Assembly: GCF_044456985.1 (NCBI RefSeq)
Contig: NZ_JBITGL010000015.1
Coordinates: 71,269-135,268, forward strand
Direction of reading: 5' to 3'
Length of the DNA: 64,000 nt
Origin: Nonomuraea sp. NPDC050663
Lineage (GTDB): Bacteria > Actinomycetota > Actinomycetes > Streptosporangiales > Streptosporangiaceae
Shown here: in pieces, positions 1-64,000 of the stretch
Layout: every line of letters begins with the position of its first letter
How positions within the stretch are numbered: position 1 is the first letter of the stretch
Notes under the pieces: generated by a model
Database searches by the model: none
What the model was told of the DNA's origin: nothing
Seen by the model: the letters and a program-made list of their open reading frames with translations, nothing else
Position numbers and translations under genes: made by a program

Positions 1-933
1 GAGGTAGAAACCGCCGTGAGGCCTGGCCACGGGCACTCCGGCCGCGATGAACCTTTCGTAAACGGCGTTGGAAACCTTGCCGTGCAACCGCCTGCTCAGT
101 TCGATGTGCTCGACGATCTCCGGGGGCTCCGCGAAGCCGTACGCCGCCGCCTCCTGCACCGGGGCGGCGGGCGCGGACCAGATCTCGCTGGCCACGGCCA
201 GCAACTGCCTGCGCATCTCGTGGGCGCCGTCGGGCAGTCGCGCGACACCGATGCGCCAGCCGCCCAGCGCCAGGCTCTTGCTCAGACCCGTGGTCACGAT
301 CGTGCGCTCGGGCGCGAGATCGGCGGGGGAGAGGTACGGCAGGGCGGGGTCGTGCACCAGGTCGCGGTAGATCTCGTCGGAGATGATCAGCAGATCCTTG
401 GCGCGGGCGACCTCGACGAGCCTGCGAATGGTCTCGGGGGTCGCCAGGCGCCCGGTGGGGTTGTCCGGGAGCGTCACCAGGACGGCCTTGACGTTGGGAC
501 CGGCCTGCGCCAGGAGGTCCGGGTCGGGCACGCCGCCTTCGGTGGCGGGGATCAGGATCGCGCGGGAGCCGACCAGGTCGGCCTGCGCCGCGTAGCTCAC
601 CCAGCTCGGCTTGGGGAGCACGATGTCGCCGCCCAGCACCAGCAGCAAGCCGTACAGCAGCGACTTGCTCCCCGGGCCCGCGATGACCTGCTCCGGGTCG
701 GTGGCCAGGCCACGCCGGTTCCAGTAGCCCGCCGCCGCTTCGCGCAGACCGGCCGCTCCCGCGACGGGGCCGTAGCCGTTGCGTCCCGACGCGTCGATGA
801 GCCTGTCGCGCAGCGCCGGGTGGACGGGCAGACCAGCCTCGCCGAAGGCCAGGTGCAGCACTCGTTCCCCGGCGCGTCGTCTTCGTTCGATGTCCTCGTT
901 CGTCGCCAGCGTGGCGGAGAGGGTAACGGTCAT
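1..933 (-). CDS. Pyridoxal-phosphate-dependent aminotransferase (class I/II), 5' partial: runs off window start
   Basis: Minus-strand frame is open from the window edge to ATG (plus-strand CAT at 931-933). Translation reads MTVTLSATLATNEDIERRRRAGERVLHLAFGEAGLPVH...TGLSKSLALGGWRIG, with the conserved SKS-Lys PLP-binding motif and GGWR typical of class I aminotransferases. Not in the ORF track because no stop falls in the window. Confidence 0.75.
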   Translation of the reverse strand, partial: MTVTLSATLATNEDIERRRRAGERVLHLAFGEAGLPVHPALRDRLIDASGRNGYGPVAGAAGLREAAAGYWNRRGLATDPEQVIAGPGSKSLLYGLLLVLGGDIVLPKPSWVSYAAQADLVGSRAILIPATEGGVPDPDLLAQAGPNVKAVLVTLPDNPTGRLATPETIRRLVEVARAKDLLIISDEIYRDLVHDPALPYLSPADLAPERTIVTTGLSKSLALGGWRIGVARLPDGAHEMRRQLLAVASEIWSAPAAPVQEAAAYGFAEPPEIVEHIELSRRLHGKVSNAVYERFIAAGVPVARPHGGFYL

Positions 934-1012
934 GTTTGTCACGTTCCCAAGATGGTTGGATGAAGGCATCAGCACAAGCGAGGCTTTTGGTGGGTAGGCA
1001 TAAGGAAGTCCG

Positions 1013-1942
1013 ATGCTTGATTTGCGCCGTTTGGCCTTGATACGAGAGTTCGCCCGTCGCGGCAGCATCGCCGCGACGGCCGCGAGCTTGGGTTACAGCC
1101 CGTCCGCCGTCTCACAACAGCTCGCCGCCCTGGAGCGGGAGGCGGGCGCCGTCCTGCTCGACAGGACGGCTCGAAGCGCCGAGTTGACCGATGCCGGACG
1201 CAGGCTGGTCGAGCACGCCGAGCGCATCCTGTCGATGGTCGAGGAGGCCGAGTCCGATCTCTCGGCACATACGGCCACTCCTTCCGGTCGTGTCGTCCTG
1301 ACCGCATTCCCCACAGCGGCCGTCGCATTCGCCCCGGCTCTGGCCCGTTCGCTCCGGCGCTACACCGAGCTGACGTTGCGCCTGGGACAGTCCAGGTCAG
1401 GGCGCGGAATGCGGGAAGTGCAGTCGGGCGAGGTCGACATCGCGCTCATCGACGACTGGTACGGCAGGACGCAGGACTCGGCGGGCCTGCGGGTCTTCCC
1501 TCTGCTCCACGACCCGCTCGTCCTGGTGGTTCCGCGCAAGCACCGCCTGGCCGACCCCGAGGTCCCGCTCGACCTGCGCGAGCTGCGCGACGAGCCCTGG
1601 ATGGCCACCCCTGACGGCGAGCCCTCGCGCCTGGCCGTCGACCGGCTCCTCGTCGACGTGGGCGGCACCCGCCCCACGCCGTGGGAGTTCGAGGGACTCG
1701 GCACGATCCTGTCGCTGGTCGCCAAGGGCATCGGCATCGCGGCCGTGCCCGCCCTCGCGCTGGCGGCGGGGGTGCGCGGCATCGCCGTCCGCGAGTTCCC
1801 CGGCAACCCGGTCGGGCGCGACGTGCACGCCGTGGCCCGCGGCTCGTCCATCCACCGGCCCTCGGTCTCGGTCACCCTGCGGGCCATCCACGTGGCGGCC
1901 CGCTATCTCGCGGCGGACCTGGAGCCGGTACGGCTAGCCTGA
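1013..1942 (+). CDS. LysR-family transcriptional regulator
   Basis: N-terminal HTH reads [43 protein letters not shown], followed by the C-terminal substrate-binding domain. It is divergent from the aminotransferase across a 79-bp intergenic region. Confidence 0.85.
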
Positions 1943-1947
1943 GGGCC

Positions 1948-2616
1948 GTGCCGTCCTACGCGATCGAGGAACTGCTGATCTCCTCACGTCCCGGCGCCCT
2001 GGTGGCCGGGGTCGACGAGGTCGGGCGCGGCGCCTGGGCCGGTCCTGTGCTGGTGTGCGCCGTCGTCACCGACCTGTCCGAGCCGCCCGCCGGGCTGACC
2101 GACTCCAAGCAGCTGTCCCCTGGGCGGCGCGACGCGCTCTTCGAGACCGTGACCTCGTGGGCCGCCGGAGTCGGCTACGGCGAGGCCTCCCACGAGGAGA
2201 TCGACACGCTGGGCATGACGGAGGCGCTGCGGCGTGCCGCCCACCGGGCGCTCCGCGCGCTACCCGTCCGGCCCGACTTCGTGATCCTCGACGGGGCGCA
2301 CGACTACATCGGCTCGCCCTGGCCGGTGCGGCTCGAGGTGCGCGGCGACTCCGCCTCCGTCTCGGTGGCCGCCGCCTCGGTGCTGGCCAAGGTCAGGCGC
2401 GACACCTACATGGCCTCGCTCGACTGCCCCGGATTCGGCTTCGACGAGAACGCCGGCTACCCCTCGCCGGTGCACCAGGCCGCGCTCGCGGAGTCGGGGC
2501 CGACGGCGCACCACCGGCTGTCGTGGAGCTACATGGACGACCTGCCGCAGTGGAAGCACCTGAAGAAGCACCGCGACCCGCTGGTGGGAGAGGGGCAGCT
2601 ATCGCTCTTCGGTTAG
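1948..2616 (+). CDS. rnhB: Ribonuclease HII
   Basis: [18 protein letters not shown] motif plus DSKQL and the overall RNase HII pattern. GTG at 1948 is in frame, 6 nt after the LysR stop. The ORF-track 1681 start would overlap LysR. Confidence 0.85.
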
Positions 2617-3566
2617 GGATCTTCCTCGTCGCCGCGGGGTTCCCAGGCGTCCCGCCCGAGCAGACGCTCCAGACCGCGCTCGACACGATCGTCGCGGCCG
2701 AGGAGGCCGGATTCGACGACGTCTGGATCGCCGAGCACCACTTCATGTCCTACGGCGTCTGCCCCTCGCCCATGACGATGGCCGCCGTGGCCGCCGGCCG
2801 TACCCGGCGCATCGGCCTGGGCACCGCGGTCTCGGTGCTCTCGACCACGCATCCCGTGGCCCTGGCCGAGCAGGCGGCCATGCTCCACCACCTGTCGGGC
2901 GGCCGCTTCACGCTCGGCGTCGGGCGCGGGGGTCCGTGGGTGGACCTGGAGGTCTTCGGCACCGGCCTGCCCCGTTTCGAGTACGGCTTCGCGGAGTCGC
3001 TCGACCTGCTGTGCGCCTGCCTCGACCGGTCGAAGGTGTCGGCCGAAGGCGAGTTCTTCTCCTTCCGCGAGGTCTCGCTGGTGCCCCACGCGCGGCTGCG
3101 TCCCGTGGTGGCCTGCACCTCGCTCGGCACGGTGCGCCTGGCCGCCTCGCGCGGGCTGCCGATGTTGCTGGGGATGCACATCGACGACGAGGGCAAGCTG
3201 GAGCTCATCCGCGCCCACGGCGGTGACGGGCACGTGGCCGCGGTGGCGGCCCACGTCGCCGACACCACGGCCGAGGCGGTGGCCGAGATGAAGGCGCGCA
3301 TGCCCGCCTGGCTGACTCCGGGACTGGCCGGATACGTGCCCGTCGACGCGCGGCCGCGCTCGCCGCGCGACGTGGAGGGGTACGTCGACTTCCTCACCCG
3401 CGTGCACCCGGTGGGCTCGGCCGAGCACTGCGCGGCGGTGATGCGGCGCACGACCGAGGTGACGGGGCTGCGGCACCTGCTGCTGATGGTCGAGGGCACG
3501 GGCGACCCGGTCGGGACCGTCAGGCGTCTAGGGGAAGAGGTCCTTCCCCTGGTCAAAGTCTGTTGA
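2550..3566 (+). CDS. Luciferase-like (LLM class) flavin/F420-dependent oxidoreductase; start uncertain
   Basis: [11 protein letters not shown]...[10 protein letters not shown]...LGTAVSVL is a typical LLM-family N-terminus. The ORF-track start at 2055 overlaps rnhB and is an artefact. In-frame GTG codons lie at 2523 and 2550; the conserved domain begins around 2610. Confidence 0.7.
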
Positions 3567-3609
3567 TCTTTGCTTCATGCGGCGGCGCGTGTCGGGGCGA
3601 TTTGCGCGC

Positions 3610-4818
3610 ATGCTGAGCAAGATCCATATTGTGTGGAGAATCCGGATCATCAGCGTGGTGGCTCTGGCTTGTCTCGTCCCGCCCCAGGCCGTCATGGCGG
3701 CCGGCGAGGACGCGGCCTACGCGCAGTGGACGCCTGACGGTAAGTCCGGCACGGTCGAAGTGCCCGGCGTCGGCTTCCCGGCGGGCACCTGGACCAGCGA
3801 CGCCAGCACCGTCAGGGCGCCCTCCGGGGCCTCGACCTTCCTGAACGACAACACCCCGTTCGGCAAGGAATTCGGCAGCTCCAGGGGCGAGAACTACCTG
3901 TACTTCGGGGCCAGGGGCACGCAGCCGTCGACGACGGAGGTCGAGTTCGACGCCCCGACCCCCGCCGGCCGATGGGGCTTCACGCTCGGCGACGTCGACG
4001 CCGACAGCGTCATGGTCGAGGCCTTCGCCAAGGACGGCACCAAGCTGACCGCCGCGCAGCTCGGCTGGAAGGGCGCCTTCAACTACTGCTCGGCCGGTCC
4101 GAGACCGTCGGCGTGCACCTCCGGGTCCTCCACCGACAGGCCCACCTGGGACGGCGCCACAGGCACGCTCCAAGGCAACGGCCCCGACACGCAGGGCGCC
4201 GCGGGCTGGTTCATGCCGACCGTCCCGATCGTCAAGCTCACGCTGACGTTCTCCGTCAAGCAGGGCATCCCGGTCGCCCAGCTCTGGATCGCCTCGAAAT
4301 GGGTCGACAAGGGCAGGCCCGATATCCAGATCAAGAAGTCGGCCAGCCCCAAGGTCGTCAGGCCGGGCGGCGTGATCACCTATACCGTGACCGTCACCAA
4401 CAAGGGCACCGCTCCGGAAGAGGACGCGGAGTACGTCGACGACCTGTCCGACGTGGTCGACGACGCGACCTACCTCGGCGACGCGAAGGCCGACTCCGGC
4501 AGGGTCACCTACGCCGCGGCCAAGCTGAGCTGGGACGGCGTCGTCGAGCCCGGCCACACCCACAAGGTCACCTTCTCCGTGCGCGTGCACAGGCAGAGCT
4601 CGGGCAACCGCGTCATCCGCAACGTCGTCATCAGCGACGGCGCCCGGCTGAACTGCGAGGACGGCAGGGGCAAGGGCTGCTCCGTCGCCTACAGGTACAA
4701 CCCGCGTCGCGACGCCTACGTCCAGGCGGGAGCGGGCAAGCACGGCAGGAACTGGTCCGTCGGCTTCAAGAAGCGCACCAAGGTCTGCAGGACGGCCGAC
4801 GCCGGCGCCCTCTGCTGA
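3610..4818 (+). CDS. Secreted DUF11 (conserved repeat) domain protein
   Basis: Signal peptide MLSKIHIVWRIRIISVVALACLVPPQAVMAAGE, then GGVITYTVTVTNKGTAPEEDAEY, which is a DUF11-type repeat. The 5' end sits in a locally low-GC stretch. Confidence 0.65.
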   Translation: MLSKIHIVWRIRIISVVALACLVPPQAVMAAGEDAAYAQWTPDGKSGTVEVPGVGFPAGTWTSDASTVRAPSGASTFLNDNTPFGKEFGSSRGENYLYFGARGTQPSTTEVEFDAPTPAGRWGFTLGDVDADSVMVEAFAKDGTKLTAAQLGWKGAFNYCSAGPRPSACTSGSSTDRPTWDGATGTLQGNGPDTQGAAGWFMPTVPIVKLTLTFSVKQGIPVAQLWIASKWVDKGRPDIQIKKSASPKVVRPGGVITYTVTVTNKGTAPEEDAEYVDDLSDVVDDATYLGDAKADSGRVTYAAAKLSWDGVVEPGHTHKVTFSVRVHRQSSGNRVIRNVVISDGARLNCEDGRGKGCSVAYRYNPRRDAYVQAGAGKHGRNWSVGFKKRTKVCRTADAGALC

Positions 4819-4830
4819 CGGGCAGAGGGC
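4807..4830 (+). terminator. Hairpin terminator; 9-bp stem GCCCTCTGC/GCAGAGGGC with the TGA stop in the loop
   Basis: Perfect inverted repeat read directly from the sequence. A second overlapping stem, CTGCTGAC(4812-4819)/GTCAGCAG(4846-4853), places the stop codons of both convergent genes in its arms. Confidence 0.5.
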
Positions 4831-4846
4831 GCCGGCGCGCCGGTGG

Positions 4847-5233
4847 TCAGCAGTCGACGAGCTCGGGCTTCTGGTTGAGGATCTGGGCGCGGGGGCTGGT
4901 GAACTCCCGGAGCGCGTCGACCGCGCCAGGGGAGAAGACCGCGACCCGGTGGCAGTTCTGGAACGCCAGCCTTACATCGAAGTGCCGTTCGAGCGCCCCG
5001 CGCATGGAGTCGCTGGCCAGGCACCGCAGCAACTGGCCGCGAGCCTCCTCGGAAGGCGGGGCGACGAGGTTGTCGGCGAACTCGGCGCCGGTCTCCGAGC
5101 GCTGCTGGACCAGGCCGCTGATCACCGACCAGGCGTACGGCAGGGAGTCGCGGACGCAGGCCACGAAGGCCGCGTCGTCCACGTCTCCGGCGCGCGCTTG
5201 GTCGAGCAGATCGTTGGGAACGGTCAGCGACAT
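4847..5233 (-). CDS. Conserved hypothetical protein (128 aa), downstream partner of the MinD/CooC-like ATPase
   Basis: Clean 128-aa ORF lying 43 nt downstream of the ATPase on the same strand. No recognisable catalytic motif. Confidence 0.5.
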   Translation of the reverse strand: MSLTVPNDLLDQARAGDVDDAAFVACVRDSLPYAWSVISGLVQQRSETGAEFADNLVAPPSEEARGQLLRCLASDSMRGALERHFDVRLAFQNCHRVAVFSPGAVDALREFTSPRAQILNQKPELVDC

Positions 5234-5276
5234 GCTGTCTCCTCTGTTCGATGGTCGTTTTCGACGCTAAAACGGG

Positions 5277-6204
5277 CTAGCCGAGCCGTCCATAGACGAA
5301 GCCGGGGTCTATCTGCAGGGAAAGATCGGTGCCGGCCCGCGAGTTTCCCCAGGCCTCCGCGTTGCGCTCGTGGAACTGTGCGGTCTGCCTGCCGTACCTC
5401 TCCCAGTTCTTCTCCTGGGCGTCGACCTGCTTGAGCACGCGGGAGAGCGCTTCGGTGTTGGCCGGTTCGAGATCGATCAGGTCGAAGGGGCGGCCCTGCT
5501 CCAGCGCGCGGACGGCCGAGGAGTGCTCGAACCAGGTCAGCAGCGAGTCGCCGACGTGGGCGCGCAGGAAGTCGACGTCGTCCGGTGAGTGGATCTTGTT
5601 GCCGACGACGGCGAGGCTGACGTCGTAGGCGGAGGCGTAGTCGCGGTATTGCTGGAAGACGCTGACGCCCTGGCGGGTGGGCTCGGCGACCAGGACGGTC
5701 AGGTCGAAGCGGGTGAACAGCCCCGAGGCGAAGGAGTCGGCCCCGGCGGTCATGTCGACCACGACGTACTCGCCCTGCTCGTCGACGAGGTGGTTGAGCA
5801 GCAGCTCGGCGGCGCCGACCTTGGAGTGGTAGCAGGCGACCCCGAGGTCCTCCTCGGCGAACGGCCCGGTGGCCATGAGGCGCAGGCCGTGCGGGGTGGC
5901 GACGGTGTACGGCAGGGCGTCGAGGGGGAGCAGCCGGGAGCCGCGTCCCGGCGGGGTCGTCTTGGTCATCGCGGCGGCCGAGGGGATCAGCGGGTTGGAG
6001 CCGCGCAGGAGCTCCTTGATCTCCTCCAGGTGGGCGCCCAGCGGCTCGGGCTGCTCGTCCAGGCCGAGGACGAGGGCGAGGTGCTGGTTGATGTCGGCGT
6101 CGATCGCGACGACCGGCGCGCCCTGGCTCGCTGCGTAACGGGCGAACAGGGCGGAGATCGTGGTCTTCCCGCTCCCGCCCTTGCCGACGAAGGCGACTCT
6201 CACC
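5277..6204 (-). CDS. MinD/ParA/CooC-family P-loop ATPase
   Basis: Deviant Walker A VAFVGKGGSGKTT immediately after the start. GTG start chosen at 6204 because a GAGGGAG Shine-Dalgarno lies 7 nt upstream. The ORF-track start at 6251 would leave only 11 bp before the divergent TPR gene. Confidence 0.75.
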
Positions 6205-6262
6205 TGGGACTCCCTCAATGGAATGAAAACCGTTTCCATCGATGATGGCATAGGGTCCAGCC

Positions 6263-6697
6263 ATGAGTGATGAAGAGCTGAGAATCAAACTGGAAAAGTT
6301 GCTTGCCCAGGTCGCCGACAATCCCGACGATCCCGAGCTGAACCGGGAGATCGCCTACACGCACGACGGCCTCGGGCTGGAGCACGACGCCGTGCCGTAC
6401 TACGAGAAGACCCTGGAACTGGGCGCGTCGGACCGGCAGGGCACGTGGACCGGCTATGGCAGCACGTTGCGGGTGATCGGCCGTTTCGAGGACGCCGTGA
6501 AGGCCTTCGACAAGGGACTGGAGGAGTTCCCCGGCGATCCCGCGATGCGGGCCTTCCGCGCGATGGCGTTGTACAACCTCGACCGGTCGCGTGAGGCCGT
6601 GGCGGAGCTGCTGCGGGTGCTGGTCGACAACAAGCAGCTCGGCGGCTACGAGCGGGCCGCCGCCTACTACGCGGAGAACCTCGACGAGACGATCTGA
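6263..6697 (+). CDS. Tetratricopeptide-repeat protein
   Basis: Approximately 34-aa helical repeats with the A/Y/L/G pattern, e.g. AYTHDGLGLEHDAVPYYEKTLELGA and AMALYNLDRSREAVAELLRVL. Confidence 0.6.
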   Translation: MSDEELRIKLEKLLAQVADNPDDPELNREIAYTHDGLGLEHDAVPYYEKTLELGASDRQGTWTGYGSTLRVIGRFEDAVKAFDKGLEEFPGDPAMRAFRAMALYNLDRSREAVAELLRVLVDNKQLGGYERAAAYYAENLDETI

Positions 6698-7056
6698 GCG
6701 AACGTCACCTCGGTGAGCAGCTTGGTCTCGTGCTCGCGCAGCGCGCTCCACACGTCGGCCAGCGGCTGGGCGACGCCGGGATAGTCGCCCTGATACTCCG
6801 GGCGTCCTTCGACCAGGTCGATGACGTCGGCCAGGGTGATCTCCGAGGCGGGGCGGGCCAGCCAGTAGCCGCCGTCGGGGCCGCGCAGGCTGTGCACGAT
6901 GCCGGCCTTGCGGAGCTGGAGCAGGATGTTGTCGAGAAATCGCCGCGGGATCTGCTGGGCCACGGCGATCTTCTCGGCGGGCACCGGACCAGGCGGTGCG
7001 GCGGCCAGCTCGGTGACCGCCCGCAACGCGTACTGAGTTCTCGCAGAGATCCTCAT
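6667..7056 (-). CDS. Rrf2-family transcriptional regulator
   Basis: MRISARTQYALRAVTELA...GIVHSLRGPDGGYWLARP is the characteristic Rrf2 wHTH. Confidence 0.85.
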   Translation of the reverse strand: MRISARTQYALRAVTELAAAPPGPVPAEKIAVAQQIPRRFLDNILLQLRKAGIVHSLRGPDGGYWLARPASEITLADVIDLVEGRPEYQGDYPGVAQPLADVWSALREHETKLLTEVTFAQIVSSRFSA

Positions 7057-7928
7057 TGTTCCTGGCGAAGACCCCAGCGGCGGCGAAGGGCGGTGTTGGC
7101 CGCCTCGAAGAGCATGTCGATCACGATGCCGATGACCAGGATGACGATCATCGTGCCGATCAGGCCCGGCGAATCCGACAGCTCGCGTGAGATGGCCAGC
7201 TGCTCGCCCAGCGAGGCCTGGTAGGCGATGATCACCATCAGCTCTCCGGCCATCAGCGAGCGCCAGGCGAACGCCCAGCCCTGCTTGAGCCCGGCCAGGA
7301 ACGACGGCAGCGAGGCGGGCAGGATGACGTGCCGGTACATCTGCAGCCTGCCGAAACCCAGCACCTTGCCCGCCCGCAGGAGCAACGGCGGAGTGTAGTC
7401 GACGCCGGCGATCAGGCCGTTGGCGATCGAGGGCGCGGCGCCCAGGACGACCACGAACTGGATGGCCGACTCGGTCAGCCCGAACAGCAGGATCGCGAAG
7501 GGGAACCAGGCGATCGACGGCATGGTCTGCAAGCCGGTGATCAGCGAGCCGAAGGCGGCGCGCAGGATGCGGACGCGGGAGACCGCGGCCCCGATGACCA
7601 GCCCGATGAGCACCGCCAGCGCGAAGCCGACGACGGCCCTGCGCATCGTGGTGGCCAGGGCCTGGTAGAACTCGGGGTCGGTGACCTTGTTCGCCAGGTC
7701 GCCGAAGGTCGTGATCGGCCCGGCGAACACGTACTCCGGCCAGAACCCGGCCATCACCACGGCCTGCCAGATCGCCAGGACGATCACGACGGCGGTGAGC
7801 ATGGGCCAGGCGTGCCGCCAGACCCTCAGCCCGAACGAGGTGCGCTTGGCGGGGAGCAGTTCGAGCGCGTCGAGCCCGGTGAGCTGCCGCTCGTGGGTGT
7901 CGGCGGGGGGCAGGCGGTCAACGGCCAT
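7053..7928 (-). CDS. ABC transporter permease (NitT/TauT/SsuC-like)
   Basis: Six-TM BPD-transporter pattern with an EAA-like loop. 4-nt overlap with the Rrf2 gene and overlap with the upstream ATPase gene. Confidence 0.8.
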   Translation of the reverse strand: MAVDRLPPADTHERQLTGLDALELLPAKRTSFGLRVWRHAWPMLTAVVIVLAIWQAVVMAGFWPEYVFAGPITTFGDLANKVTDPEFYQALATTMRRAVVGFALAVLIGLVIGAAVSRVRILRAAFGSLITGLQTMPSIAWFPFAILLFGLTESAIQFVVVLGAAPSIANGLIAGVDYTPPLLLRAGKVLGFGRLQMYRHVILPASLPSFLAGLKQGWAFAWRSLMAGELMVIIAYQASLGEQLAISRELSDSPGLIGTMIVILVIGIVIDMLFEAANTALRRRWGLRQEQ

Positions 7929-8697
7929 GGCGGCCCACCTCCTCGCGGAGCCGGTCGGTGATCGTGGCGGCGAGGGTGGCGACCTCGGCGGAGTCGGTGC
8001 GTCGCGGACGCGGCAGCTCGATCGGGAAGTCCTCGACCACCCGGCCGGGGCGGCTGCTCAGCAGCACGACGCGGTCGCCGAGCCGTACGGCCTCGCGGAC
8101 GTTGTGGGTGACGAACAGCACGGCCGGCCGGCGCTCGCGCCAGATGCGCTCCAGCTCGTCGTGGAGGATGTCGCGCGTCATCGCGTCGAGCGCGCCGAAC
8201 GGCTCGTCCATGAGCAGCACGTCGGCCTCCTGGGCCAGCGCCCTGGCCAGCGCGACACGCTGGCGCATGCCGCCCGACAGCTCGTGCGGGCGCTTCTTGC
8301 CGAACGCTCCCAGGTGGACCAGGTCGAGCAGCTCCTGGGCACGGGCCCGGCGCTCGTCCTTGCCGACCTTCTCGGCGCGCATGGCCATCTCGACGTTGGC
8401 GGTGACGGTGAGCCAGGGGAACAGGGCGGGTTCCTGGAACATCATCGAGATCTTCGACCCGGAGCTGATCTCGCCGCCCGAGACGTCGTCGAGGCCGGCG
8501 ACCAGGTTGAGCAGGGTGCTCTTGCCGCAGCCCGAGGCGCCGAGCAGGCAGACGAACTCGCCGGGCCGTACGGCCAGCGAGACGCGGTCGAGTGCGAGCA
8601 GGTCCTTGCCGTACATCTTGGAGACGGCCTCCAGCCGGACCGCGTAGGCGTCGGTCCGGCTGTCGGCGTGCTCCGTGAGAGGAGCGGTCATCGTCAC
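7918..8697 (-). CDS. ABC transporter ATP-binding protein (NitT/TauT family)
   Basis: Walker A GASGCGKST, signature LSGGMRQRVALARAL and Walker B VLLMDEPFGALD. Confidence 0.9.
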   Translation of the reverse strand: MTMTAPLTEHADSRTDAYAVRLEAVSKMYGKDLLALDRVSLAVRPGEFVCLLGASGCGKSTLLNLVAGLDDVSGGEISSGSKISMMFQEPALFPWLTVTANVEMAMRAEKVGKDERRARAQELLDLVHLGAFGKKRPHELSGGMRQRVALARALAQEADVLLMDEPFGALDAMTRDILHDELERIWRERRPAVLFVTHNVREAVRLGDRVVLLSSRPGRVVEDFPIELPRPRRTDSAEVATLAATITDRLREEVGRHGR

Positions 8698-9728
8698 TTG
8701 TCCTTGATCGACTGCTGGCCCTGGGCCGCCAGGACCTCGTTGAGGATCTTCAGGTCGTAGATGCCGTTCAGGTCGACCGGCTCCAGCAGCCCGACCTCGA
8801 TGGCGTGCTCGGCGCTGCCGGTCAGGGAGGAGGCGATCGGGTCGTTGGTGAAGGTGATGTTCTTGAACGCGCTGTCGAGCACTTCCTGCTTCAGCGGCTT
8901 CTGGGTCAGCTTCTCGATCGCGGCGTTGACGGTGGTCGCGGCGGCGGCCGGGTCGTCGTTGATGAACGTGGTCGCCTCGACGTGCGCCTCGATGAGCTTC
9001 TTGAGCAGGTCGGGGTTCTCCTTGGCCCAGGCCTGGCGCACGATCAGGTGGGTGATCACGAACTGCTTGCCGGGCCAGAGCTCACGCTCGTCGAGCAGGA
9101 TCTTGCCCTTGCTCTCCAGGACCAGGCGGCTGGCGAAGGGCTCGGGCACCCAGGCGCCGTCGATGTCGCCGGTGGCGAAGGTCTGCAGGGTCTGGGCGTT
9201 CTCCTGCGGGACGATGTGCACGTCGCCGCCGCCCTTGGTGTCGGTGTTCAGGCCGTTCTGCTTGAGCCAGTAGCGCAGCGCCACGTCCTGGGTGTTGCCG
9301 AGCTGGGGGGTGGCGATCTTCTTGCCCTTGAGGTCGGCGACGCCGTTGATCTCGGGCTTGGTGACCAGGTAGACGCCGCCGGAGGCCGAGCCGGCGACGA
9401 TCTTGATGGCCTCGCCCTTGGACTTGGCCCAGGCGTTGATGGCCGGGTTCGGGCCGATGTACGTCGCGTCGATGGCGCCCGAGAAAATCGCCTCGATGGC
9501 GGCGGGGCCGGCGTTGAAGGTGCTGGTCTTGACCGGGACGCCCAGGTGCTTGGCGTACAGGCCCTTCTCGGTGCCGACCAGGGCGGTGGAGTGCGTGATG
9601 TTCGGGAAGTAGCCGAGGCGCACCTCCTTGGCGGTGCTGCCGGTGGTGCCCCCAGGGCTCTCCGTGGCGCTTCCGCAGGCTGCCGCGGTCATCAGTGCCA
9701 GCGCGGCGACCACGGTGCGGATCTTCAT
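8694..9728 (-). CDS. ABC transporter substrate-binding lipoprotein (aliphatic sulfonate/nitrate/taurine type)
   Basis: Lipobox LMTAAACGS; NMT1/SsuA-like fold pattern. 4-nt overlap with the ATPase gene. Confidence 0.75.
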   Translation of the reverse strand: MKIRTVVAALALMTAAACGSATESPGGTTGSTAKEVRLGYFPNITHSTALVGTEKGLYAKHLGVPVKTSTFNAGPAAIEAIFSGAIDATYIGPNPAINAWAKSKGEAIKIVAGSASGGVYLVTKPEINGVADLKGKKIATPQLGNTQDVALRYWLKQNGLNTDTKGGGDVHIVPQENAQTLQTFATGDIDGAWVPEPFASRLVLESKGKILLDERELWPGKQFVITHLIVRQAWAKENPDLLKKLIEAHVEATTFINDDPAAAATTVNAAIEKLTQKPLKQEVLDSAFKNITFTNDPIASSLTGSAEHAIEVGLLEPVDLNGIYDLKILNEVLAAQGQQSIKDK

Positions 9729-9739
9729 GGCTACTCCCT

Positions 9740-9808
9740 AATTCCTACTTAATAAGTCGGCTATGTGCACATCCAAGACCTATATTTCCTTTACGTCAAG
9801 TAGGAATT
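9740..9808. promoter_or_regulatory. AT-rich promoter region of the ABC operon with a perfect 11-bp inverted repeat AATTCCTACTT(9740-9750)/AAGTAGGAATT(9798-9808)
   Basis: Read directly from the sequence. Locally low GC between the SBP start at 9728 and the LCP stop at 9877. Candidate operator, possibly for the Rrf2 regulator. Confidence 0.45.
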
Positions 9809-9820
9809 GGGGAGAGTTAA

Positions 9821-9859
9821 CGCGTGCAGGGCCTATCCACCGTGTGGGCGCTGCACGCG
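9821..9859 (-). terminator. Hairpin (CGCGTGCAG/CTGCACGCG, 9-bp stem) downstream of the LCP gene
   Basis: Perfect inverted repeat located 18 nt after the minus-strand stop at 9877. Confidence 0.45.
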
Positions 9860-9876
9860 TGACTGGCCGGCCAGGG

Positions 9877-11244
9877 CTAGCCGCAGGTGCTGTCGAGCGA
9901 CACCGGCTTGTCGGGTGAGGTGCCGTGCGTCGAGGAGGTCTGCCGGGTGGTCGCCGTCTTCGTGGCGGGCTTCTCGGCCAGGGCGACCCTGACCCGCTGC
10001 TTGATCAGCGCCCAGTCCGGATAGACGGTGCTGATCAGCGGCGGCACGAACTGCAGGCTCTTGATCTGGGTGCCCTTGACCTTCATCGACAGGTCGATCA
10101 GGGCGGGCAGCAGGCTCTGCGGCACGTCCGTCGAGATGGCCCGCTTGGCGGCGCCGGCGAGCTTCTCGAAGCTGTTGAGCACGGTGATCGGGTCGGCCTG
10201 CTTGGCCACCGCGTTGAGCAGGCACTTCTGGCGGCCCATGCGCACGTAGTCGTCGCTGTTCGTCCGGCTCCTGCCGTACCAGAGGGCCTCCTGGCCCGAC
10301 AGCTTGCGGGTGCCGGCGGCCAGGTAGCCCTCGTTGTACTTGCCGAAGGTGATCGGCTCCTTGATGGTGACCCTCACGCCGCCCATCGCGTCGATGATCT
10401 CGGCGAAGCCCTTCATGTCGACCATCGCGTAGTACTCGACCGGGATGCCGAGGATGCCGCTGACGGTCGACTTCAGCAGGGTCGGGCCCCGCTTGCCCTT
10501 GTGCACGCCCGGCACCATCTCCGGGTAGTCCTCGGCGTACTGGAAGACCTCGTTGAGCAGGTTCGGCGTGTAGTCGCCCTCACCGGAGAAGCCGCTCGGG
10601 AAACGTTCGCGGGCCGGGCCGGCGGGCAGCGGGACGTTCTCCAGGTTGCGCGGCAGGCCGAACAGGGTCGCCGCGCCGGTGGCGGTGTCGACGCTGGCCA
10701 CGGTCATGCTGTCGGTGCGCACGCCCGGCCGGTTCGGCGCGGCGTCGGCGCCGATGAGCAGGATGTTGACCCGCTTCGCGCCGTTCCAGGGGTCCTCGGC
10801 CAGCACCGGCGCGCTCGCCGACGGCGAGAAGAGCGTCGTCACCACGTCGTGCGAGAGGTAGGCCAGGCGCGCGGCGTAGGCGCTGGGCGCGATGATCAGT
10901 GCGCAGAGCGAGGCCGCCAGTCCGATGGTCAACATCTGGCCGACCGGGGTAGGGGAAGTGGGCCGGACGAGGATGAAGGACCAGATGATGACTGCTGACC
11001 AGGTGATCGCCACCACGGCTAGGCCGACGGTCATCGCGGTGAGCCACCCTGGCTGTACGGCAAGCGGAAGCAGACGGTCGCCGAAGCCGAACACGGCGAT
11101 GAGCACCGTGGCCAGGACGATCGCGTACGCGCCCATGAGGGCCAGGCCCGTTCGCCGCAGACCCACGACCAGATGGGCCACGCCCCACAACACGGCCGAT
11201 GCGAGCGTCAGCGCCACGCTCCGGCCGAGGCCAAACTGTTTCAT
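9877..11244 (-). CDS. LCP-family (LytR-CpsA-Psr) cell-wall polymer ligase
   Basis: N-terminal TM segments then the LCP domain, with RVNILLIGAD...RTDSMTVASVD...GIPVEYYAMVDMKGFAEIIDAMGGV. Confidence 0.85.
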   Translation of the reverse strand: MKQFGLGRSVALTLASAVLWGVAHLVVGLRRTGLALMGAYAIVLATVLIAVFGFGDRLLPLAVQPGWLTAMTVGLAVVAITWSAVIIWSFILVRPTSPTPVGQMLTIGLAASLCALIIAPSAYAARLAYLSHDVVTTLFSPSASAPVLAEDPWNGAKRVNILLIGADAAPNRPGVRTDSMTVASVDTATGAATLFGLPRNLENVPLPAGPARERFPSGFSGEGDYTPNLLNEVFQYAEDYPEMVPGVHKGKRGPTLLKSTVSGILGIPVEYYAMVDMKGFAEIIDAMGGVRVTIKEPITFGKYNEGYLAAGTRKLSGQEALWYGRSRTNSDDYVRMGRQKCLLNAVAKQADPITVLNSFEKLAGAAKRAISTDVPQSLLPALIDLSMKVKGTQIKSLQFVPPLISTVYPDWALIKQRVRVALAEKPATKTATTRQTSSTHGTSPDKPVSLDSTCG

Positions 11245-11369
11245 GCCTGTTCAACCCCCGTTACCAGCAGATCTATCACAGGTTAGTAACGGAAGTCGGA
11301 TGGGTGGGCCAACGTGCAGATTGGGTCACGTCAATTCAGCGCAAGACCTGTCCAGGACTTGATGTGGGT

Positions 11370-12113
11370 ATGCGGGGACGATACGGATTCGACGCGCCGG
11401 TGCCCTTCTTCGGGCTGATCGTGGGAGCGCTGCTGCTGGCAGGGCTGGCCGTGCTCTCCTTCCGTGCCGACATCATCGCGGCAGGGGTGGCGTTCGTCGT
11501 GGGTGCGCTTTACACGGCTATGAGTGCTTTCAGCTATGCGTACACCGAGCGGCGCGGCAAGTTCGCGGTCTGGTCCCGGGTGCTGGAGCTCGGCGGGGCC
11601 GAGCAGGTGCTCGACCTGGGATGCGGGCGCGGCGCCGTCCTGATGTCGGCGGCGCGGCGGCTGGAGTCAGGGCGGGCCGTCGGCGTGGACCACGCGCCCG
11701 GCGCCGTCCACGCGGCCGCGCGCAACGCCGCCCTCGAAGGGGTCGACGACCTGGTCGAAGTGGTCACCGGCGACCTGCGGGCGCTGCCGTTCGACGATCG
11801 CCGCTTCGACGTCGCGGTGTCAGGGCTGGCCTTCAAGGACCTGGCCACCGCCGGCGACCGGGCCGAGGCCGTGGGGGAGGCGCTGCGGGTGGTCAGGCCC
11901 GGCGGGCGATTGTTGCTGGCGGACGTGCGGCATGCGCTGGAGTACGAAAACGTGCTGCGCGGGCTCGGCGTGACCGACGTGCGGCGGCGCGACCTCGGGT
12001 GGCGCTACTGGTACGGCGGGCCATGGTTCGCCACGTGGCTCGTCGAGGCCCGGCGACCCCGCGAGGATCACCAGGCGGAGGCGCCCTCGAACGAGGTGGG
12101 CGACGGGTCATAG
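11370..12113 (+). CDS. Class I SAM-dependent methyltransferase with N-terminal TM segment
   Basis: Motif I VLDLGCGRGAV and post-I VVRPGGRLLL. ATG at 11370 (or GTG at 11364). The 3' end overlaps the convergent epimerase by 46 nt. Confidence 0.75.
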   Translation: MRGRYGFDAPVPFFGLIVGALLLAGLAVLSFRADIIAAGVAFVVGALYTAMSAFSYAYTERRGKFAVWSRVLELGGAEQVLDLGCGRGAVLMSAARRLESGRAVGVDHAPGAVHAAARNAALEGVDDLVEVVTGDLRALPFDDRRFDVAVSGLAFKDLATAGDRAEAVGEALRVVRPGGRLLLADVRHALEYENVLRGLGVTDVRRRDLGWRYWYGGPWFATWLVEARRPREDHQAEAPSNEVGDGS

Positions 12114-12961
12114 CCCAGATGCCTCCTCGCCGCCGTGATGTCCAGTGTGCGCTCGACGGCCAGGTGGCCCACGGCATACCGGGTCAAGGTCGGGCGCTTC
12201 GACAACACCTCGCTGAGGGTGGCCAGCGCCAGGGCGGGCTTCTCCGGGATGTAGCGCGGGGTGGCCCTGACGGACCGGTGACGAAGGATCGCACGCAGCG
12301 CCTCATCAAGGGTGAGCGGCTCCGCGTCGGTCACGTTGTACACCCCCGGGCGGCTGTCCACGGCCAGCAGGCAGGCTTGCGCGAGGTTATCCACAGACGT
12401 GAGGCTCACCCGCTGAGCACCCGTCCCGACCGCGAGAAGATGGCGGCCCCTGACCGCCCGCAACACCCTCGGGAGGAGCGTGGTGTCCCCGTGGCCGTAG
12501 ATCGCGTGAGGCCTGAGGATGACCGCCCGGCCCATCACCGCCCGCTCCGCGGCCGCCTTCGACGCGCCATAGGCGTTCACATATCTCGCTACCGGCGCCT
12601 GTTCCTCCTTCGCCATCACCGTGGGGCGGAACGGGTCATAGACGCTCGCCGTGCTGACGTGCACGAAGACCGCGTCGGGGAAGGCGCTGACGGCCGCCTC
12701 GGTGCCCAGGAGGTTGGCGCGCCAGATCTCCGCGGGCGGTCCCCAGTCGGTGACGCTGCCGGCGCAATGGACCACGGCGTCCACGTCGAGGGCTGGGGGC
12801 GCGCCCCTGGTGAGATCCCACGACCGGTACGGCACGCCTGGCGGCAGGCCGTCGGCCCGGCGGCGGCGGCCGAAGGCATGCACCTGCCAGCCCTTCGCCA
12901 CCGCGGCCCTGACCACAGCGCCACCCACGAAGCCGGAGGCTCCGGTGACGGCCAGTCTCAT
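12068..12961 (-). CDS. NAD-dependent epimerase/dehydratase family (SDR) protein
   Basis: MRLAVTGASGFVGGAVV Rossmann motif and a YGASK catalytic YxxxK. Confidence 0.8.
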   Translation of the reverse strand: MRLAVTGASGFVGGAVVRAAVAKGWQVHAFGRRRRADGLPPGVPYRSWDLTRGAPPALDVDAVVHCAGSVTDWGPPAEIWRANLLGTEAAVSAFPDAVFVHVSTASVYDPFRPTVMAKEEQAPVARYVNAYGASKAAAERAVMGRAVILRPHAIYGHGDTTLLPRVLRAVRGRHLLAVGTGAQRVSLTSVDNLAQACLLAVDSRPGVYNVTDAEPLTLDEALRAILRHRSVRATPRYIPEKPALALATLSEVLSKRPTLTRYAVGHLAVERTLDITAARRHLGYDPSPTSFEGASAW

Positions 12962-13029
12962 GGGGCTCCTCCTGCTTGGTCAGCACGTCGGTCGTCTCTT
13001 AGGTCGTCTCACAGGTCGTCTCTCGGGTC

Positions 13030-13240
13030 AGCTCCCATCCCAGCTCCTGGCCCGCCTTGCGAGCCGACTCGTGGCCCGACGCGCGGCCCGCCTCCTGGCT
13101 CGACTCGTGGGCCGTCTTCTCGCCCCGCGCCCTGCGCCTCGCCCTGCCTCGCGCCCTGCCTCGCGCCCTGCCTCGCGCCCTGCCTCGCGCCCTGCCCCGC
13201 GCCCCGCCTCGCTACCTGGCCCGCGCCCCGCCTCGCTCCT
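13030..13240. repeat. GC-rich tandem repeat array filling the P450-epimerase intergenic gap: 12-bp unit CGCGCCCTGCCT x ~8 (13126-13233) plus two ~29-bp units (13040-13120)
   Basis: Read directly: cgcgccctgcct repeated four times perfectly at 13150-13197, with degenerate copies on both flanks. Confidence 0.8.
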
Positions 13241-13243
13241 CGG

Positions 13244-14527
13244 TCAGCGGGCGTCACGGGGTTCGACCCTTCGCACGAGCAGCTCGGCATAGGTCGGCAG
13301 CAGCACCCCGCGCGCCGCCCTCCGGCGCACCACCGTGACCTCCGTCCGGAGCACCACGGAGGCCACGGCCTTGATCTCCTCCACAGCCAGCGGATAGCCG
13401 ATGCAGAAATGCGCCCCCGCGCCGAACCACAGCCGCCTCAGCTCGGGCGGATGCCTACGCGTCGGGTCGAAGCCCCCGGCGGCACGAGCGCAGTTGTGCG
13501 TCACGATCATCACCCGGTCGCCGGGGCGCACACCCACGTCCCCGACCCGCGCCGCGCGAGACACCGAACGGAGCATGACGGGGGTGGGGGTGGTGATCCT
13601 CATGGCCTCCTCGATCGCCCGACCAAGGTCGACGGCGAGGCCGTGACCATGGTCACGGTCGAGAACGACACCTGGCTCGCTACCGCCGCCATGCTCTTCA
13701 AGGCACCCATCCCCCCGCCTGTCGTCGCGCTCGCCCGCAGCCCCTTCGGCGCGCCCGCCACCAGACCCCAAGAACCCGTGATCGTGCAGCAACGCCACCA
13801 ACCGCGGCACGAACGTCGCCACCGTCTCCGTCCCCGTGAGAAAGAACGCCCCCGCCGCCCCCCGAGCCTCCGCCTCCGACAACCCCAGCTCGCTCATCCG
13901 CCCCATCACCGTGCCCGGATCCCCGTCACGATAGGCAGCCGAGGCGATGTCGCCGATCCGGTCAAGCACCTCCCTGGCCACCTTCACCTGCCGCCCCGAC
14001 AGGCTGCGGGTGCGCAGCGACACCATCGAGACCACCCGCTCCCCATCGGCGAACAGCTCCCGCGCACGCTCCTCCGACACCTCGCCGAGCCCGATGACCC
14101 TGCAGATCACCGCCCCGGCCATCAGCCGCATCGTGTCCACCAGGTCGACTGTCTCGCCCCGCGCCAGCCGGGCCTCGAGCTCGTCGAGCGGTCTCGCGAG
14201 CACGTCGGCCACCAGCGCCCGCACCGTCGCGGGCACGAACAACGGCGCAAGCTTCGCCCGGAGCGCGGCATGCGCCTCGCCCTCCATGTTGAGCAGCACC
14301 GACGGTCCCAGCACCGGCGTCCACAGGTCGCCGGGCGAGCCGGGCCCGTCCTTGCGGAAGGCAGGATCCATCAGCACCCGCCGAGCCACCGCCGCGTCGT
14401 TGACCACCACGCCCAGCCTCGGCACCCTCACCACCGGCCCCAGCCGCGCGAGCAGCCGCAGCAACGGATAGGCGAAGGGATGCGCCGCCAGATAGAGCCG
14501 TGCCTCGTGATCCAGGAACCTGGTCAC
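13244..14527 (-). CDS. Cytochrome P450
   Basis: Heme-binding loop FGAGAHFCIG, K-helix EEAMR, I-helix LTGTETV. A G/R/D-rich low-complexity segment lies between the I and K helices. Confidence 0.85.
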   Translation of the reverse strand: MTRFLDHEARLYLAAHPFAYPLLRLLARLGPVVRVPRLGVVVNDAAVARRVLMDPAFRKDGPGSPGDLWTPVLGPSVLLNMEGEAHAALRAKLAPLFVPATVRALVADVLARPLDELEARLARGETVDLVDTMRLMAGAVICRVIGLGEVSEERARELFADGERVVSMVSLRTRSLSGRQVKVAREVLDRIGDIASAAYRDGDPGTVMGRMSELGLSEAEARGAAGAFFLTGTETVATFVPRLVALLHDHGFLGSGGGRAEGAAGERDDRRGDGCLEEHGGGSEPGVVLDRDHGHGLAVDLGRAIEEAMRITTPTPVMLRSVSRAARVGDVGVRPGDRVMIVTHNCARAAGGFDPTRRHPPELRRLWFGAGAHFCIGYPLAVEEIKAVASVVLRTEVTVVRRRAARGVLLPTYAELLVRRVEPRDAR

Positions 14528-15948
14528 ATCTCCGCCAGCATCACACCCAGGCTGATCCCGCCGCCCAGCCCCAGTAAGGCGACCCGGTCACCCGCCTGCC
14601 ACGGGCCGAGCGACAGCTGCAGGGGGAGGGTGGCCGATGCGCAGTTACCGTGCTCGGGCAGCGTCACCACCAGCTTGTCCTCGGGGATGTCCAGCGACCG
14701 GGCCAGGAAGTCCAGGTACGGCAGCGCCACCTGGTGCACGGCGACCATGGCGAAGTCGTCCCAGTGCATCCCGGTGCGCTTCAACGCGTCCAGGAAGAGG
14801 TCGGGCCCGACGAGCTCGAACGCCTCCTTCAGCCGCCGGCCGTCACCGCGGAAGTAGGAGTAGTCGGGATCGCGCGGATGCGCCGACCCACCGCCCGGCA
14901 GAGTGCCGATGGCCCAGGCGGTGGAGTCGGCCGAGAAGCCGCGGTAGAAGATGCCCCGGTCGGCATCCGCCTCGACCAGGACTGCGGCTCCCGAGTCCGA
15001 GAGCGTGTATCCGGCGAACGAGTCGACGAACTGCGCGCGGTCGCGCACCTGCCAGCGAATGGCGCGCGACGGCGTCTCACCCGTGCAGACGAGCACCCGC
15101 CGGTGCGCGCCCGTGAGGATGAGCGCTTCGGCGATCTGGATGCCGTTGAGGAGGCTGTTGCACGCGTTCTTCACGTCGAAGACGGGACAGGTGAGGGCGA
15201 GCTTGGCGGCGACGATGTGGGCGGTGGCGGGCTCGACCATGTCTTGGGAGGCGGAGGCGAAGATCAGCAGGTCGATGTCCCCGCGCTCCACCGGCCGCAC
15301 CACCCCATCAGCCCACCGCACCTCCGGCTGCCCGCTCTGACCCGCGCCTCCCTCTCCACGCCCCTGCACGCCCGGCCCCTGCACGCCACGCCTCTGCACG
15401 CCACGCCCCTGTACGCCAGGCCCTTGCACGCCAGGCGCCTCCACGCCAGGCCCCTGCGTGCCAAGCCGCACGCCTGCCGTCTGCGAGTCAGGCCGTCCGC
15501 CGAGCGTCTGCGGGCCCGGCCTTACGCCCGGGGTCTGCACGCCGTGCCTCGCCTCGGGCGCTCCCGAGCCCAGCCTTACGTCGGGCGCCGCCGAGCCCAG
15601 CCCTACGCCGGGCGCATTCGAGCCAAGTCTCCCACCAGGCGCGTCCGAGCCCAGCCGTCCATCCGGCGAGCCCAGCCGTCCGTCCGATGTGCCGAGCCGT
15701 ACCGCGGACCCTCGCGGGCCGCCACGCTCCGCGAGCGGGGCGAGGATGCGGAGGGCCGCCTCCGCCGCCAGGTCCGATGCCTGTTGTCCCGGCGCGGCCA
15801 CGTGCCGTCGGCGGATGCCCGTCATGCGCTCGACGATCCCGCGCGGAGGCCGGTACCCCGACACCGACTGCTCCACCTCGTCGCTGGTGAGCGTCCTGGC
15901 CGGAAGGTAGCTGGCGATCACGCTGATGCGGGCTCTCATTCCCCGCAA
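14524..15948 (-). CDS. 3-oxoacyl-ACP synthase III (FabH-like) with a ~150-aa in-frame tandem-repeat insertion
   Basis: N-terminal ARISVIASYLPARTLTSDEVE..., active-site region DVKNACNSLLNG, and C-terminal ...HGNCASATLPLQL, all FabH-like. A 4-nt overlap (ATGA) with the P450 start. The insertion between the N-terminal region and DIDLLIFAS consists of GVQGP/GRLGS repeats. Confidence 0.7.
   Translation of the reverse strand: MRGMRARISVIASYLPARTLTSDEVEQSVSGYRPPRGIVERMTGIRRRHVAAPGQQASDLAAEAALRILAPLAERGGPRGSAVRLGTSDGRLGSPDGRLGSDAPGGRLGSNAPGVGLGSAAPDVRLGSGAPEARHGVQTPGVRPGPQTLGGRPDSQTAGVRLGTQGPGVEAPGVQGPGVQGRGVQRRGVQGPGVQGRGEGGAGQSGQPEVRWADGVVRPVERGDIDLLIFASASQDMVEPATAHIVAAKLALTCPVFDVKNACNSLLNGIQIAEALILTGAHRRVLVCTGETPSRAIRWQVRDRAQFVDSFAGYTLSDSGAAVLVEADADRGIFYRGFSADSTAWAIGTLPGGGSAHPRDPDYSYFRGDGRRLKEAFELVGPDLFLDALKRTGMHWDDFAMVAVHQVALPYLDFLARSLDIPEDKLVVTLPEHGNCASATLPLQLSLGPWQAGDRVALLGLGGGISLGVMLAEM
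15361..15465. repeat. 15-bp tandem repeat x7 (cccctgcacgccacg-like) inside the KAS III CDS
   Basis: Read directly. It encodes GVQGP/GVQGR pentapeptide repeats on the minus strand. A second family of ~27-bp repeats follows at about 15565-15700. Confidence 0.8.
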
Positions 15949-16015
15949 TCTAGCGAGTGAGGATTGCAGCGAGGTTGAGCATCTCTTGCGGTGTTATGGG
16001 TAGCGCGTCACGCTT

Positions 16016-17458
16016 ATGACGACGGGTACTGTCTCCACCAAAGTCCCGGCCCGCCTTGACCGCCTCCCCTGGTCGCGCTGGCATTGGATGATCGTCATCG
16101 GCCTCGGAACCGTCTGGATCCTCGACGGCCTGGAAGTGACGATCGTGGGCAATCTCTCCGCCCAGCTGGCCAAGCCCGGCAGTGGGGTCGAGATCACCCA
16201 AGCCCAGGTCGCGGGTCTGGCAGCGGCGCTCTACGTGGCGGGAGCGTGTACGGGCGCGTTGTTCTTCGGCTGGCTGACCGACAAGTTCGGCCGCAAGAAG
16301 CTGTTCATCATCACCTTGCTCGTCTATCTGGTCGCCACCGCGATGACGGCGTTCTCCTTCAGCGCCTGGTGGTTCTTCCTGTTCCGTTTCATGACGGGTT
16401 TCGGCATCGGCGGTGAATACGCGGCGATCAACTCCGCGATCGACGAGCTGATCCCGAGCAGGCATCGCGGCCGCATCGACATCATCATCAACGGCAGCTT
16501 CTGGCTGGGCGCGGCGGCGGGCGCGTTGCTGACCGTCCCGCTGTTGAACAATTTCGCCGTCAACGTCGGCTGGCGCATCGCGTTCGGGCTGGGTGTGGTG
16601 CTGGGCATCGGCATCCTGCTGGTGCGGCGGCACGTGCCGGAGAGCCCGAGGTGGTTGTTCATCCACGGCCGGGGTGACGAGGCCGAGGGCATCGTGCGCG
16701 GCATCGAGGACGAGGTGGAGCGCGAGACGGGCGAGCGGCTGGAGGAGCCGCAGCAGGAGATGACGATCCACACCCGCCACTCGATCGGCTTCGTCCGCAT
16801 CGCGCACACGATGGTGGCGCTCTACCCCAAGCGCACGATTCTGGGTCTGTCGCTCTTCCTGGGCCAGGCGTTCCTCTACAACGCGATCACCTTCGGTTAC
16901 GCGCAGATCCTGTCGACGTTCTTCAAGATCGACACGAACGCGGGCTACTACTTCGCCGTCATCTGTGTCGGCAACCTGCTCGGCCCGCTGCTGCTGGGGC
17001 CGCTGTTCGACACGGTCGGCCGGGTGCCGATGATCTCGGCGACCTACATCGGGTCCGGGGTGTTGCTGCTGGGTACGGCGTGGCTGTTCAACCAGGGCGT
17101 GCTGACCGCGGTGACGCTGACGGCGTGCTGGTGCGTGGTGCTGTTCTTCGCCTCGGCGGGCGCCTCGGCGGCCTATCTGACGGTGAGCGAGATCTTCCCG
17201 ATGGAGACGCGGGCGATGGCGATCGCGTTCTTCTACGCCATCGGCACCGCGGCGGGCGGCATCGCCGGGCCGCTGATCTTCGCTTCGCTCGTGGAGACGG
17301 GGGTGCCGGGCAACACGGCGCTGGCCTTCACGATCGGCGCCATCGTGATGATCTTCGGCGGGATCGTGGAGTTGTTCTTGGGGGTGAAGGCCGAGCGCAA
17401 GGGGCTGGAGGAGATCGCCGCGCCCCTGAGCGCCGCCACGGCCGCCGCCAAGTCCTGA
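16016..17458 (+). CDS. MFS transporter (metabolite:H+ symporter / sugar-porter-like)
   Basis: Twelve TM segments, the motif GWLTDKFGRKK after TM2 and GEYAAINSAIDELIP. 480 aa. Confidence 0.8.
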   Translation: MTTGTVSTKVPARLDRLPWSRWHWMIVIGLGTVWILDGLEVTIVGNLSAQLAKPGSGVEITQAQVAGLAAALYVAGACTGALFFGWLTDKFGRKKLFIITLLVYLVATAMTAFSFSAWWFFLFRFMTGFGIGGEYAAINSAIDELIPSRHRGRIDIIINGSFWLGAAAGALLTVPLLNNFAVNVGWRIAFGLGVVLGIGILLVRRHVPESPRWLFIHGRGDEAEGIVRGIEDEVERETGERLEEPQQEMTIHTRHSIGFVRIAHTMVALYPKRTILGLSLFLGQAFLYNAITFGYAQILSTFFKIDTNAGYYFAVICVGNLLGPLLLGPLFDTVGRVPMISATYIGSGVLLLGTAWLFNQGVLTAVTLTACWCVVLFFASAGASAAYLTVSEIFPMETRAMAIAFFYAIGTAAGGIAGPLIFASLVETGVPGNTALAFTIGAIVMIFGGIVELFLGVKAERKGLEEIAAPLSAATAAAKS

Positions 17459-17472
17459 CCATCACGCCAGGG

Positions 17473-18072
17473 TCAGGCGACGTAGCGGCGCATCAGCCCC
17501 GACACCTGGCCGAGGTCGGCGAGGTACAGATGGGGCACATCCACGAAGATCCGCATGGAGCCGCAGCCCAGGCCGAGAATCCGCGCCATCCCGGCCTGGA
17601 CGTCTGCGAGCGGCACATAGTTCAGATAGCTCGTGTAAGCGTTCTGCGACCGGAAGGCCGCAGTCATCACCAGCCGCTCCTGCCTGATCCGGAACGCCAC
17701 CCCGGTCAGGCAGGGCACCTCGTTGGCCGGCTCGGCCGGCCGGGTGAGCGAGATCCACGCGCTCTTGCTGTACGGCTTGGCCCGCAGCACCTCGCTCGCC
17801 CACTGGACCTGGCCGTTGATGCGTTCCCCGTAGCTGTACTTGAAGGGCGCCACGACCTCGTTCTCGGTGAATTTCCTGGCGTAGAGGGCAGCCTTGGCCG
17901 CGTCGCCGTACCGCTCGATGAGCGGGTCGCGCCGGTCCACCTGCTTGATGGAGAAGAGCACCGCCGGAGCCTCGAGGACGGGCCCGCGGTCGTCGTCGGC
18001 CAGCGTGCCGTACGCCTGGACATGGCGCATCAGCCAGAACCACGCCTCACCGCAGGAGGCCTGTTCGATCAT
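17473..18072 (-). CDS. Thymidylate-synthase-fold protein (ThyA/dCMP-hydroxymethylase-like) lacking the first ~75 residues of ThyA
   Basis: By-eye alignment to E. coli ThyA: EAWFWLMRHVQ ~ ELLWFLQGDTN; SKSAWISL ~ RRIIVSAWN; VPCLTG ~ APCHAF (catalytic Cys); AFRSQNAYTSYLNYVPLADVQAGMARILGL ~ [31 protein letters not shown]. Confidence 0.5.
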   Translation of the reverse strand: MIEQASCGEAWFWLMRHVQAYGTLADDDRGPVLEAPAVLFSIKQVDRRDPLIERYGDAAKAALYARKFTENEVVAPFKYSYGERINGQVQWASEVLRAKPYSKSAWISLTRPAEPANEVPCLTGVAFRIRQERLVMTAAFRSQNAYTSYLNYVPLADVQAGMARILGLGCGSMRIFVDVPHLYLADLGQVSGLMRRYVA

Positions 18073-18710
18073 GGGTAACGCCTCCGCCTGGAGATGTTGC
18101 AGCGCACGTAGTAGACCGAATAGTGGAGCAGCGCGACCATCAGGATGCTGATCAGCAGCAGGGTCAAGTTGGGTGACTGGCGGGCCAGGCCGGTGACGCC
18201 GACGGTGAGGTAGGCGGAGTTGGCGATGGCCAGCATCATGACGTTGATGCCGGGCCAGGTGAGCGGCGCGTAGGTCTCTGGGAACTGCGGGTTGGTCGGC
18301 AGGTTGGGCGACCAGTTGAGATCCTTCTTGAGCCGTCCGGTGTAGAGCAGGCGGAAGTTGTTGAGCGCCCGCGCGGTCCTGGCGTGCGCGTCGACGGCTT
18401 CGATCATGCGCAGGAACGGCAGCACGCCGAGCACCCCGAAGGCCGCGACCAGGGCGAACAGGTACCAGGGCACGGTCTCCCAGCTGGTCAGGCTGGCCGG
18501 GTCGACGACCTTGGTGCTGGCCAGCGCGATCGCCGCCGCGAAGGGCGCGGACAGCAGGCTCATCGCCAGCCTGGTCATTTTCAGCCGTTCATCCTTGGCG
18601 GCGAGGTGAACCGCGTAGATGCCGGTGAAGTCCACCGCTGCGAGGTGGAGGAAGTGGCTCGTTTCGAGCTGCTCGTCCTCCGTGGCCATGCGTGGGGGTG
18701 TCTTCCGCAT
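18069..18710 (-). CDS. Hypothetical 4-TM membrane protein, translationally coupled (ATGA) to the ThyA-like gene
   Basis: Four hydrophobic helices. The stop overlaps the downstream start codon. Confidence 0.5.
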   Translation of the reverse strand: MRKTPPRMATEDEQLETSHFLHLAAVDFTGIYAVHLAAKDERLKMTRLAMSLLSAPFAAAIALASTKVVDPASLTSWETVPWYLFALVAAFGVLGVLPFLRMIEAVDAHARTARALNNFRLLYTGRLKKDLNWSPNLPTNPQFPETYAPLTWPGINVMMLAIANSAYLTVGVTGLARQSPNLTLLLISILMVALLHYSVYYVRCNISRRRRYP

Positions 18711-18852
18711 GAGGACGCTCCTGGACTGGGTTCCTTCAGTATGCGCACTCTCCGCCGCATTTCCAGGGCTTTCTTGCCATTTGTTCCAACAAATCTCAAC
18801 TGGTATGGGTCAGGATGGACCCTCACACGGTGTCATGCCCTAGAAAGACAAC

Positions 18853-19731
18853 ATGACAGCTGATTGGTGGCACCCCGACCTGCACGGACTCGTCGTTCTC
18901 CAGGGTGACGAGCTGATCTTCGAGAGGTACGGCGAGGGCGAGGACTACCGGCTCGACGAGGCGCTCGGACACGTGAGGTTCGGCCCGGAGACGCCGCACG
19001 ACATCCGGTCGGTTAGCAAGAGCGTGGTCGGCCTGCTGTACGGTACGGCGCTCGCCGAGGGGGCGGTGCCCGAGCCCTCCGCGAGTCTGATGGAGCAGTT
19101 CCCCGAATATGGCGACATCTCAGGCAAGGACGCCCTCACGATCCAGCACGCCCTCACCATGACCCTGGGCCTGCACTGGGACGAGAGCGTGCCGTACACC
19201 AGCATCGCCAACAGCGAGATCGCCATGGAGATGGCGCCCGACCGCTACCGCTACATCCTGGAGCAGCCGCTGGTCCAGGAGCCCGGCACGGGATGGCACT
19301 ACACCGGCGGCGCGTCGGCCCTGGTGGGGCGCATCATCGAGAAGGGCACGAGCCTGCCGCTGGAGGAGTACGCGGACGCCAGGCTCTTCCGGCCGCTCGG
19401 CATCTCGTCGTGGGAGTGGTCGCGTGGAGCCGACGGCGTGGTGCTGGCCGCATCGGGCCTGCGGCTCGCGCCCCGCGAGCTCGCCGCGATCGGGCGGTTC
19501 GCGATGGAGGTGCCCCTGGAGCCGATGATCAAGCGCGAGGACGGCGGTTCGTACGGCATGCAGTGGTATGTCGGCGACGGCTGGCGGGGCGGCTTCGGCA
19601 ACGGCGGGCAGCGCCTGATCGTCTTCCCGGCGCGCAAGGTGGTCATCGCGGCGACCGCCGGGCTCTACAACAACGACACCGCGACCGTCGATCAGCTGCT
19701 CTGGAACACCGTCATCCCCGCCATCACCTGA
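18853..19731 (+). CDS. Serine hydrolase / beta-lactamase-family protein
   Basis: SxxK motif RSVSKSVVGLLYG and a class C beta-lactamase/esterase-like pattern. Confidence 0.7.
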   Translation: MTADWWHPDLHGLVVLQGDELIFERYGEGEDYRLDEALGHVRFGPETPHDIRSVSKSVVGLLYGTALAEGAVPEPSASLMEQFPEYGDISGKDALTIQHALTMTLGLHWDESVPYTSIANSEIAMEMAPDRYRYILEQPLVQEPGTGWHYTGGASALVGRIIEKGTSLPLEEYADARLFRPLGISSWEWSRGADGVVLAASGLRLAPRELAAIGRFAMEVPLEPMIKREDGGSYGMQWYVGDGWRGGFGNGGQRLIVFPARKVVIAATAGLYNNDTATVDQLLWNTVIPAIT

Positions 19732-20552
19732 TGGAACGCGCTGACCGCCGGATGCCCGCCGTATCCTCGCCGGAAGGCGATCAACGTGCGGCGGCTGATC
19801 GGCAGCGGCGTCAGCCGTACGCCCGGGTGGGGTGAGCGCGCCGCCAGTTCCGGCACCAGCGCGACGCCCTGCCCGGCGGCGGCGAAGGCCAGGACCGTGT
19901 CGAAGTCGTCGAGATGATGGCGCGCCCGCGGCTCGAACCCGGCCGCCTGGCAGGCCCGGATCGTCATGGTGTGGCAGAGCGTGCCGGGTTTGGCGAGGAT
20001 CCACGGATCGTCGCGGGCCTCCTCCAGGCTCGCGCGCTGGGTCAGGAAGACCGCCTCGCTGAACAAGGCGTGGGTCTCGACGCTGCGATCGGTGATCGGC
20101 GGGACGAAGTCGTACTCATGGATCAGCGCCACGTCCAGCTCGCCCGCGCGCAGCGCCGCCGAGACGTCGGCCGGATCGATCTCGGTGACCATCGGCTCCA
20201 GGCCGGGCGGCAGCCCGGCGAGGGCGGGCGGGAGCAGGGTGCGGGCGGCCGTGGGGAACGCGCCGATCCGCAGCGGCCCGCGCGGCCCCTCTGTCACCGC
20301 CCGGAGCGCCGCTTCGGCGCGTTCGAGCTGCTCAAGTACGGCTTGCGCGTGCTCGACCAGCAGGTGCGCGGCCGGGGTCAGGGTGACCGTGCGGCCGGTC
20401 CGCTCCAGCAGGGGCACGCCCGCCTCACGTTCGAGCGCGGACAACTGCTGCGAAACCGCGCTCGGGGTGAACGTGAGCGCCTCGGCCACGGCGGCGATCG
20501 TGCCGCGATGGGCCAGTTCGCGCAGGAGGCGGAGCTTGCGAGGGTCCAGCAT
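19692..20552 (-). CDS. LysR-family transcriptional regulator
   Basis: [51 protein letters not shown]. Confidence 0.85.
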   Translation of the reverse strand: MLDPRKLRLLRELAHRGTIAAVAEALTFTPSAVSQQLSALEREAGVPLLERTGRTVTLTPAAHLLVEHAQAVLEQLERAEAALRAVTEGPRGPLRIGAFPTAARTLLPPALAGLPPGLEPMVTEIDPADVSAALRAGELDVALIHEYDFVPPITDRSVETHALFSEAVFLTQRASLEEARDDPWILAKPGTLCHTMTIRACQAAGFEPRARHHLDDFDTVLAFAAAGQGVALVPELAARSPHPGVRLTPLPISRRTLIAFRRGYGGHPAVSAFHQVMAGMTVFQSS

Positions 20553-20623
20553 CAGATCAGCTTACGCTCAACAGCACAAACGTGAACTGGACCTGCACGA
20601 TGAGGCCGCCGCATGGTGGAGGC

Positions 20624-21478
20624 ATGCTTGCAGGAATCCACGTACCGCTGATCACCCCCTTCGCCGCCGACGGCTCGGTCGACCTGGCCGGTCTCGACAA
20701 GCTCGCCCACCACGTCCTCGACCAGGGCGCCAGCGGCCTGGTCGCGCTGGGCACCACCGGTGAGATCGCCACGCTGACCGAGGCGGAGCGCGCCGCCGTC
20801 GTGGAGGTGGCGGCCCGGGCCGCGCGCGAGCACGGCGCCACGCTGATCGTCGGCGGCGGGAGCCCCGACCCGCGCGCCACGGCCGAGACCCTGCGGTCGC
20901 TCCGGGCCGACGCGGCGCTGGTCACGGTGCCGTCTTTCGTACGGCCCGGCGAGCGCGGGGTGGTGGCCTACTTCGAGGCGCTGGCCGCGGCCACGGCGGT
21001 CCCGCTGGTGATCTACCACATTCCCTATCGGACCGGGCAGAGCGTCGGCGCCGAGACGCTGCGCCACCTGGGCGGGCTGCCGATGGTCGCCGGGGTGAAG
21101 TACGCCTCCGGCCTCGACGCAACGGCCGTTTCGCTGCTGGGAGATCTGCCCGAGGACTTCTCGGTGCTCGCGGGCGACGACGTGTTCGTCTCGCCGCTGC
21201 TCGCGCTGGGTGCGGCGGGCGGCATCCTGGCCTCCGCCCATCTGGCCACGCGCGACTTCGTCGAACTGGCCGGCGCCTGGGGTGCGGGGGACGTGGCGCG
21301 GGCGCGGGCGCTCGGTGCCAGGCTGGCTCGGCTGTCGGGCGCGCTGTTCGCCGAGCCGAACCCCACCGTGCTCAAGGGCGTGCTGCACGCCCAGGGGATG
21401 ATCGCGACGGCCGACGTGCGGCTGCCCCTGCTGCCCGCCGGGCGGGACTCGGTCGAAGCGGCTCTCGCGTCACTGTGA
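20624..21478 (+). CDS. Dihydrodipicolinate synthase/N-acetylneuraminate lyase-family (DapA-like) aldolase
   Basis: GIHVPLITPF...VALGTTGE...; Schiff-base Lys in VAGVKYASG; TIM-barrel DapA pattern. Start at the ATG giving MLAGIHVPL. Confidence 0.75.
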   Translation: MLAGIHVPLITPFAADGSVDLAGLDKLAHHVLDQGASGLVALGTTGEIATLTEAERAAVVEVAARAAREHGATLIVGGGSPDPRATAETLRSLRADAALVTVPSFVRPGERGVVAYFEALAAATAVPLVIYHIPYRTGQSVGAETLRHLGGLPMVAGVKYASGLDATAVSLLGDLPEDFSVLAGDDVFVSPLLALGAAGGILASAHLATRDFVELAGAWGAGDVARARALGARLARLSGALFAEPNPTVLKGVLHAQGMIATADVRLPLLPAGRDSVEAALASL

Positions 21479-22603
21479 GAACTCCACGTGGTGGCGGTAC
21501 AGCCAGGCCAGCGACTCGCTGCTGGCCGTCTTCCTGAGGAAGAACGGCATCAGCGAGTCGCGCACCACCCGGCCCACCGGCCCGGCGGCCTTGTTGTTGC
21601 TGATCCGCCGTGAGTAGGCCACCACCTTCTCGACCCGGTCACGGCGGCGCGCCTCGAAGGCGGCGAACGGGTCGGCCTCCCGCTTGAGGCAGTCGGCCAG
21701 CACGAGCGCGTCCTCGATGGCGAGCGAGGCGCCCTGACCCGCGCTGGGCGAGGTGGCGTGGGCGGCGTCGCCGGTGAGCACCACCCGGCCCCGGTGCCAG
21801 GTCGGCAGGGGAGCCAGGTCGTAGATGGGCACCGCCGTGTCGATCCGGCTGCGGGCGATCAGGCCGGACGAGTCGTTCGCGTCGCCGCGGAAGGCCTCGA
21901 TGAGCAGGGGCTTCCAGTCCTGCCGTTCGACGATCTTGCTCGGCAGGTTGGCGAACCACCAGGTGTCGCCGCCGGAGGCGACGGTGTAGCCGAAGAACGC
22001 CTTCTTGCCGAAGACCATGTGATACTCGCCGGGCTCGCCCGGCAGGCCGCCGTCAGGGACGATGCCGCCGAAGCTGTACAGCCCGCTGTAGCGCGGCTGC
22101 GCCGGTGCGATCAGCTGGCGGGTGCGCGAGTGCACCCCGTCGGCGGCGATCAGGATGTCGCCCGTCGCCGTGGTGCCGTCGTCGAAGTGGGCGACGACCT
22201 CGGATCCCGTGTCGTCGAGGGTGACCAGGCGCTTGCCGTACGAGATCTCGATGCCCCTGGACCGGGCTTCGTCGCGGACGATCCTGAACAGGTCGGCGCG
22301 CTGGATGGTGTGGCTGACGGTGCCGTCGTCGAGGGCCATGCCGTTGGGCACCTGGCCGAGACGTTTGCCCGTGCCGCTCCACATGATCATGGTGGGAGTG
22401 GGGATGCCTGCTGCCATGACCTGGTGGTGGGCGCCGAGGGTGCGCAGGGCGTCGAGGCCGTTGGAGGCGACGTTGAGGAAGGAGCCGACGCCGGCCGCGT
22501 CGTCGCCGTAGGCCTCGAAGATGCGTGACTCGATGCCCACCCGCTGGAGTGCCATAGCAGTCACAGGGCCAGCGATGCCGCATCCGATGATCAAAGCGTT
22601 CAT
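21470..22603 (-). CDS. FAD-dependent monooxygenase (aromatic hydroxylase-like)
   Basis: GxGxxG MNALIIGCGIAGPVTA, GD motif ADGVHSRTR and DAAH motif LTGDAAHATSPSAGQG. Confidence 0.85.
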   Translation of the reverse strand: MNALIIGCGIAGPVTAMALQRVGIESRIFEAYGDDAAGVGSFLNVASNGLDALRTLGAHHQVMAAGIPTPTMIMWSGTGKRLGQVPNGMALDDGTVSHTIQRADLFRIVRDEARSRGIEISYGKRLVTLDDTGSEVVAHFDDGTTATGDILIAADGVHSRTRQLIAPAQPRYSGLYSFGGIVPDGGLPGEPGEYHMVFGKKAFFGYTVASGGDTWWFANLPSKIVERQDWKPLLIEAFRGDANDSSGLIARSRIDTAVPIYDLAPLPTWHRGRVVLTGDAAHATSPSAGQGASLAIEDALVLADCLKREADPFAAFEARRRDRVEKVVAYSRRISNNKAAGPVGRVVRDSLMPFFLRKTASSESLAWLYRHHVEFSQ

Positions 22604-22613
22604 AGTGGTATCC

Positions 22614-22633
22614 TTTCGTTCGGTCTAACGAAA
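22614..22633. promoter_or_regulatory. Perfect palindrome TTTCGTT-N6-AACGAAA in the monooxygenase/MarR divergent promoter
   Basis: Read directly: tttcgttcggtctaacgaaa. Candidate MarR operator. Confidence 0.45.
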
Positions 22634-22655
22634 TAATGACAAACGCGGAGGTATC

Positions 22656-23123
22656 GTGTCCAGAGATATTTCGGAAAACCGAAAGAATCTCCTCGATGCC
22701 CTGGTCGTGGCCGGACGGGAGAACAGCAACGCGGCGGTCATGTTCCACACCGCAGTCGCCGCGCACATGGGGCTGGGGGCGAGCGAGGAGAAGACGCTCG
22801 ACCTGCTGCAACGGCGCGGGCCTCTGACCGCGGGGGAGATCGTCAAGCTCACCGGCCTGGCTCCCGCCTCGGTGACGGGGTTGCTCGACCGGCTGGAGGC
22901 GAAGTGGTTCGTACGGCGGGTGCGGGATCCTCGTGACCGGCGGCGGGTGATCGTGGAGCTCAACGACGAGATGCTCTCGGGCGGCGACGAGATCTTCGCG
23001 CCCCTGGTCAACGGCCTGGCCGAGCTGTACGCGGGCTATGCGGACGAGCAATTGGAACTGATCCTGGACTTCCTCACTCGCGCGACGGCGATTCAGGTGG
23101 AGGCCACCTCCAAAATTTCTTGA
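22656..23123 (+). CDS. MarR-family transcriptional regulator
   Basis: wHTH LTAGEIVKLTGLAPASVTGLLDRLEAKWFVRRVRDPRDRRRV. Confidence 0.85.
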   Translation: MSRDISENRKNLLDALVVAGRENSNAAVMFHTAVAAHMGLGASEEKTLDLLQRRGPLTAGEIVKLTGLAPASVTGLLDRLEAKWFVRRVRDPRDRRRVIVELNDEMLSGGDEIFAPLVNGLAELYAGYADEQLELILDFLTRATAIQVEATSKIS

Positions 23124-23168
23124 GACGAGACGTTGCGTCTTGCTGGTTTGCCGGGTAGTGTTCCAGGC

Positions 23169-23192
23169 ATGGGTTACCAGATCTTCCTGTAA
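23169..23192 (+). promoter_or_regulatory. 7-codon upstream ORF (MGYQIFL*) in the ABC-F leader, 67 nt before the ABC-F start
   Basis: atg ggt tac cag atc ttc ctg taa, read directly, followed by a GC-rich segment capable of secondary structure. Candidate ribosome-stalling leader peptide. Confidence 0.35.
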
Positions 23193-23259
23193 GCGCCGCA
23201 GGCGTCGAGCACGCGCTCCGCCGCACATCCGCCCGTGCACGCAACCAGGAGGACTATTT

Positions 23260-25107
23260 ATGCGCACCGCGCAACTCGCACTCTCTTCCATCACCAAGCG
23301 CTACGACGACCGCGTCGTGCTCGACCAGGTCTCGCTCACCGTCAAGCCGGGCGAGCGGATCGGGGTCATCGGCGACAACGGATCCGGGAAGTCCACGCTG
23401 CTCAAGCTCATCGCCGGGGCCCTGACCCCCGACAACGGCGAGCTGACCGTGGTCGCGCCCGGAGGGATCGGCTACCTCGCCCAGACCCTCGACCTGCCCG
23501 CCGAGGCCACCGTCCAGGAGGCCATCGACCTGGCCCTCTCCGACCTCCGCACCCTGGAGGCCGACCTGCACACGATGGAGGAGAACCTTGACGAATCCAC
23601 CCTTGAGGCCTACGGCGAGCTGATCGCCCGCTTCGAGGCCCGCGGCGGGTACGACGCCGACAACCAGGTCGACGCCGCCCTGCACGGGCTCGGCCTGCCG
23701 TCGCTCGACCGCGGACGGACGCTGGGCAGCCTGTCGGGCGGCGAACGCTCCCGGCTCGCCCTCGCCGCGACCCTCGCCTCCGCACCCGAACTGCTCCTGC
23801 TCGACGAACCCACCAACGACCTCGACGACCAGGCCGTGGCCTGGCTGGAGCAGCACCTGCGCGGCCACCGCGGCACCGTCGTCGCCATCACCCACGACCG
23901 GGTCTTCCTGGAACGCATCACCTCGGTGATCCTGGAGGTCGACCTCGGCAAGGTGCGGCGCTACGGCAACGGGTACTCCGGCTACCTCGCCGCCAAGGCG
24001 GCCGAACGCGCCGCCTGGGCGCGGCGGCACGAGGAGTGGGTGCTGGAGGTCGAACGGCACAGCGGCCTCGTCGCGGCCAACGCGGGGAGGATGGCGGCGA
24101 TTCCTCGCAAGATGTCCAAGGCGGGGATGGGCGGGATCGGCGCCTGGCGTGCTCGCGGGCGTTCCCACGGGGCGATGGGTCGCATCCGGCAATCACAGGC
24201 GCGCCTGGACGCCCTCCGGGGCGACCCGGTCGTGGCACCGCCGGAGCGGCTGCGCTTCAGCGCCTCGATCACGACGAGTACGGGCACGGGGTCGGGCGGA
24301 CCGCTCGCCGGTGCAGTGGGCTCGCCGCGGGCGGGCGGCTTGCTCGACGCCGCGGACCCGGGCGCGCGACCGGTCGGCGGTTCGCGTGATGCCGCCCTCT
24401 CGACTCCATCACCGGCCCTCGGCGGCCTCGCCGCCGCGCTGACCACCCCAGACGGCCCCTCCACCCTCGACCAGCCCTGGCACTCCATCGCCGAAACCAT
24501 GCTCACCCAGCTCTTCCCCCCGAGGGCCGAGCTGACCGACGTCACCGTCGCCTCCCGCCTGCACCTGCCCGGCGGCCTGCGCATCGGGTACGGCGAACGC
24601 CTGCTCGTCACCGGCCCCAACGGCGCCGGCAAGTCCACGCTCATGCGCGTCCTCGCCGGCGAGCTCACCCCCGACACCGGCACCGTCCACGTCAACGGCA
24701 CCGTCGGCTACCTGCGACAGGAGGAAACCCCCTGGAACCCGGCACTCACCGTGCTCCAAGCCTTCGCCTCCGGCCGCCCCGGTGACCCGGAGGAGCACGC
24801 CGACGCCCTCCTGTCGCTGGGCCTGTTCCGCCCCGCCGACCTCCGGCTCCGGGTCGGCGAGCTGTCGTACGGCCAGCGCCGCCGCATCGAGCTCGCCCGC
24901 CTCGTCACCGACCCCGTCGACCTGCTCCTCCTCGACGAGCCCACCAACCACCTGTCTCCTGCGCTGGTGGAGGAGCTCGAGGAGGCCCTGGTCGACTACC
25001 CGGGCGCGCTGGTGATCGTCACCCACGACCGCCGCATGCGTTCCCGCTTCACCGGCACCCACGTGGAGCTCGACGCGGGCAAGATCGTCGCCCGTCGCAC
25101 CGTGTGA
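23260..25107 (+). CDS. ABC-F family ATPase (two NBDs, no TMD) with an extended low-complexity inter-domain region
   Basis: Two Walker A motifs (GDNGSGKST, GPNGAGKST), two signatures (LSGGERSRLALA, LSYGQRRRIELA) and two Walker B motifs (LLLLDEPTN x2). AGGAGG Shine-Dalgarno 7 nt upstream of ATG 23260. Confidence 0.85.
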   Translation: MRTAQLALSSITKRYDDRVVLDQVSLTVKPGERIGVIGDNGSGKSTLLKLIAGALTPDNGELTVVAPGGIGYLAQTLDLPAEATVQEAIDLALSDLRTLEADLHTMEENLDESTLEAYGELIARFEARGGYDADNQVDAALHGLGLPSLDRGRTLGSLSGGERSRLALAATLASAPELLLLDEPTNDLDDQAVAWLEQHLRGHRGTVVAITHDRVFLERITSVILEVDLGKVRRYGNGYSGYLAAKAAERAAWARRHEEWVLEVERHSGLVAANAGRMAAIPRKMSKAGMGGIGAWRARGRSHGAMGRIRQSQARLDALRGDPVVAPPERLRFSASITTSTGTGSGGPLAGAVGSPRAGGLLDAADPGARPVGGSRDAALSTPSPALGGLAAALTTPDGPSTLDQPWHSIAETMLTQLFPPRAELTDVTVASRLHLPGGLRIGYGERLLVTGPNGAGKSTLMRVLAGELTPDTGTVHVNGTVGYLRQEETPWNPALTVLQAFASGRPGDPEEHADALLSLGLFRPADLRLRVGELSYGQRRRIELARLVTDPVDLLLLDEPTNHLSPALVEELEEALVDYPGALVIVTHDRRMRSRFTGTHVELDAGKIVARRTV

Positions 25108-25128
25108 CCGACCAGCCTCACTCTGGGT

Positions 25129-25160
25129 GCCCTCCCCTCCTGCACGCTGGAGGGGAGGGC
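25129..25160 (+). terminator. Hairpin terminator after ABC-F (12-bp stem GCCCTCCCCTCC/GGAGGGGAGGGC)
   Basis: Perfect inverted repeat 22 nt after the stop. Confidence 0.55.
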
Positions 25161-25359
25161 CGTCCACCGCAGGCAAGGGCGAGACGTCGCTCATCCCCAC
25201 CACAGCAGAGTGCGCGGCGCCGCCCGTCGCAGGCACGGCCGAAGCGTCGTCCTCCTCCGTCACGCCCGCGGGTGAGGAAGCGGCGGCGGCCGGAACCGTT
25301 CGCCACGGCGATCAGTGACGGCGCCACCGTCTCGCCGCGAGCCCCCGAGGTCGAAGGGG

Positions 25360-28300
25360 TCAGCTTCCCCGAATCGCCGTACCCACTTCGCTCACCCGGT
25401 CGGCGAGCAGCCCGATCGCCCCCACTGCCCGCGTCACCGGATCGTCCTCCGCCCCGCCCAGCGCCCGAGTGCGCAGGAACGCCTGCTTGACGTCCCTCCA
25501 TCGCGCCTCCTGCTCGGCGGTCAGCACGCCCCGCAGCTCGGCCAGCTTCAGCAGGTTCGACTCCGCGTCCGTCGTCAACGTCTGCGCCTCACCCAAGTAG
25601 TGGTCGGAGATGACCGCCTCCAGCTCGGCGTCGTTCATCGCGGGGACGATGCGCTCGGCGAGCTTGTTCATGTTCCGGTACGACCCTTGCAACTTGTACG
25701 GAGGCTCGGTGCGCGCATCGTCGGACTGGGCGGCCGAGGCGATGTAGGCCCGGTTGTTGGCGAGCACCACCTCCTGCACCCTGATCAGCTTGCGCAGGAC
25801 GGCGAGGACCTGCTCCAGCTCGACCTTGGAGTACGGGTGCGTGAGCTGGTCGGCACGGACCGACGAGTCGCCGCGTGCCAGCCGGACCAGCAGCTCCACG
25901 TCGCCCCGGTCGCGGGTGGACAGCGGGGCGAGCACCGGGTTGGAGGTCAGGGCGTTGTCAACGTAGCTCAGCGCGAACAGCTCCTCCCTGCCGCTGAGCA
26001 CGTCGCCGAGGTTCCACACGTCGGCGCGGTTGGAGAGCATGTCGGGGATGCGGAAACGCTGCCCCGACTCGGTGTACGGGTTGCCCGCCATGCACACGGC
26101 GAAGCGCTTGCCCCGCAGGTCGTAGGTGCGGGTGCGGCCGTTCCACACGCCCTCGATACGCCGCTGGGCGTCACACAGCGAGATGAACTTCTGCAGCAGC
26201 TCGGGCGAGGTGTGCTGGATGTCGTCGAGGTAGAGCAGCGTGTTGTTGCCCGACTCCAGCGCGAAGGAGATCTTCTCGACCTCCTGGCGGGCGGTGGCGT
26301 TGGGCGCCTCGGCGGGGTCGAGCGAGGTGACGTCATGACCGAGCGCCGGGCCGTTGACCTTGACGAAGAGCAGGCCGAGACGGCTGGCGACGTACTCCAT
26401 GAGCGTCGTCTTGCCGTAGCCGGGCGGTGAGATGAGCAGCAGGAGGCCCATCTGGTCAGTGCGCTTGCCCTCCCCGGCCGCGCCGAGCTGCTTGGCGAGG
26501 TTGTCGCCGATGAGCGGCAGGTAGACCTCGTCGAGCAGCCGGTTGCGCACGAAGGCGCTCATGACCTTGGGCTTGTACTCCTCGAGCCGCAGCCTGTCCT
26601 TCTCGACCTGGACCAGCTCGTTGCGGCGCTTCTGGTAGGCCCGGTAGGCGGGCACCCGCTCGTCGCGGAAGGCCTTGGTCCTGGGCAGGATCTCGTCGAG
26701 CCTGACCTCCAGCTTGCGCTCGGAGATGCGGGGATGGGTGCCGAGCAGCCCTTCGATGGTGGCGGTCAGGGTGGCGCCGGAGTCGTAGCGCGGCACGTCG
26801 CACAGCAGGAGCGCCAGCGCCTCGGGCAGCTCCGGCGCCTGCTCGAACGCCTCCAACCAGGCCTGGGCGAGCTGGACCCTGTACGGCAGGGCGAGCTGAT
26901 GGAGGTCGGCCTGGAACTCCTTGGCCTTGTCGGGGCCGAGTGCCTGGTGGAAGCGCTCGACCAGGGCCCGGGCGGCGGCGCTGGTGACGAAGCCGGCAGG
27001 GGTGGCGGCCAGCTCCTCGACGAGGTACTCGCCCGCGAGCGCCGCCGTCGCCCCGTCGACCCCGAGAGCCGCGGCCAGGTCGGCGACGGTTCGGTCGTCG
27101 GGGGTGTGGGAGCTCGCGCCGTGGTGACCGTTGGTGGAGCTCGGGGCTTGGGGGATGGGGGAGCTTGCGTGCGCGCCCACCGCGCCGGATGGTGAGGGAC
27201 CGGTGGCGGCCGAGCTGGATGGTGAGGGACCGCCGGTGGCCGAGCTGGATGGTGAGGGACCGCCGGTGGCCGAGCTCATCGCCGCGCCCGCACCAGGCGT
27301 GGGGAGGTGGCCGCCGGAGGACGATGCCGGGAAGTGGCCGCTGGCTGTGGGCGAGGCTGGGTGGTGGGCGGCGGGGTGCGGCTGCATGGGGCGGCTGCCG
27401 GGGGCGAACCCGGTGCCGGTGCCGGTGCCGATGCCCGTGCCGATGCCCGTGCCGGTGTCGGTGGTGGTGTCGGTGGTGGACGTGGCGCTAGTGGCGGTGG
27501 TGCCGGCGGCGGGAGTGCTGGTGCCGGTGGTGCCGGTTTCGGTGGTGGTGCCGGTGTCGGGGGTGGCGGTGCCGGAGTCGGCGGTGGCGGTGAAGCCCGT
27601 GGGGTGGCCGCTGGGTGACGGTGACGGGGTCGTCGCTGGGGGGCTGGTAGCGGTGAGTGCCTGCCCGCCGAACGGTGCTCCCTGATCCGAGCGGGTACGG
27701 TCCGAGCGGGTGTGGTCCGAGCCGACACCCGCCAAGAACCGGGCGATCGCACCCCCCAACTCCCCGCTCAATGCCTCAACCCCGCCCGACCCGCCGAACA
27801 ACCCCCGAGCCCGCGCCAACGACGAGGCGCGCACGGCGATTGTTTTACGTGAAACCTCGTCCACCCCATAAGCCCAATACAGCTGCGCCGCGGCCCGAGC
27901 CCTCGACGGGAAGCGCAACAACCCAGCCCCCGACGTGAGCCGTACGAGCGCGTCGAGGATCAGCGCCGCGTCGTGGTCGTGCACTCCCCGCTCGTATCCC
28001 TCGTCGTAGCGCGACTCCGCCGCCTGCCGTACGAGCGCGGGGAGGTCGTCGTCGGGGCGGGCGGTGGCGAGGAGGGCGGCGGCCAGGTGTTCGCCGCGGT
28101 AGACGGCGGGCGTCTCGGAGACGAGGAGCTGGTCCCAGAAGGGGCGGGTGTCGGCGAAGGTCGCGGGGGCGGGGGAGCGGTAGTCGGTGCCGGTGATGGA
28201 GAAGTGCATCGCCCCGTCGTGGGGCACGAGCGTGAGGTCGATGGGCTGGGTGTTGACCGCGAATCGGTGGCGTCCGAGGCGCAGGGTCTCGCCGCCGTCG

Positions 28301-30819
28301 GTGAACAGGTCGAGCCGGTCGCGCAGGGCGCGGCCGGCTTCCTGCTGGGCGGCCTTGATGCGGCCGTCGAGCTCTTCGGCGCGCACGCTGTCGCCCAGCT
28401 CGCGCAGCTCGGACGACACCGAGCGGAGCTTGGTGATCATGGGGTCGGTGGCGAAGTAGGTGTTGACGTCGTCGAGCGAGCCGAGCGTGGAGACGCGGCG
28501 CGAGACGCTGGCCAGGATGCGTGAGGCCGAGGTGAAGAGCCGGTCGGTGCGGCGGGTGCGCTCGTCGAGCAGGGTCTGCTTGCGCGCGGAGAACGCCTCG
28601 TAGACGTCGTCGCGCTTGTCGGCGAGCTGGGCGGAGAAGTCGTCGAGCTCGCCGAAGCGGGACTCGAGGGTCTCCAGCTGCAGCATGAGCTTGCCGAGCT
28701 GCTCGTCGCAGCGCTCGGGGGTCTCGGACATGGCCAGCGCGCCGGTGACGGCCTGGCCGAGCAGGGCGAACTCGGCGGCGAAGGCGGCGCGGCCCTCGAC
28801 GGTCATCAGCTCGCGGCGGCGGCCGTCGAGGATGGCACGCGCGCGGTTGACCCCGGCGATCACCTCGGCGATGCGGGCCAGGATGGAGGTGCGGACGGTG
28901 GCGTCGGCGATGTCGAGCGAGCCGACGACCTCGGTGACGACCTCCAGCCCTTCCGACTGGACGGCGAGTTTCTCGACGACGGGGGCCGACTGCGACACGG
29001 TGGTGATCGCCCCGGCCTCGGCGGCGAGCTGCTCGACGGCGGCGTGGTAGCCGGTGAAGGCGTCGGCGCCCCGCAGGAAGGAGACGGCGCGTTCGCCGAC
29101 GGACTTCAGCTCGGACGCCAGCTCGGCGGCGAGCTCGTCGAGCCGGGTGGCGTCGATGTAGCGGACCTCGCGCAGCCCGACCAGCCGCCCTTGGGCGCGG
29201 CGCAGCGAGGCGAGCGAGGCGACCCACGCGTCGGCGGAGCCGGGTGTGTCGCCCCGCGCCTGGCGGACCAGCGTGACGGTCTCGTCGGAGGCCTCGCGCA
29301 GCGCCCGCTCGGCCTGCGCGGTGAGCTGCTCGACCTTCTCGAACTCGTCGAGCACCTGCTCGGCGGTGGCGCGCACCTCGGCCAGCGGCTCGCGCAGGCC
29401 GTGTTCGCCGAGCCAGTGGTAGTGGTCGGCGGCGCGGGTGCAGGCGGCGATGAGCGCCTCGAACATCGCCTCTGAGGCGGCCATCTCGTCGGCCATGCGC
29501 GACACGGACAGCGCGTCGGAGATGCCACGCACCAGCTCGGCGTTGCCGATGCGCTCCAGCGGCCCGGCGCCGGTGGGCTGGGCGGCGGCGTAGGTGTCGG
29601 AGACGTAGGGGGTCTGCCAGACCTGCATCGGGTGCACGCGGGTCGGCTCGTCGGAGGTGGCCCGAAAGACGATCATCGTGCCGTCGTCGAACAGCGAGAA
29701 GCCGTGGCACGGGATCGGGTTGGCCACCTCCTTGCGGATCACGTTGTAGGGCAGCAGCAGCGACCTGCCGTCGCCGCGCGCGTGGAAGACGTAGAGCGCG
29801 TCCTCGCCGTTGGGCGAGCGGATGACGCGCTCGAACTCGAGGTCGGTGACGTCGGTGTCGAAGGTCTTGCTGATGCCGGTGGACAGGTAGTAGCCGCCGG
29901 GGAAGATCAGGCCCTGGTCCTCGGGCAGCCGCTGGCAGGCCTGGCCGATGCCGTCGAGCCTGGTGACGCTCTTGGTGCGGGTGTTGAAGACCAGGTGGCG
30001 CCAGACGGTCTCCTTGTAGGGCTTGATGCGCAGCAGGAGGAGCGGGCCGATGCGGGCGTATTCGACGTCGGCGTCGGCGAGCGACTGCAGGGGCTCGTTG
30101 ACGGGCTCGGTGTAGATGCCCTCGCCCGACTCGGTGTTGTCCTCGATCTTGATCGTCAGGTCGCCGCCGACCGTCTCGACGAACACCTCGTTGCCGATCG
30201 CGATGTGGGGATGGCGGCCGAGGATGTGGTCGTCGCGGGTGGTCGGGATCCACTCGAAGTCGTGGGACGGCGGCATGACGTGGTCGCGCTCGCCGCGGGC
30301 GTCTTCGTAGGTCGGCACCCCGGCGGTGTCGACGCTCCATCGGAGCACGCGCGTGTCGCTGGGACCGGTCTGGAAGACGGCCAGCAGCTTGCCCTCCACC
30401 CGGCGGAGCTGGGTGAGCCTGGTCTCCTTGTAGTAGCGGTACAACTCGGCGAAGTCCTTACCGAAGACGGGGTCGTTGAGCGACGCCAACTCTGCCGCCT
30501 CGAACCTGAACGCCGAGCCCTCCCGGGTGAACCTGTGGACAGAGAACACGTCGTTGACGGACGTCTCGGACTTCAGGCCGATGAAGACGTTGTAGCCGAA
30601 CAACATCACGTCGCCGAGCGAGACGATGTCCCTCGGGACGCAGTTGTTCTCGGTGCGAAGGCGCTCGGTGCCGATGAGCGTGAGCTCCGACCCGCCGAAG
30701 ACCTCCAGGCGCTGGGTGTTGAGGCTCTCCGCCGCCTGGGCCAGTTCATTCGACTGGGCGAGCAGGCGGTTCCTGAGCACCTCGTAGGTGCCCGCCTCGA
30801 GGCCGGTCGTCTCGGTCAT
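25360..30819 (-). CDS. Giant (1819 aa) multidomain protein: N-terminal beta-rich domain, long coiled coil, disordered T/G/S/P-rich linker, C-terminal AAA-type ATPase
   Basis: Single uninterrupted ORF. C-terminal Walker A LLISPPGYGKTTLMEY, Walker B TLLYLDDIQH, and sensor-like NPYTESGQRFRIPDMLSNR. Central region rich in E/A/R/L heptad-like sequence. Low-complexity linker around 27100-27700. Confidence 0.8.
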   Translation of the reverse strand: MTETTGLEAGTYEVLRNRLLAQSNELAQAAESLNTQRLEVFGGSELTLIGTERLRTENNCVPRDIVSLGDVMLFGYNVFIGLKSETSVNDVFSVHRFTREGSAFRFEAAELASLNDPVFGKDFAELYRYYKETRLTQLRRVEGKLLAVFQTGPSDTRVLRWSVDTAGVPTYEDARGERDHVMPPSHDFEWIPTTRDDHILGRHPHIAIGNEVFVETVGGDLTIKIEDNTESGEGIYTEPVNEPLQSLADADVEYARIGPLLLLRIKPYKETVWRHLVFNTRTKSVTRLDGIGQACQRLPEDQGLIFPGGYYLSTGISKTFDTDVTDLEFERVIRSPNGEDALYVFHARGDGRSLLLPYNVIRKEVANPIPCHGFSLFDDGTMIVFRATSDEPTRVHPMQVWQTPYVSDTYAAAQPTGAGPLERIGNAELVRGISDALSVSRMADEMAASEAMFEALIAACTRAADHYHWLGEHGLREPLAEVRATAEQVLDEFEKVEQLTAQAERALREASDETVTLVRQARGDTPGSADAWVASLASLRRAQGRLVGLREVRYIDATRLDELAAELASELKSVGERAVSFLRGADAFTGYHAAVEQLAAEAGAITTVSQSAPVVEKLAVQSEGLEVVTEVVGSLDIADATVRTSILARIAEVIAGVNRARAILDGRRRELMTVEGRAAFAAEFALLGQAVTGALAMSETPERCDEQLGKLMLQLETLESRFGELDDFSAQLADKRDDVYEAFSARKQTLLDERTRRTDRLFTSASRILASVSRRVSTLGSLDDVNTYFATDPMITKLRSVSSELRELGDSVRAEELDGRIKAAQQEAGRALRDRLDLFTDGGETLRLGRHRFAVNTQPIDLTLVPHDGAMHFSITGTDYRSPAPATFADTRPFWDQLLVSETPAVYRGEHLAAALLATARPDDDLPALVRQAAESRYDEGYERGVHDHDAALILDALVRLTSGAGLLRFPSRARAAAQLYWAYGVDEVSRKTIAVRASSLARARGLFGGSGGVEALSGELGGAIARFLAGVGSDHTRSDRTRSDQGAPFGGQALTATSPPATTPSPSPSGHPTGFTATADSGTATPDTGTTTETGTTGTSTPAAGTTATSATSTTDTTTDTGTGIGTGIGTGTGTGFAPGSRPMQPHPAAHHPASPTASGHFPASSSGGHLPTPGAGAAMSSATGGPSPSSSATGGPSPSSSAATGPSPSGAVGAHASSPIPQAPSSTNGHHGASSHTPDDRTVADLAAALGVDGATAALAGEYLVEELAATPAGFVTSAAARALVERFHQALGPDKAKEFQADLHQLALPYRVQLAQAWLEAFEQAPELPEALALLLCDVPRYDSGATLTATIEGLLGTHPRISERKLEVRLDEILPRTKAFRDERVPAYRAYQKRRNELVQVEKDRLRLEEYKPKVMSAFVRNRLLDEVYLPLIGDNLAKQLGAAGEGKRTDQMGLLLLISPPGYGKTTLMEYVASRLGLLFVKVNGPALGHDVTSLDPAEAPNATARQEVEKISFALESGNNTLLYLDDIQHTSPELLQKFISLCDAQRRIEGVWNGRTRTYDLRGKRFAVCMAGNPYTESGQRFRIPDMLSNRADVWNLGDVLSGREELFALSYVDNALTSNPVLAPLSTRDRGDVELLVRLARGDSSVRADQLTHPYSKVELEQVLAVLRKLIRVQEVVLANNRAYIASAAQSDDARTEPPYKLQGSYRNMNKLAERIVPAMNDAELEAVISDHYLGEAQTLTTDAESNLLKLAELRGVLTAEQEARWRDVKQAFLRTRALGGAEDDPVTRAVGAIGLLADRVSEVGTAIRGS
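27187..27276. repeat. 3 x 30-bp tandem repeat (ggatggtgagggaccgccggtggccgagct) inside the giant ATPase CDS
   Basis: Read directly. It encodes the SSATGGPSPS x3 tract. The adjacent GT-rich tract at 27400-27560 encodes TG/GI dipeptide repeats. Confidence 0.8.
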
Positions 30820-30883
30820 CGTCCTGTCCTTCTCGTGGCCGGGCTGACAGCAGCCGTCGCCGTGGCCGGGCTAACAGAGATCG

Positions 30884-30914
30884 CGTACGGCGAAGCGGTC
30901 CGCTCCGCCGTACG
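30884..30914 (-). promoter_or_regulatory. Intra-operon hairpin (CGTACGGCG-N13-CGCCGTACG) between the flotillin stop and the giant ATPase start
   Basis: Perfect 9-bp inverted repeat. An adjacent 16-bp direct repeat, GTGGCCGGGCT(G/A)ACAG, occurs twice at about 30829-30875. Confidence 0.4.
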
Positions 30915-30925
30915 CCCGCCTCGGA

Positions 30926-33076
30926 TCAGTTTCTCGCCGCCGTCAGCGCCGCCACGGGGGACTCGGCCACGCCGAGCCGCCTGGCCGTCTCCAGCAGCTC
31001 GTTGAGCTTGCCGGTGTCGGGCCCGCCGCCCTGGATGAGCTTCAGCAGCAGCGCCGAGATGGTCAGGTTCTTCAGGTCGTCGGTCGACACCCCGCTGAGG
31101 ATGCGCCCGAGGTCGGCGGTCAGGCTGGCCGACCCGTTGAGGTACGGCTCGGCGAGCGAGGAGGCGACGGTGGAGTGCCCGACGAACCCGTCGACGGCCT
31201 TGCCCGCGGTGATCGAGCCGACGATCCGGTCGAAGAACGTCGATTCGCCGCCGACGATGTCGATGTTGGCCTTGGCCAGACCTGCGGCGACCACGGAGGC
31301 CTGCGACTCGGCGACCTGGCGCTGCACGTCGATGCGCTTGAGCTCGACGTCCTTGGACGCCTCCAGCCGCAGGCGGTACTCCTCGTGGGCGCGGGAGGCG
31401 TCGTCGAGCGCGGCCATCGCGGCGGCCTTCTCGGTGAGACCTTCTGCCTCGGCCTTGAGCTTCTCGCCCACCGCGGAGGCCTGGGCAACCGCCATGGCGG
31501 CGGCGCCTTCGGCTTCGGCCTTCAGCTTGGAGGCGAGGGCGCCGGCCAGCGCGGTCTCGCCGTCGGCCTGGGCCTTGAGCCTGTCGCCCTGGGCCAGGGC
31601 CATGGCGCGGGCGCCGTCGGCCTCGGCGCGCAGCTTCTCGGACAGGACGAGGGCTTCGGCGCGGCCGACCTTCTCGATCGCCTCCGCGTCGCGCTCGCGC
31701 ACCTGCACCTTGGCCAGGCCTTCCGCGGCGGCGGACGCCTGGACGCCCTCGGCGAGACGGATCTTGGCGCGGGCTTCGAGGTCGGCGGCCTGCTGGCGGG
31801 CCTCGGCGAGCACGATCTCCTCGCGGGCCTTGAACTTCGAGGCGGCCTCCGCGGCCTCGGCGGCCTTGATGTCCTTGACCAGGTTCTCCTGGGCCTCGGC
31901 CTCGGCGGCGATGATCGTGGTCTGCCGCAGCCGCTCGGCCTCTTCGAGTGCGCGCAGCTTCTTGATGCCCTCTTCCTGCTCGGCCACGGTCTTCTCGACC
32001 ACGATGCGCTCGCGGATCACCTCGGCGATCGAGCGCTTCTCCGTCTCGACCTCCTTGTCCTTGGCGATGCGCGACAGCTCGGTCTCCCGCTCGCGCGAGA
32101 TGACCTCCAGCATGCGGTCCTTCTCGATGCGCTCGGACTCGATGGCGATGACCCGCTCGCGGTTCTTCTCGGCCACCGCGACCTCGCGGGCGCGGTTCTC
32201 GTTCTGGACGCCGAGCTGCTCGTCGGTCTTGAGCGCGGCCGACTGGGCGCGCAGGCGCTCCTCGGCCTGGACGCGGAAGATCTCCGCCTCTTCGCGGGCC
32301 CTGAGCGTCTCGATCTCGCGCTTCTGCTTCAGCTCCGCGTCGGCCTGGCGGCGCTCCAGCTCCAGGATGGCCTCGCGCGCCTCGACGTTCTGGCGGGTGA
32401 TCTCCTTCTCCTCGTTGCGCGTGAACTCGTTGGTGCGCACGTGCTCCAGGGCCGTCAGCTCGGTGATCTTGCGGATGCCCTGGGCGTCGAGGATGTTGCT
32501 CTTGTCGAGCTGGATCAGCGAGGTCTGCTCCAGGTAGTCGATCGCGGCGTCCTCGAGGATGTAGCCGTTGAGGTCGGTGCCGATGATCCGGATGATCTCG
32601 TCGCGGAACTCGTCGCGCTTGGTGTAGAGGTCCACGAAGTCGAGGTGCTTGCCGGCGGTCTTCAGCGCCTCGGAGAACTTGGCGTTGAACAGCTCCTGCA
32701 GGGTGGTCTCGTTGCTGGCCCGCTCGGTGCCGATGGCCTGGGCGACCTTGATGACGTCTTCGGCGGTCTTGTTGACGCGGACGAAGAAGGTGATGCGGAT
32801 GTCGGCCCTGATGTTGTCGCGGCAGATCAGGCCCTCGCGGCCGGAGCGTTCGATCTCCATCGTCTTGACCGAGATGTCCATGATCTCGGCGCGGTGGAAG
32901 ACGGGGAAGACGACGGCGCCGGTGAAGGTCACGTCGACCTTGTTGATCTTCGAGATGACGAGCGCCTTGCCCTGCTCGACCTTCTTGAACAGGCGGCTGA
33001 TCACGATCAGCAGACCGATGATCACGATGAGGACCACGGCCAGCAGGACGCCGAAGCCGGTGGAGATGACGTCCAT
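30926..33076 (-). CDS. Flotillin-family (SPFH/band-7, YqiK/FloT-like) protein, 716 aa
   Basis: N-terminal TM MDVISTGFGVLLAVVLIVIIGLLIV, SPFH domain, then a long E/A/R/K-rich coiled-coil flotillin tail. Start set at ATG 33076-33074, which overlaps the NfeD stop (TGATG). The ORF-track start at 33442 would overlap NfeD by 366 nt. Confidence 0.85.
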   Translation of the reverse strand: MDVISTGFGVLLAVVLIVIIGLLIVISRLFKKVEQGKALVISKINKVDVTFTGAVVFPVFHRAEIMDISVKTMEIERSGREGLICRDNIRADIRITFFVRVNKTAEDVIKVAQAIGTERASNETTLQELFNAKFSEALKTAGKHLDFVDLYTKRDEFRDEIIRIIGTDLNGYILEDAAIDYLEQTSLIQLDKSNILDAQGIRKITELTALEHVRTNEFTRNEEKEITRQNVEAREAILELERRQADAELKQKREIETLRAREEAEIFRVQAEERLRAQSAALKTDEQLGVQNENRAREVAVAEKNRERVIAIESERIEKDRMLEVISRERETELSRIAKDKEVETEKRSIAEVIRERIVVEKTVAEQEEGIKKLRALEEAERLRQTTIIAAEAEAQENLVKDIKAAEAAEAASKFKAREEIVLAEARQQAADLEARAKIRLAEGVQASAAAEGLAKVQVRERDAEAIEKVGRAEALVLSEKLRAEADGARAMALAQGDRLKAQADGETALAGALASKLKAEAEGAAAMAVAQASAVGEKLKAEAEGLTEKAAAMAALDDASRAHEEYRLRLEASKDVELKRIDVQRQVAESQASVVAAGLAKANIDIVGGESTFFDRIVGSITAGKAVDGFVGHSTVASSLAEPYLNGSASLTADLGRILSGVSTDDLKNLTISALLLKLIQGGGPDTGKLNELLETARRLGVAESPVAALTAARN

Positions 33077-33627
33077 CAGGAAACCCTTTCGTCGGGCATG
33101 ACGTAGTAGAACTCGCCGCCCGCGTCGTAGTCGAAGATGAGGGCCTTGTCGCCGCGCTTGAGCACGTCGGCGCCGGTGGTGCGCACCTGGACGACCGCGG
33201 TGGAGCCGTCGGCGGCGGTGACCTCGGCCTGCCCGAAGCTGTTGCCGGCCAGGCCGGTGCGCACCACGCACGGCATGCCGACGAAGTCGTGGCGGGAGGG
33301 CGAGGCGGCGGGTGCCAGCCGCCGCAGCGGCTTGACCAGCAGTTTGGTGACGAACCACGAGGCCGCCACGGCCAGCACGAGCACGCCCACGCGCAGGGGC
33401 GTGCTGTCGACGAAGGTGCCTCCCGCGAGGCTGAAGAACCACGCGAGGGCGATCAGCAGCGACAGCGTGACCCCGGCGGGCACGCCGCTCAGGCCCAGCC
33501 AGGCCAGGTCCTCGTCAAGGTGGGTCAGGCCGGTCACCACGACGATCCAGTAACCGATCACGACCACGAGCAGGAACGTGAAGATGACCGCTGGGAACGC
33601 CAGCGTAGCGTCGATGAAGTCGCTCAT
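33076..33627 (-). CDS. NfeD-like (YqiJ/YuaF-type) membrane protein
   Basis: N-terminal TM helices plus a C-terminal OB-fold-like beta region (VVRTGLAGNSFGQAEV...VVQVRTTGADVLKRGDKALI). The canonical partner sits upstream of flotillin, with a stop/start overlap. Confidence 0.7.
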   Translation of the reverse strand: MSDFIDATLAFPAVIFTFLLVVVIGYWIVVVTGLTHLDEDLAWLGLSGVPAGVTLSLLIALAWFFSLAGGTFVDSTPLRVGVLVLAVAASWFVTKLLVKPLRRLAPAASPSRHDFVGMPCVVRTGLAGNSFGQAEVTAADGSTAVVQVRTTGADVLKRGDKALIFDYDAGGEFYYVMPDERVS

Positions 33628-33767
33628 CGGCTCCCCGTAAATACCCCGTAAAGCGGAGTGCCGACTATATCCCCGTTAACCATCGTTTTTCAGTATCTGA
33701 GCTGGCATTGCAGCCGACTTGCTATCGAGTTGACCTCGACCGCACTTGAGGTTGCATCGTCGAAGAC

Positions 33768-34661
33768 ATGAGAGCTGCGGCATTCGCGACCCCAGGGTCG
33801 CCGGACGTGTTGGAAGTCATGGAACTGCCGACCCCTGAGGCCGGCCCGGGGCAGGTCAGGGTGCGGGTGAAGGCCGCCGGCGCACAGCCGTACGACACGG
33901 CGGTGCGCGCGGGATGGGTCCCGCCGGGCATCGGCGACGAGCTGCCCCGCATCCCGGGAAACGAGTTCGCAGGTGTCGTCGACCAGTCCGACACCATCCC
34001 GATCGGCACGGAGGTGCTCGGTTTCACCCAGCTGGGCGGGTATGCCGAGTACGTGGTGGTCGGCGCCGACCAGGTCGCGCCCAAGCCCGCCGGGCTCGCG
34101 TGGGAGATCGCGGGCGGGCTGACCGCGGGGGTGCAGACCGCGGAGATCGCGCTCGACACCATCGGGCTCAAGGAGGGGGAGACGCTCCTGATCCACGGCG
34201 CCGCCGGTTCCGTGGGACACGCCGCGGTGCAGATCGCGCGGCGGCGGGGTGCGCGGGTGATCGGCACGGCCCGCCCGGAGAACCACGACTTCCTGCGCGA
34301 GCTGGGGGCGATCCCGGTCGAGTACGGCGAGGGCCTGCGCGAGCGGCTGGCGGCGCTGGGCCCCATCGACGCGGTCGTCGACGGCGCCGGGGGACAGGCC
34401 CTGGACCTGTCCGTCGAGCTCGTGGCGGATCCCGCCAGGATCGTCACGCTGGTCGATCACGGCAGGGCGGCGCAGCTCGGCGTCATGACCACGCAGGGTG
34501 TGCGGACCGCCGTACGCCTGGGCCGCTACGCGCAGCTGGTCGCCGACGGCGAGTTCACCTTCCACGTACGGCGGGCGTATCCGCTGGAGCGCGCGGCCGA
34601 CGCCCACCGCGAGATCGAGACGGGCCACGGCCGGGGGAAGATCGTCATCACCGTGGCGTGA
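33768..34661 (+). CDS. NADPH:quinone oxidoreductase / zinc-type MDR-family oxidoreductase
   Basis: GAAGSVGHAAVQIARRRGARVIGTA Rossmann motif; MDR pattern without the catalytic-zinc Cys ligands. Confidence 0.8.
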   Translation: MRAAAFATPGSPDVLEVMELPTPEAGPGQVRVRVKAAGAQPYDTAVRAGWVPPGIGDELPRIPGNEFAGVVDQSDTIPIGTEVLGFTQLGGYAEYVVVGADQVAPKPAGLAWEIAGGLTAGVQTAEIALDTIGLKEGETLLIHGAAGSVGHAAVQIARRRGARVIGTARPENHDFLRELGAIPVEYGEGLRERLAALGPIDAVVDGAGGQALDLSVELVADPARIVTLVDHGRAAQLGVMTTQGVRTAVRLGRYAQLVADGEFTFHVRRAYPLERAADAHREIETGHGRGKIVITVA

Positions 34662-34778
34662 TGTTGTCGATGGAAGGCGTTCACGCCACTCCTGCGCGTG
34701 GACGCCGATCGGCAGGATGAAGGACATCGACCGAATGAGATGTCCGGGAACGAGCGGACATCAAGAAGGGAAGCACCG

Positions 34779-35237
34779 ATGTCCGCCGTCACCGCCACTC
34801 CCGCCGCCGACAACGCCGCCGCCCTGGCGCACTTCGCCGCCCGCCTGGCCTTCGAGACCGACGTCTCGGACGTCGCCGCCGACCTGGCCGAGGGCGTGAA
34901 GGACGTCATCGTGATCGACTCGCGCAGCCAGGAGAGCTGGAACCAGGGCCACGTCGAGGGTGCCGTGCACCTGCCCACCCGCGAGATCGCCACCCGCGCG
35001 GCGGCCGAGATCCCGCGCGACGTCACCGTGGTCACCTACTGCTGGGGTCCCGGCTGCAACGGCGCCACCCGCGCCGCGCTGGAGTTCGCCAAGCTGGGTT
35101 ACCGGGTCAAGGAGATGATCGGCGGCTTTGAGTACTGGGCGCGCGAGGGCTTTCCCGTCGAGACCCTGAGCGGTGTCACGCGCCACCCGATCGACGCCCT
35201 GACCGCCCCGGTCTCGGGCATCGCGTGCGCCTGCTGA
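34779..35237 (+). CDS. Rhodanese-domain sulfurtransferase (single domain)
   Basis: Active-site loop CWGPGCNGATRAA with catalytic Cys; DSRSQESWNQGHVEGAVHLP. Start taken at the ATG preceded by GAAGGGAAG. An upstream in-frame ATG at 34698 is possible. Confidence 0.75.
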   Translation: MSAVTATPAADNAAALAHFAARLAFETDVSDVAADLAEGVKDVIVIDSRSQESWNQGHVEGAVHLPTREIATRAAAEIPRDVTVVTYCWGPGCNGATRAALEFAKLGYRVKEMIGGFEYWAREGFPVETLSGVTRHPIDALTAPVSGIACAC

Positions 35238-35254
35238 CGAGCCCCTGATTGGCG

Positions 35255-35289
35255 CCCCCGACCGGACGCACCTGTCGGGGGCTTTTGCT
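35255..35289 (+). terminator. Rho-independent terminator (GCCCCCGAC-N12-GTCGGGGGC followed by TTTTGC)
   Basis: Perfect 9-bp GC stem followed by a T tract, 18 nt after the rhodanese stop. Confidence 0.75.
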
Positions 35290-35329
35290 ACTTACCCGCG
35301 GCTCAGCTCGGTCAATCACAGCGATGATC

Positions 35330-35845
35330 TCAAGAATGTCGCCGGTTGTAGCGGTTGACCTTGGCGCGATTGCCACATGTCTCCATCGAGCACCACCGGC
35401 GCCGCCCGTTCTTGCTGACGTCGTCGAACCACAACACGCATTCGGGGTTGGCGCACTTGCGCACCCGCTCTCCCCGCTCGCCGACCAGACGCGCCAGGCC
35501 GGCCGCCGCGATCCAGGCCGCCCGCCAGGCCGGATCGTCCACGATGACCTCCTCGGTCACCACGCCCGCCCTGAGCAGCGGGCGCCTGGAGCCGTGTCGC
35601 AGGATCGAGTTGAGTGAATCCTCGTCGCCTGCAAGCGCCTTCCGCATCGCCGTACGGCTCTCGACCAGCCGCTCGCGCGCCCGCTCCAGGTCGTCGTCGG
35701 CCGGGAGGCCGTGCTCGTCGAGCCAGGCCCGCACGTTGCGCAGGTCGTCGAAGTGGTCGACGCGGGCTCCCTGCCAGTTCCACCACGTGTTCACCAGGTC
35801 CAGGGGGAGCGGCTCTCCGATCAGTGGTCTGCTCATGCCTCTCAT
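35330..35845 (-). CDS. ABATE/CGNR zinc-finger domain protein (putative stress-responsive regulator)
   Basis: C-terminal CANPECVLWFDDVSKNGRRRWCSMETCGNRAKVNRYNRR is the CGNR zinc finger. Confidence 0.8.
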   Translation of the reverse strand: MRGMSRPLIGEPLPLDLVNTWWNWQGARVDHFDDLRNVRAWLDEHGLPADDDLERARERLVESRTAMRKALAGDEDSLNSILRHGSRRPLLRAGVVTEEVIVDDPAWRAAWIAAAGLARLVGERGERVRKCANPECVLWFDDVSKNGRRRWCSMETCGNRAKVNRYNRRHS

Positions 35846-35932
35846 TCTAACCTTCTAAATGGTGTTGACAGGTTAACCGGAGATCACTACAGTCCTCATT
35901 AACCACTGAAACTGCTTTAGAAGGTTAACGAC

Positions 35933-36784
35933 ATGGAACACCGCTTCGCCAAGATCGACGGGCTTGAGATCTTCTACCGCGAGGCCGGAGACCCCTCCGC
36001 GCCCACATTGCTCCTGCTGCACGGCTTCCCGACCTCGTCGATCGCCTACCGCACGCTGATCGACGAGCTCGCCGGCGACTTCCATCTGGTCGCGCCCGAC
36101 TACCCCGGCTTCGGGCACAGCTCGGCGCCCTCGGTGGAGGAGTGGGACTACACCTTCGATCACCTGACCGACGTGGTGGACAAGCTCGTCGACACCCTTG
36201 GGCTCACCCGCTACGCGATCTACGTGCACGACTACGGCGCGCCCGTCGGCTTCCGCCTGGCCCTGCGCCACCCCGAGCGAGTGACCGGCATCATCACGCA
36301 GAACGGCAACGCCTACGACGAGGGGCTCACCCCGTTCTGGGACCCGATCCGCGCCTACTGGGCCGACCCGACTCAGGGCGAGCCGCTGCGCGGGCTGCTC
36401 ACCAGGGACGCCACCCAGTGGCAGTACACCCACGGCGTCCCCGACCCGGACCGCGTCGACCCCTCGCTCGCCCTGCACGACCAGGCGCTCCTCGACCGGC
36501 CGGGCAACCAGGAGGTCCAGCTCAAGCTCTTCCTCGACTACGGCACCAACCCGCCGCTCTACCCGCTCTGGCAGGAGTACCTGCGCACCCACCGGCCGCC
36601 GCTGCTGGCCGCCTGGGGTGAGGGCGACGAGATCTTCGGGCCCGACGGCGCCAGGGCCTTCACCCGCGACCTGCCCGACGCCGCCGTCCACCTGCTCGAC
36701 GCAGGACACTTCCCGCTCACCACGCGCCTGGCCGAGAGCGCCGCCCTGATCCGCGACTTCCTGCACGGCCTGGAGGAACGATGA
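35933..36784 (+). CDS. Alpha/beta-fold hydrolase (epoxide hydrolase / haloalkane dehalogenase-like)
   Basis: HGFPTSS oxyanion region, nucleophile elbow VHDYGAP and a C-terminal GHFP catalytic His. Confidence 0.8.
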   Translation: MEHRFAKIDGLEIFYREAGDPSAPTLLLLHGFPTSSIAYRTLIDELAGDFHLVAPDYPGFGHSSAPSVEEWDYTFDHLTDVVDKLVDTLGLTRYAIYVHDYGAPVGFRLALRHPERVTGIITQNGNAYDEGLTPFWDPIRAYWADPTQGEPLRGLLTRDATQWQYTHGVPDPDRVDPSLALHDQALLDRPGNQEVQLKLFLDYGTNPPLYPLWQEYLRTHRPPLLAAWGEGDEIFGPDGARAFTRDLPDAAVHLLDAGHFPLTTRLAESAALIRDFLHGLEER

Positions 36785-37278
36785 ACACCAAGGTCTCCGC
36801 GCAGCCCGGGGCCGCGGTGAACGTCCGCGCCGTGGCGGCCACGACCGGTGCGGCCCTGGCGGGCCTGCTGCTCCTGGCCGCCATCACCGCCACCACGGGT
36901 CTGGAGCTGTTCGCGCTGCCCTTCGCCGCCAGCGCGGCGATCGTGGCGGTGGCTCCCCAGGCCCCCTTCGCCCAGCCGAGGAGCATCCTCGTCGGGCAGC
37001 TGAGCGCCACCGCGCTGGCCCTGGTGATCACCGCGGTCATGGGTCCGTCGGTCTGGGCCGCGGCCGTGGCGGCGGGCCTGTCGATCGCCCCGATGATGCT
37101 GGCCAGGGCGCCGCACCCGCCGGCGGCGGCCACCGCGGCGCTGATCGGCCTGACCGATCCAGACCCGCTCTTCATCCTCAACCCGGTGCTCCCGGCGAGC
37201 GTGGTCGTGATCGCGGGCGGGGTGGTGCTCGGCAAGGTGATGCGCGGTGCCCACCGCTACCCGGCCTCCTGGCGCTGA
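36781..37278 (+). CDS. HPP-family membrane protein
   Basis: Four TM segments with an A/G-rich HPP pattern (PFAASAAIVAVAPQAPFAQPRSILVGQL). ATGA overlap with the hydrolase stop. Confidence 0.6.
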   Translation: MNTKVSAQPGAAVNVRAVAATTGAALAGLLLLAAITATTGLELFALPFAASAAIVAVAPQAPFAQPRSILVGQLSATALALVITAVMGPSVWAAAVAAGLSIAPMMLARAPHPPAAATAALIGLTDPDPLFILNPVLPASVVVIAGGVVLGKVMRGAHRYPASWR

Positions 37279-37295
37279 GCGCCCCGCAACCCCGC

Positions 37296-38204
37296 CTACT
37301 GGCGCTGAGCCAGCACCCGCACGATGGCGAGCCCCTCCTCACCGGGAGTGGGCTCGCCGTCTTCGATGTCCCACAACGTGTTCTGAAGCACCCGGCCGAG
37401 GGTCCAGCCCGCGGCCCTGGCCCGGTCGAGCCCCACGAGCGAGGTCATCAGGTCGAACCGCTTGAGCGCCTCGTCCGGCCCCTCGTACCGATTGGTCAGA
37501 GCGGGCAACAACTCGAAGCCGGGATCGCCCGCCAGCGGCTTGGGATCGATCGCCAGCCACGGCTCGCGTGAGGCGGCGAGCACGTTGTCGAAGTGCAGGT
37601 CCCAGTGGAGCAGCCGGTCGCCCGGCTCGTCGATCAGCTCTCGTACGGCTCCCGCGCACCGGTCGAGCAGCCACCTGGTCTCGGGGTCGACCTGGCCGAT
37701 GACCCGGTCGGTCTCCTCCAGCATGGCGCCGGCGATGTCGGCCAGGCGGCGCAGCCCCTCGGGCGCCTGGTGGGCGACGAGCCGGGCGAGCAGGGTGCTC
37801 AGGATCTCGAGCGCCTCGTAGACGTCGGGGTGGTGCTCCAGGGACCGGTCGCCTTCGAGGGCTTCGAGCAGCAGCGCGTTGGCCTCGAAGCGCGCGCCCG
37901 ACGGCACGGTCGCGGTCTTGAGCAGACGCACGATCCCGTCGCCGTCCCAGGCGCTGAGGCCGGGGGCCTCGGTGACGCCCTCGTCGGTGGCCGGCTGCAG
38001 CTTGAGCATGGCCCGCGTGCCGTCGGCCTGGAGGACCGGGACGACCAGGGAGACCACGCCGTGCATGGGCTCGCCGTCGAGGCGCAGGTCCCACGCGGAG
38101 ACGAACTCGGTGACGAGCCGTGGCAGCGCGGCGGTCCAGTCGGGCCCGGACTCGTGGGCGTACTTGAGGTGGTACTCCGCGAGCCGGGGCGGGACGACGA
38201 TCAT
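37296..38204 (-). CDS. Aminoglycoside phosphotransferase (APH) family kinase
   Basis: Brenner motif LLHWDLHFDNVL and DFG-like IDPKP. Start set at ATG 38204-38202, overlapping the menB stop (TGATG). The ORF-track start at 38414 would overlap menB by 210 nt. Confidence 0.75.
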   Translation of the reverse strand: MIVVPPRLAEYHLKYAHESGPDWTAALPRLVTEFVSAWDLRLDGEPMHGVVSLVVPVLQADGTRAMLKLQPATDEGVTEAPGLSAWDGDGIVRLLKTATVPSGARFEANALLLEALEGDRSLEHHPDVYEALEILSTLLARLVAHQAPEGLRRLADIAGAMLEETDRVIGQVDPETRWLLDRCAGAVRELIDEPGDRLLHWDLHFDNVLAASREPWLAIDPKPLAGDPGFELLPALTNRYEGPDEALKRFDLMTSLVGLDRARAAGWTLGRVLQNTLWDIEDGEPTPGEEGLAIVRVLAQRQ

Positions 38205-39082
38205 CAGAAGTGCCAGGGGTAGGGCGACCAGTCGGGCTCGCGCTTCTGCAGGAAGGAGTCGCGTCCCTCGGCCGCCTCGTCGGTCATGTAGGCCAGGCGG
38301 GTCGCCTCGCCGGCGAACACCTGCTGTCCGACGAGCCCGTCGTCGATGAGGTTGAAGGCGAACTTCAGCATGCGCTGGGCGGTGGGCGACTTGGCGTTGA
38401 TCTTGCCTGCCCATTCCAGCGCGACCTTCTCCAGGTCGGCGTGGTCGACCACGGCGTTGACCATGCCCATGCGGTGGGCGTCGTCCGCGGAGTAGGTGTC
38501 GCCGAGGAAGAAGATCTCGCGGGCGAACTTCTGCCCGACCTGGCGGGCGAGGTAGGCCGAGCCGAAGCCGCCGTCGAAGGAGGCCACGTCGGCGTCGGTC
38601 TGCTTGAACTGCGCGTGCTCGCGCGAGGCCAGCGTCAGGTCGGCGACGACGTGCAGCGAGTGGCCGCCGCCCGCCGCCCAGCCCGGCACCACGCAGATGA
38701 CGACCTTGCCCATGAACCGGATGAGCCGCTGCACCTCGAGGATGTGCAGGCGGCCGGTGGAGGCGGAGCCGTCGGCGTACTGGTAGCCGTCCTTGCCGCG
38801 GATGCGCTGGTCGCCGCCGGAGCAGAAGGCCCAGCCTCCGTCCTTCGGCGAGGGACCGTTGCCGGTCAGCAGCACGACGCCGACGTCGGTCTGCTGGCGC
38901 GCGTGGTCGAAGGCGCGATACAGCTCGTCGACGGTCTGGGGGCGGAAGGCGTTGCGCACCTCGGGCCGGTTGAAGGCGATGCGCACGGTCCCCTGGTCGA
39001 CCGCCCGGTGGTAGGTGATGTCGGTGAAATCGAAGCCCTCGACGTCGGTCCAGGCCTTGGGGTCGAACAGCTCGGAAACCAT
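38204..39082 (-). CDS. menB: 1,4-dihydroxy-2-naphthoyl-CoA synthase
   Basis: Crotonase fold with MenB-specific features: N-terminal MVSELFDPKAW, GGWAFCSGGDQ, the inserted loop GYQYADGSASTGRLHILEV, and C-terminal ...FLQKREPDWSPYPWHF. Start at MVSELF. Confidence 0.85.
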   Translation of the reverse strand: MVSELFDPKAWTDVEGFDFTDITYHRAVDQGTVRIAFNRPEVRNAFRPQTVDELYRAFDHARQQTDVGVVLLTGNGPSPKDGGWAFCSGGDQRIRGKDGYQYADGSASTGRLHILEVQRLIRFMGKVVICVVPGWAAGGGHSLHVVADLTLASREHAQFKQTDADVASFDGGFGSAYLARQVGQKFAREIFFLGDTYSADDAHRMGMVNAVVDHADLEKVALEWAGKINAKSPTAQRMLKFAFNLIDDGLVGQQVFAGEATRLAYMTDEAAEGRDSFLQKREPDWSPYPWHF

Positions 39083-39092
39083 GCGGAAGAGC

Positions 39093-39605
39093 CTAACGGA
39101 TCTGCTCCTCGGCCCACTGGGCCCACTCCACCTGGGTTCTGTGCAGGCGAAGGCCGTACTCAAGCGCGAGCCTGCCGTAGACCGACAGGTTCTCCGTGCC
39201 CGACTCGACGAACTCCTGGATGCCCTCCAGCTCCTCGAGCCCCTTGGCCGCGACCTCGCCCAGGTGGCGCAGGTAGGAGCGGGCCGCCGGGCCGGTGATC
39301 TGGCCGAGGAAGAACACCCGCAGCAGCATGTCGCTGCGATGCACCTGCTGGGGCGGCACCTCGGTCATCCAGTGGCGCAGCTCCGCGAGTCCCGACTCGG
39401 TGATGCCGTACTCCTTGCGCCCGCGCGCGCCCTCGGCGACGACTTCGATCAGCCCGGAGCCGGCGAGCTTGTTCAGCTCGGTGTAGAGCTGGCTCTGCGT
39501 GGCCGGCCACACGTTGGCGAGGGAGATCTCGAAGCTCTTGAGGAGGTCGTAGCCGCTCGCGGGGCCTTCTGCCAGCAGCCCGAGCAGTCCGTGTCGGAGA
39601 CTCAT
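39093..39605 (-). CDS. PadR-family transcriptional regulator
   Basis: MSLRHGLLGLLAEGPASGYDLLKSF...SQLYTELNKLAGSGLIE wHTH. Start is the ATG giving MSLRHG. The long ORF-track extension to 40928 is an artefact. Confidence 0.85.
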   Translation of the reverse strand: MSLRHGLLGLLAEGPASGYDLLKSFEISLANVWPATQSQLYTELNKLAGSGLIEVVAEGARGRKEYGITESGLAELRHWMTEVPPQQVHRSDMLLRVFFLGQITGPAARSYLRHLGEVAAKGLEELEGIQEFVESGTENLSVYGRLALEYGLRLHRTQVEWAQWAEEQIR

Positions 39606-39610
39606 ATTCC

Positions 39611-39660
39611 TATATTGACACATCGTCGGAGGACGTTCTAGTTTTGACATGTCTACATAG
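39611..39660. promoter_or_regulatory. Divergent PadR/dioxygenase promoter region with repeated TTGACA(C/T)(A/G)T boxes and an 8-bp palindrome GACATGTC
   Basis: Read directly: tatattgacacatcg ... ttttgacatgtcta, in a locally low-GC stretch. Candidate PadR operator. Confidence 0.4.
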
Positions 39661-39665
39661 GAAGG

Positions 39666-40949
39666 TTGGTTCGTGTCGTGAACGCATACCTGGAAGGCCA
39701 CCTCGCTCCCGTCCCCGACGAGATCAGCGCCGTCGACCTGACCGTCGAGGGCACGCTCCCCGAAGAGCTCTCGGGCCGCTACTTCCGCAACGGCCCCAAC
39801 CCCCGGCCCGGTGAGGATCCGGGGCACTGGTTCACCGGCCACGGCATGATCCACGGCGTCCGCATCCGCGACGGCCGCGCCGAGTGGTACCGCAACCGCT
39901 GGGTCAGGACGAACCTGTTCACCGACGGCGCCGCCTTCCTCACCGACAAGGGCTTCGACCGGAGCGCCGTGCAGGCCAACACCCACGTCATCCACCACGC
40001 CGACAAGATCCTCGCCCTGGTCGAGGTCGGCCTGCCGTACGAGTTGGACCGCGAGCTGAACACGGTGGGCGCCTGCGACTTCGGCGGGCGCCTCACCACC
40101 AGCGGCATGACCGCCCACCCCAAGGAGCTCGACGGGGAGCTGCACTTCTTCGGGTACGGCTTCGGGCCGCCGTACCTGACCTACCACCGCCTTGACGCCA
40201 AGGGCGAGCTCGTGGAGAGCCGGGTCATCGACGTGCCGGGGCCGACGATGATGCACGACTTCGCGGTCACCGAGAACTACGTGATCTGGCTCGACCTGCC
40301 GGTCGTCTTCGACTTCGACAAAATCGGCAGGACCATGCCGTACAGCTGGAACGACTCCTACGGCGCGCGCCTGGGCGTCATGAAGCGCACCGGCGAGGTC
40401 ACCTGGTTCGACGTCGACCCCTGCTACGTCTTCCACGTGGGCAACGCCCGCGAGGACGCCTCGGGGCGCGTCGTGCTCGACGGCGTGCGCTACACGCCCG
40501 AGTCGTTCAACAGCACCTGGGAGCAGATCGGCGGCGAGCGCAACCCGGCCGCGCACCTGGTCGGCGCGTCGCTCCACCGCTGGACCCTCGACCTGGCGAC
40601 GGGCCGGGCCACCGAGCGGCAGCTCGACGACCGCGCCGTCGAGTTCCCGACCTTCAACGAGGACCGGCTGGGCCGCTCCAGCCGCTACCTGTACGCGGTC
40701 ACCGAGGGAGAGGTCGTGAAGTACGACATCGAATCGGGCGCCAGCCTGGCCGCGCCGGTCGGCGGGCACGCCGGAGAGGCCGTGTTCGTGCCCGCGTTCG
40801 ACGCGCGTGCCGAGGACGACGGCTGGCTGATGTCGATCGTCGACGACCGCCTGCTGGTGCAGGAGGCCGCGGGGTTGGAGACCGTCGCGACCGTACGGCT
40901 GCCGCGCAGGGTGCCGGCCGGTTTCCACGGCTCCTGGATCGCCGATTAA
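39666..40949 (+). CDS. Carotenoid cleavage oxygenase family (RPE65-like) dioxygenase
   Basis: Four conserved His (HxxxH pattern: ...FTGHGMIHG..., ...ANTHVIHH..., ...MMHDFA..., ...HGSWIAD) and FDGDG-like propeller motifs. Confidence 0.8.
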   Translation: MVRVVNAYLEGHLAPVPDEISAVDLTVEGTLPEELSGRYFRNGPNPRPGEDPGHWFTGHGMIHGVRIRDGRAEWYRNRWVRTNLFTDGAAFLTDKGFDRSAVQANTHVIHHADKILALVEVGLPYELDRELNTVGACDFGGRLTTSGMTAHPKELDGELHFFGYGFGPPYLTYHRLDAKGELVESRVIDVPGPTMMHDFAVTENYVIWLDLPVVFDFDKIGRTMPYSWNDSYGARLGVMKRTGEVTWFDVDPCYVFHVGNAREDASGRVVLDGVRYTPESFNSTWEQIGGERNPAAHLVGASLHRWTLDLATGRATERQLDDRAVEFPTFNEDRLGRSSRYLYAVTEGEVVKYDIESGASLAAPVGGHAGEAVFVPAFDARAEDDGWLMSIVDDRLLVQEAAGLETVATVRLPRRVPAGFHGSWIAD

Positions 40950-40952
40950 CGA

Positions 40953-41288
40953 TTAACTTCGGGCTTCCGCCCGCAACTCCGCCAACAGCTCTTCCTGGTC
41001 CACCAACATGTCGGTGAGTATCCGGCGCGCGTCCGTCAGGAGGTGGGCCACGTCTGGACTGGACAGGGCGTAGACGACGCTCCCGGCTTCACGGCTTGCG
41101 CTGACGATTCCCGCGCGGCGCAGGACGGCCAGTTGCTGGGAGAGGCTCGACGCCTCGATCTCGATCTCCGCCAGGAGATCCCGGACCGGCAGTGGCCCCT
41201 TCTGCAAGAGCTCCAGGACCTGAATCCGGGCTGGATGCCCGAGAGTCCTGAAGAAATCTGCCTTGGCCTGGTACAGCGGAACGGGCAT
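40953..41288 (-). CDS. ArsR/SmtB-family transcriptional regulator
   Basis: FFRTLGHPARIQVLELLQKGPLPVRDLLAEIEIEASSLSQQLAVLRRAGIV. Confidence 0.85.
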   Translation of the reverse strand: MPVPLYQAKADFFRTLGHPARIQVLELLQKGPLPVRDLLAEIEIEASSLSQQLAVLRRAGIVSASREAGSVVYALSSPDVAHLLTDARRILTDMLVDQEELLAELRAEARS

Positions 41289-41373
41289 GACGACAGTGTA
41301 ATATAGCGACTTGCATAATTCTTCAAGTCGTAACGGCGTTGGCTAGGATGACGGACGGGACGAGGGAGTAGCC

Positions 41374-41544
41374 ATGGGCCGAGGAAGAGCGAAGGCGAAG
41401 CAGACGAAGGTCGCTCGTGAGCTGAAGTATGCCCACCACGATCTCGACGTGGAGAGGCTGACCAAGGAGCTGGGAGGGTCTTCGTCGCGCGACGACATCC
41501 CCCCGGCCTCCTCGCACGAGCCGGAGTCCGAGCCCGCCCACTGA
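41374..41544 (+). CDS. DUF3073-family small protein (56 aa)
   Basis: MGRGRAKAKQTKVARELKYAHHDLDVERLTKEL is the highly conserved actinobacterial DUF3073 N-terminus. Absent from the ORF track because of its short length. Confidence 0.7.
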   Translation: MGRGRAKAKQTKVARELKYAHHDLDVERLTKELGGSSSRDDIPPASSHEPESEPAH

Positions 41545-41694
41545 CGACGGGGACAGCGGGGTCCGTACGACTCCGCTGGACGTCGGTAAAGCCGTAGGTC
41601 TGGGCCAGTTCCGCCACCCTGGCGGTCACTGGCCACCTGCGGGTCCTCCAGCGGGGGAGTCATGGCCGCGGGCCATGCGGGTAGGGGCCTGCCC

Positions 41695-43461
41695 ATGTCT
41701 GGTATCGCCGCGGAAGTACTGATCGAACGGCTCGCCGCATGGGGAGTCGACACCGTCTTCGGCCTGCCCGGCGACGGCATCAACGGCATCATGGAAGGCC
41801 TGCGCAGGCATGCCGACAAGGTGCGCTTCGTGCTGGTCCACCACGAGGAGGCGGCCGCCTTCATGGCCGCGGGCCACGCCAAGGCGACCGGCACGATCGG
41901 CGTCTGCCTGGCCACGTCGGGGCCCGGCGGCATCCACCTGCTCAACGGCCTCTACGACGCCAAGCTCGACCACGTCCCCGTGCTCGCCATCACCGGCATG
42001 CAGGAGACCGCCGTGCTGGGCACCGCCTACCAGCAGGAGGTGCGCCTCGACCGGCTCTTCGACGACGTGGCCGAGTACAACCAGGTCGTCACGAACCCGG
42101 TGCAGCTGCCCTCGCTGGTCGACATCGCCATCCGCACGGCCCTGGCCAGGCGCGGGGTGGCCCACCTGACGATCCCCAACGACGTGCAGGTGGCCGACGC
42201 CGACGCCGATCCCTGGCAGCACGTGGCTCCCGCGCGCCCGCCGCAGACCGCGCCGGTCTACCTGCCGGCGCCCGGCCTGCCGCGCCAGGAGGACCTGGTG
42301 CGGGCGGCCGAGGTGCTCAACGCCGCCGAGCGGCCCGCCCTGCTCGTGGGCGCCGGTGCGCTGCACGCGCGCGAGGAGGTCCTGGCCGTCGCGGAGCGGC
42401 TCAAGGCGCCGGTGATCAAGACGTTGCCCGGCAAGGCCGTGGTCCCCGACGACTCGCCGTACACCACCGGTGGGCTCGGGCTCCTGGGCACCCGGCCGAG
42501 CGAGGAGCTCGTCGACGAGGTCGACGTGCTGTTCATGATCGGCACGAACTTCCCCTACACCAAGCACCTGCCGGAGCCGGGCAAGACGAGGTTCGTGCAG
42601 CTGGAGGCCGATCCGGCGCGGGCGGGGACCCGGGTGCCGACCGACGTGCCCGTGGTGGGCGACGCCCGTGAAGGGCTGCGGGCGCTGCTGCCGCTGCTCG
42701 ACGAGCGGTCCGACGAGTCGTTCCTGCGGAAGTACCGTGAGAAGAGCGACAAGTGGCGTGGCGAGATGCTCGCCCTGGCCGGGGCCGACCGCGACCCGAT
42801 CGCACCCCAGTACGCGGTCTCGGTCCTCGACGATCTGGCCGCCGACGACGCGATCCTGACCTGCGACAGCGGCACGGTCGCCACCTGGGCGGCCAGGCAC
42901 TGGACCATCCGCGACGGGCGCGAGTTCTACCTGTCGGGCAACCTGGCCTCGATGGCGCCCGGCCTGCCGTACGGCATCGCCATGCAGCTGGCCTTCCCGG
43001 GGCGGCAGGTCATCGCCTACGTGGGCGACGGCGGGTTCGCGATGCTGATGGCGGAGTTCCTCACCGCCGTGCGTCACCACCTGCCGGTCAAGGTCGTGGT
43101 GAACAACAACAACTCGCTCGGCATGATCCTGTGGGAGCAGATGGTGCTGGGTTATCCCGAGCACGGGGTGCGCTTCGCCGAGCCGTACGCCGACTTCGCC
43201 GCCTGGGCGACGGCCTGCGGAGGGTTCGGGGCCAAGGTCACCAAGTCGGGCGACCTGCGACCGGCCGTGGAGCGGGCGCTCGCCTTCGACGGGCCTGCGC
43301 TGGTGGACGTCGAGGTGGACCCGCACGAACCTCCGATGCCGGGCAAGGTCGAATACGACCAGGCCAAGAAGTTCGCGCAGGCCTTCCTCAAAGGACAGCC
43401 GCACCGGGCGGCGATCGCCACGACCCTGTTCAAGGACAGGATCAGGAAATTTCAGGACTGA
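41695..43461 (+). CDS. Thiamine-pyrophosphate-dependent pyruvate oxidase / pyruvate dehydrogenase (quinone) family
   Basis: N-terminal GLPGDGINGIMEGL, TPP-binding GDGGFAMLMAEFLTAVRHHLPVKVVVNNNNSLGMI and a central FAD-binding-like domain. Confidence 0.8.
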   Translation: MSGIAAEVLIERLAAWGVDTVFGLPGDGINGIMEGLRRHADKVRFVLVHHEEAAAFMAAGHAKATGTIGVCLATSGPGGIHLLNGLYDAKLDHVPVLAITGMQETAVLGTAYQQEVRLDRLFDDVAEYNQVVTNPVQLPSLVDIAIRTALARRGVAHLTIPNDVQVADADADPWQHVAPARPPQTAPVYLPAPGLPRQEDLVRAAEVLNAAERPALLVGAGALHAREEVLAVAERLKAPVIKTLPGKAVVPDDSPYTTGGLGLLGTRPSEELVDEVDVLFMIGTNFPYTKHLPEPGKTRFVQLEADPARAGTRVPTDVPVVGDAREGLRALLPLLDERSDESFLRKYREKSDKWRGEMLALAGADRDPIAPQYAVSVLDDLAADDAILTCDSGTVATWAARHWTIRDGREFYLSGNLASMAPGLPYGIAMQLAFPGRQVIAYVGDGGFAMLMAEFLTAVRHHLPVKVVVNNNNSLGMILWEQMVLGYPEHGVRFAEPYADFAAWATACGGFGAKVTKSGDLRPAVERALAFDGPALVDVEVDPHEPPMPGKVEYDQAKKFAQAFLKGQPHRAAIATTLFKDRIRKFQD

Positions 43462-43958
43462 ACGTGGCTTCCCCGCGCGGCCTGGACCGCCTCGCGGAGC
43501 TGCTCCTCCTGCTCGTGGGAGAGCGAGGTCTGCATGATGTCGCCGCCGAACGGGGCGATCTGCGGGATGACCTTGTCCGGGGTGCTCCTGGCGATCAGCA
43601 GGAAGAGGGCCGCGGAACCCGGCTCCAGCCGGTCGGCGACCTCCTTCATGAACTTGTCGTCGACGCCGATGTCGGTCATCGCGCCGCCCGCCGCGCCGCC
43701 CGCCGCGCCCAGTGCCATGCCCAGCAGGGGCATCAGGAAGATGAGGCCGATGAGGCCGCCCCAGAGCGCGCCGCTGGCCGCTCCGAAGCCGACCGTGCTG
43801 GTCATCTGGTGGAGCTTGATCTTGCCGTCCTGCTTGCGCTCGACGACGGCGGCGTCCTCGAGCGTGATGAGCTGCTGCTTCTGCAGTTCGAGGAGTTTGT
43901 CGCGGACCGAGCTGGCGGTGGCGACGTCGGGGTAGGAAATGGCGATGAGATTGCTCAT
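43452..43958 (-). CDS. DUF1269-domain (glycine-zipper membrane) protein
   Basis: MSNLIAISYPDVATASSVRDKLLELQKQQLITLEDAAVV... plus a G/A-rich TM segment. Confidence 0.6.
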   Translation of the reverse strand: MSNLIAISYPDVATASSVRDKLLELQKQQLITLEDAAVVERKQDGKIKLHQMTSTVGFGAASGALWGGLIGLIFLMPLLGMALGAAGGAAGGAMTDIGVDDKFMKEVADRLEPGSAALFLLIARSTPDKVIPQIAPFGGDIMQTSLSHEQEEQLREAVQAARGSHVQS

Positions 43959-43994
43959 GTCCGGCCCTGTCCCCTCCTTCAGGTATCCGGAAAG

Positions 43995-44393
43995 TCAGTA
44001 TTCCCTCATGGCTTCGGCTTCCTTGCCGTGCACGATGAGGGCGTAGAGCACGAGTACGTCGACCGCGATGACGACCAGCGACCACCACGGGTTGACCATG
44101 ATCCAGGTGAGCTGCGTCAGCGCGTTGAGCATGACGAGGATGACCGCGATCAGCCTGGCCCAGCCCTTGCCGACGCTGACCGCGATGCCGGTGACCAGCA
44201 GCAGGACGCCGAGGATCAGGTGGACCCAGCCCCAGCCGGTCAGGTCGAAGAGCAGCAGGCCCTTCCTGGTGGTGACGTAGAGCTCGTCGTCGATGATCGC
44301 GTAGATGCCGGAAACCAGATTGAAGAGGCCGGCGAGGATGATCATCATGCCCGCGAACCAGATCCAACCAACCCAGCCGGTGACCTTTGCCAT
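43995..44393 (-). CDS. Hypothetical small membrane protein (4 TM)
   Basis: Hydrophobic helices only, with W-rich loops. Confidence 0.5.
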   Translation of the reverse strand: MAKVTGWVGWIWFAGMMIILAGLFNLVSGIYAIIDDELYVTTRKGLLLFDLTGWGWVHLILGVLLLVTGIAVSVGKGWARLIAVILVMLNALTQLTWIMVNPWWSLVVIAVDVLVLYALIVHGKEAEAMREY

Positions 44394-44433
44394 GCCCCGG
44401 AGTTACCCCCGGCAGGTTCAAGATGATCTCAGC

Positions 44434-45492
44434 TCAGTCTGAAGACTTCCCCGACACCAGGGGTGTCGCCCACCTGGTGGCCGGGTCGGAGTCCAGCAGG
44501 ATCGCCCTGACGAACGCGCTCAGCGGCACCGCCAGGATCGCGCCTAGCGCCCCCAGCGCCCACGTCCACACCAGCAGCGACAGGATCGTGATCGTGACGG
44601 ACAGCCCGGCGGACTCGCCCACGAACTTCGGCTGGATAACCGACTGGATGACGAAGTTCAGCACGCAGTAGATGACGATCACCCAGACCATCGTGGCGAA
44701 GCCCGAGTCCAGCAGGGCCAGCAGCGCGGGCGGCACCAGGCCGATGATGAAGCCGACGTTCGGGATGTAGTTGGTGATGAAGGCCAGCAGCCCCCACAGG
44801 AGCGGCAGCGGCACGCCCAGGATCCACAACGCCCACGTGTCGAACACCGCGACGATGAGCCCGAAGAGCGTGGAGACCAGCAGGTACTTGCAGGTCTGCT
44901 GGGCGAAGGTGGTCAGCGCCTCGACGACCTGGCTGCGGGAGGCGACCAGGCCGCGCAGCTGCTCGGCCAGCGCGGGGGCGTCCATGCACATGCCGTACAG
45001 CAGCAGGACGATGACCACCACGGCCGAGGCGGTGCCCAGCAGGCCGGAGAGGAACTCGCCCGCGGCCCGCACCAGCTGGCCGGGGTCGATGCTGCTGAAC
45101 AGCTGGGTGGCCTGCGTGGAGGTGATGCCCACCTTCTCCAGGTATCCCTGCACCTCGGCGACGAGCTGCTGGAACTGGGCGGCGTACTGCGGGATCAGGG
45201 CGGAGAACCGGACGACCGACACGACGACCGCCGCGCCCAGGGCGCCCAGCACCAGCAGGACGACCAGCAGGGGCACCAGGATCACCACCCAGGCCGGCGC
45301 GCCCCGGTCGGCCAGGCGCTTCCTGAGGGGGCCGACCGCGATGACCAGGGTCAGGGACAGGAAGGCGGGACCGACGATGTCGCTCAGCGCCTGGACTCCT
45401 GCCAGCACGATCAGCGCGGCTGCGAGCCCGACCAGGATGCGAAGGCCGCGGGAGAGCATGGCGGCCACGGTATCCAGGGGAGTGTGTGACAA
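44434..45492 (-). CDS. AI-2E family transporter (PerM/YdiK-like)
   Basis: Eight-TM pattern with the conserved ...LFGLIVAVFDTWALWILGVPLPLLWGLLAFITNYIPNVG region. Confidence 0.8.
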   Translation of the reverse strand: MSHTPLDTVAAMLSRGLRILVGLAAALIVLAGVQALSDIVGPAFLSLTLVIAVGPLRKRLADRGAPAWVVILVPLLVVLLVLGALGAAVVVSVVRFSALIPQYAAQFQQLVAEVQGYLEKVGITSTQATQLFSSIDPGQLVRAAGEFLSGLLGTASAVVVIVLLLYGMCMDAPALAEQLRGLVASRSQVVEALTTFAQQTCKYLLVSTLFGLIVAVFDTWALWILGVPLPLLWGLLAFITNYIPNVGFIIGLVPPALLALLDSGFATMVWVIVIYCVLNFVIQSVIQPKFVGESAGLSVTITILSLLVWTWALGALGAILAVPLSAFVRAILLDSDPATRWATPLVSGKSSD

Positions 45493-45543
45493 ACGGTCAA
45501 AGACGCATAAACTACGCGCAACCTTTGGTCAAGAGGAGGCGCC

Positions 45544-45717
45544 ATGCACAAGGTCGTCCACGTCCGCCCGGTCGACGACATGATCGGCCATGAGGAGTCG
45601 GCCTTCTGCGTGTGCGGCCCCGTGGGGAAGCAGGCTCCGTCCGATCTCGGGCTGATCTTCCAGCATCACGCGCTGCTTCCCTGCCACGAGTGGGAGGCCT
45701 CTGGCCAGGCGGAGTGA
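45544..45717 (+). CDS. Small hypothetical Cys/His-rich protein (57 aa), speculative
   Basis: ATG-initiated ORF MHKVVHVRPVDDMIGHEESAFCVCGPVGKQ...LPCHEWEASGQAE in the gap between two regulator/transporter genes. No family recognised. Confidence 0.25.
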   Translation: MHKVVHVRPVDDMIGHEESAFCVCGPVGKQAPSDLGLIFQHHALLPCHEWEASGQAE

Positions 45718-45868
45718 GGTCGAGCGGCTGCCACTCGCCCACGGCTCGCGCCGGTCGAGCGTGCGTGGCGCGTGCCGTACCGACCATCGGGTAGCCGTGC
45801 ATCCATGCCGGGGTAACTGCCCGCTGCTTGACGGGGTCTGCGGCGGCCCTATATAAAACTCACTGGTT

Positions 45869-46195
45869 ATGAAACTAGAAGGTTATGAATTGGACAGCGT
45901 CTTCGCCGCGCTGGCCGACCCCACCCGCCGGGCGATCCTGACCCGGCTCAAGGCGGGCGAGGCCACCGTGACGGAGCTCGCCGAGCCGTTCCAGATGAGC
46001 CAGCCGGCCATCTCCAAGCATCTCAAGGTGCTGGAGCGCGCCGGGCTGATCACCCGGGGCCGCGACGCCCAGCGGCGGCCCTGCCGGCTGCGCGCCGAGC
46101 CGCTGAAGGCGGCCACCGACTGGCTGGAGCGCTACCGGCAGGACTGGGAGGTGAGTTTCCGACGTCTGGACGGCCTGCTCGACGAACTGAAGTGA
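45869..46195 (+). CDS. ArsR-family transcriptional regulator
   Basis: ALADPTRRAILTRLKAGEATVTELAEPFQMSQPAISKHLKVLERAGLI. Confidence 0.9.
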   Translation: MKLEGYELDSVFAALADPTRRAILTRLKAGEATVTELAEPFQMSQPAISKHLKVLERAGLITRGRDAQRRPCRLRAEPLKAATDWLERYRQDWEVSFRRLDGLLDELK

Positions 46196-47043
46196 CGACC
46201 CCGACCGACCGGTCGATCGTCATCACGCGAGCCTTCGACGCGCCCAGGGCACTCGTCTTCGACGCCTGGACCAAGCCCGACCTGCTCATGCGGTGGTACG
46301 GCGCCGACGGCTGGCGCCTGGTGGAGTGTGAGATCGACCTGCGGCCCGGTGGGCGCTGGCGCTACTACTCGATCGGCCCCGGCGGCCAGGGTATGGGCAG
46401 CAGCGGCGTCTACCGCGAGGTGGTGCCCGGCGAGCGCCTGGTCACGACCGAGGTCTTCGACGAGCAGTCGTACCCCGGCGAGGCGCTCAACACCATCGAG
46501 TTCACCGAGGACACGATGGTGACCATCACTCTCCGATACGACTCGCGGGCGATCCGCGACATCCAGCTGCGCTACCCGATGGAGCGCGGCATCACCCAAG
46601 CCTTCAGACGATTGGACCGCGTCCTCATGAACTGGACCCTCGAAGTGGTCGTCGTCCCGGTCTCCGACGTGGACCGGGCCAAGGAGTTCTACGCCGGCAC
46701 GCTCGGCTTCAAGGTCGACCACGACACCGACACCGGCACCGGTACCCGGTTCGTGCAGCTCACGCCGCCCGGCTCCGGCTGCTCGATCGTCATCGGCCAG
46801 GGGACGGGCAACACCATGGCGCCGGGCTCGCTCCAGGGCCTGCAACTGGTGGTCAACGACCTCCATGCGGCGCGGGCCGAACTGGTGGGGCGCGGGATGG
46901 AGCTGGGGGAGGTCCAGGTCTTCGGCGCCGAGGGCCCGCGAGCCGCCCAGGAGGGCGACGACCTCAACAACGTCGGCTTCCTCTTCTTCAGCGACCCCGA
47001 CGGCAACGGCTGGGCGATCCAGCAGATCACCTCGCGACCCTAG
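46192..47043 (+). CDS. SRPBCC (Aha1-like) domain fused to glyoxalase/VOC domain protein
   Basis: N-terminal TRAFDAPRALVFDAWTKPDLLMRWYG (AHSA1/SRPBCC). C-terminal VVPVSDVDRAKEFYAGTLGFKVDHD...GFLFFSDPDGNGWAIQQ (VOC). ATGA overlap with the ArsR gene. Confidence 0.75.
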   Translation: MTTPTDRSIVITRAFDAPRALVFDAWTKPDLLMRWYGADGWRLVECEIDLRPGGRWRYYSIGPGGQGMGSSGVYREVVPGERLVTTEVFDEQSYPGEALNTIEFTEDTMVTITLRYDSRAIRDIQLRYPMERGITQAFRRLDRVLMNWTLEVVVVPVSDVDRAKEFYAGTLGFKVDHDTDTGTGTRFVQLTPPGSGCSIVIGQGTGNTMAPGSLQGLQLVVNDLHAARAELVGRGMELGEVQVFGAEGPRAAQEGDDLNNVGFLFFSDPDGNGWAIQQITSRP

Positions 47044-47063
47044 GGAGTACGATTCCGTCCGGT

Positions 47064-48434
47064 ATGAATCCCCTGACCGGGCGGACTCGCTGGACCACGG
47101 CGATCCTGTCACGCTTCCATCACCCGACCCAGATCGTGGTGGTCGCCTTCGCGCTGGCCGTCGCCCTGGGCACGGTCCTGCTGCTCCAGCCGGTCGCCAC
47201 CGAGGGGCCCCAGACCGCGACCTTCACCGACGCCCTGTTCACGGCCACCTCGGCGGTGACCGTGACCGGGCTGGCGACCGTCGACACCAGCGCCCACTGG
47301 TCCACCTTCGGTGAGGTGACCATCGCGGTCCTGGTGCAGATCGGCGGTCTGGGAATCATGACCGTCGCCACGCTGCTGGCGATCCTGGTCGGCGGCAAGA
47401 TGGGGCTGCGCTTCCGGCTGCTGGCCCAGGCCGAGACGAGCATGCTCAGCCTGGCCGACGTGCGCAACATCGCGCGGAAGGTCGTGGTCTTCAGCCTGGT
47501 CGGCGAGGCCATCGTGGCGGCCGTGCTGGCCGGCCGATTCATGATCGGCTACGGCTACGCGTTCGGCGAGGCCGTCTACTACGGCGTCTTCCACTCGATC
47601 ATGGCCTTCAACCACGCCGGATTCGCGTTGTGGCCCGACAGCCTCATGCAGTTCGTCAGCGATCCGTGGATCAACCTGTCGATCGCCGCCGCCGTCATCT
47701 TCAGCGGCCTGGGCTTCCCGGTCGTCTTCGAGCAGGTGCGCAACTGGCGTCACCCGAGCCGCTGGTCGATCATGACCAAGCTCACGATGTGGGTCTCGCT
47801 CGTCCTGCTGGTGCTGGGGACGCTGCTGTTCCTGCTCACCGAGTGGCGCAACCCCGCCACCCTGGGGCCGCTCGACGACGGGCAGAAGTTGCTGGCCGCC
47901 TTCTTCGCCTCGGTCAACACCCGCTCGAGCGGCTTCAACGCGATCGACATCGCGCAGATGCACGAGTCGAGCTGGCTGGTCTCCGACCTGCTGATGTTCA
48001 TCGGCGGCGGCAGCGCGAGCACCGCGGGCGGCATCAAGGTCACCACCTTCGGGATCCTGCTGTTCGTCATCCTGGCCGAGCTGCGCGGCGAGTCGCGCGT
48101 CAACATCGGCAACCGGCGCATCCCCGAGACCGTGCAGCGCCAGGCCCTCACGGTCGGGCTGCTCAGCGTCGCTCTCATCGCCGTCTCGACCTACGTGCTG
48201 CTGGTGATGACCGAGTTCACGCTCGACAAGATCCTTTTCGAGGCCATCTCGGCCTTCTCCACCACGGGCCTGTCCACGGGCATCCTCTACGAGATGCCGC
48301 CCGCCGGGCACGTCGTCCTGGTGGTCCTCATGTTCGTGGGCAGAATCGGACTGCTCACCTTCGGCTCTGCGCTCGCCCTGAAGGACCGCGGGCTGCGCTA
48401 CGAACTACCCGAGGAGCGGATCATCGTTGGCTGA
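47064..48434 (+). CDS. TrkH/KtrB-family potassium transporter
   Basis: Repeated TxGxG selectivity-filter-like motifs (TVTGLATV, GGLGIM, TTGLSTG; STAGGIKVTT). Confidence 0.85.
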   Translation: MNPLTGRTRWTTAILSRFHHPTQIVVVAFALAVALGTVLLLQPVATEGPQTATFTDALFTATSAVTVTGLATVDTSAHWSTFGEVTIAVLVQIGGLGIMTVATLLAILVGGKMGLRFRLLAQAETSMLSLADVRNIARKVVVFSLVGEAIVAAVLAGRFMIGYGYAFGEAVYYGVFHSIMAFNHAGFALWPDSLMQFVSDPWINLSIAAAVIFSGLGFPVVFEQVRNWRHPSRWSIMTKLTMWVSLVLLVLGTLLFLLTEWRNPATLGPLDDGQKLLAAFFASVNTRSSGFNAIDIAQMHESSWLVSDLLMFIGGGSASTAGGIKVTTFGILLFVILAELRGESRVNIGNRRIPETVQRQALTVGLLSVALIAVSTYVLLVMTEFTLDKILFEAISAFSTTGLSTGILYEMPPAGHVVLVVLMFVGRIGLLTFGSALALKDRGLRYELPEERIIVG

Positions 48435-49089
48435 CAAGAATCGCGACCCCGTCGTGGTCATCGGACTGGGCCGCTTCGGCACCGCGCTGGCGCTGGAGCT
48501 GACCAGGCGCGGCACGGAGGTCCTGGCCATCGACAACAGCCGCAAGACCGTGCAGCAGCTGTCGGGGCAGATCACCCACGTCGCCCAGGCCGACTCCACC
48601 GACATGGAGGCGCTGCGCCAGCTCGGCGTGCCCGACTTCTACCGCGCGGTGGTGGCCATCGGCACCGATCTGGAGGCCTCCATCCTGACCGCCGCCCTGC
48701 TGGCGGAGCTGGAGATCGAGGACATCTGGGCCAAGGCCATCAGCAAGCAGCACGGCCAGATCCTGAACCGCATCGGCGTGCACCACGTGGTCTTCCCCGA
48801 GCACGACATGGGCGAGCGCGTCGCGCACCTGGTCAGCGGGCGCATGCTCGACTACATGGAGGTCGAGGAGAACTTCGCGATGGCCAAGACGCGGCCGCCG
48901 AAGGAGTACGTCGGCGTGCCGCTGGGCCGCTCCAACCTGCGGCGCAAGCACGGCGTCACGATCGTCGCGGTCAAGAGCCCCGGCGTCGACTTCACCTACG
49001 CCACCGCCGACACCGAGCTGTCCTACGGCGACGTGATCATCGTGTCCGGCAGCGTCGAAGCTGTTGAACGTTTCGCCGAGCTGCCCTAA
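48427..49089 (+). CDS. TrkA/KtrA-family regulatory subunit (RCK N/C domains)
   Basis: VVVIGLGRFGTALALEL Rossmann motif and a C-terminal RCK_C domain. Overlaps trkH by 8 nt. Confidence 0.85.
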   Translation: MADKNRDPVVVIGLGRFGTALALELTRRGTEVLAIDNSRKTVQQLSGQITHVAQADSTDMEALRQLGVPDFYRAVVAIGTDLEASILTAALLAELEIEDIWAKAISKQHGQILNRIGVHHVVFPEHDMGERVAHLVSGRMLDYMEVEENFAMAKTRPPKEYVGVPLGRSNLRRKHGVTIVAVKSPGVDFTYATADTELSYGDVIIVSGSVEAVERFAELP

Positions 49090-49098
49090 GAATCGAGC

Positions 49099-50940
49099 AT
49101 GGCTCGATACGACGAGATCCACCGCCGCAGCCTCGACGACCCCGACGGCTTCTGGCGTGAGGCCGCGGAAGGCATCGACTGGCACACTCCCTTCGAGACG
49201 GTCTTCGACGGTTCGCGGTGGTTCGCCGGCGGTGAGCTCAACACCTGCCACAACGCGCTCGACCGGCACGACCCGGATCGGACCGCGCTGATCTACGTCA
49301 GTCCCGTGACGGGGACGGAGCGCGCCTACACCTACGGCGAGCTGCTCGACGAGACGGCCCGTACGGCGGGGCTGCTGCGTCAGCTCGGCGTGGGCAGGGG
49401 CGACACGGTCGTGATCTACATGCCGATGATCCCCGAGGCCGTGATCGCGATGCTGGCCTGCGCCCGCATCGGGGCGGTGCACTCGGTGGTCTTCGGCGGC
49501 TTCGCCGCGCCCGAGCTGGCCGCGCGCATCGACCACGCCCGGCCGAAGGTGGTCCTCAGCGCCTCGTGCGGCATCGAGCCGGGGCGGATCGTGGAGTACA
49601 AGCCGCTGCTGGACGCCGCGCTCGCCCAGGCCGGCCACCAGCCGTCCCGTTGCGTCATCGTGCAGCGCCCGCAGGCCGTGGCCGAGATGGGCGAGCGCGA
49701 CCTCGACTGGGCGGAGCAGGTGGCCAAGGCGCCCTGGGCCGAGTGCGAGTGGGTGTCGGCCACCGACCCGCTCTACATCCTCTACACCTCGGGCACGACC
49801 GGTCTGCCCAAGGGCATCGTCCGCGACAACGGCGGGCACGCGGTGGCGTTGCACTGGTCGATGAAGAATATCTACGACATGTCGCCTGGCGAGGTCTTCT
49901 GGGCGGCCTCCGACGTCGGCTGGGTCGTCGGGCACTCCTACATCGTCTACGGCCCGCTGCTGGCCGGCTGCACCAGCGTGCTCTACGAGGGCAAGCCCGT
50001 AGGCACGCCCGACGCCGGCATGTTCTGGCGCGTGGCCGCCGACAACAACGTCAAGGCGCTGTTCACCGCGCCCACCGCGATCCGCGCGATCAAGAAGGAG
50101 GACCCCTCGGGCCGCCTGATGCAGGGGCACGGGCTGAAGTACCTCTTCCTCGCCGGGGAGCGCCTCGACCCCGACACCTACCACTGGGCGCGCGACCTGC
50201 TCGGCGTGCCCGTCATCGACCACTGGTGGCAGACCGAGACCGGCTGGCCCGTCGCCGCCAACTGCATGGGCATCGAGCCGCTGGCGACCAAGCCGGGCTC
50301 GCCCACGGTGCCCGTGCCCGGTTACGACGTGCGGGTCCTCGACGAGGACGGCGTCGAGTGCCCTCCCGGCGTCGACGGCAACATCGTCGTACGGCTGCCG
50401 CTGCCGCCCGGCTGCTCTCCCACCCTCTACCGCGACCACGCCCGCTACGAGCAGGCCTACCTGTCCCGCTTCCCCGGCCACTACCTCACCGGCGACGGCG
50501 GCCACCTCGACGACGACGGCTACCTGTTCGTCATGGGCCGCACCGACGACGTCATCAACGTCGCAGGTCATCGGCTGTCCACGGGTGCCATGGAGGAGGT
50601 CATCGCCACCCACCCCGACGTCGCCGAGTGCGCGGTCATCGGCGTCGCCGACGAGCTGAAGGGGCAGCTGCCCGCCGGGTTCGTCGTGCTCAAGAGCGGC
50701 GTGACCCGTTCCGCCGAGGAGATCTCCACCGACCTGGTCAGGCTCGTGCGCGAGCGCATCGGCCCGGTGGCGGCGTTCAAGCAGGTGAGCGTGGTGGCCA
50801 GGCTGCCCAAGACGCGGTCGGGCAAGATCCTTCGTTCCACGATGAGGGCGATCGCCGACGGCAAGGACTACCGGCCTCCCTCGACGATCGAGGATCCGGC
50901 CGCGCTCGACGAGATCGCCGAGGTCATCCGTCCCGCATGA
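49099..50940 (+). CDS. Acyl-CoA synthetase of the propionate/acetate--CoA ligase family
   Basis: AMP-binding motif YTSGTTGLPKG; acetyl/propionyl-CoA synthetase N-terminal pattern (HRRSLDDPDGFW); C-terminal PKTRSGKILR. Confidence 0.85.
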   Translation: MARYDEIHRRSLDDPDGFWREAAEGIDWHTPFETVFDGSRWFAGGELNTCHNALDRHDPDRTALIYVSPVTGTERAYTYGELLDETARTAGLLRQLGVGRGDTVVIYMPMIPEAVIAMLACARIGAVHSVVFGGFAAPELAARIDHARPKVVLSASCGIEPGRIVEYKPLLDAALAQAGHQPSRCVIVQRPQAVAEMGERDLDWAEQVAKAPWAECEWVSATDPLYILYTSGTTGLPKGIVRDNGGHAVALHWSMKNIYDMSPGEVFWAASDVGWVVGHSYIVYGPLLAGCTSVLYEGKPVGTPDAGMFWRVAADNNVKALFTAPTAIRAIKKEDPSGRLMQGHGLKYLFLAGERLDPDTYHWARDLLGVPVIDHWWQTETGWPVAANCMGIEPLATKPGSPTVPVPGYDVRVLDEDGVECPPGVDGNIVVRLPLPPGCSPTLYRDHARYEQAYLSRFPGHYLTGDGGHLDDDGYLFVMGRTDDVINVAGHRLSTGAMEEVIATHPDVAECAVIGVADELKGQLPAGFVVLKSGVTRSAEEISTDLVRLVRERIGPVAAFKQVSVVARLPKTRSGKILRSTMRAIADGKDYRPPSTIEDPAALDEIAEVIRPA

Positions 50941-53282
50941 CGACACACTTCGACTCGATCGTCGCCGGCGCCAGGGAAGGGCGCAGCGCCGCCCTCGTCC
51001 TCAGGGGTGAGCGGGGAACCGGCGACTGTCCACAGCCTGTGGATATCTCCGTGTTGCGCTGCAGCGGCGTCGAGAGCGAGATGGAGCTGCCCTTCGCCGC
51101 GCTGCAACTGCTGCTCAGGCCGTTGACGAAGGACCTCGACCTGCTGCCCGAGCCGCAACGCGAGGCCATGAAGGCGGCGTTCGGGCTGGCCAGGGGAGCT
51201 GTGCCGGACCGGTTCCTGATCGGGCTGGCCACCCTGACCCTGCTGGCCGAGCACGGGCCGCTGCTGTGCCTGGTCGACGACGCGCAATGGCTGGACCGCG
51301 CCTCGACCGAGGCACTGGTCTTCGCGGCGCGGCGGCTCGACGCCGAGGGGGTGGTGCTGATCTTCGCGACCCGCTCGCTGGAGCGCGACCTGCTGTCGGT
51401 GCTGCCCGAGGTCCGCACCGACGAGGCGGGAGCGGATCCCGCTCGGCTGCGGGAGGGCTACGAGCGGCAGGTCGCGGGGCTGCCCGCGCCGACGCGGCGG
51501 GCGCTGCTGGCCCTGGCGGCCGAGGCCGACCTCGACGCCGTGCTCCGGGCGACCGGGCTGACGGCCGAGGCGCTGGCGCCCGCGGAACGGGCGGGACTGA
51601 TCGAGGTGGGCGCCGCCCTGGCGGAGGACGGCAGGGGGCTGGCCTCGCCTCATCGAAGCGCCTATCGCAGCGTCGGCTTCCGTCACGCTCTCGTCAGGGC
51701 GGTCGCCTACGAGGGCGCGCCCTTCGCCGAGCGCGCCGCCGTCCACCTCGCGCTCGCCAAGACGGTCGACCCCGAGCGGCGGGCCTGGCATCTGGCGGCC
51801 GCCGCCACCGGCCCCGACGAATACGTGGCCGCGGAGCTCGAGAAGGCCGCGGGCCTCGCACGCGAGCAGGCCGGCTACGCGGAGGCGGGCGCCGCGCTCG
51901 AACGGGCGGCGCGGCTGTCCCCCGATCCAGGGGAGCGGGCCAGGCGCCTGGCGGGCGCGGCGGTGCTGGCGGCCGACTCGGGGCAGAGCGAGCGGGCGAT
52001 GGCGCTGATCGAGCAGTCGGCGCGGCGCGGAGAGGTGAGCCCCGAGCTGGTGCGGCTGCGGGCGCGCATCGAGTTCGAGCACGGCTCGCCGCAGGAGGCC
52101 TGGCGGCTGCTGCTGGGCGCGGGCCCCGAGCTGGTGATCGAGGCGGCGAGGGTCGCCTGGCTGGTGGGCGACGTCGCCGGGCTGCGCGCCGCGCGGGAGC
52201 GGGTGAGCGGCGACGGACGCGAGCCCCTGCTGACCGGGGCGGTCGAGCTGCTGGCGGGAGACCCGGCACGCGGGCTGGAGCTGATCAGGGCCAACCACGC
52301 CGACGCCGGTGAGCGCGGGCTGCGGATCGGCGAGACCTCGCTGGCGCTGCTGGAGGGCGACTACCACCTGGCCAGGCAGGGACTGCTGGCGGTGGCGGCG
52401 GATCTGCGGGCACGCGGGGCCATCGGCTGGCTGCCGGGCGTGCTGGCGATCCTGGCCGAGACGGAGACGCTGCTGGGAGGCGACGCCCGGCCGTGGGCGA
52501 GCGAGGCGCTGCGCATGGCCGAGGACACCGGCCAGGTACGGCACGCGGCGCACGCCAGGGGGCTGCTGGCGTTCGACACGGCGATCAGGGGCGAGCACGT
52601 CACGGCGGACGGCGACTGGGCCGAGCGGGCCAGGGCGCTGCTCGACCTCGGCGACGGCCACTTCGACGCCGCGCTGGAACGGCTCGAAGCGCTCCAGCAC
52701 CGCCCCTACGCGCTCCACTTCCTCCCCGACCAGATCGAGGCGGCCGTCAGGGCGGGACATCGTGACCGGGCGCCGCTCGGCCGGTTCGAGGCGTGGGCGC
52801 GGACGGCGAACCGGCCGTGGGCGCTCGCGGCCGCCCACCGGTGCAGGGCACTGCTGGCCGAGCAGCCCGAGGAGCACTTCGAGCAGGCCGTCCATTGTGC
52901 GGATCTGCCGTGGCAGCAGGCCAGGAGCCGGCTGGTCTACGGCGAGTGGCTGCGCAGGGAGCGGCGCAAGAACGAGGCGCGTGCGCAGTTGCGCGAGGCG
53001 TTGGAGTCGTTCGAGAAGGCGGGCGCCAGGCCCTGGGCCGACCACGCCAGGGCCGAGCTGCGGGCGGCGGGCGAGTCGGTGACGCCGGCCGCCGGAGACC
53101 TGCGGGCCGCGCTGACCCCGCAGGAGCTGCAGATCGTCAGGCTGGCGGCCACCGGCGCGACCAACAAGGAGATCGGGGCGCAGCTCTTCCTCAGCCCGAA
53201 GACCGTCGGGCACCACCTCTACCGGGCCTTCCCGAAGCTCGGGGTGTCGAACAGGACGGAGCTGGCGCGCCTGATGGGCTAA
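50937..53282 (+). CDS. Large LuxR-family transcriptional regulator (LAL-like) with a degenerate N-terminal ATPase motif
   Basis: C-terminal LuxR HTH LTPQELQIVRLAATGATNKEIGAQLFLSPKTVGHHLYRAF. The N-terminal region reads LVLRGERGTGD instead of the canonical GEAGIGKT. The ATG overlaps the PrpE stop (ATGA). The ORF-track 49566 ORF is a fusion artefact of two out-of-phase genes. Confidence 0.75.
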   Translation: MTTHFDSIVAGAREGRSAALVLRGERGTGDCPQPVDISVLRCSGVESEMELPFAALQLLLRPLTKDLDLLPEPQREAMKAAFGLARGAVPDRFLIGLATLTLLAEHGPLLCLVDDAQWLDRASTEALVFAARRLDAEGVVLIFATRSLERDLLSVLPEVRTDEAGADPARLREGYERQVAGLPAPTRRALLALAAEADLDAVLRATGLTAEALAPAERAGLIEVGAALAEDGRGLASPHRSAYRSVGFRHALVRAVAYEGAPFAERAAVHLALAKTVDPERRAWHLAAAATGPDEYVAAELEKAAGLAREQAGYAEAGAALERAARLSPDPGERARRLAGAAVLAADSGQSERAMALIEQSARRGEVSPELVRLRARIEFEHGSPQEAWRLLLGAGPELVIEAARVAWLVGDVAGLRAARERVSGDGREPLLTGAVELLAGDPARGLELIRANHADAGERGLRIGETSLALLEGDYHLARQGLLAVAADLRARGAIGWLPGVLAILAETETLLGGDARPWASEALRMAEDTGQVRHAAHARGLLAFDTAIRGEHVTADGDWAERARALLDLGDGHFDAALERLEALQHRPYALHFLPDQIEAAVRAGHRDRAPLGRFEAWARTANRPWALAAAHRCRALLAEQPEEHFEQAVHCADLPWQQARSRLVYGEWLRRERRKNEARAQLREALESFEKAGARPWADHARAELRAAGESVTPAAGDLRAALTPQELQIVRLAATGATNKEIGAQLFLSPKTVGHHLYRAFPKLGVSNRTELARLMG

Positions 53283-53824
53283 CGCGTCTCGTGGCTCATC
53301 GCGTCGATGCAGACGCAGACCGCCAGGATGAGCGGGATGTCCGCGTCCTGCACGATCGAGATGCCGTAGGTGTCGCGCACCCGCATCCACCGCTTGGACA
53401 CCTCGGCGAGCTCCACGTCGTCCCGCCAGATCTTGTACTCGTGGTCCAGGAAGTTGCCCCTGGCGAACATCTCGCCGCGTTCCCCGAGGTCGATGTCGAA
53501 CCGGTCGCGGAAGCCGATCAGGTGCTTGTGCAGCGTCGCGACGGTCTCGTCGCCGCGCTCGATCACCATGGTGTCGCGCAGGCGCAGGACGCGGCCGGCG
53601 ATCTTCAGCAGCTCGTTGCCCTGGGCGTCCTCCAGGACGAACGTCTTGCGGACGTGCAGCACCTTGCCGTCGACCTTGTAGACCTTCTGGCCCAGCCCGT
53701 TCTCGATCCAGAAGTCGTCGCCGAACGACACCATCTTCTGCTGCATCTGGAACATCGCCGTCGCGGGCGGAGCTTCGTCGTGCTTGTTGCGGAACAGACC
53801 CATGTCTGAGTCCTGCCCGGCCAT
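53279..53824 (-). CDS. LURP-one-related (tubby C-terminal-like, DUF567) family protein
   Basis: FQMQQKMVSFGDDFWIENGLGQKVYKVDGKVLHVRKTFVLEDAQGNELLKI..., a pattern of paired beta repeats typical of LOR family proteins. Confidence 0.6.
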   Translation of the reverse strand: MAGQDSDMGLFRNKHDEAPPATAMFQMQQKMVSFGDDFWIENGLGQKVYKVDGKVLHVRKTFVLEDAQGNELLKIAGRVLRLRDTMVIERGDETVATLHKHLIGFRDRFDIDLGERGEMFARGNFLDHEYKIWRDDVELAEVSKRWMRVRDTYGISIVQDADIPLILAVCVCIDAMSHETR

Positions 53825-53839
53825 GGTTCATATCAGGGG

Positions 53840-54811
53840 GTGCTCTTGACCTTCTTGGAGAAAAGAACCTCCAGTGTGAGGAAGACGTTCATCTGCGGCC
53901 TGGCACTCCTGATGACCGGATGCAGCTCGGCGGAGGTCGATCCGTTGCGTCCCCAGCAGTGGGGGGTCGACGCGCTCAAGCTCCCTTCGGCGTGGGAGCA
54001 GCAGAAGGGCGACGACGTGGTCATCGCCATCGTGGACACGGGGGTGGACACCGAGCACCCCGACCTCGAGGACAAGATCGTCGACGGGTACGACTTCGTC
54101 ACCAACGACGACGACCCCAAGGACCAGAACGGCCACGGCACCCACGTGGCGGGCATCGCCGCGGCGGTCACCGACAACGGGGTCGGCATCGCGGGCGCCG
54201 CGCCCGGGGCGAAGATCATGCCGATCCGGGTGCTGAACACGGTCGGCTCCGGCGACCAGAACGTCATCGCCAAGGGCATCATCTGGGCCGCCGACCACGG
54301 CGCCAAAGTGATCAACCTGTCGCTCGGGGAGAGCGGGCTGCTCTCGCGCCTGCTCAAGGGCGGGGTGCTCAACCCGGCCATGCAGCACGCCTTCAGCAAG
54401 GGCGCCATCATCGTGGCCGCCGCCGGCAACGACGGCACGGCCAAGCAGAACTACCAGCCGCCCACCCAGGTCCTCGTTGTCGGGGCGAGCGACCGCCAGG
54501 GGCAGCCGGCGAGCTTCTCCAACTTCGGGGCGCAAGGGGCGGTCTGCGCGCCGGGCGTCAAGATCATCTCTACGCTGCCGACCTACGCCACTCCCGAGAC
54601 GCTCAAGAACACCACCGGCTACGGAGTGCTCGACGGCACCTCGATGGCCTCGCCGTACGTCGCCGGGGTCGCCGCCCTGCTCATCGGCCAGGGCAAGACG
54701 CCCGCGCAGGCGATGGAGGCGATCAGGAGCACGGCGGTCAACCCGACCAAGGACCTGCGCCTCGGCCTGGGCAACGTCGATGCCAAGGCCGCGCTGGCCG
54801 CCGCCGGATGA
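53840..54811 (+). CDS. S8-family (subtilisin-like) serine peptidase lipoprotein
   Basis: Catalytic triad motifs VAIVDTGVD (Asp), HGTHVAGIAAA (His), GTSMASPYVAGVAAL (Ser). Lipobox LLMTGCSS. Confidence 0.85.
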   Translation: MLLTFLEKRTSSVRKTFICGLALLMTGCSSAEVDPLRPQQWGVDALKLPSAWEQQKGDDVVIAIVDTGVDTEHPDLEDKIVDGYDFVTNDDDPKDQNGHGTHVAGIAAAVTDNGVGIAGAAPGAKIMPIRVLNTVGSGDQNVIAKGIIWAADHGAKVINLSLGESGLLSRLLKGGVLNPAMQHAFSKGAIIVAAAGNDGTAKQNYQPPTQVLVVGASDRQGQPASFSNFGAQGAVCAPGVKIISTLPTYATPETLKNTTGYGVLDGTSMASPYVAGVAALLIGQGKTPAQAMEAIRSTAVNPTKDLRLGLGNVDAKAALAAAG

Positions 54812-56064
54812 GCGCACTGGTCGCGGGTCCGGCCCGCAGGCTGCTGCCCCTGGTCGTGCCCGCGCTCGTGGTCGGCGCGGCATGCAGCCTGATCCTCCTG
54901 GCGATCGACCTCGTCGCCGAGAAGCTGCAGGAAGTGTTGTGGGAAGGGCTGCCGGGCTCGCTCGGCGTGGAGCACGACACGTGGTGGTGGACGCTGCTGG
55001 TCCTGACGGTCGTCGGCGTGGCCGTCGGCCTGGTGATCTGGCTGATCCCGACAGGACCCGACCCGGCGACCGAGGGGCTGGTCGCCCCGCCCCTGCCGCC
55101 GCGGGTGGTGCCGGGCACGCTCCTGGCGGCGGTCCTGTGCCTGGCGGGCGGGGTGAGCCTGGGGCCCGAGAACCCGATCATCCTGGCCAACGTCGCGCTG
55201 GCCGTGGCGCTCGGCGCCCGGTTCCTCTCCGCCGTCCCGGCCCCGATGTGGGTGGGACTGGCGGTGGCGGGAACGGTCGGCGCGTTGTTCGGCACCCCCG
55301 TGGCCGCCGCCCTCCTGCTGTCGGAGGTGGCGATGGGGCCGAAGGACGTGCCGCTCTGGGACCGGCTCTTCGCCCCGCTCGTGGCCGCCGGCGCCGGGTC
55401 CGCGGTGACGGTGATCATCTCTCATCCGGTCTTCGCGCTGGACGTGCCCGACTACAGCCTGCACTGGGGCGACCTGATCATCGGTTCGTGCATCGCGGCC
55501 GTCGGCGCCCTGCTCGGCCTGGCGGCCGTCTACGCCTTCCCGCACTTCCACCGGATCTTCCGCCACGTCGGTCACCCCCTGGCCCGGCTGACACTCGGCG
55601 GACTGGTCCTCGGTGTCCTGGGCGCGATCGGCGGGCAGATCACCCTGTTCAAGGGGCTGGCCCAGATGAAGGAGCTGACCGCCGAGGCGGCCCTCTACAC
55701 GGCGGCCGGGCTGCTGCTGATCGTCGTGGTGAAGGTGCTCGCGCTGCTCGTCTCGGCGACGTCGGGGTTCATCGGCGGGCGCATCTTCCCCGCGGTGTTC
55801 GTCGGCGCGGCCCTGGGCCTGCTGGCCCACTCGCTCTTCCCCGGCATCGCGCCCGCCCTGGCGATCGCCTCCGGCGTGCTCGGCGTCGTGCTGGCCATCA
55901 CGCAGCAGGGCTGGATCAGCCTGTTCACCGCGGCGGCCATGATCGCCGACGCCGAGCTGCTGCCGGTGTTGTGCCTGGCCATCCTGCCCGCCTGGCTGCT
56001 GGTCACCGGCAAGCCGCCCATGCAGGTCGAGGAGGCGGAGGCGGGCACCGCGCGCGCCGGGTGA
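54808..56064 (+). CDS. ClC-family chloride channel / H+-Cl- antiporter
   Basis: Selectivity-filter motifs GVSLGPENP (GSGIP-like), GTVGALFGTP (GxFxP) and GFIGGRIFPAVFVG. 4-nt ATGA overlap with the peptidase gene. Confidence 0.8.
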   Translation: MSALVAGPARRLLPLVVPALVVGAACSLILLAIDLVAEKLQEVLWEGLPGSLGVEHDTWWWTLLVLTVVGVAVGLVIWLIPTGPDPATEGLVAPPLPPRVVPGTLLAAVLCLAGGVSLGPENPIILANVALAVALGARFLSAVPAPMWVGLAVAGTVGALFGTPVAAALLLSEVAMGPKDVPLWDRLFAPLVAAGAGSAVTVIISHPVFALDVPDYSLHWGDLIIGSCIAAVGALLGLAAVYAFPHFHRIFRHVGHPLARLTLGGLVLGVLGAIGGQITLFKGLAQMKELTAEAALYTAAGLLLIVVVKVLALLVSATSGFIGGRIFPAVFVGAALGLLAHSLFPGIAPALAIASGVLGVVLAITQQGWISLFTAAAMIADAELLPVLCLAILPAWLLVTGKPPMQVEEAEAGTARAG

Positions 56065-56074
56065 TAATCCTGGC

Positions 56075-58078
56075 GTGATCTCGCGGCGGACTGCTCTGAC
56101 GCTCGGCGCGGCGACGCTGGCCGGGCTGGCCGCCGGCGACGCGGTGCTGCCCGAGATCCGGCAGGCGGGTCCCCGGGTGACGGAGCACTTCGTGGCGCTG
56201 CGGCGGCGCTGGCGCGAGGTCACCGCCGTGCCGTACGGGATCGGGGTGGCGGCGCGGTACCGCGACAGCATGAGCCCGACGCGCGACGGGCTCTGGCCCG
56301 ACCAGCCCTTCCCCTCCCACGTGCGGACGCCGGCCCGCCTGGTGACCATGGCCAGGGCGCACGCCCTGTCGGGCGAGCCGGGCCTGGCGGAGGCGGTGGC
56401 GGCCGGTGTCGAGCACTACCGCCGGCACGTCTACCACCGCGACGCCGACCAGGTCGGCAACTGGTGGCACTGGCAGATCGGGATGCCCAAGGCCCTGCTC
56501 GACGCCGCCACGCTGATCGGGCTCAGGGACGAGGCCCTGGCGGCGGCGGTCGACCGGTTCGTGCCCGCCAGACGGCTGCTCGTCTACAGCGGCAACAGCA
56601 CCGCGGCCAACCGGGTGGACCTGTGCACGGTCATGCTCCTGCGCTCGCTGCTGACCGACGACCACCGCAGGGCGGAACTGGCCGCCTCGGCGCTCGCCCC
56701 GGTCTTCCGCCACGTCGACGAGGGCGACGGCTTCCACCGCGACGGCTCGTTCATCCAGCACACGACCATCCCGTACCAGGGCAGCTACGGCATCGTGCTC
56801 CTGTCGGGCCTGGCGACCCTCTTCGCGGTGCTCCAAGGCTCGATCTGGCAGGTCGACGACCCGATGGTCTACGAGGCGGTCGAGCGCACGTTCGCCCCGT
56901 TCGTGCACGACGGGTTCGTCATGGACCTGGTCCGCGGGCGCGCGGTGGACCGCCACCCCTTCGACGACCACCGCAAGGGCCAGGAACTGGCGAGCGCGAT
57001 CCTGCTGCTGGGCCGTACGGCGGCGCCGGAGCAGCGGGAGCGGTGGCGCGGCATGGTCAAGGGCTGGCTGACCCGCAGCGCCGTGGAGCCGGAGGCGCGC
57101 TTCCGCCCGTTGCTGGAGGACCGTTCCGTCGAGGCGCTCGCCGAGCCGGTGGGGCACCGGCTGTTCCCGATGAGCGCGCGTGCCGTCCACCGGCGGCCCG
57201 GCTGGTGCGCGGCGCTCAGCATGGCCTCGCGCACGATCGGGCACTACGAGTACGGCAACGGCGAGAACCTCAAGGGCTGGCACACCGGGTCGGGCATGCT
57301 CTACTGGTGGGCCGACGGGCATGGCACGCAGTACTCCGACCGGACCGGGATGGACCCCTACCGGTTGCCAGGGACGACCGTCTCGACCGCGCGCCTGCCC
57401 GACGGGGCCGGGGGAGCGTGGGGTGACACGCGGGCGAAGTGGCGCTGGGTGGGCGGGGCGAGCGACGGCGTGCGCGCGACCGTCGGGCAGCACCTGAGCG
57501 GGCTGAAGAGCTCGCTGGAGGCGTTCAAGTCGTGGGTCTTCCTCGACGACGCGGTGATCTGCCTCGGGGCGGGGATCACCTGCGGCGACGGGGTCGCGGT
57601 CGAGACGATCGTCGACAACCGGCGGGCGTCGGGGCTGGTCGTGGGCGACGGCTGGGCGCACATCCCCGGGCACGGCGGCTATGCCGCCGCCTCCCTGAAG
57701 AGCCAGGAGTCAGGGGGATACGTGACCCTGTGGCTCGACCACGGCGTGGATCCCGAGAACGCGGGATACGTCTATGCCCTGCTTCCCGGAGCCTCGCCGG
57801 CCAGGACCCGGCTCACCGGATGGTTCACCGTCGTGGCCAACACCGGCGCGCAGCAGGGCGTGCACGTGCCCTCGCACGGGCTCACCGCGGTCAACTTCTG
57901 GCAGCCCGGCACCGTCGGCGACCTGTCGGCCTCGGCGCCCTGCGCGGTGCTGGTCACCGAGCGGGGGCTGAGCGTCTCCGACCCGCTCGACGAGGCCGAG
58001 GAGCTGATCGTCACCTGGCGGGGACGCCGGTTCGGCTTCTCCCGTCCGGGCGTGGAGACCACCACCGTGCTGCTCTAG
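56075..58078 (+). CDS. Polysaccharide lyase family 8 (hyaluronate/chondroitin/xanthan lyase-like) with Tat signal peptide
   Basis: Tat motif MISRRTALTLGAATLAGLAAG; alpha/alpha-toroid N-domain with catalytic-region motifs (NWWHWQIG, HRDGSFIQHTTIPYQGSYG); C-terminal beta-sheet domain. Confidence 0.75.
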   Translation: MISRRTALTLGAATLAGLAAGDAVLPEIRQAGPRVTEHFVALRRRWREVTAVPYGIGVAARYRDSMSPTRDGLWPDQPFPSHVRTPARLVTMARAHALSGEPGLAEAVAAGVEHYRRHVYHRDADQVGNWWHWQIGMPKALLDAATLIGLRDEALAAAVDRFVPARRLLVYSGNSTAANRVDLCTVMLLRSLLTDDHRRAELAASALAPVFRHVDEGDGFHRDGSFIQHTTIPYQGSYGIVLLSGLATLFAVLQGSIWQVDDPMVYEAVERTFAPFVHDGFVMDLVRGRAVDRHPFDDHRKGQELASAILLLGRTAAPEQRERWRGMVKGWLTRSAVEPEARFRPLLEDRSVEALAEPVGHRLFPMSARAVHRRPGWCAALSMASRTIGHYEYGNGENLKGWHTGSGMLYWWADGHGTQYSDRTGMDPYRLPGTTVSTARLPDGAGGAWGDTRAKWRWVGGASDGVRATVGQHLSGLKSSLEAFKSWVFLDDAVICLGAGITCGDGVAVETIVDNRRASGLVVGDGWAHIPGHGGYAAASLKSQESGGYVTLWLDHGVDPENAGYVYALLPGASPARTRLTGWFTVVANTGAQQGVHVPSHGLTAVNFWQPGTVGDLSASAPCAVLVTERGLSVSDPLDEAEELIVTWRGRRFGFSRPGVETTTVLL

Positions 58079-59295
58079 TGCCGCTCCTGCCTCGGCAGGA
58101 CCACCTCCTGCATGAGCAGCAGGATCGCCGCCGCCACGGGGATCGCCAGCAGCGCGCCGACCAGGCCCAGCAGCGCGCCGCCGACGAGCGCCGCCGCGAC
58201 GGTGACGACCGCGGGCACCTGCACGTTGGCCTGCATCACGCGCGGTGCGATCCAGAAGTTCTCCACCTGCTGGTAGACGACGAAGAAGATCAGGCACGCG
58301 ATGCCCACGGGCAGGCTGGTGAACAGGCCGACCAGGGTGACGATCGTCGCGCCGATGGCCGCGCCGACCAGCGGGATCAGGTCGGTGATCGCTACCAGCA
58401 ACGCCAGCGCCAGCGCGTACGGCACGCCGGCGATGACCAGGAAGATGTAGGTCACCACACCCGCGATGAGCGAGACGATCAGGTTGCCGGCCACGTAGCC
58501 GCCGATGCGCTTGATCACCTCGTCGCCGAGCAGCTGCACCCGGTCGCGGCGCGAGCGCGGCACCAGGCGGTAGGTCCACGTCATGATCGAGGGCAGCGAG
58601 GCCAGGAAGTACAACGTCAGGATCAGCACGGTGAGCGCGGTGAACACGGCGTTGATGACCGTGGTCGCCACGCCCAGCAGGCCGCCGAACACCTGGCTGC
58701 CCATGCCGCCGCTGGTGATGTACTGCTGCAGCCGCTCGATCAGCTGGAACCGCTCGTCGAGCCCCCGGACGGTGGGGTTGTTCTGCAACTGCTGGAGGTA
58801 GTCGGGCAGCTTGGCGAAGAAGTCGCCCATCTGGGTGGTCAGCGGGGGCACGATCGCCAGGCCGAACAGCACGAAGAAGACGATCACGGCGATGAACACC
58901 ACCGTGACCGACCACGTGCGGGACAGGCCGCGCCGTTCCAGCATCTCCACGCCGGGGTTGAGCCCGACCGCCAGGAAGAGGCTGACCACGATGATGATCA
59001 GCGCCGAGGCGACGGAGTTCAGGGCCTGCAGCAGGATCCAGGCGGTCAGCACGCCCAGCGCGGCGGTGAAGCCGAAGACGAAGGGATGCGAGCCGAACGA
59101 GCGGCCCGGGCGGCCGAAGGGCTGGAGGTCGGCGGTGTCCCGGTCCCGGCGCGGCCGGTCGAGAGCGGCGGTATCGGTAGAGCGCGTCGAATCCGCGCTT
59201 TCTTGATCTTTAACGTGAGGGGGGTGGTTTTCCACGAGCCCGCCACTACCCTGCACACCACGCGATAGACCAGGCATCTCGTAGGGTGTTCCCAT
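58075..59295 (-). CDS. AI-2E family transporter; start uncertain
   Basis: Conserved ...LLALAITDLIPLVGAAIGATIVTLVGLF... core and eight TM segments. The first ATG (59295-59293) overlaps the divergent DUF3800 start by 2 nt, so the real start may be internal. A ~70-aa hydrophilic N-terminus precedes TM1. Confidence 0.7.
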   Translation of the reverse strand: MGTPYEMPGLSRGVQGSGGLVENHPPHVKDQESADSTRSTDTAALDRPRRDRDTADLQPFGRPGRSFGSHPFVFGFTAALGVLTAWILLQALNSVASALIIIVVSLFLAVGLNPGVEMLERRGLSRTWSVTVVFIAVIVFFVLFGLAIVPPLTTQMGDFFAKLPDYLQQLQNNPTVRGLDERFQLIERLQQYITSGGMGSQVFGGLLGVATTVINAVFTALTVLILTLYFLASLPSIMTWTYRLVPRSRRDRVQLLGDEVIKRIGGYVAGNLIVSLIAGVVTYIFLVIAGVPYALALALLVAITDLIPLVGAAIGATIVTLVGLFTSLPVGIACLIFFVVYQQVENFWIAPRVMQANVQVPAVVTVAAALVGGALLGLVGALLAIPVAAAILLLMQEVVLPRQERH

Positions 59296-60061
59296 GCGGC
59301 CCGAGCTGGAGATCGCGTGCGACGAGTCCGGCGCCGAGGGGGAGAACCTCATCGGAGGGGTGACCGACGTGTTCGCCCACGCGGGGGTCGTCCTCGATCT
59401 CGCCGTCGCGGAGGCGTGCGTCCTGGAGGTCCGTGACCGCATCCGCTCGCCCGCCTCGGAGTACAAAGCCGTCCACCTGCTGCGTGGCAAGCACCGCGCG
59501 GTCCTCGAATGGCTGCTCGGCACCGGCGGACCGCTGTACGGCAACGCCACGGTCTTCCTGGCCGAGAAGACCTACTACTTCATCGCCAAGCTGATGGGGG
59601 AGCAGGCCAGGACCGTCTACGACGAGGGCCCGGCCATCCTCGGCGAGGAGCGCTGGAACACCTTCCTGAGGTCCTACAACGAGCTGATGCGCGGCACCAG
59701 GCTCGTCCCCGAGCTCGACCCGCTCCTGCCCGCCATCGTGCGCCTGGTCGAACGCTGGAGCGAGGGCGGCCACGCCGTCTCCATCGTGCACGACCGGCAG
59801 ACCGCGCTGAACGAGGAGCGTGTCGCCCGGCTGAAGGAGCTCTACGCCGACAGCGGCAAGCTCGCGGGGCTGCGCCTGGTCGCCGCCCGCTCCGACGTCC
59901 GCGTCCAGGTCGCCGACTTCCTCGCCGGGGTGGCCAGGAAGATCGCCTCCGACGAGCTCAACGGCCGCGGCGACGAGGTGCTCACCGGGCTGCTCAAGCC
60001 GTACGTCGATCCCGCCTCGGTCTGGGGTGACCTGCGCAGTTGGGGACTGCTGGGGCGTTAG
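59294..60061 (+). CDS. DUF3800-family protein
   Basis: Family-defining motifs in the expected positions: N-terminal LEIACDESGAEG (DESG) and C-terminal VRVQVADFLAGVARK (QxADxxA). About 255 aa. Confidence 0.65.
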   Translation: MRPELEIACDESGAEGENLIGGVTDVFAHAGVVLDLAVAEACVLEVRDRIRSPASEYKAVHLLRGKHRAVLEWLLGTGGPLYGNATVFLAEKTYYFIAKLMGEQARTVYDEGPAILGEERWNTFLRSYNELMRGTRLVPELDPLLPAIVRLVERWSEGGHAVSIVHDRQTALNEERVARLKELYADSGKLAGLRLVAARSDVRVQVADFLAGVARKIASDELNGRGDEVLTGLLKPYVDPASVWGDLRSWGLLGR

Positions 60062-60079
60062 CCGGGTAGAGAGGCCCGC

Positions 60080-60553
60080 ATGGACGCCATCGTGTTGCTC
60101 AAAGAAGACCACAAGGTGGTCGAGAAGCTCTTCAAGAAGTTCGAGAAGGCCGGAGACAAGGCCTACAAGGACAAGCGCAAGCTCGTCGACAGGATCATCT
60201 TCGAGCTCACCACCCACACCTACATCGAAGAGGAGATCTTCTACCCGGCCGCGCGCAAGCGGGTCCCCGAGACCACCGACCACGTGCTCGAAAGCGTCGA
60301 GGAGCACCACGTGGTGGTCTGGATGCTCAACGAGCTCAAGAACCTCGACCCCAAGGACGAGCGCTTCGACGCCAAGGTGACCGTGCTGATGGAGAACGTG
60401 CGTCACCACGTCGAGGAGGAGGAGAAGGAGTGGTTCCCGCAGGTGCGCAAGTCCATGGGGCGCAAGCAGCTGCAGGAGCTCGGCGAGCGCATGGAGAAGG
60501 CCAAGACCGACGCGCCCGCCAGCCCGCTGGCCGTGAAGAGCGCCAAGCAGTAG
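60080..60553 (+). CDS. Hemerythrin HHE cation-binding domain protein
   Basis: LKEDHKVVEKLFKKFE...HTYIEEEIFYPAA...HHVEEEEKEWFP: conserved H/E ligands in a four-helix pattern. Confidence 0.8.
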   Translation: MDAIVLLKEDHKVVEKLFKKFEKAGDKAYKDKRKLVDRIIFELTTHTYIEEEIFYPAARKRVPETTDHVLESVEEHHVVVWMLNELKNLDPKDERFDAKVTVLMENVRHHVEEEEKEWFPQVRKSMGRKQLQELGERMEKAKTDAPASPLAVKSAKQ

Positions 60554-60565
60554 TTTGCGGACGGG

Positions 60566-60593
60566 CGCTTGGGTAGCTGAGGTCTCCCAAGCG
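60566..60593 (+). promoter_or_regulatory. Hairpin (CGCTTGGG-N12-CCCAAGCG) between the hemerythrin and CBS genes, abutting the CBS Shine-Dalgarno
   Basis: Perfect 8-bp inverted repeat. GAAGGAGAG follows immediately, then ATG 60605. Confidence 0.35.
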
Positions 60594-60604
60594 AAGGAGA
60601 GGCC

Positions 60605-61021
60605 ATGCCGACCGCACGAGAGATCATGACCCCCCATGCCGAGTGCGTGAACGTCGACGAGAGCATCACCGAGGCCGCCGAGAAGATGGCCCGTCTCGAC
60701 GTCGGCTCGCTGCCGATCTGCGGCACGGACAACAGGCTCAAGGGCATGCTCACCGACCGCGACATCGTGGTGAAGGTGCTGGCCAAGGGCAAGGATCCCA
60801 AGTCCTGCCTGGCCGGGGAGTTCGCCGAGGGCAAGCCCGTCACCATCGGGGCCGACGACGACGCCGCCGAGATCCTGCGCACCATGGGCCGCCACAAGGT
60901 CCGCCGGCTGCCGGTCATCGACGGCCATGACCTCATCGGCATCGTCGCCCTGGCCGAGGTGGCAAGGGCGCTGCCGGACTCGCGTGTCGGGGACCTGCTC
61001 GACGCCCTCACCACCGACTGA
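60605..61021 (+). CDS. CBS-domain pair protein
   Basis: Two CBS motifs (IMTPHAECVNVDESITEAAEKMARLDVGSLPI, GMLTDRDIVVKVL, RRLPVIDGHDLIGIVALAEV). Confidence 0.85.
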   Translation: MPTAREIMTPHAECVNVDESITEAAEKMARLDVGSLPICGTDNRLKGMLTDRDIVVKVLAKGKDPKSCLAGEFAEGKPVTIGADDDAAEILRTMGRHKVRRLPVIDGHDLIGIVALAEVARALPDSRVGDLLDALTTD

Positions 61022-61042
61022 CCGTGTGCGTGATGGTGTCCG

Positions 61043-61082
61043 GGGGGCGCGTATCCGTGGCTGAGTACGCGCCCCCTTCTCC
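61043..61082 (+). terminator. Rho-independent terminator (GGGGGCGCGTA-N12-TACGCGCCCCC followed by TTCTCC)
   Basis: Perfect 11-bp stem followed by a T-rich run, 22 nt after the CBS stop. Confidence 0.7.
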
Positions 61083-61119
61083 GTTGAAGTAACCTTCCGG
61101 CACGTGCGGGAGGTGAAAA

Positions 61120-62409
61120 GTGCGGCGGATCGTCTTCATCGGGCTCGGTGACGTCGAGATCGTCCGCCGCGTGCTGTCCGACCTGCTGCTCAACCCGGCT
61201 CTCCACGGCACGCTGGAGATCCGCCTGCACGACACCGATCCAGGCCTCATGGCGACCGCCGAGGCGCTGGCCGGTTCGCTCGACGCGGAGGCGGGAGCGG
61301 GGTCGCGCGTGAGCGCCTGCCCCGACCTCAGACGCGCCCTCGACGGCGCCGAGTTCGTCGTCGCCAATATCGACGTCGGCGGCTTCGAGGCCACGCTCAA
61401 GGACTTCGAGATCCCGCATCGGTACGGCCTGCGCCAGACGATCGGCGACACGATCGGCATCGGCGGCATCTTCCGCGGCCTGCGCAGCATCCCCGTCTTC
61501 GTGGAGCTGGCCCGCGAGATGGCCAGGCTGTGCCCCGACGCCTGGCTGCTGAGCTGCAGCGACCCGATGGCGATGACCGGCATGGCCGTACGGCTCGGCA
61601 CCGGCTTCCCGCGCTTCGCCGGCATGTGCCACGCGGTCTGCGACACCCACATCTACCTCGCCGACATGGTGGGCAGGGCGGTCTCCGAGATCGACTTCCT
61701 CACCGCCGGGCTGAACCACCAGTCGTTCGTGCTGCGCTTCGAGGCCGGGGGCCGCGACCTCTACCCCGAGCTCGAGGCGGCGCTGGCCGACGACCTGTCG
61801 CACGTGCGCGTCGAGATCTATCGCACCTTCGGCTACTTCCCGACGCAGTCCAGCGAGCACGCCGCCGAGTACGTGCCGTGGATCATGCGCCACAGCGGCG
61901 AGACCGCCAGACTCGGCGTCCAGGTGGAGGAGTACCTCCGTCGCAGTGGCCAGAACCTCCACCGCTACGAGGAGACCAGGCGCGCGTTGTCGTCGGGCCG
62001 CTCGCTGCTGATCCGCTGGCAGCACCAGGAGCCGGTCGCCGCCGCGCTCCAGGCGATGCTGACCGGCGAGCGCGGCGAGGTCTACGTCAACGTGCCCAAC
62101 GCCGGGCTGATCGCCAACCTGCCGTCCGAGGCCTGCGTCGAGGTGCCCGCCGACGTCGACGCCACCGGCATCCACCCGCGCGAGGTCGGCGAGCTGCCGA
62201 TCCAGCTCGTCGCCCTCAACCGCACCTTCCTCAACGTCGTCGAGCTCACCGTGCGCGCGGTGCTCGACGAGGACCCGCGACACGTGCTGCACGCCGCGCT
62301 GGTCGACCCGAACACCGCCGCCACGCTGCCGCTGCCCGCCATCCAGGCGTTGTGCGACGAACTGATCGCGGCCCACCGCCACCTGCTGCCCGAGGCCATA
62401 GCGCGATGA
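61120..62409 (+). CDS. Glycoside hydrolase family 4 (NAD+/Mn2+-dependent alpha-glucosidase/galactosidase-like)
   Basis: N-terminal Rossmann RIVFIGLGDV; GH4 catalytic region CPDAWLLSCSDPMAMTG; HQSFVLRF...; C-terminal ...EYVPWIMRH. GTG start preceded by GGGAGGTGAAAA. Confidence 0.75.
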   Translation: MRRIVFIGLGDVEIVRRVLSDLLLNPALHGTLEIRLHDTDPGLMATAEALAGSLDAEAGAGSRVSACPDLRRALDGAEFVVANIDVGGFEATLKDFEIPHRYGLRQTIGDTIGIGGIFRGLRSIPVFVELAREMARLCPDAWLLSCSDPMAMTGMAVRLGTGFPRFAGMCHAVCDTHIYLADMVGRAVSEIDFLTAGLNHQSFVLRFEAGGRDLYPELEAALADDLSHVRVEIYRTFGYFPTQSSEHAAEYVPWIMRHSGETARLGVQVEEYLRRSGQNLHRYEETRRALSSGRSLLIRWQHQEPVAAALQAMLTGERGEVYVNVPNAGLIANLPSEACVEVPADVDATGIHPREVGELPIQLVALNRTFLNVVELTVRAVLDEDPRHVLHAALVDPNTAATLPLPAIQALCDELIAAHRHLLPEAIAR

Positions 62410-62434
62410 TCTGCACACCGCCCGCCGAGGCGCG

Positions 62435-63217
62435 ATGACCGAGTCGATGCCCACCGAGGTACGCCGCGAACGCATGCTCGGCCTGCTGATGGAGCAGGAG
62501 TTCGCCCGCGTGGCCGAGCTGGCCGAGGCCTTCGGCGTCTCCACGGTCACCGTCAGGGCCGACCTCGACGCGCTCGAGGAGCAGGGGCGGGTGCGCCGGG
62601 TGCGAGGCGGCGCCGTCGCGGCGGCCCCGGCCGGCGAGCCCTCCTACGAGCTGTCGCTGGGCAGCGCGGCCGTGGAGAAGGCACGCATCGCCAAGGTCGC
62701 CGCCGCGCTGATCCGGTCGGGGGAGAGCGTGCTCATGGGGGCGGGCAGCACCACCGGCTACGTCGCTCGCGAGCTCGTGGCCAGGCCCGAGCTGGCCGAT
62801 GTCACCGTCTTCACCAACGGCCTGCGCACCGCGCTGGAGCTCGAACCCGCGCTGCCGCGCTTCGCCGTCGTGGTGACCGGCGGCAGCCTGCGCCGCGCCC
62901 AGCACTCCCTGGTCGACCCGCTCGGCGGCAAGCTGCTGGAGGGCATCAGGGCCAACACCGTCATCCTCGGATGCGGCGGCGTGCATCCCGAGGCCGGATT
63001 CACCAACGTCAACCTGCCCGACGCCGAGATGAAGCAGCGCATGCTCAGGGCGGCGACCAGGCGCATCATGGTCGCCGACTCCTCCAAGCTCGGCGTGATC
63101 GAGATGGCGCCCATCTGCGAGCTGGCCGGGATCGACCTGCTCGTCACCGGCGAGCAGGCCGACCCCGACACCGTCAAGGCGCTGAGGGACGGCGGGCTAG
63201 AGATCCAGCTGGCGTAG
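62435..63217 (+). CDS. DeoR/GlpR-family transcriptional regulator
   Basis: N-terminal HTH RVAELAEAFGVSTVTVRADLDALEEQGRVRR and a C-terminal DeoR sugar-binding domain (GAGSTT...NTVILGCGGV). Confidence 0.85.
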   Translation: MTESMPTEVRRERMLGLLMEQEFARVAELAEAFGVSTVTVRADLDALEEQGRVRRVRGGAVAAAPAGEPSYELSLGSAAVEKARIAKVAAALIRSGESVLMGAGSTTGYVARELVARPELADVTVFTNGLRTALELEPALPRFAVVVTGGSLRRAQHSLVDPLGGKLLEGIRANTVILGCGGVHPEAGFTNVNLPDAEMKQRMLRAATRRIMVADSSKLGVIEMAPICELAGIDLLVTGEQADPDTVKALRDGGLEIQLA

Positions 63218-64000
63218 CGAGCGTGGCAGCAGGTCCCAGTGGGCCCTGGTCAGGTCGTCGGCCAGGCTCCAGATCTGCGGCAGCGTCAGCGAGGCCGAGG
63301 TGTTCGGATCCACCATGAGCGCGTGCCGTACATGCTCGGGCCTGCCCTCCAGCGCGGCCCTGACGGTCAGCTCGTTGACGCTGACGTAGGCCTGGTTGAG
63401 CGCGGCGCACTGCGGCGGCAGCGCGCCGACACGGGTCGGCTGCACGCCGTTGGCGTCGACGACGCACGGCACCTCGACCACGCAGCCCGCGGGCAGGTTG
63501 GAGATCAGGCCGTCGTTGACCACGTTGCCGTAGATCACGCGCGGGGTGCCGGTGACCATGCTGTGGATGATCTGCGGCGCGTACTCCCCGGTGCCCTGCG
63601 GGGCCAGGTCGCCGCCGTGCCGTACGGCGTCGCGGGTGCGCTTGTATTCGCGCAGGTTCTCCTCGCTGATGCGCACGTACTCGCCGACGGGGATGCGCAA
63701 GCGCTCGATCTCGCTGTCGTGGTGCATCAGCCAGGGGATGTACTCGGCCGAGTGCTCGCTGGTCTCGGTCGGGTAGTAGCCCAGGCGGCGGCACATGTCG
63801 ACGCGCACGCGGCGGCTCAGCTCGGGATCGGCCAGGTCGAGCCGGTCGTAGAGGTTCTCGCCCTCGCGCTCGAAGCGCAGCACCCAGGCCTGGTGGTTGA
63901 CGCCCGCCGCCAGGTAGGAGACCTCCTCGTACGGCACGCCGACCAGCGCCGCCAGGTCGTGCATGGTCCAGTAGACCGAGTGGCACAGCCCGACGACGTT
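63197..64000 (-). CDS. Glycoside hydrolase family 4, C-terminal part: 5' end beyond window
   Basis: Paralog of the 61120 gene (...GVNHQAWVLRFEREGENLYDRL...SEHSAEYIPWLMHH...). The minus-strand frame stays open to the window edge. Its 3' end overlaps the DeoR 3' end by 21 nt. Confidence 0.7.
   Translation of the reverse strand, partial: NVVGLCHSVYWTMHDLAALVGVPYEEVSYLAAGVNHQAWVLRFEREGENLYDRLDLADPELSRRVRVDMCRRLGYYPTETSEHSAEYIPWLMHHDSEIERLRIPVGEYVRISEENLREYKRTRDAVRHGGDLAPQGTGEYAPQIIHSMVTGTPRVIYGNVVNDGLISNLPAGCVVEVPCVVDANGVQPTRVGALPPQCAALNQAYVSVNELTVRAALEGRPEHVRHALMVDPNTSASLTLPQIWSLADDLTRAHWDLLPRSLRQLDL

Follow-up and report, generated by a model that had tools for sequence, protein, structure and literature searches.

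Is a short ThyA-like gene that overlaps the gene of a membrane protein a working nucleotide-modifying module or a degraded remnant of thyA? We addressed this question for a gene pair of Nonomuraea sp. NPDC050663, located in a stretch of 64,000 nucleotides that was analysed as a whole (the window). A previous sequence-only reading had described a 199-aa product whose start overlaps, as ATGA, the stop of an upstream gene with four transmembrane segments, and the open reading frames and their overlap were found as described. The enzyme is referred to here as ThyL and the membrane protein as Mem, and the features of the locus are as follows.

18069..18710, minus strand: Mem gene, encoding a four-helix membrane protein of 213 aa (ORF map)
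17473..18072, minus strand: ThyL gene, encoding a compact ThyA-fold enzyme of 199 aa (ORF map)
18069..18072, minus strand: ATGA, overlap of the Mem stop and the ThyL start, translational coupling (tcat on the plus strand)
18081..18085, minus strand: GGAGG, putative Shine-Dalgarno-like element within the last Mem codons, 8 nt 5' of the ThyL ATG (cctcc on the plus strand)
17983..17994, minus strand: codons D27-D28-R29-G30, N-terminal phosphate-binding Arg motif, equivalent of E. coli R21 (alignment)
17710..17712, minus strand: codon of Cys121, putative catalytic nucleophile, equivalent of E. coli C146 (gca on the plus strand, TGC)
17641..17652, minus strand: codons R141-S142-Q143-N144 (CGG TCG CAG AAC), equivalent to E. 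coli R166-S167-C168-D169
17620..17622, minus strand: codon of N151, equivalent of E. coli N177, base-specificity position (Asn, uracil type; alignment)
18711..18852, no strand: divergent intergenic region of 142 bp, 5' of Mem, presumed promoter of the two-gene operon (ORF map)

The 142-bp region upstream of Mem contained no sigma-70-type consensus, a search that is uninformative in an actinomycete of 70% GC. The GC3 of the pair equals that of the neighbouring genes, and no canonical thyA or thyX was detected within the window (tblastn, ThyX-motif scan).

ThyL belongs, as a complete protein, to a compact ThyA clade and is not an N-terminal truncation of ThyA. Its predicted model (pLDDT 94.8) could be aligned structurally over 193 of 199 residues, and the best Foldseek matches were 9iqu and 9iqc (AfhB); among solved structures, that of the flavin-dependent dCMP hydroxylase AfhB is the nearest. 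The best-scoring curated family was the archaeal short thymidylate synthase TIGR03283, which is colinear with ThyL from end to end (residues 1-187 against profile positions 2-198 of 201, E 1.6e-13), at a score of 50.7 bits that is far under the equivalog cutoff of 174.55. Pfam PF00303 matched residues 83-196 alone, at 20.8 bits and under its gathering threshold of 24.3; some homologues carry a precomputed PF00303 match, and sources label some of them thymidylate synthase. The earlier proposal that some 75 N-terminal residues were missing, among them part of the dimer interface and the phosphate-binding Arg, is contradicted both by the TIGR03283 alignment and by the invariant D27-D28-R29-G30, which lies in register with N-D-R21-T-G of E. 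coli ThyA (hmmsearch alignment). The description of ThyL as a minimal ThyA-like module was right as to a compact ThyA-fold enzyme and wrong as to the end that is missing: the last ~39 residues of E. coli ThyA (226-264) have no counterpart, and the stretch, or helical region, from strand 1 to the YG motif is shortened.

That ThyL might be a degraded or frameshifted pseudogene of a full-length thyA is suggested by its length (199 aa vs 264 in E. coli) and by a Pfam score slightly under threshold. The fold is nevertheless complete and includes the N-terminal DDRG motif, the homologues listed are of similar length and share ~50 invariant alignment columns, and dN/dS values of 0.22-0.56, being below 1, indicate purifying selection. 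Moreover, the frame upstream is occupied by the conserved Mem gene, and tblastn with E. coli ThyA found nothing ThyA-like there in another frame. Neither form of the remnant idea is credible in the face of this evidence.

Conservation within the family extends to the active site. The DDRG motif, C121, R141, S142, N144, N151, D178, H181 and Y183 are invariant, and the catalytic Cys (in VPCLTG) and R-S-x-N/D stretch that had been picked out by eye correspond to C121 and R141-S142-Q143-N144, unchanged in 35 homologues. C121 aligned with the catalytic Cys of MilA, AfhB and E. coli ThyA; R29, R141, S142 and C121, all invariant or nearly so, matched Arg21, Arg166, Ser167 and Cys146 of the E. coli enzyme. 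Judged by these alignments, ThyL retains the predicted set for covalent catalysis: the nucleophile Cys, phosphate ligands of the R21, R166 and S167 types, and sugar ligands of the H207/Y209 type. The equivalent of Asp169, a pterin ligand in ThyA, is N144 and is invariably Asn in the ThyL family, and the resulting RSQN motif is the same in AfhB-type enzymes. N151 is likewise invariant, aligning with N177 of E. coli and with an Asp of the AfhB-type enzymes. The positions of the second-subunit Arg pair of ThyA (Arg126-Arg127) are taken by an invariant K103-S104, and Lys-Ser is common here to most of the compact bacterial clade. The L143 position is Glu118 in the window protein and Ala in most family members, with a conserved Asp/Asn one residue earlier. 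In a set of 150 cluster representatives, the Cys, RSQN and Asn177 occur together in nearly all of the ~25 nearest clusters; more distant clades keep Asp169. In ThyA, Asp169 and the C-terminal segment serve folate binding, and the segment closes over the folate.

In profile comparison, the AfhB type was matched with a probability of 94.4 (E 8.6e-8), and the match to E. coli ThyA was weaker (probability 1.6, E 0.033). By HMM scoring, AfhB was marginally nearer to the Asn169 clade than to the Asp169 clades (58 vs 50-55 bits), a preference so slight that the Asn could be convergent or unrelated to flavin use. Hydroxylation by a thymidylate synthase fold with flavin in place of folate has been reported in 2025-2026 only, and for phage dCMP enzymes only. 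D169N is reported to be diagnostic of 5hodCMP synthases, as established within phage dCMP enzymes only (PMC13326640); nine further D169N homologues were selected and all nine made 5hodC in vivo, and the 5hodC-forming enzymes have bound flavin and use O2 as oxygen source (PMC13326640). Phage dCMP enzymes with D169N also have Asp177 and Arg-Arg at 126/127, where the ThyL family has Asn and Lys-Ser. Literature on UMP/dUMP hydroxylases or AfhB yielded nothing usable beyond PMC13326640.

Mem has four hydrophobic segments (~46-66, 80-100, 153-175 and 182-203), and the numbers of Lys and Arg in successive loops (6/1/7/1/4) predict an N-in/C-in topology. The AF2 model is all-helical (pLDDT 81). Consistent with its first description as a protein of no recognisable family, no family in Pfam, NCBIfam or PADLOC reached threshold, and a fold search returned generic helical bundles only, with no informative structural neighbour. 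A homologue search gave 119 proteins, nearly all of them full-length matches in taxa that also carry the ThyL family, and the residues that are invariant, fused forms also compared, include D27, F28, P56, P81, G92, R114, N117, R120, W133 and P144.

Mem is a dedicated partner of ThyL. The two genes are adjacent in 23 of 23 related loci and in three of three reciprocal look-ups. The junction has a gap of 0 nt in 18 loci (e.g. TGAATG, TAAATG) and a 1-nt overlap (TGATG) in three; the remaining two have a 4-nt overlap (N. soli) and 12 nt (T. rubra), such that the gap is 0 nt or an overlap in all loci bar one. The pair is kept and tightly coupled across at least eight genera of Streptosporangiaceae. 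Its flanks are partly syntenic in Nonomuraea, and those scanned in Streptosporangium and Planobispora hold ordinary genes, neither defence nor mobile genes being among them; within the family the pair looks vertically inherited. In other bacterial lineages Mem and ThyL form a single polypeptide, and hhalign matched Mem to the N-terminal half of one such fusion (P0249; probability 99.0, E 4.9e-18). Conserved coupling in Streptosporangiaceae and fusion elsewhere bear out the view that a ThyA-like domain with predicted C5-modifying activity, paired with a membrane protein, is not a housekeeping arrangement. A phage origin of ThyL was rejected, as two pattern scans of IMG/VR viral contigs found no relatives and matches in INPHARED were remote (25-28% identity). 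A plasmid location was also rejected, the only match being the 11.8-Mb record of Nonomuraea gerenzanensis.

Genes found beside the pair in relatives associate it with nucleotide processing. A YjjG-family noncanonical pyrimidine nucleotidase gene overlaps the 3' end of ThyL in Planobispora and in one soil contig, a LOG/PpnN-like nucleosidase gene (PF18306/PF03641, LOG/SLOG) directly follows every fusion gene whose contig reaches far enough, and a deoxynucleoside kinase gene lies upstream in three fusion loci. More distant ThyL relatives have ThiL-like kinase, Ham1, NUDIX and NT5C genes as neighbours. These accessory genes all act on mononucleotides, which supports a mononucleotide as the substrate. 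No LOG/SLOG gene was found within 6 kb of the pair in the 23 actinomycete loci or in the window. Searches for LOG, deoxynucleoside kinase and YjjG-like genes were negative in the window and around the pair in Nonomuraea, where the pair also has no linked gene for a flavin reductase, a nucleotidase or a nucleosidase. A weak tblastn match from the partner-gene search, at 42.7 kb, was dismissed as lying inside a 931-aa ORF.

We tentatively regard the pair, with a plausibility that stops short of confidence, as a two-gene operon for a membrane-tethered, Cys-dependent enzyme that would modify C5 of pyrimidine nucleotides. Mem would be the inner-membrane anchor, its C-terminus predicted to be cytoplasmic, and ThyL would work bound to it on the cytoplasmic face of the membrane, because its counterparts in other bacteria are joined to that predicted C-terminus in a fusion protein. 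The substrate would be a uracil-type mononucleotide, UMP or dUMP, since the base-specificity residue is Asn. The chemistry is probably hydroxylation: a flavin- and O2-dependent reaction at C5 would be likelier than folate-dependent methyl transfer because Asp169 is invariably replaced by Asn, as in phage 5-hydroxy-dCMP synthases, because the folate-closing C-terminal segment is absent, and because no solved structure is closer than that of AfhB. The modified nucleotide may then be converted to a nucleoside or free base, a trimming step for which some lineages would have the YjjG-like nucleotidase in the operon and the fused lineages the LOG-type nucleosidase. The product would probably leave the enzyme at the membrane, by release or transfer, and Mem would serve as an anchor and perhaps a conduit; a role of Mem in transport is possible, as a conjecture. 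What the product is for could range from an antimetabolite, a signal or a conflict molecule to a cell-envelope precursor. On this reading the pair is indicative of a cellular pathway, not described so far, that produces a modified pyrimidine at the membrane.

Ordinary chemistry has to be weighed against such a hydroxylase. ThyL could transfer a methyl or hydroxymethyl group to C5 with folate or another pterin as cofactor, acting as an alternative thymidylate synthase or as a hydroxymethylase of UMP/dUMP, and be associated with the membrane by chance. The full residue set for Cys-mediated activation of C5 is present, the best family HMM is that of a thymidylate synthase, some homologues are annotated as such, and substitutions of Asp169 in E. 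coli ThyA lower activity but do not always abolish it. However, Asp169 is always Asn in the family while archaeal-type and MilA-type relatives keep the Asp, the segment that closes over folate is missing, and ThyL has no accessory domain of the PterinBD type, unlike the short archaeal-like fusions. The TIGR03283 score is also far from its cutoff and the profile match to E. coli ThyA is weak, leaving the classical alternative rather unlikely.

A role in conflict was suggested by the surroundings of relatives. The pair would then be an anti-phage or toxin module in which ThyL is a nucleotide sensor or an enzyme that depletes or poisons the pyrimidine nucleotide pool, and Mem is a SLATT-like membrane-disrupting effector. 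More distant ThyL relatives adjoin NACHT and Schlafen-AlbA_2 STAND NTPases in 13 loci and lie at most three genes from pVip (PADLOC E 2.5e-90) in four, GmrSD_N comes after the LOG gene in one fusion locus, and the SLOG/LOG-family gene itself follows the fused forms. Of 32 Mem homologues, 9 matched SLATT_1 weakly and 5 matched SLATT_4 weakly. All of these matches are sub-threshold (best E 0.21 for SLATT_1 and 0.08 for SLATT_4; SLATT_1 of NCBIfam at E 5.3 for the window protein; Pfam SLATT_6 in one homologue only, E 0.73), PADLOC's SLATT models gave nothing for Mem, and Mem has four transmembrane helices where SLATT proteins have two; Mem was not counted among the SLATT effectors, and the resemblance is a weak lead. 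A known defence system was rejected too, as PADLOC had no match for ThyL, Mem, the fusion protein or the LOG partner. Apparent vertical inheritance through at least eight genera, ordinary flanks and a GC3 like that of the neighbours also speak against a conflict system, which we consider unlikely; at the Nonomuraea locus itself an anti-phage or toxin function is speculation.

Returning to the membrane-tethered hydroxylase, its most specific version would make ThyL the first branch of flavin-dependent ThyA-fold hydroxylases known from cells rather than viruses, and the first with specificity for uracil nucleotides. It would be a (d)UMP 5-hydroxylase on the membrane whose product is cut back by a YjjG-like nucleotidase, giving 5-hydroxyuridine or 5-hydroxydeoxyuridine, or by a LOG-type nucleosidase, giving 5-hydroxyuracil, and is delivered at or through the membrane by the four-helix partner as an antimetabolite, antiviral or signalling molecule. 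Taken jointly, these elements remain doubtful. Were they to hold, the phage 5-hydroxy-dCMP synthases would have a candidate origin in the compact cellular clade; were the chemistry ordinary folate-dependent methylation, the finding would shrink to a new membrane-associated ThyA subfamily. The authors of the phage-enzyme report regard the evolution of the cofactor switch as an open question; the Asp-to-Asn signature recurs here, with a uracil-type pocket, in a widespread cellular clade that is hard-wired to a membrane protein. The pair is a cloneable test case for the origin of the flavin branch, for the deliberate cellular making of 5-hydroxyuracil nucleotides and for the contribution of a membrane anchor to nucleotide modification. 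The partners that recur across the clade (nucleotidase, LOG, kinases, Ham1/NUDIX), along with the viperin and STAND neighbours, suggest an unexplored family of modified-nucleotide pathways.

Among known systems, canonical ThyA (PF00303) has the same fold, nucleophile Cys and equivalents of R21/R166/S167, N177 and H207/Y209; it differs in Asp169 (Asn in ThyL) and Arg126-Arg127 (Lys-Ser), and ThyL differs from it in the membrane partner, the absent C-terminal ~39 residues and a sub-threshold Pfam score. The archaeal TIGR03283 proteins (thy_syn_methano) resemble ThyL in size (~200 aa) and end-to-end colinearity, whereas archaeal-like representatives have Arg-Arg, R-S-H-Asp169 and Asn177, and some are fused to MtrA-like and PterinBD-DUF4346 domains. 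SLATT-SLOG systems also tie a small helical membrane protein genetically to a nucleotide-processing enzyme, and share with the fused relatives the link to a SLOG/LOG-family protein. Our pair departs from them in having no significant SLATT match, four rather than two transmembrane helices, no nucleotide cyclase or SMODS partner, and a stable chromosomal context in Streptosporangiaceae.

In mildiomycin and bacimethrin biosynthesis, the CMP hydroxymethylases MilA/BcmA, which act with the N-glycosidases MilB/BcmB, are ThyA-fold enzymes as well, recruited from DNA-precursor metabolism to small-molecule production, and MilA shares with ThyL a Lys at the Arg126 position. The MilA/MilB logic, in which C5 of an NMP is modified and the sugar phosphate then removed, has a parallel in the LOG-type nucleosidase gene that follows the fused relatives. 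Unlike ThyL, MilA is a folate-using enzyme of 318-342 aa that retains Asp169, with Asp as its specificity residue and Ala in place of Ser167 (PMC5175136; residues from this source and our alignment); it has no membrane partner, and the Nonomuraea pair has no linked glycosidase. More generally, CMP/dCMP hydroxymethylases (MilA, BcmA, T4 gp42) have Asp both as specificity residue and at 169, where ThyL has Asn at both.

The nearest comparison is with the flavin- and O2-dependent, ThyA-fold phage 5-hydroxy-dCMP synthases, namely HY126 AfhB (PDB 9iqu/9iqc), RB69 gp48 and DLP3 gp80, a likeness of sequence and predicted structure. Both types have a compact ThyA fold (~200-235 aa) without the long C-terminal tail, the same R-S-Q-N with Asp169 changed to Asn, and the catalytic Cys, at an identity of only ~20-26%. 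They differ at the specificity residue (Asp, cytosine type, in AfhB; Asn, uracil type, in ThyL) and at Arg126-Arg127 (Lys-Ser in ThyL). At the Leu143 position, where an acidic residue would be expected of the AfhB type, ThyL has Glu118 and most of its family Ala. Finally, the AfhB type is phage-borne and tied to dNMP kinase and glycosyltransferase genes, whereas ThyL is cellular, apparently vertically inherited and tied to a membrane protein.

The gene pair lies on the reverse strand of the window, where the gene for the 213-aa four-helix membrane protein (Mem) precedes that for the 199-aa ThyA-fold enzyme (ThyL), whose product is annotated "hypothetical protein" in Nonomuraea sp. NPDC050663:

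18069..18710, minus strand, Mem open reading frame, 213 aa (ORF map)
17473..18072, minus strand, ThyL open reading frame, 199 aa (ORF map)
18069-18072, minus strand (tcat on the plus strand), ATGA overlap of the Mem stop and ThyL start (sequence)

A GGAGG occurs 8 nt upstream of the ThyL start, within the Mem gene, and GC3 is 0.92 for both genes, equal to that of the neighbouring transporter gene.

ThyL is a complete, compact ThyA-fold protein with no truncation. Pfam Thymidylat_synt covers residues 83-196 only (20.8 bits versus a threshold of 24.3), and this partial match is presumably what the sequence-only reading had seen by eye when it described an N-terminally truncated ThyA. That description does not hold, given that TIGR03283, the NCBIfam model of ~200-residue archaeal thymidylate synthases, is colinear with ThyL residues 1-187 (positions 2-198 of 201, E 1.6e-13, albeit far below the equivalog cutoff), and that D27-D28-R29-G30 is invariant, with a conserved helix before it, among 35 aligned ThyL homologues. 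Both elements line up with E. coli ThyA, namely with its N-terminal helix and its N-D-R21-T-G. The shortness of ThyL has two causes: nothing in it corresponds to the final ~39 residues of E. coli ThyA, and the helical region from the first strand to the "YG" motif is compressed. Catalytic residues invariant across the ThyL family include C121 (E. coli C146), R141-S142 (R166-S167), and D178, H181 and Y183 (D205, H207 and Y209).

The ThyL homologue search returned 159 proteins, and the 120 listed were 180-280 aa long and derived from Nonomuraea, Streptosporangium, Planomonospora, Planobispora, Thermoactinospora, Thermocatellispora, Spongiactinospora, Actinoallomurus and soil metagenomes. Approximately 50 columns were invariant in the family alignment of 35 homologues, and pairwise dN/dS was 0.32-0.56 for ThyL and 0.22-0.51 for Mem, values probably inflated by the extreme codon bias. 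A tblastn search with E. coli ThyA found nothing ThyA-like upstream of ThyL in any frame. Together, these results rule out a remnant, whether the degraded one that the earlier reading had entertained (dN/dS is 0.22-0.56 over both genes) or a frameshifted thyA. The best match of the exhaustive search, a 221-aa cluster representative (P0240), reads VPHL, with His replacing the catalytic Cys, and RSQD where RSQN is usual, and may be an inactivated or repurposed paralogue.

Mem homologues were found in the same taxa as ThyL homologues, often on the same contigs and with neighbouring locus tags. Based on pattern-based retrieval only, from which the distribution of the pair was derived, Mem was directly upstream of ThyL on the same strand in 23 of 23 genome loci, while flanking genes varied; reverse look-up from three Mem homologues of other lineages identified a ThyL-sized gene abutting or overlapping downstream in each case. 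Junctions between the genes were as follows:

18 loci, stop codon followed at once by ATG (e.g. TGAATG, TAAATG)
3 loci, 1-nt overlap (TGATG)
N. soli, 4-nt overlap, like the window
Thermoactinospora, 12-nt spacer with GGAGG

Mem ends in ...RRRRYP in the window (region 18069-18110) and in N. soli, where the 11-residue tail HNPYxFPNxET found in all other Mem homologues (compared at ~5940-5990 of loci L002-L023) has no counterpart. The same tail deletion changed the usual stop-then-ATG junction, hence the 4-nt ATGA overlap in these two.

The strongest evidence for Mem-ThyL coupling is fusion of the two, detected by exhaustive profile search as 410-430-aa proteins in low-GC organisms, with Mem as the N-terminal half and ThyL as the C-terminal half. 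A profile of actinomycete Mem proteins alone matched the fusion N-terminal half with a probability of 99.0 (E 4.9e-18), and the motifs DF..IY.VYL, ARAINNFR.LY and W..NLP..P.YP are common to both. As the fusions attach ThyL to the predicted cytoplasmic C-terminus of Mem, the pair almost certainly works as a single unit bound to the membrane. The initial impression that pairing with a four-helix protein is not a housekeeping arrangement was thus borne out by consistent adjacency and by fusion.

We assessed the likely chemistry by comparison with characterized relatives. The nearest solved structures to ThyL are phage HY126 enzymes 9iqu and 9iqc, described in the PDB as "dCMP hydroxylase AfhB" and "monooxygenase dependent on riboflavin with dCMP and FAD" (Foldseek against 9iqu: E 7e-14, TM 0.81). 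The ThyL family profile matched an AfhB-type protein of a Dhakavirus with a probability of 94.4 (E 8.6e-8), versus 1.6 for E. coli ThyA. RB69 gp48, DLP3 gp80 and relatives produce 5-hydroxy-dCMP using bound flavin and oxygen from O2 (Lee et al., PMC13326640); their diagnostic residue is an Asn aligned to Asp169 of the E. coli enzyme, and 9 of 9 selected further D169N homologues were active in an in vivo assay (PMC13326640). The RSQN motif (R141-S142-Q143-N144) is invariant in the ThyL family and identical to the AfhB-type motif. Asp169 of ThyA hydrogen-bonds the pterin ring of folate, and Asn at this position, together with loss of the folate-closing C-terminus, is expected after a cofactor switch. 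Signatures were tabulated for the 150 top-ranking cluster representatives. The ~25 clusters closest to ThyL nearly all carry Cys / Lys-Ser / RSQN / Asn177; the next clade combines RSQD and Asp177, and its members are often fused to, or neighbours of, Ham1, NUDIX or methyltransferase. An archaeal-like clade shows Arg-Arg / RSHD / Asn177, and fusion to MtrA-like and pterin-binding domains is common in it.

ThyL N151 falls in the alignment column of E. coli N177, where AfhB and MilA types have Asp, and Asn in this specificity position predicts that the nucleotide carries uracil, not cytosine. Signals for sugar specificity are mixed: the Ser167 position has Ser, as in the deoxy type, and the Arg126 position has Lys, as in the ribo type of MilA (MilA residues from PMC5175136). 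Flavin-dependent C5-hydroxylation of UMP or dUMP would be the most likely chemistry, although we rate it only moderately because the D169N diagnostic rests on phage dCMP enzymes and the preference for AfhB is marginal (by group-HMM scoring, AfhB was only slightly nearer the ThyL clade than other clades). Mycobacteriophage Candle gp74 (L087 1288-2286), a 333-aa "thymidylate synthase" also present in Papyrus, Send513 and related phages, has R-S-N-N and Asn at the specificity position, thereby combining the Asp169-to-Asn change with a uracil-type pocket, and its true activity may be that of a hydroxylase.

Genes travelling with ThyL relatives all handle mononucleotides, from which we infer a mononucleotide substrate:

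L018 6647-7372, L022 6647-7387 and L090 5453-6202, YjjG-like nucleotidase gene, the overlap giving a three-gene operon
L024 782-2532, L026 1842-4268, L027 802-2581, L029 and L030, fusion loci of low-GC metagenomic bacteria with a LOG nucleosidase-like gene next
L043, L046, L049-L052, L056-L061, L063, L065, L067 and L074, loci of unfused relatives, near position 5000 where the full flank is present

The ThyL 3' end is overlapped by a gene for a HAD hydrolase in Planobispora longispora, in P. rosea and on a soil contig. This hydrolase is orthologous between the Planobispora and soil-contig lineages (45% identity), and its best match is to YjjG noncanonical pyrimidine nucleotidases (TIGR02254, E 1.5e-39, 136 bits versus a cutoff of 160). 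In L090, a GTP cyclohydrolase I gene additionally lies upstream in divergent orientation. Every fusion gene on a long enough contig is followed by a ~166-aa LOG/SLOG-family gene, the product of which matches Pfam LDcluster4/Lysine_decarbox and NCBIfam TIGR00725, LOG and PpnN-like models and carries a G-x-G-T-x-x-E motif; a deoxynucleoside-kinase-family gene is upstream in three fusion loci, and in two or more of these it overlaps the fusion gene. In 15 loci, a gene for a ThiL-like AIR-synthase-family kinase comes before unfused relatives with the RSQN/Asn signature and forms an operon with them; others have Ham1, NT5C-like or NUDIX partners. In the scheme that recurs, a nucleoside monophosphate would be made or supplied, modified at C5, then stripped of its phosphate or whole sugar phosphate, much as MilA/MilB and BcmA/BcmB yield modified pyrimidines in free form. 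No LOG, deoxynucleoside-kinase or YjjG-like partner was found linked to the pair in the window or the Nonomuraea loci examined.

Some neighbourhoods are suggestive of conflict systems, and a role of the pair or its relatives in defence is possible. A ~1100-aa NACHT and Schlafen-AlbA_2 STAND NTPase adjoins unfused ThyL relatives in 13 loci, a prokaryotic viperin is at most three genes from ThyL relatives in 4 loci, GmrSD_N comes directly behind the LOG gene in a single fusion locus (L024), and SLATT matches to Mem homologues are recurrent yet non-significant. The unfused relatives with ThiL-like kinase, NACHT/Schlafen and viperin may represent an uncharacterised nucleotide-based defence module. 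For the pair in Streptosporangiaceae, we favour a resident metabolic function: it occurs in numerous species and genera, its codon usage is native and it lacks a PADLOC match. Nonomuraea flanks are partly syntenic (LysR, DapA-like, FAD monooxygenase, beta-lactamase-like), and those in Streptosporangium and Planobispora are ordinary genes (P-type ATPase, MarR, DnaJ, dehydrogenases). Two pattern scans identified no close relatives in viral contigs, and no plasmid-borne copies were found in PLSDB. A resident pathway yielding a modified pyrimidine at the membrane is therefore favoured, with a conflict or antimetabolite role possible.

Elsewhere in the window, a FabH/KAS III-like ORF (14524-15948, minus strand) is interrupted by a Gly/Pro/Arg-rich insert, well above 100 residues long, and orthologues of the ORF in several other Nonomuraea align over ~250 residues only. 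Tandem repeats with units of 15, 27 and 21 nt encode the insert and lie at 15356-15457, 15555-15656 and 15646-15700.

ThyL belongs to the ThyA superfamily. It differs from canonical ThyA at Asp169 and Arg126/127, in the C-terminal segment and in its sub-threshold Pfam score, and from the archaeal type in scoring below the TIGR03283 cutoff. With the flavin-dependent 5-hydroxy-dCMP synthases it shares D169N and the closest structure, but not the cytosine-specificity residue or the phage context. The searchable literature yielded no description of a ThyA-fold UMP/dUMP hydroxylase or of a membrane-tethered ThyA-like enzyme. From sequence and predicted fold, we class ThyL as a putative new branch, cellular, membrane-coupled and of uracil type, with a hydroxylase signature and an unclassified, dedicated four-helix partner.

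What the first reader, a model, noticed from the sequence alone, without database searches (positions are those of the whole stretch)
25360..33627. NfeD-flotillin operon extended by a giant 1819-aa propeller / coiled-coil / AAA-ATPase protein
Three co-directional, tightly linked genes. NfeD and flotillin overlap by TGATG; flotillin and the ATPase are separated by 106 nt containing a hairpin and a direct repeat. NfeD plus SPFH/flotillin is the established YqiJK/YuaF-FloT scaffold pair. The third gene is unusual: a beta-rich N-terminal domain of about 450 aa, about 600 aa of heptad-like coiled coil, a roughly 200-aa disordered T/G/S/P linker encoded by tandem DNA repeats, and a C-terminal AAA-type ATPase (Walker A GYGKTT, Walker B LLYLDD). 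Proteins of this size and class are generally annotated only vaguely and, to my knowledge, have no assigned function. Physical linkage to a flotillin scaffold suggests a membrane-microdomain-associated mechano-ATPase of unknown function, for example membrane remodelling, repair or envelope stress.
Basis: partly seen in the sequence, partly recalled or inferred. Interest (0 to 1): 0.75.

Follow-up and report, generated by a model that had tools for sequence, protein, structure and literature searches.

The report
Flotillin operon with giant AAA+ ATPase
A three-gene operon (small membrane protein, flotillin scaffold, giant soluble ATPase) is real and stayed together in all 86 genomes checked, but a 2024 comparative-genomics paper already described this operon type and its function is still untested.

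Summary
On the minus strand lie a 183-aa 3-TM protein (33627..33076), a 716-aa flotillin (33076..30926, TGATG overlap) and an 1819-aa soluble protein (30819..25360) after a 106-nt spacer with a 15-bp hairpin. The strain is a Nonomuraea.

The giant protein is Pfam DUF3686 + DUF7902 + AAA, which NCBI names 'DNA repair ATPase'. Models give a beta-propeller, long helices, a roughly 208-aa repeat-encoded linker and a MoxR/RuvB-like AAA+ module with an invariant 'DD' Walker B.

The flotillin is YqiK-type. The small protein is YqiJ/NfeD-type only by transitive homology.

A flotillin orthologue lies upstream, on the same strand, in 86 of 86 loci with upstream DNA, across at least eight phyla. Stop and start overlap in 17 loci; elsewhere a lineage-variable hairpin usually follows the flotillin gene. 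In Hymenobacter and on Pseudomonas plasmid pQBR103 the triad follows CesT/Tir-PspA.

Ravi et al. 2024 (PMC11237479) already described this operon and its PspA-less 'abbreviated' form. This locus is therefore a new member of a known, experimentally uncharacterised kind.

Most likely it is a flotillin-dependent, ATP-driven membrane-stress or remodelling machine. Nothing here supports DNA repair or phage defence.

The parts
33664..33693 (-). Sigma-70-like promoter candidate upstream of the first gene (CTGAAA, 18-nt spacer, TATAGT).
   Evidence: This is a consensus match only, in the AT-richer divergent intergenic region shown.
33076..33627 (-). Gene 1: a 183-aa YqiJ/NfeD-like membrane protein with three TM segments (aa ~3-101) and a C-terminal beta-rich domain (aa ~114-178, motif FVG..C.V.T....FGQAEV...DGS.A.VQVR...G..ALI..YD..GEF..V.P).
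   Evidence: It has no Pfam, NCBIfam or PDB-sequence hit of its own. hhalign to E. coli YqiJ is weak (probability 12.9%, E 0.002, collinear). hhalign to positional orthologues from other phyla is strong (99.8%, E 2.7e-28); two of those pass Pfam's YqiJ_N cut-off and one is sub-threshold for NfeD.
30926..33076 (-). Gene 2: a 716-aa YqiK-type flotillin with an N-terminal membrane anchor (aa 1-34), an SPFH domain, a long E/A/R/K-rich coiled coil containing a 54-nt tandem repeat (31475-31627), and a conserved C-terminal region.
Evidence: BLASTP to E. coli YqiK gives 29% identity over 463 aa, E 6e-38. hhalign gives 99.7%, E 4.7e-27. Band_7 hits 7 of 39 orthologues. NCBI names the 99%-identical protein 'flotillin family protein'.
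30883..30915 (-). Intercistronic hairpin directly after the flotillin stop: a 15-bp perfect stem with a 3-nt loop, followed by GATCTCTGTT.
   Evidence: An equivalent strong hairpin is present in 38 of the 47 related loci whose gap is at least 60 nt; its sequence differs between lineages.
30834..30872 (-). Two exact copies of AGCCCGGCCACG, 27 nt apart, just upstream of the ATPase start codon. Function unknown; possibly an operator or promoter element.
   Evidence: two copies in the window, and 0 of 100 shuffles reach two.
25360..30819 (-). Gene 3: an 1819-aa soluble protein of the DUF3686 family, named 'DNA repair ATPase' in databases, with no TM segment.
29416..30747 (-). N-terminal helix plus beta-propeller domain (Pfam DUF3686, aa 25-468).
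   Evidence: Pfam E 1e-214. The AF2 model has pLDDT about 90 over aa 47-402 with about 27 strands. Foldseek matches WD40 (DCAF1), the clathrin terminal domain and the prolyl-oligopeptidase propeller at E 1e-5 to 1e-4.
28309..29562 (-). Long-helix region (aa 420-837), including Pfam DUF7902 (aa 586-670; 28810-29064).
   Evidence: It aligns as a single stretch with homologues down to 28% identity.
27724..28287 (-). Small beta domain (aa 845-883) plus a helical domain (aa 886-1032) containing the invariant motif G945, H947, D948 and D950.
27094..27717 (-). Low-complexity T/G/S/P/A linker (aa ~1035-1242) encoded by tandem DNA repeats and expanded in this strain.
   Evidence: Homologues have a median length of 1630 aa, and only 3 of 79 reach 1800 aa.
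25363..27093 (-). C-terminal module (aa 1243-1819): helical and small beta pre-domain, AAA+ core (aa ~1450-1620; 25960-26472) and a helical lid or extension. Walker A is at 26404-26430 and Walker B (DD) at 26212-26238.
   Evidence: AF2 pLDDT is 86.9. Foldseek against the PDB gives NorQ, CbbQ (MoxR family), RuvB and MCM at E about 1e-7. K1470 is near-invariant, and D1532, D1533, N1580, R1598 and R1715 are invariant or nearly so across 62 diverse homologues.

Best explanation
The locus is an actinobacterial copy of a widely distributed three-gene module. The first gene encodes a YqiJ/NfeD-type 3-TM protein. The second encodes a YqiK-type flotillin, which would build an oligomeric SPFH scaffold on the cytoplasmic face of the membrane. 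The third encodes a soluble giant protein with a propeller, a helical arm, a flexible linker and a MoxR-like AAA+ motor.

Inferred mechanism: the small protein anchors or nucleates the flotillin assembly. The giant protein docks on that assembly through its N-terminal propeller and helical arm, oligomerises through its AAA+ ring, and uses ATP to remodel either the flotillin assembly or proteins held at it. PspA/IM30 is a candidate client. The whole would be a sub-membrane stress or repair machine.

Where the two large genes do not overlap, the intercistronic hairpin probably lowers ATPase expression relative to flotillin.

Shown here: the identity of the parts, the obligate linkage to flotillin, the coupling signals between the genes, and the recurrent PspA context. 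Inferred: physical contact, oligomeric state, substrate and physiological role.
For: Linkage: a flotillin orthologue (37-84% identity) lies immediately upstream on the same strand in 76 of 76 genome loci with upstream DNA and in 10 of 10 further loci. Those ten come from Verrucomicrobiota, Planctomycetota, Bacteroidota, Sumerlaeia, Deinococcota, Pseudomonas and two unnamed long contigs.

Coupling: stop and start codons overlap in 17 of 76 loci, and the gap is 35 nt or less in 27 of 76.

Co-divergence: flotillin and ATPase identities to the window proteins correlate with r = 0.83 over 75 loci.

Asymmetry: E. coli yqiJK has no such ATPase, whereas the ATPase was never seen without the flotillin. 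This suggests that the ATPase depends on the flotillin.

Membrane-stress context: the triad is fused to CesT/Tir-PspA in Hymenobacter and to YjfI-PspA plus polyamine genes on pQBR103. A divergent PspA plus AAA gene pair lies next to it in a verrucomicrobium. Dokdonia shows the same fusion, as published (PMC11237479).

Experimental precedent: the SPFH protein YdjI localises PspA to the membrane in B. subtilis (PMC8581546). [quoted passage not shown] 2024), and NfeD-type partners have been proposed to promote SPFH oligomerisation (Tan et al. 2024; Ukleja et al. 2024); both are as cited in PMC13086221.

Motor: the Walker A and B, sensor-1 and arginine positions are invariant or nearly invariant, and the fold is MoxR/RuvB-like.

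Localisation: the ATPase has no TM segment, while both partners are membrane-anchored.
Against: There is no experimental datum on any member of the DUF3686 family: no paper in the held library contains 'DUF3686' or 'PF12458'. No PspA or CesT homologue was detected in the window or in the 80 closest loci, so a PspA link in this organism is only by analogy. Walker B is DD rather than the canonical DE in the whole family, so hydrolysis could be slow and the ring might act as a nucleotide switch rather than a motor. The 15-bp hairpin could be a full terminator, which would make the ATPase a separate transcription unit in this strain.
Confidence: 0.5

Rival explanations
1. The flotillin is only a platform. 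The AAA+ ring acts as an unfoldase or assembly chaperone for client membrane proteins gathered at the scaffold. This is the HflK/C-FtsH logic without a protease domain, or the way MoxR ATPases mature specific complexes.
For: The closest solved folds are the MoxR-family remodelers NorQ and CbbQ. SPFH cages are known to house the AAA+ protease FtsH (PMC13220708 abstract). The propeller could bind clients. Dysgonomonas has an M54 metallopeptidase gene inserted between the flotillin and the ATPase genes.
Against: There is no VWA partner, which is the usual MoxR cofactor, in any locus examined. No conserved client gene sits in the neighbourhood. The ATPase has no membrane anchor or protease domain. 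The evidence in hand does not really separate this from the main explanation.
Confidence: 0.2
2. The triad is a conflict or anti-phage system. A large NTPase with a propeller sensor would trigger a membrane effector, namely the SPFH protein and the 3-TM protein, in the way MoxR-vWA or STAND-type systems work.
For: The distribution across phyla is patchy. Copies occur on megaplasmids such as pQBR103 and on Deinococcus and Streptomyces plasmids. The NTPase is giant and carries a repeat-type sensor domain. One locus has Fic, RhuM and ORF6N genes inserted inside the module.
Against: PADLOC gives only chance-level P-loop matches. There are no PHROG hits. None of 50,697 phage records carries the domain. 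Only 13 of 72,556 'plasmid' records carry it, and several of those are chromosome-sized. Conservation is very high: mean column identity of the flotillin orthologues is 66%, and identity stays at 40-50% across phyla. Flanks are syntenic within Nonomuraea and Streptomyces. The window's flanks are ordinary metabolic genes. No nuclease, protease or toxin domain is present.
Confidence: 0.08
3. The large protein is what its database name says, a DNA repair ATPase, and its position next to the flotillin is incidental.
For: Pfam describes DUF3686 as 'ATPase involved in DNA repair' and NCBI names the protein 'DNA repair ATPase'. There are weak sequence and fold matches to RuvB.
Against: The RuvB matches cover only the generic P-loop and AAA+ core, at 20 bits against cut-offs of 282-299. 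MoxR-family folds score equally well or better. No DNA-binding or nuclease domain was found. Obligate, often translationally coupled linkage to two membrane proteins (86 of 86 loci) is not what a DNA repair factor would show. No supporting literature was found.
Confidence: 0.03

Closest known systems
[quoted passage not shown]
   Same: [quoted passage not shown] The Hymenobacter and pQBR103 relatives found here carry the full CesT/Tir-PspA version. The window locus matches the 'abbreviated operon' the authors describe as more widely distributed.
   Different: No CesT/Tir or PspA gene lies in this 64-kb window. The paper gives no Pfam family, structure, linkage statistics or experiment. This copy has an unusually long repeat-encoded linker and a hairpin-containing spacer.
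E. coli YqiJ-YqiK and B. subtilis YuaF-FloT (short NfeD plus flotillin pairs)
   Same: A small multi-TM protein gene lies directly upstream of, and overlaps or abuts, a flotillin gene. The window flotillin is 29% identical to YqiK over 463 aa (E 6e-38).
   Different: E. coli yqiJK is followed by sibD/ibsD and hldE, not by an ATPase. The flotillin here is about 160 aa longer than YqiK. The small protein matches YqiJ only weakly.
HflK/C-FtsH and other pairs of an SPFH cage with an AAA+ machine
   Same: An SPFH scaffold is genetically and probably physically paired with a ring ATPase (PMC13220708 abstract).
   Different: There is no protease domain and no TM anchor on the ATPase. The AAA+ clade differs: it is MoxR/RuvB-like rather than classic-clade FtsH. 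These scaffolds are predicted to face the cytoplasm. The comparison is an analogy only.
MoxR-family AAA+ ATPases (NorQ, CbbQ, RavA)
   Same: They are the best structural matches to the AAA+ module. Pfam AAA_5 matches the window protein weakly and is precomputed on most homologues, and JGI names some homologues 'MoxR-like ATPase'.
   Different: No VWA-domain partner is present. There is a roughly 1,450-aa N-terminal extension. Walker B is DD. Sequence identity is only 13-19%.
B. subtilis YdjI-PspA (an SPFH protein that recruits ESCRT-III-like PspA to the membrane; PMC8581546)
   Same: It is an experimentally shown link between an SPFH protein and PspA-based membrane repair. That is the context in which relatives of this triad occur.
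   Different: YdjI belongs to a different SPFH subfamily with different partners (YdjG/H) and has no ATPase.

Membership tests
SPFH/flotillin (YqiK type) | SPFH (Band 7) domain detectable by sequence | tested here: met
   The window protein gives no Pfam hit of its own. BLASTP to E. coli YqiK gives E 6e-38, hhalign gives 99.7%, and Band_7 is found in 7 of 39 orthologues.
SPFH/flotillin (YqiK type) | N-terminal membrane anchor followed by a long E/A-rich coiled coil | tested here: met
   A hydrophobic segment covers aa 1-34. The region from aa ~200 to 560 is E/A/R/K-rich and aligns with the YqiK coiled coil.
SPFH/flotillin (YqiK type) | Forms large oligomeric cages or foci at the membrane | not testable with these tools
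   This needs biochemistry, cryo-EM or microscopy.
NfeD / YqiJ (short form) | C-terminal NfeD OB-fold domain (PF01957) | tested here: inconclusive
   There is no hit in the window protein or in 40 orthologues. The Novipirellula positional orthologue is sub-threshold (E 0.003, 18.2 bits against a cut-off of 29.1). A five-strand-like motif is conserved. No structure was predicted.
NfeD / YqiJ (short form) | YqiJ-type N-terminal multi-TM domain (PF21001) | tested here: inconclusive
   Three TM segments are present. There is no direct hit. The Dysgonomonas and Aureispira orthologues pass the cut-off (26.8 and 23.8 bits against 23) and are homologous to the window family (hhalign 99.8%). hhalign to E. 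coli YqiJ itself gives only 12.9%.
NfeD / YqiJ (short form) | Encoded directly upstream of, and co-oriented with, an SPFH gene | tested here: met
   There is a TGATG overlap in the window. A homologue was detected upstream by tblastn in 66 of 76 genome loci, and a small upstream protein is present in most of the distant loci.
AAA+ ATPase | Walker A, Walker B, sensor 1 and arginine residues in an AAA+ fold | tested here: met
   Walker A is SPPGYGKTT and Walker B is LYLDD, a DD variant. N1580, R1598 and R1715 are invariant or nearly invariant. The model has pLDDT 86.9 and matches AAA+ structures.
MoxR subfamily of AAA+ | Paired VWA-domain partner protein | tested here: not met
   No VWA gene was seen next to the module in any locus examined. 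The resemblance is one of fold only.
Pfam DUF3686 / 'DNA repair ATPase' | Match to PF12458 above the gathering score, with a C-terminal AAA domain | tested here: met
   713.5 bits against a cut-off of 25. DUF7902 scores 99.9 bits and AAA 27.9 bits.
Pfam DUF3686 / 'DNA repair ATPase' | A role in DNA repair | not testable with these tools
   No DNA-related domain or neighbour was found and no literature supports the name. The name appears to be a legacy label.
PspA-CesT/Tir-band-7-AAA+ operon (Ravi et al. 2024) | Gene order YqiJ/YuaF, then band-7/flotillin, then beta-propeller + coiled-coil + AAA | tested here: met
PspA-CesT/Tir-band-7-AAA+ operon (Ravi et al. 2024) | Adjacent CesT/Tir-PspA dyad | tested here: not met
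   No PspA or CesT match was found in the window or in L001-L080. The locus is therefore the 'abbreviated' form that the same paper describes.
Known anti-phage defence systems (PADLOC-DB 2.0) | Significant match of any component to a defence-system model | tested here: not met
   Only P-loop-level matches were found, with E values of 0.004 to 0.03.

The most novel reading that the evidence does not exclude
The giant protein is a dedicated machine that coats and uncoats flotillin assemblies. Six or more propeller-and-helix arms, an architecture whose best solved-structure matches are clathrin heavy chain, ROD, Elp1 and nucleoporins, would decorate or bridge flotillin cages. The MoxR-like ring would drive their ATP-dependent assembly or disassembly. 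That would give bacteria an energy-consuming cycle for membrane microdomains, analogous to clathrin with its uncoating ATPase or ESCRT-III with Vps4.
Probability: 0.12. Interest if true: 0.85.

Novelty: new member of a known kind. Interest (0 to 1): 0.4.

Why it matters
What bacterial flotillins actually do is still debated. Deleting several SPFH genes in P. aeruginosa gave no pronounced phenotype (PMC13086221). An ATPase that is never found without a particular long flotillin, is often translationally coupled to it, and is repeatedly fused to PspA operons offers a concrete experimental handle. It predicts that at least one flotillin class is part of an energy-consuming machine rather than a passive scaffold.

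The work here adds several things to the one-paragraph published description. It assigns a Pfam identity (DUF3686 + DUF7902), which shows that the widespread 'DNA repair ATPase' annotation is probably misleading. It adds linkage statistics across phyla, a domain-level structural map, the family-wide DD Walker B, and a conserved intercistronic hairpin that may set stoichiometry. None of this establishes function.

Tried and rejected
- Pfam and NCBIfam on the window's own flotillin and NfeD-like proteins gave nothing, even at E 10.
- PDB sequence and profile searches for both gave only chance hits or none.
- PADLOC, PHROGs and Rfam on 24.8-34.2 kb gave nothing meaningful.
- Literature searches for 'DUF3686', 'PF12458' and 'flotillin' + 'DNA repair ATPase' returned zero papers.
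- The look-up of encoding contigs for the Fulvitalea protein P0416 returned 'not on record'.
- One alignment call failed on an ORF containing an in-frame stop (L068).
- The first N-terminal alignment (A5) misaligned the low-complexity tail with the AAA domain, so it was replaced by A6.
- tblastn with three PspA and two CesT/YjfI proteins found nothing in the window or in L001-L080. Divergent PspA homologues could have been missed.
The TRF result covers that point.
- I considered and rejected the ideas that the 1819-aa ORF is an artefact of high-GC open frames, and that the flotillin-ATPase adjacency is lineage-specific synteny. GC3 is 0.94, a 100%-identical NCBI protein exists, and the Pfam E value is 1e-214. 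The pair persists across at least eight phyla whose flanks are unrelated.


Full report
**1. What is in the window**

The window has about 70% G+C. The flotillin-like protein is 99% identical to a Nonomuraea soli protein, and the large protein is 100% identical to one from Nonomuraea sp. NPDC050663.

Three minus-strand ORFs with actinomycete-type codon bias (GC3 0.89-0.94) occupy 33627..25360:
- a 183-aa protein at 33627..33076;
- a 716-aa protein at 33076..30926, whose ATG overlaps the preceding TGA as TGATG;
- an 1819-aa protein at 30819..25360.

The 106-nt spacer before the third gene holds two features. One is a perfect 15-bp hairpin at 30915..30883. The other is a 12-nt exact direct repeat found nowhere else in the window.

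The unit is bracketed by oppositely oriented genes that look unrelated: an ABC-F-type ATPase downstream, and a zinc dehydrogenase, a rhodanese, a CGNR/ABATE regulator and a hydrolase upstream. A promoter-like site lies upstream of the first gene.

**2. Identity of the parts**

*The large protein.* It matches Pfam DUF3686 (aa 25-468, E 1e-214), DUF7902 (aa 586-670) and, weakly, AAA and AAA_5. NCBI names its homologues 'DNA repair ATPase' and JGI names some of them 'MoxR-like ATPase'. It has no TM segment.

AlphaFold2 models were built on 73-sequence alignments that combine close and distant homologues.
- The N-terminal model (aa 1-1035, pLDDT 85.3) shows a helix at aa 11-41, about 27 strands at aa 47-402, long helices at aa 420-837, a small beta domain at aa 845-883 and a helical domain at aa 886-1032.
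- The C-terminal model (aa 1243-1819, pLDDT 86.9) shows a helical pre-domain, an AAA+ core and a helical extension.

Foldseek against the PDB places the beta domain among propellers: DCAF1 WD40, the clathrin terminal domain and prolyl oligopeptidase. The top whole-model hits are propeller-plus-helix proteins (ROD, clathrin heavy chain, Elp1), at E 1e-6 to 1e-4 with low TM-scores, so this supports only a general architectural likeness.

The AAA+ module is closest to NorQ and CbbQ (MoxR family), RuvB and MCM (E about 1e-7). Across 62 representatives down to about 31% identity, several positions are invariant or nearly so. They are the Walker A residues, a DD Walker B (LYLDDIQH), N1580, R1598 and R1715.

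Residues ~1035-1242 form a T/G/S/P/A linker encoded by tandem repeats. The linker is expanded in this strain: homologues have a median length of 1630 aa, and only 3 of 79 reach 1800 aa.

*The 716-aa protein.* It gave no Pfam, NCBIfam or PDB-sequence hit itself. It is nevertheless a YqiK-type flotillin:
- BLASTP to E. coli YqiK gives 29% identity over 463 aa, E 6e-38;
- hhalign gives 99.7% probability;
- Band_7 is found in 7 of 39 orthologues.

It has an N-terminal anchor at aa 1-34.

*The 183-aa protein.* It has three TM segments and a conserved beta-rich C-terminal domain. None of 40 orthologues hits NfeD or YqiJ models, and hhalign to E. coli YqiJ is weak. Its family is, however, clearly homologous (hhalign 99.8%, E 2.7e-28) to the positional equivalents in other phyla. 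Two of those pass Pfam's YqiJ_N cut-off and one is sub-threshold for NfeD. 'YqiJ/NfeD-like' is therefore reasonable but indirect.

**3. Is the linkage real?**

The N-terminal 1150 aa find 454 clusters (at 50% identity) with E of 1e-30 or better. The first ~1000 aa align as a single stretch down to 28% identity.

A scan of one genome per species found at least 580 carriers, and the best 80 loci were kept. In all 76 loci with upstream DNA, a full-length flotillin orthologue (52-84% identity) lies directly upstream on the same strand. The small protein was detected in 66 of them. These loci include Myxococcus, a deltaproteobacterial MAG, a Clostridia MAG and a proteobacterial MAG.

A profile of the most distant representatives retrieved the same architecture in Verrucomicrobiota, Bacteroidota, Planctomycetota and Sumerlaeia. 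All eight of the loci fetched from that set have the flotillin orthologue upstream (37-50% identity). In one of them it is separated from the ATPase by an inserted block of Fic, RhuM and ORF6N genes.

Two annotated plasmid loci, P. fluorescens pQBR103 and a Deinococcus actinosclerus plasmid, show the same arrangement. That makes 86 of 86.

Three further observations bear on the linkage. Stop and start codons overlap in 17 of 76 loci. Divergence of the two proteins is correlated (r = 0.83). Conversely, E. coli yqiJK lacks the ATPase, so the ATPase looks like an optional add-on that depends on the flotillin.

**4. Context that bears on function**

- In Hymenobacter the order is CesT/Tir, PspA, a 68-aa protein, a YqiJ-like protein, a bPH protein, the flotillin and then the ATPase.
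- On pQBR103 the order is YjfI (CesT/Tir), PspA, a rhomboid protease, DUF2491, DUF350, DUF1190, a glutathionylspermidine synthase, a 217-aa protein, an SPFH protein and then the ATPase.
- In a verrucomicrobium, a divergent PspA plus AAA gene pair lies next door.
- No PspA was found in the window or in the 80 closest loci.
- Streptomyces copies share a divergent PucR-type regulator in 29 loci.
- There are no defence or phage signals, and only 13 of 72,556 plasmid records carry the family.

**5. What is already known**

Ravi, Anantharaman et al. (mSystems 2024, PMC11237479; preprint 2020) describe this same operon. In their words it combines CesT/Tir-PspA with three further genes:
[quoted passage not shown] - a 3-TM YqiJ/YuaF protein.

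The window locus is such an abbreviated operon. I found no experimental study of the ATPase.

Relevant experimental precedents are these:
- YdjI, an SPFH protein, recruits PspA to the membrane in B. subtilis (PMC8581546).
- HflK/C forms a complex with FtsH (PMC13220708 abstract).

**6. Mechanism**

I commit to the following as most likely (about 0.5). The flotillin, anchored or nucleated by the YqiJ-like protein, forms a sub-membrane scaffold. The soluble ATPase docks on it through its propeller and helical arm, oligomerises through its MoxR-like ring, and uses ATP to remodel the scaffold or proteins held at it as part of a membrane-stress response. PspA is a candidate client.

The linkage, the coupling signals, the domain identities and the PspA context are shown here. 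Contact, stoichiometry, substrate and physiology are inferred.

The hairpin after the flotillin gene recurs in 38 of the 47 related loci with a spacer of at least 60 nt. Its sequence differs between lineages, and in most of these loci it sits just after the stop codon. This suggests that it lowers ATPase expression relative to flotillin, but Term-seq is needed to test that.

The rivals are a client-chaperone role (0.2, not cleanly separable from the main explanation), a conflict system (0.08) and true DNA repair (0.03).

**7. Verdict**

The feature is real and well conserved. The functional idea is plausible and matches published inference. The kind of system is already described in the literature, so this is a new member of a known, experimentally uncharacterised kind. 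Interest is moderate (0.4).

The most novel reading not excluded by the evidence is an ATP-driven coat-and-uncoat cycle for flotillin assemblies (probability about 0.12).

Noticed in passing
window 30883-30915 (-); L001-L080 flotillin-ATPase spacers: A strong GC-rich hairpin follows the flotillin stop codon in 38 of the 47 related loci that have a spacer of at least 60 nt. Its sequence differs between lineages but its position is conserved. In 17 other loci the two genes overlap instead. It may be a partial terminator that sets the flotillin-to-ATPase ratio.
   Followed up: partly
window 30834-30845 and 30861-30872 (-): An exact 12-nt direct repeat, AGCCCGGCCACG, occurs twice, 27 nt apart, just upstream of the ATPase start codon. 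These are the only two copies in 64 kb, and 0 of 100 shuffles reach two. The closest relatives have overlapping genes and so have no equivalent spacer.
   Followed up: partly
window 27094-27717 (-): The T/G/S/P/A linker, encoded by tandem repeats, makes this copy about 190 aa longer than the median homologue (1819 against 1630 aa). It looks like a strain-specific repeat expansion in a disordered tether.
   Followed up: partly
window 31475-31627: A 54-nt tandem repeat (2.8 copies, 69% matches) lies inside the flotillin coiled coil and encodes reiterated A/E/G-rich units.
   Followed up: no
L090 (P. fluorescens SBW25 plasmid pQBR103, record 84437-97641): A ten-gene same-strand cluster joins YjfI (CesT/Tir), PspA, a rhomboid protease, DUF2491, DUF350, DUF1190 and a glutathionylspermidine synthase to the triad. 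It sits on a 425-kb environmental megaplasmid.
   Followed up: partly
L081 (Verrucomicrobiota bacterium sgz303538), locus 1151-3750 and 14444-21151: A divergent PspA_IM30 plus 559-aa AAA ATPase gene pair lies upstream of the triad. An RtcR, Ro60-like, RtcB and RtcA RNA-repair cluster lies downstream. A P. aeruginosa SPFH gene has also been reported inside an rtc locus (PMC13086221).
   Followed up: no
L028-L080 (Streptomyces loci), about 270 nt upstream of the triad, opposite strand: A PucR-type regulator of about 357 aa (GGDEF_2 + HTH_30) is divergently transcribed from the triad in 29 loci. It is a candidate lineage-specific regulator and is absent from the window.
   Followed up: partly
L088 locus 1912-7038; L083 locus 6673-7902: Foreign genes are inserted between the flotillin and ATPase genes. 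Dysgonomonas has an M54 (archaemetzincin-like) peptidase plus a 184-aa protein.
   Followed up: no
L053 (Streptomyces tuirus) locus 9998-13126: The ATPase reading frame ends after 1042 aa. This could be a frameshift, a pseudogene or an assembly error.
   Followed up: no
window 25360-30819 (-), aa 1532-1533: Walker B is DD rather than DE in every member of the family examined (62 and 73 sequences). This may mean slow hydrolysis or switch-like behaviour.
   Followed up: partly
window 23140-25107 (+): A 655-aa protein with two ABC domains (ABC-F type) converges on the 3' end of the ATPase gene. It is not conserved next to the triad in other genera.
   Followed up: partly
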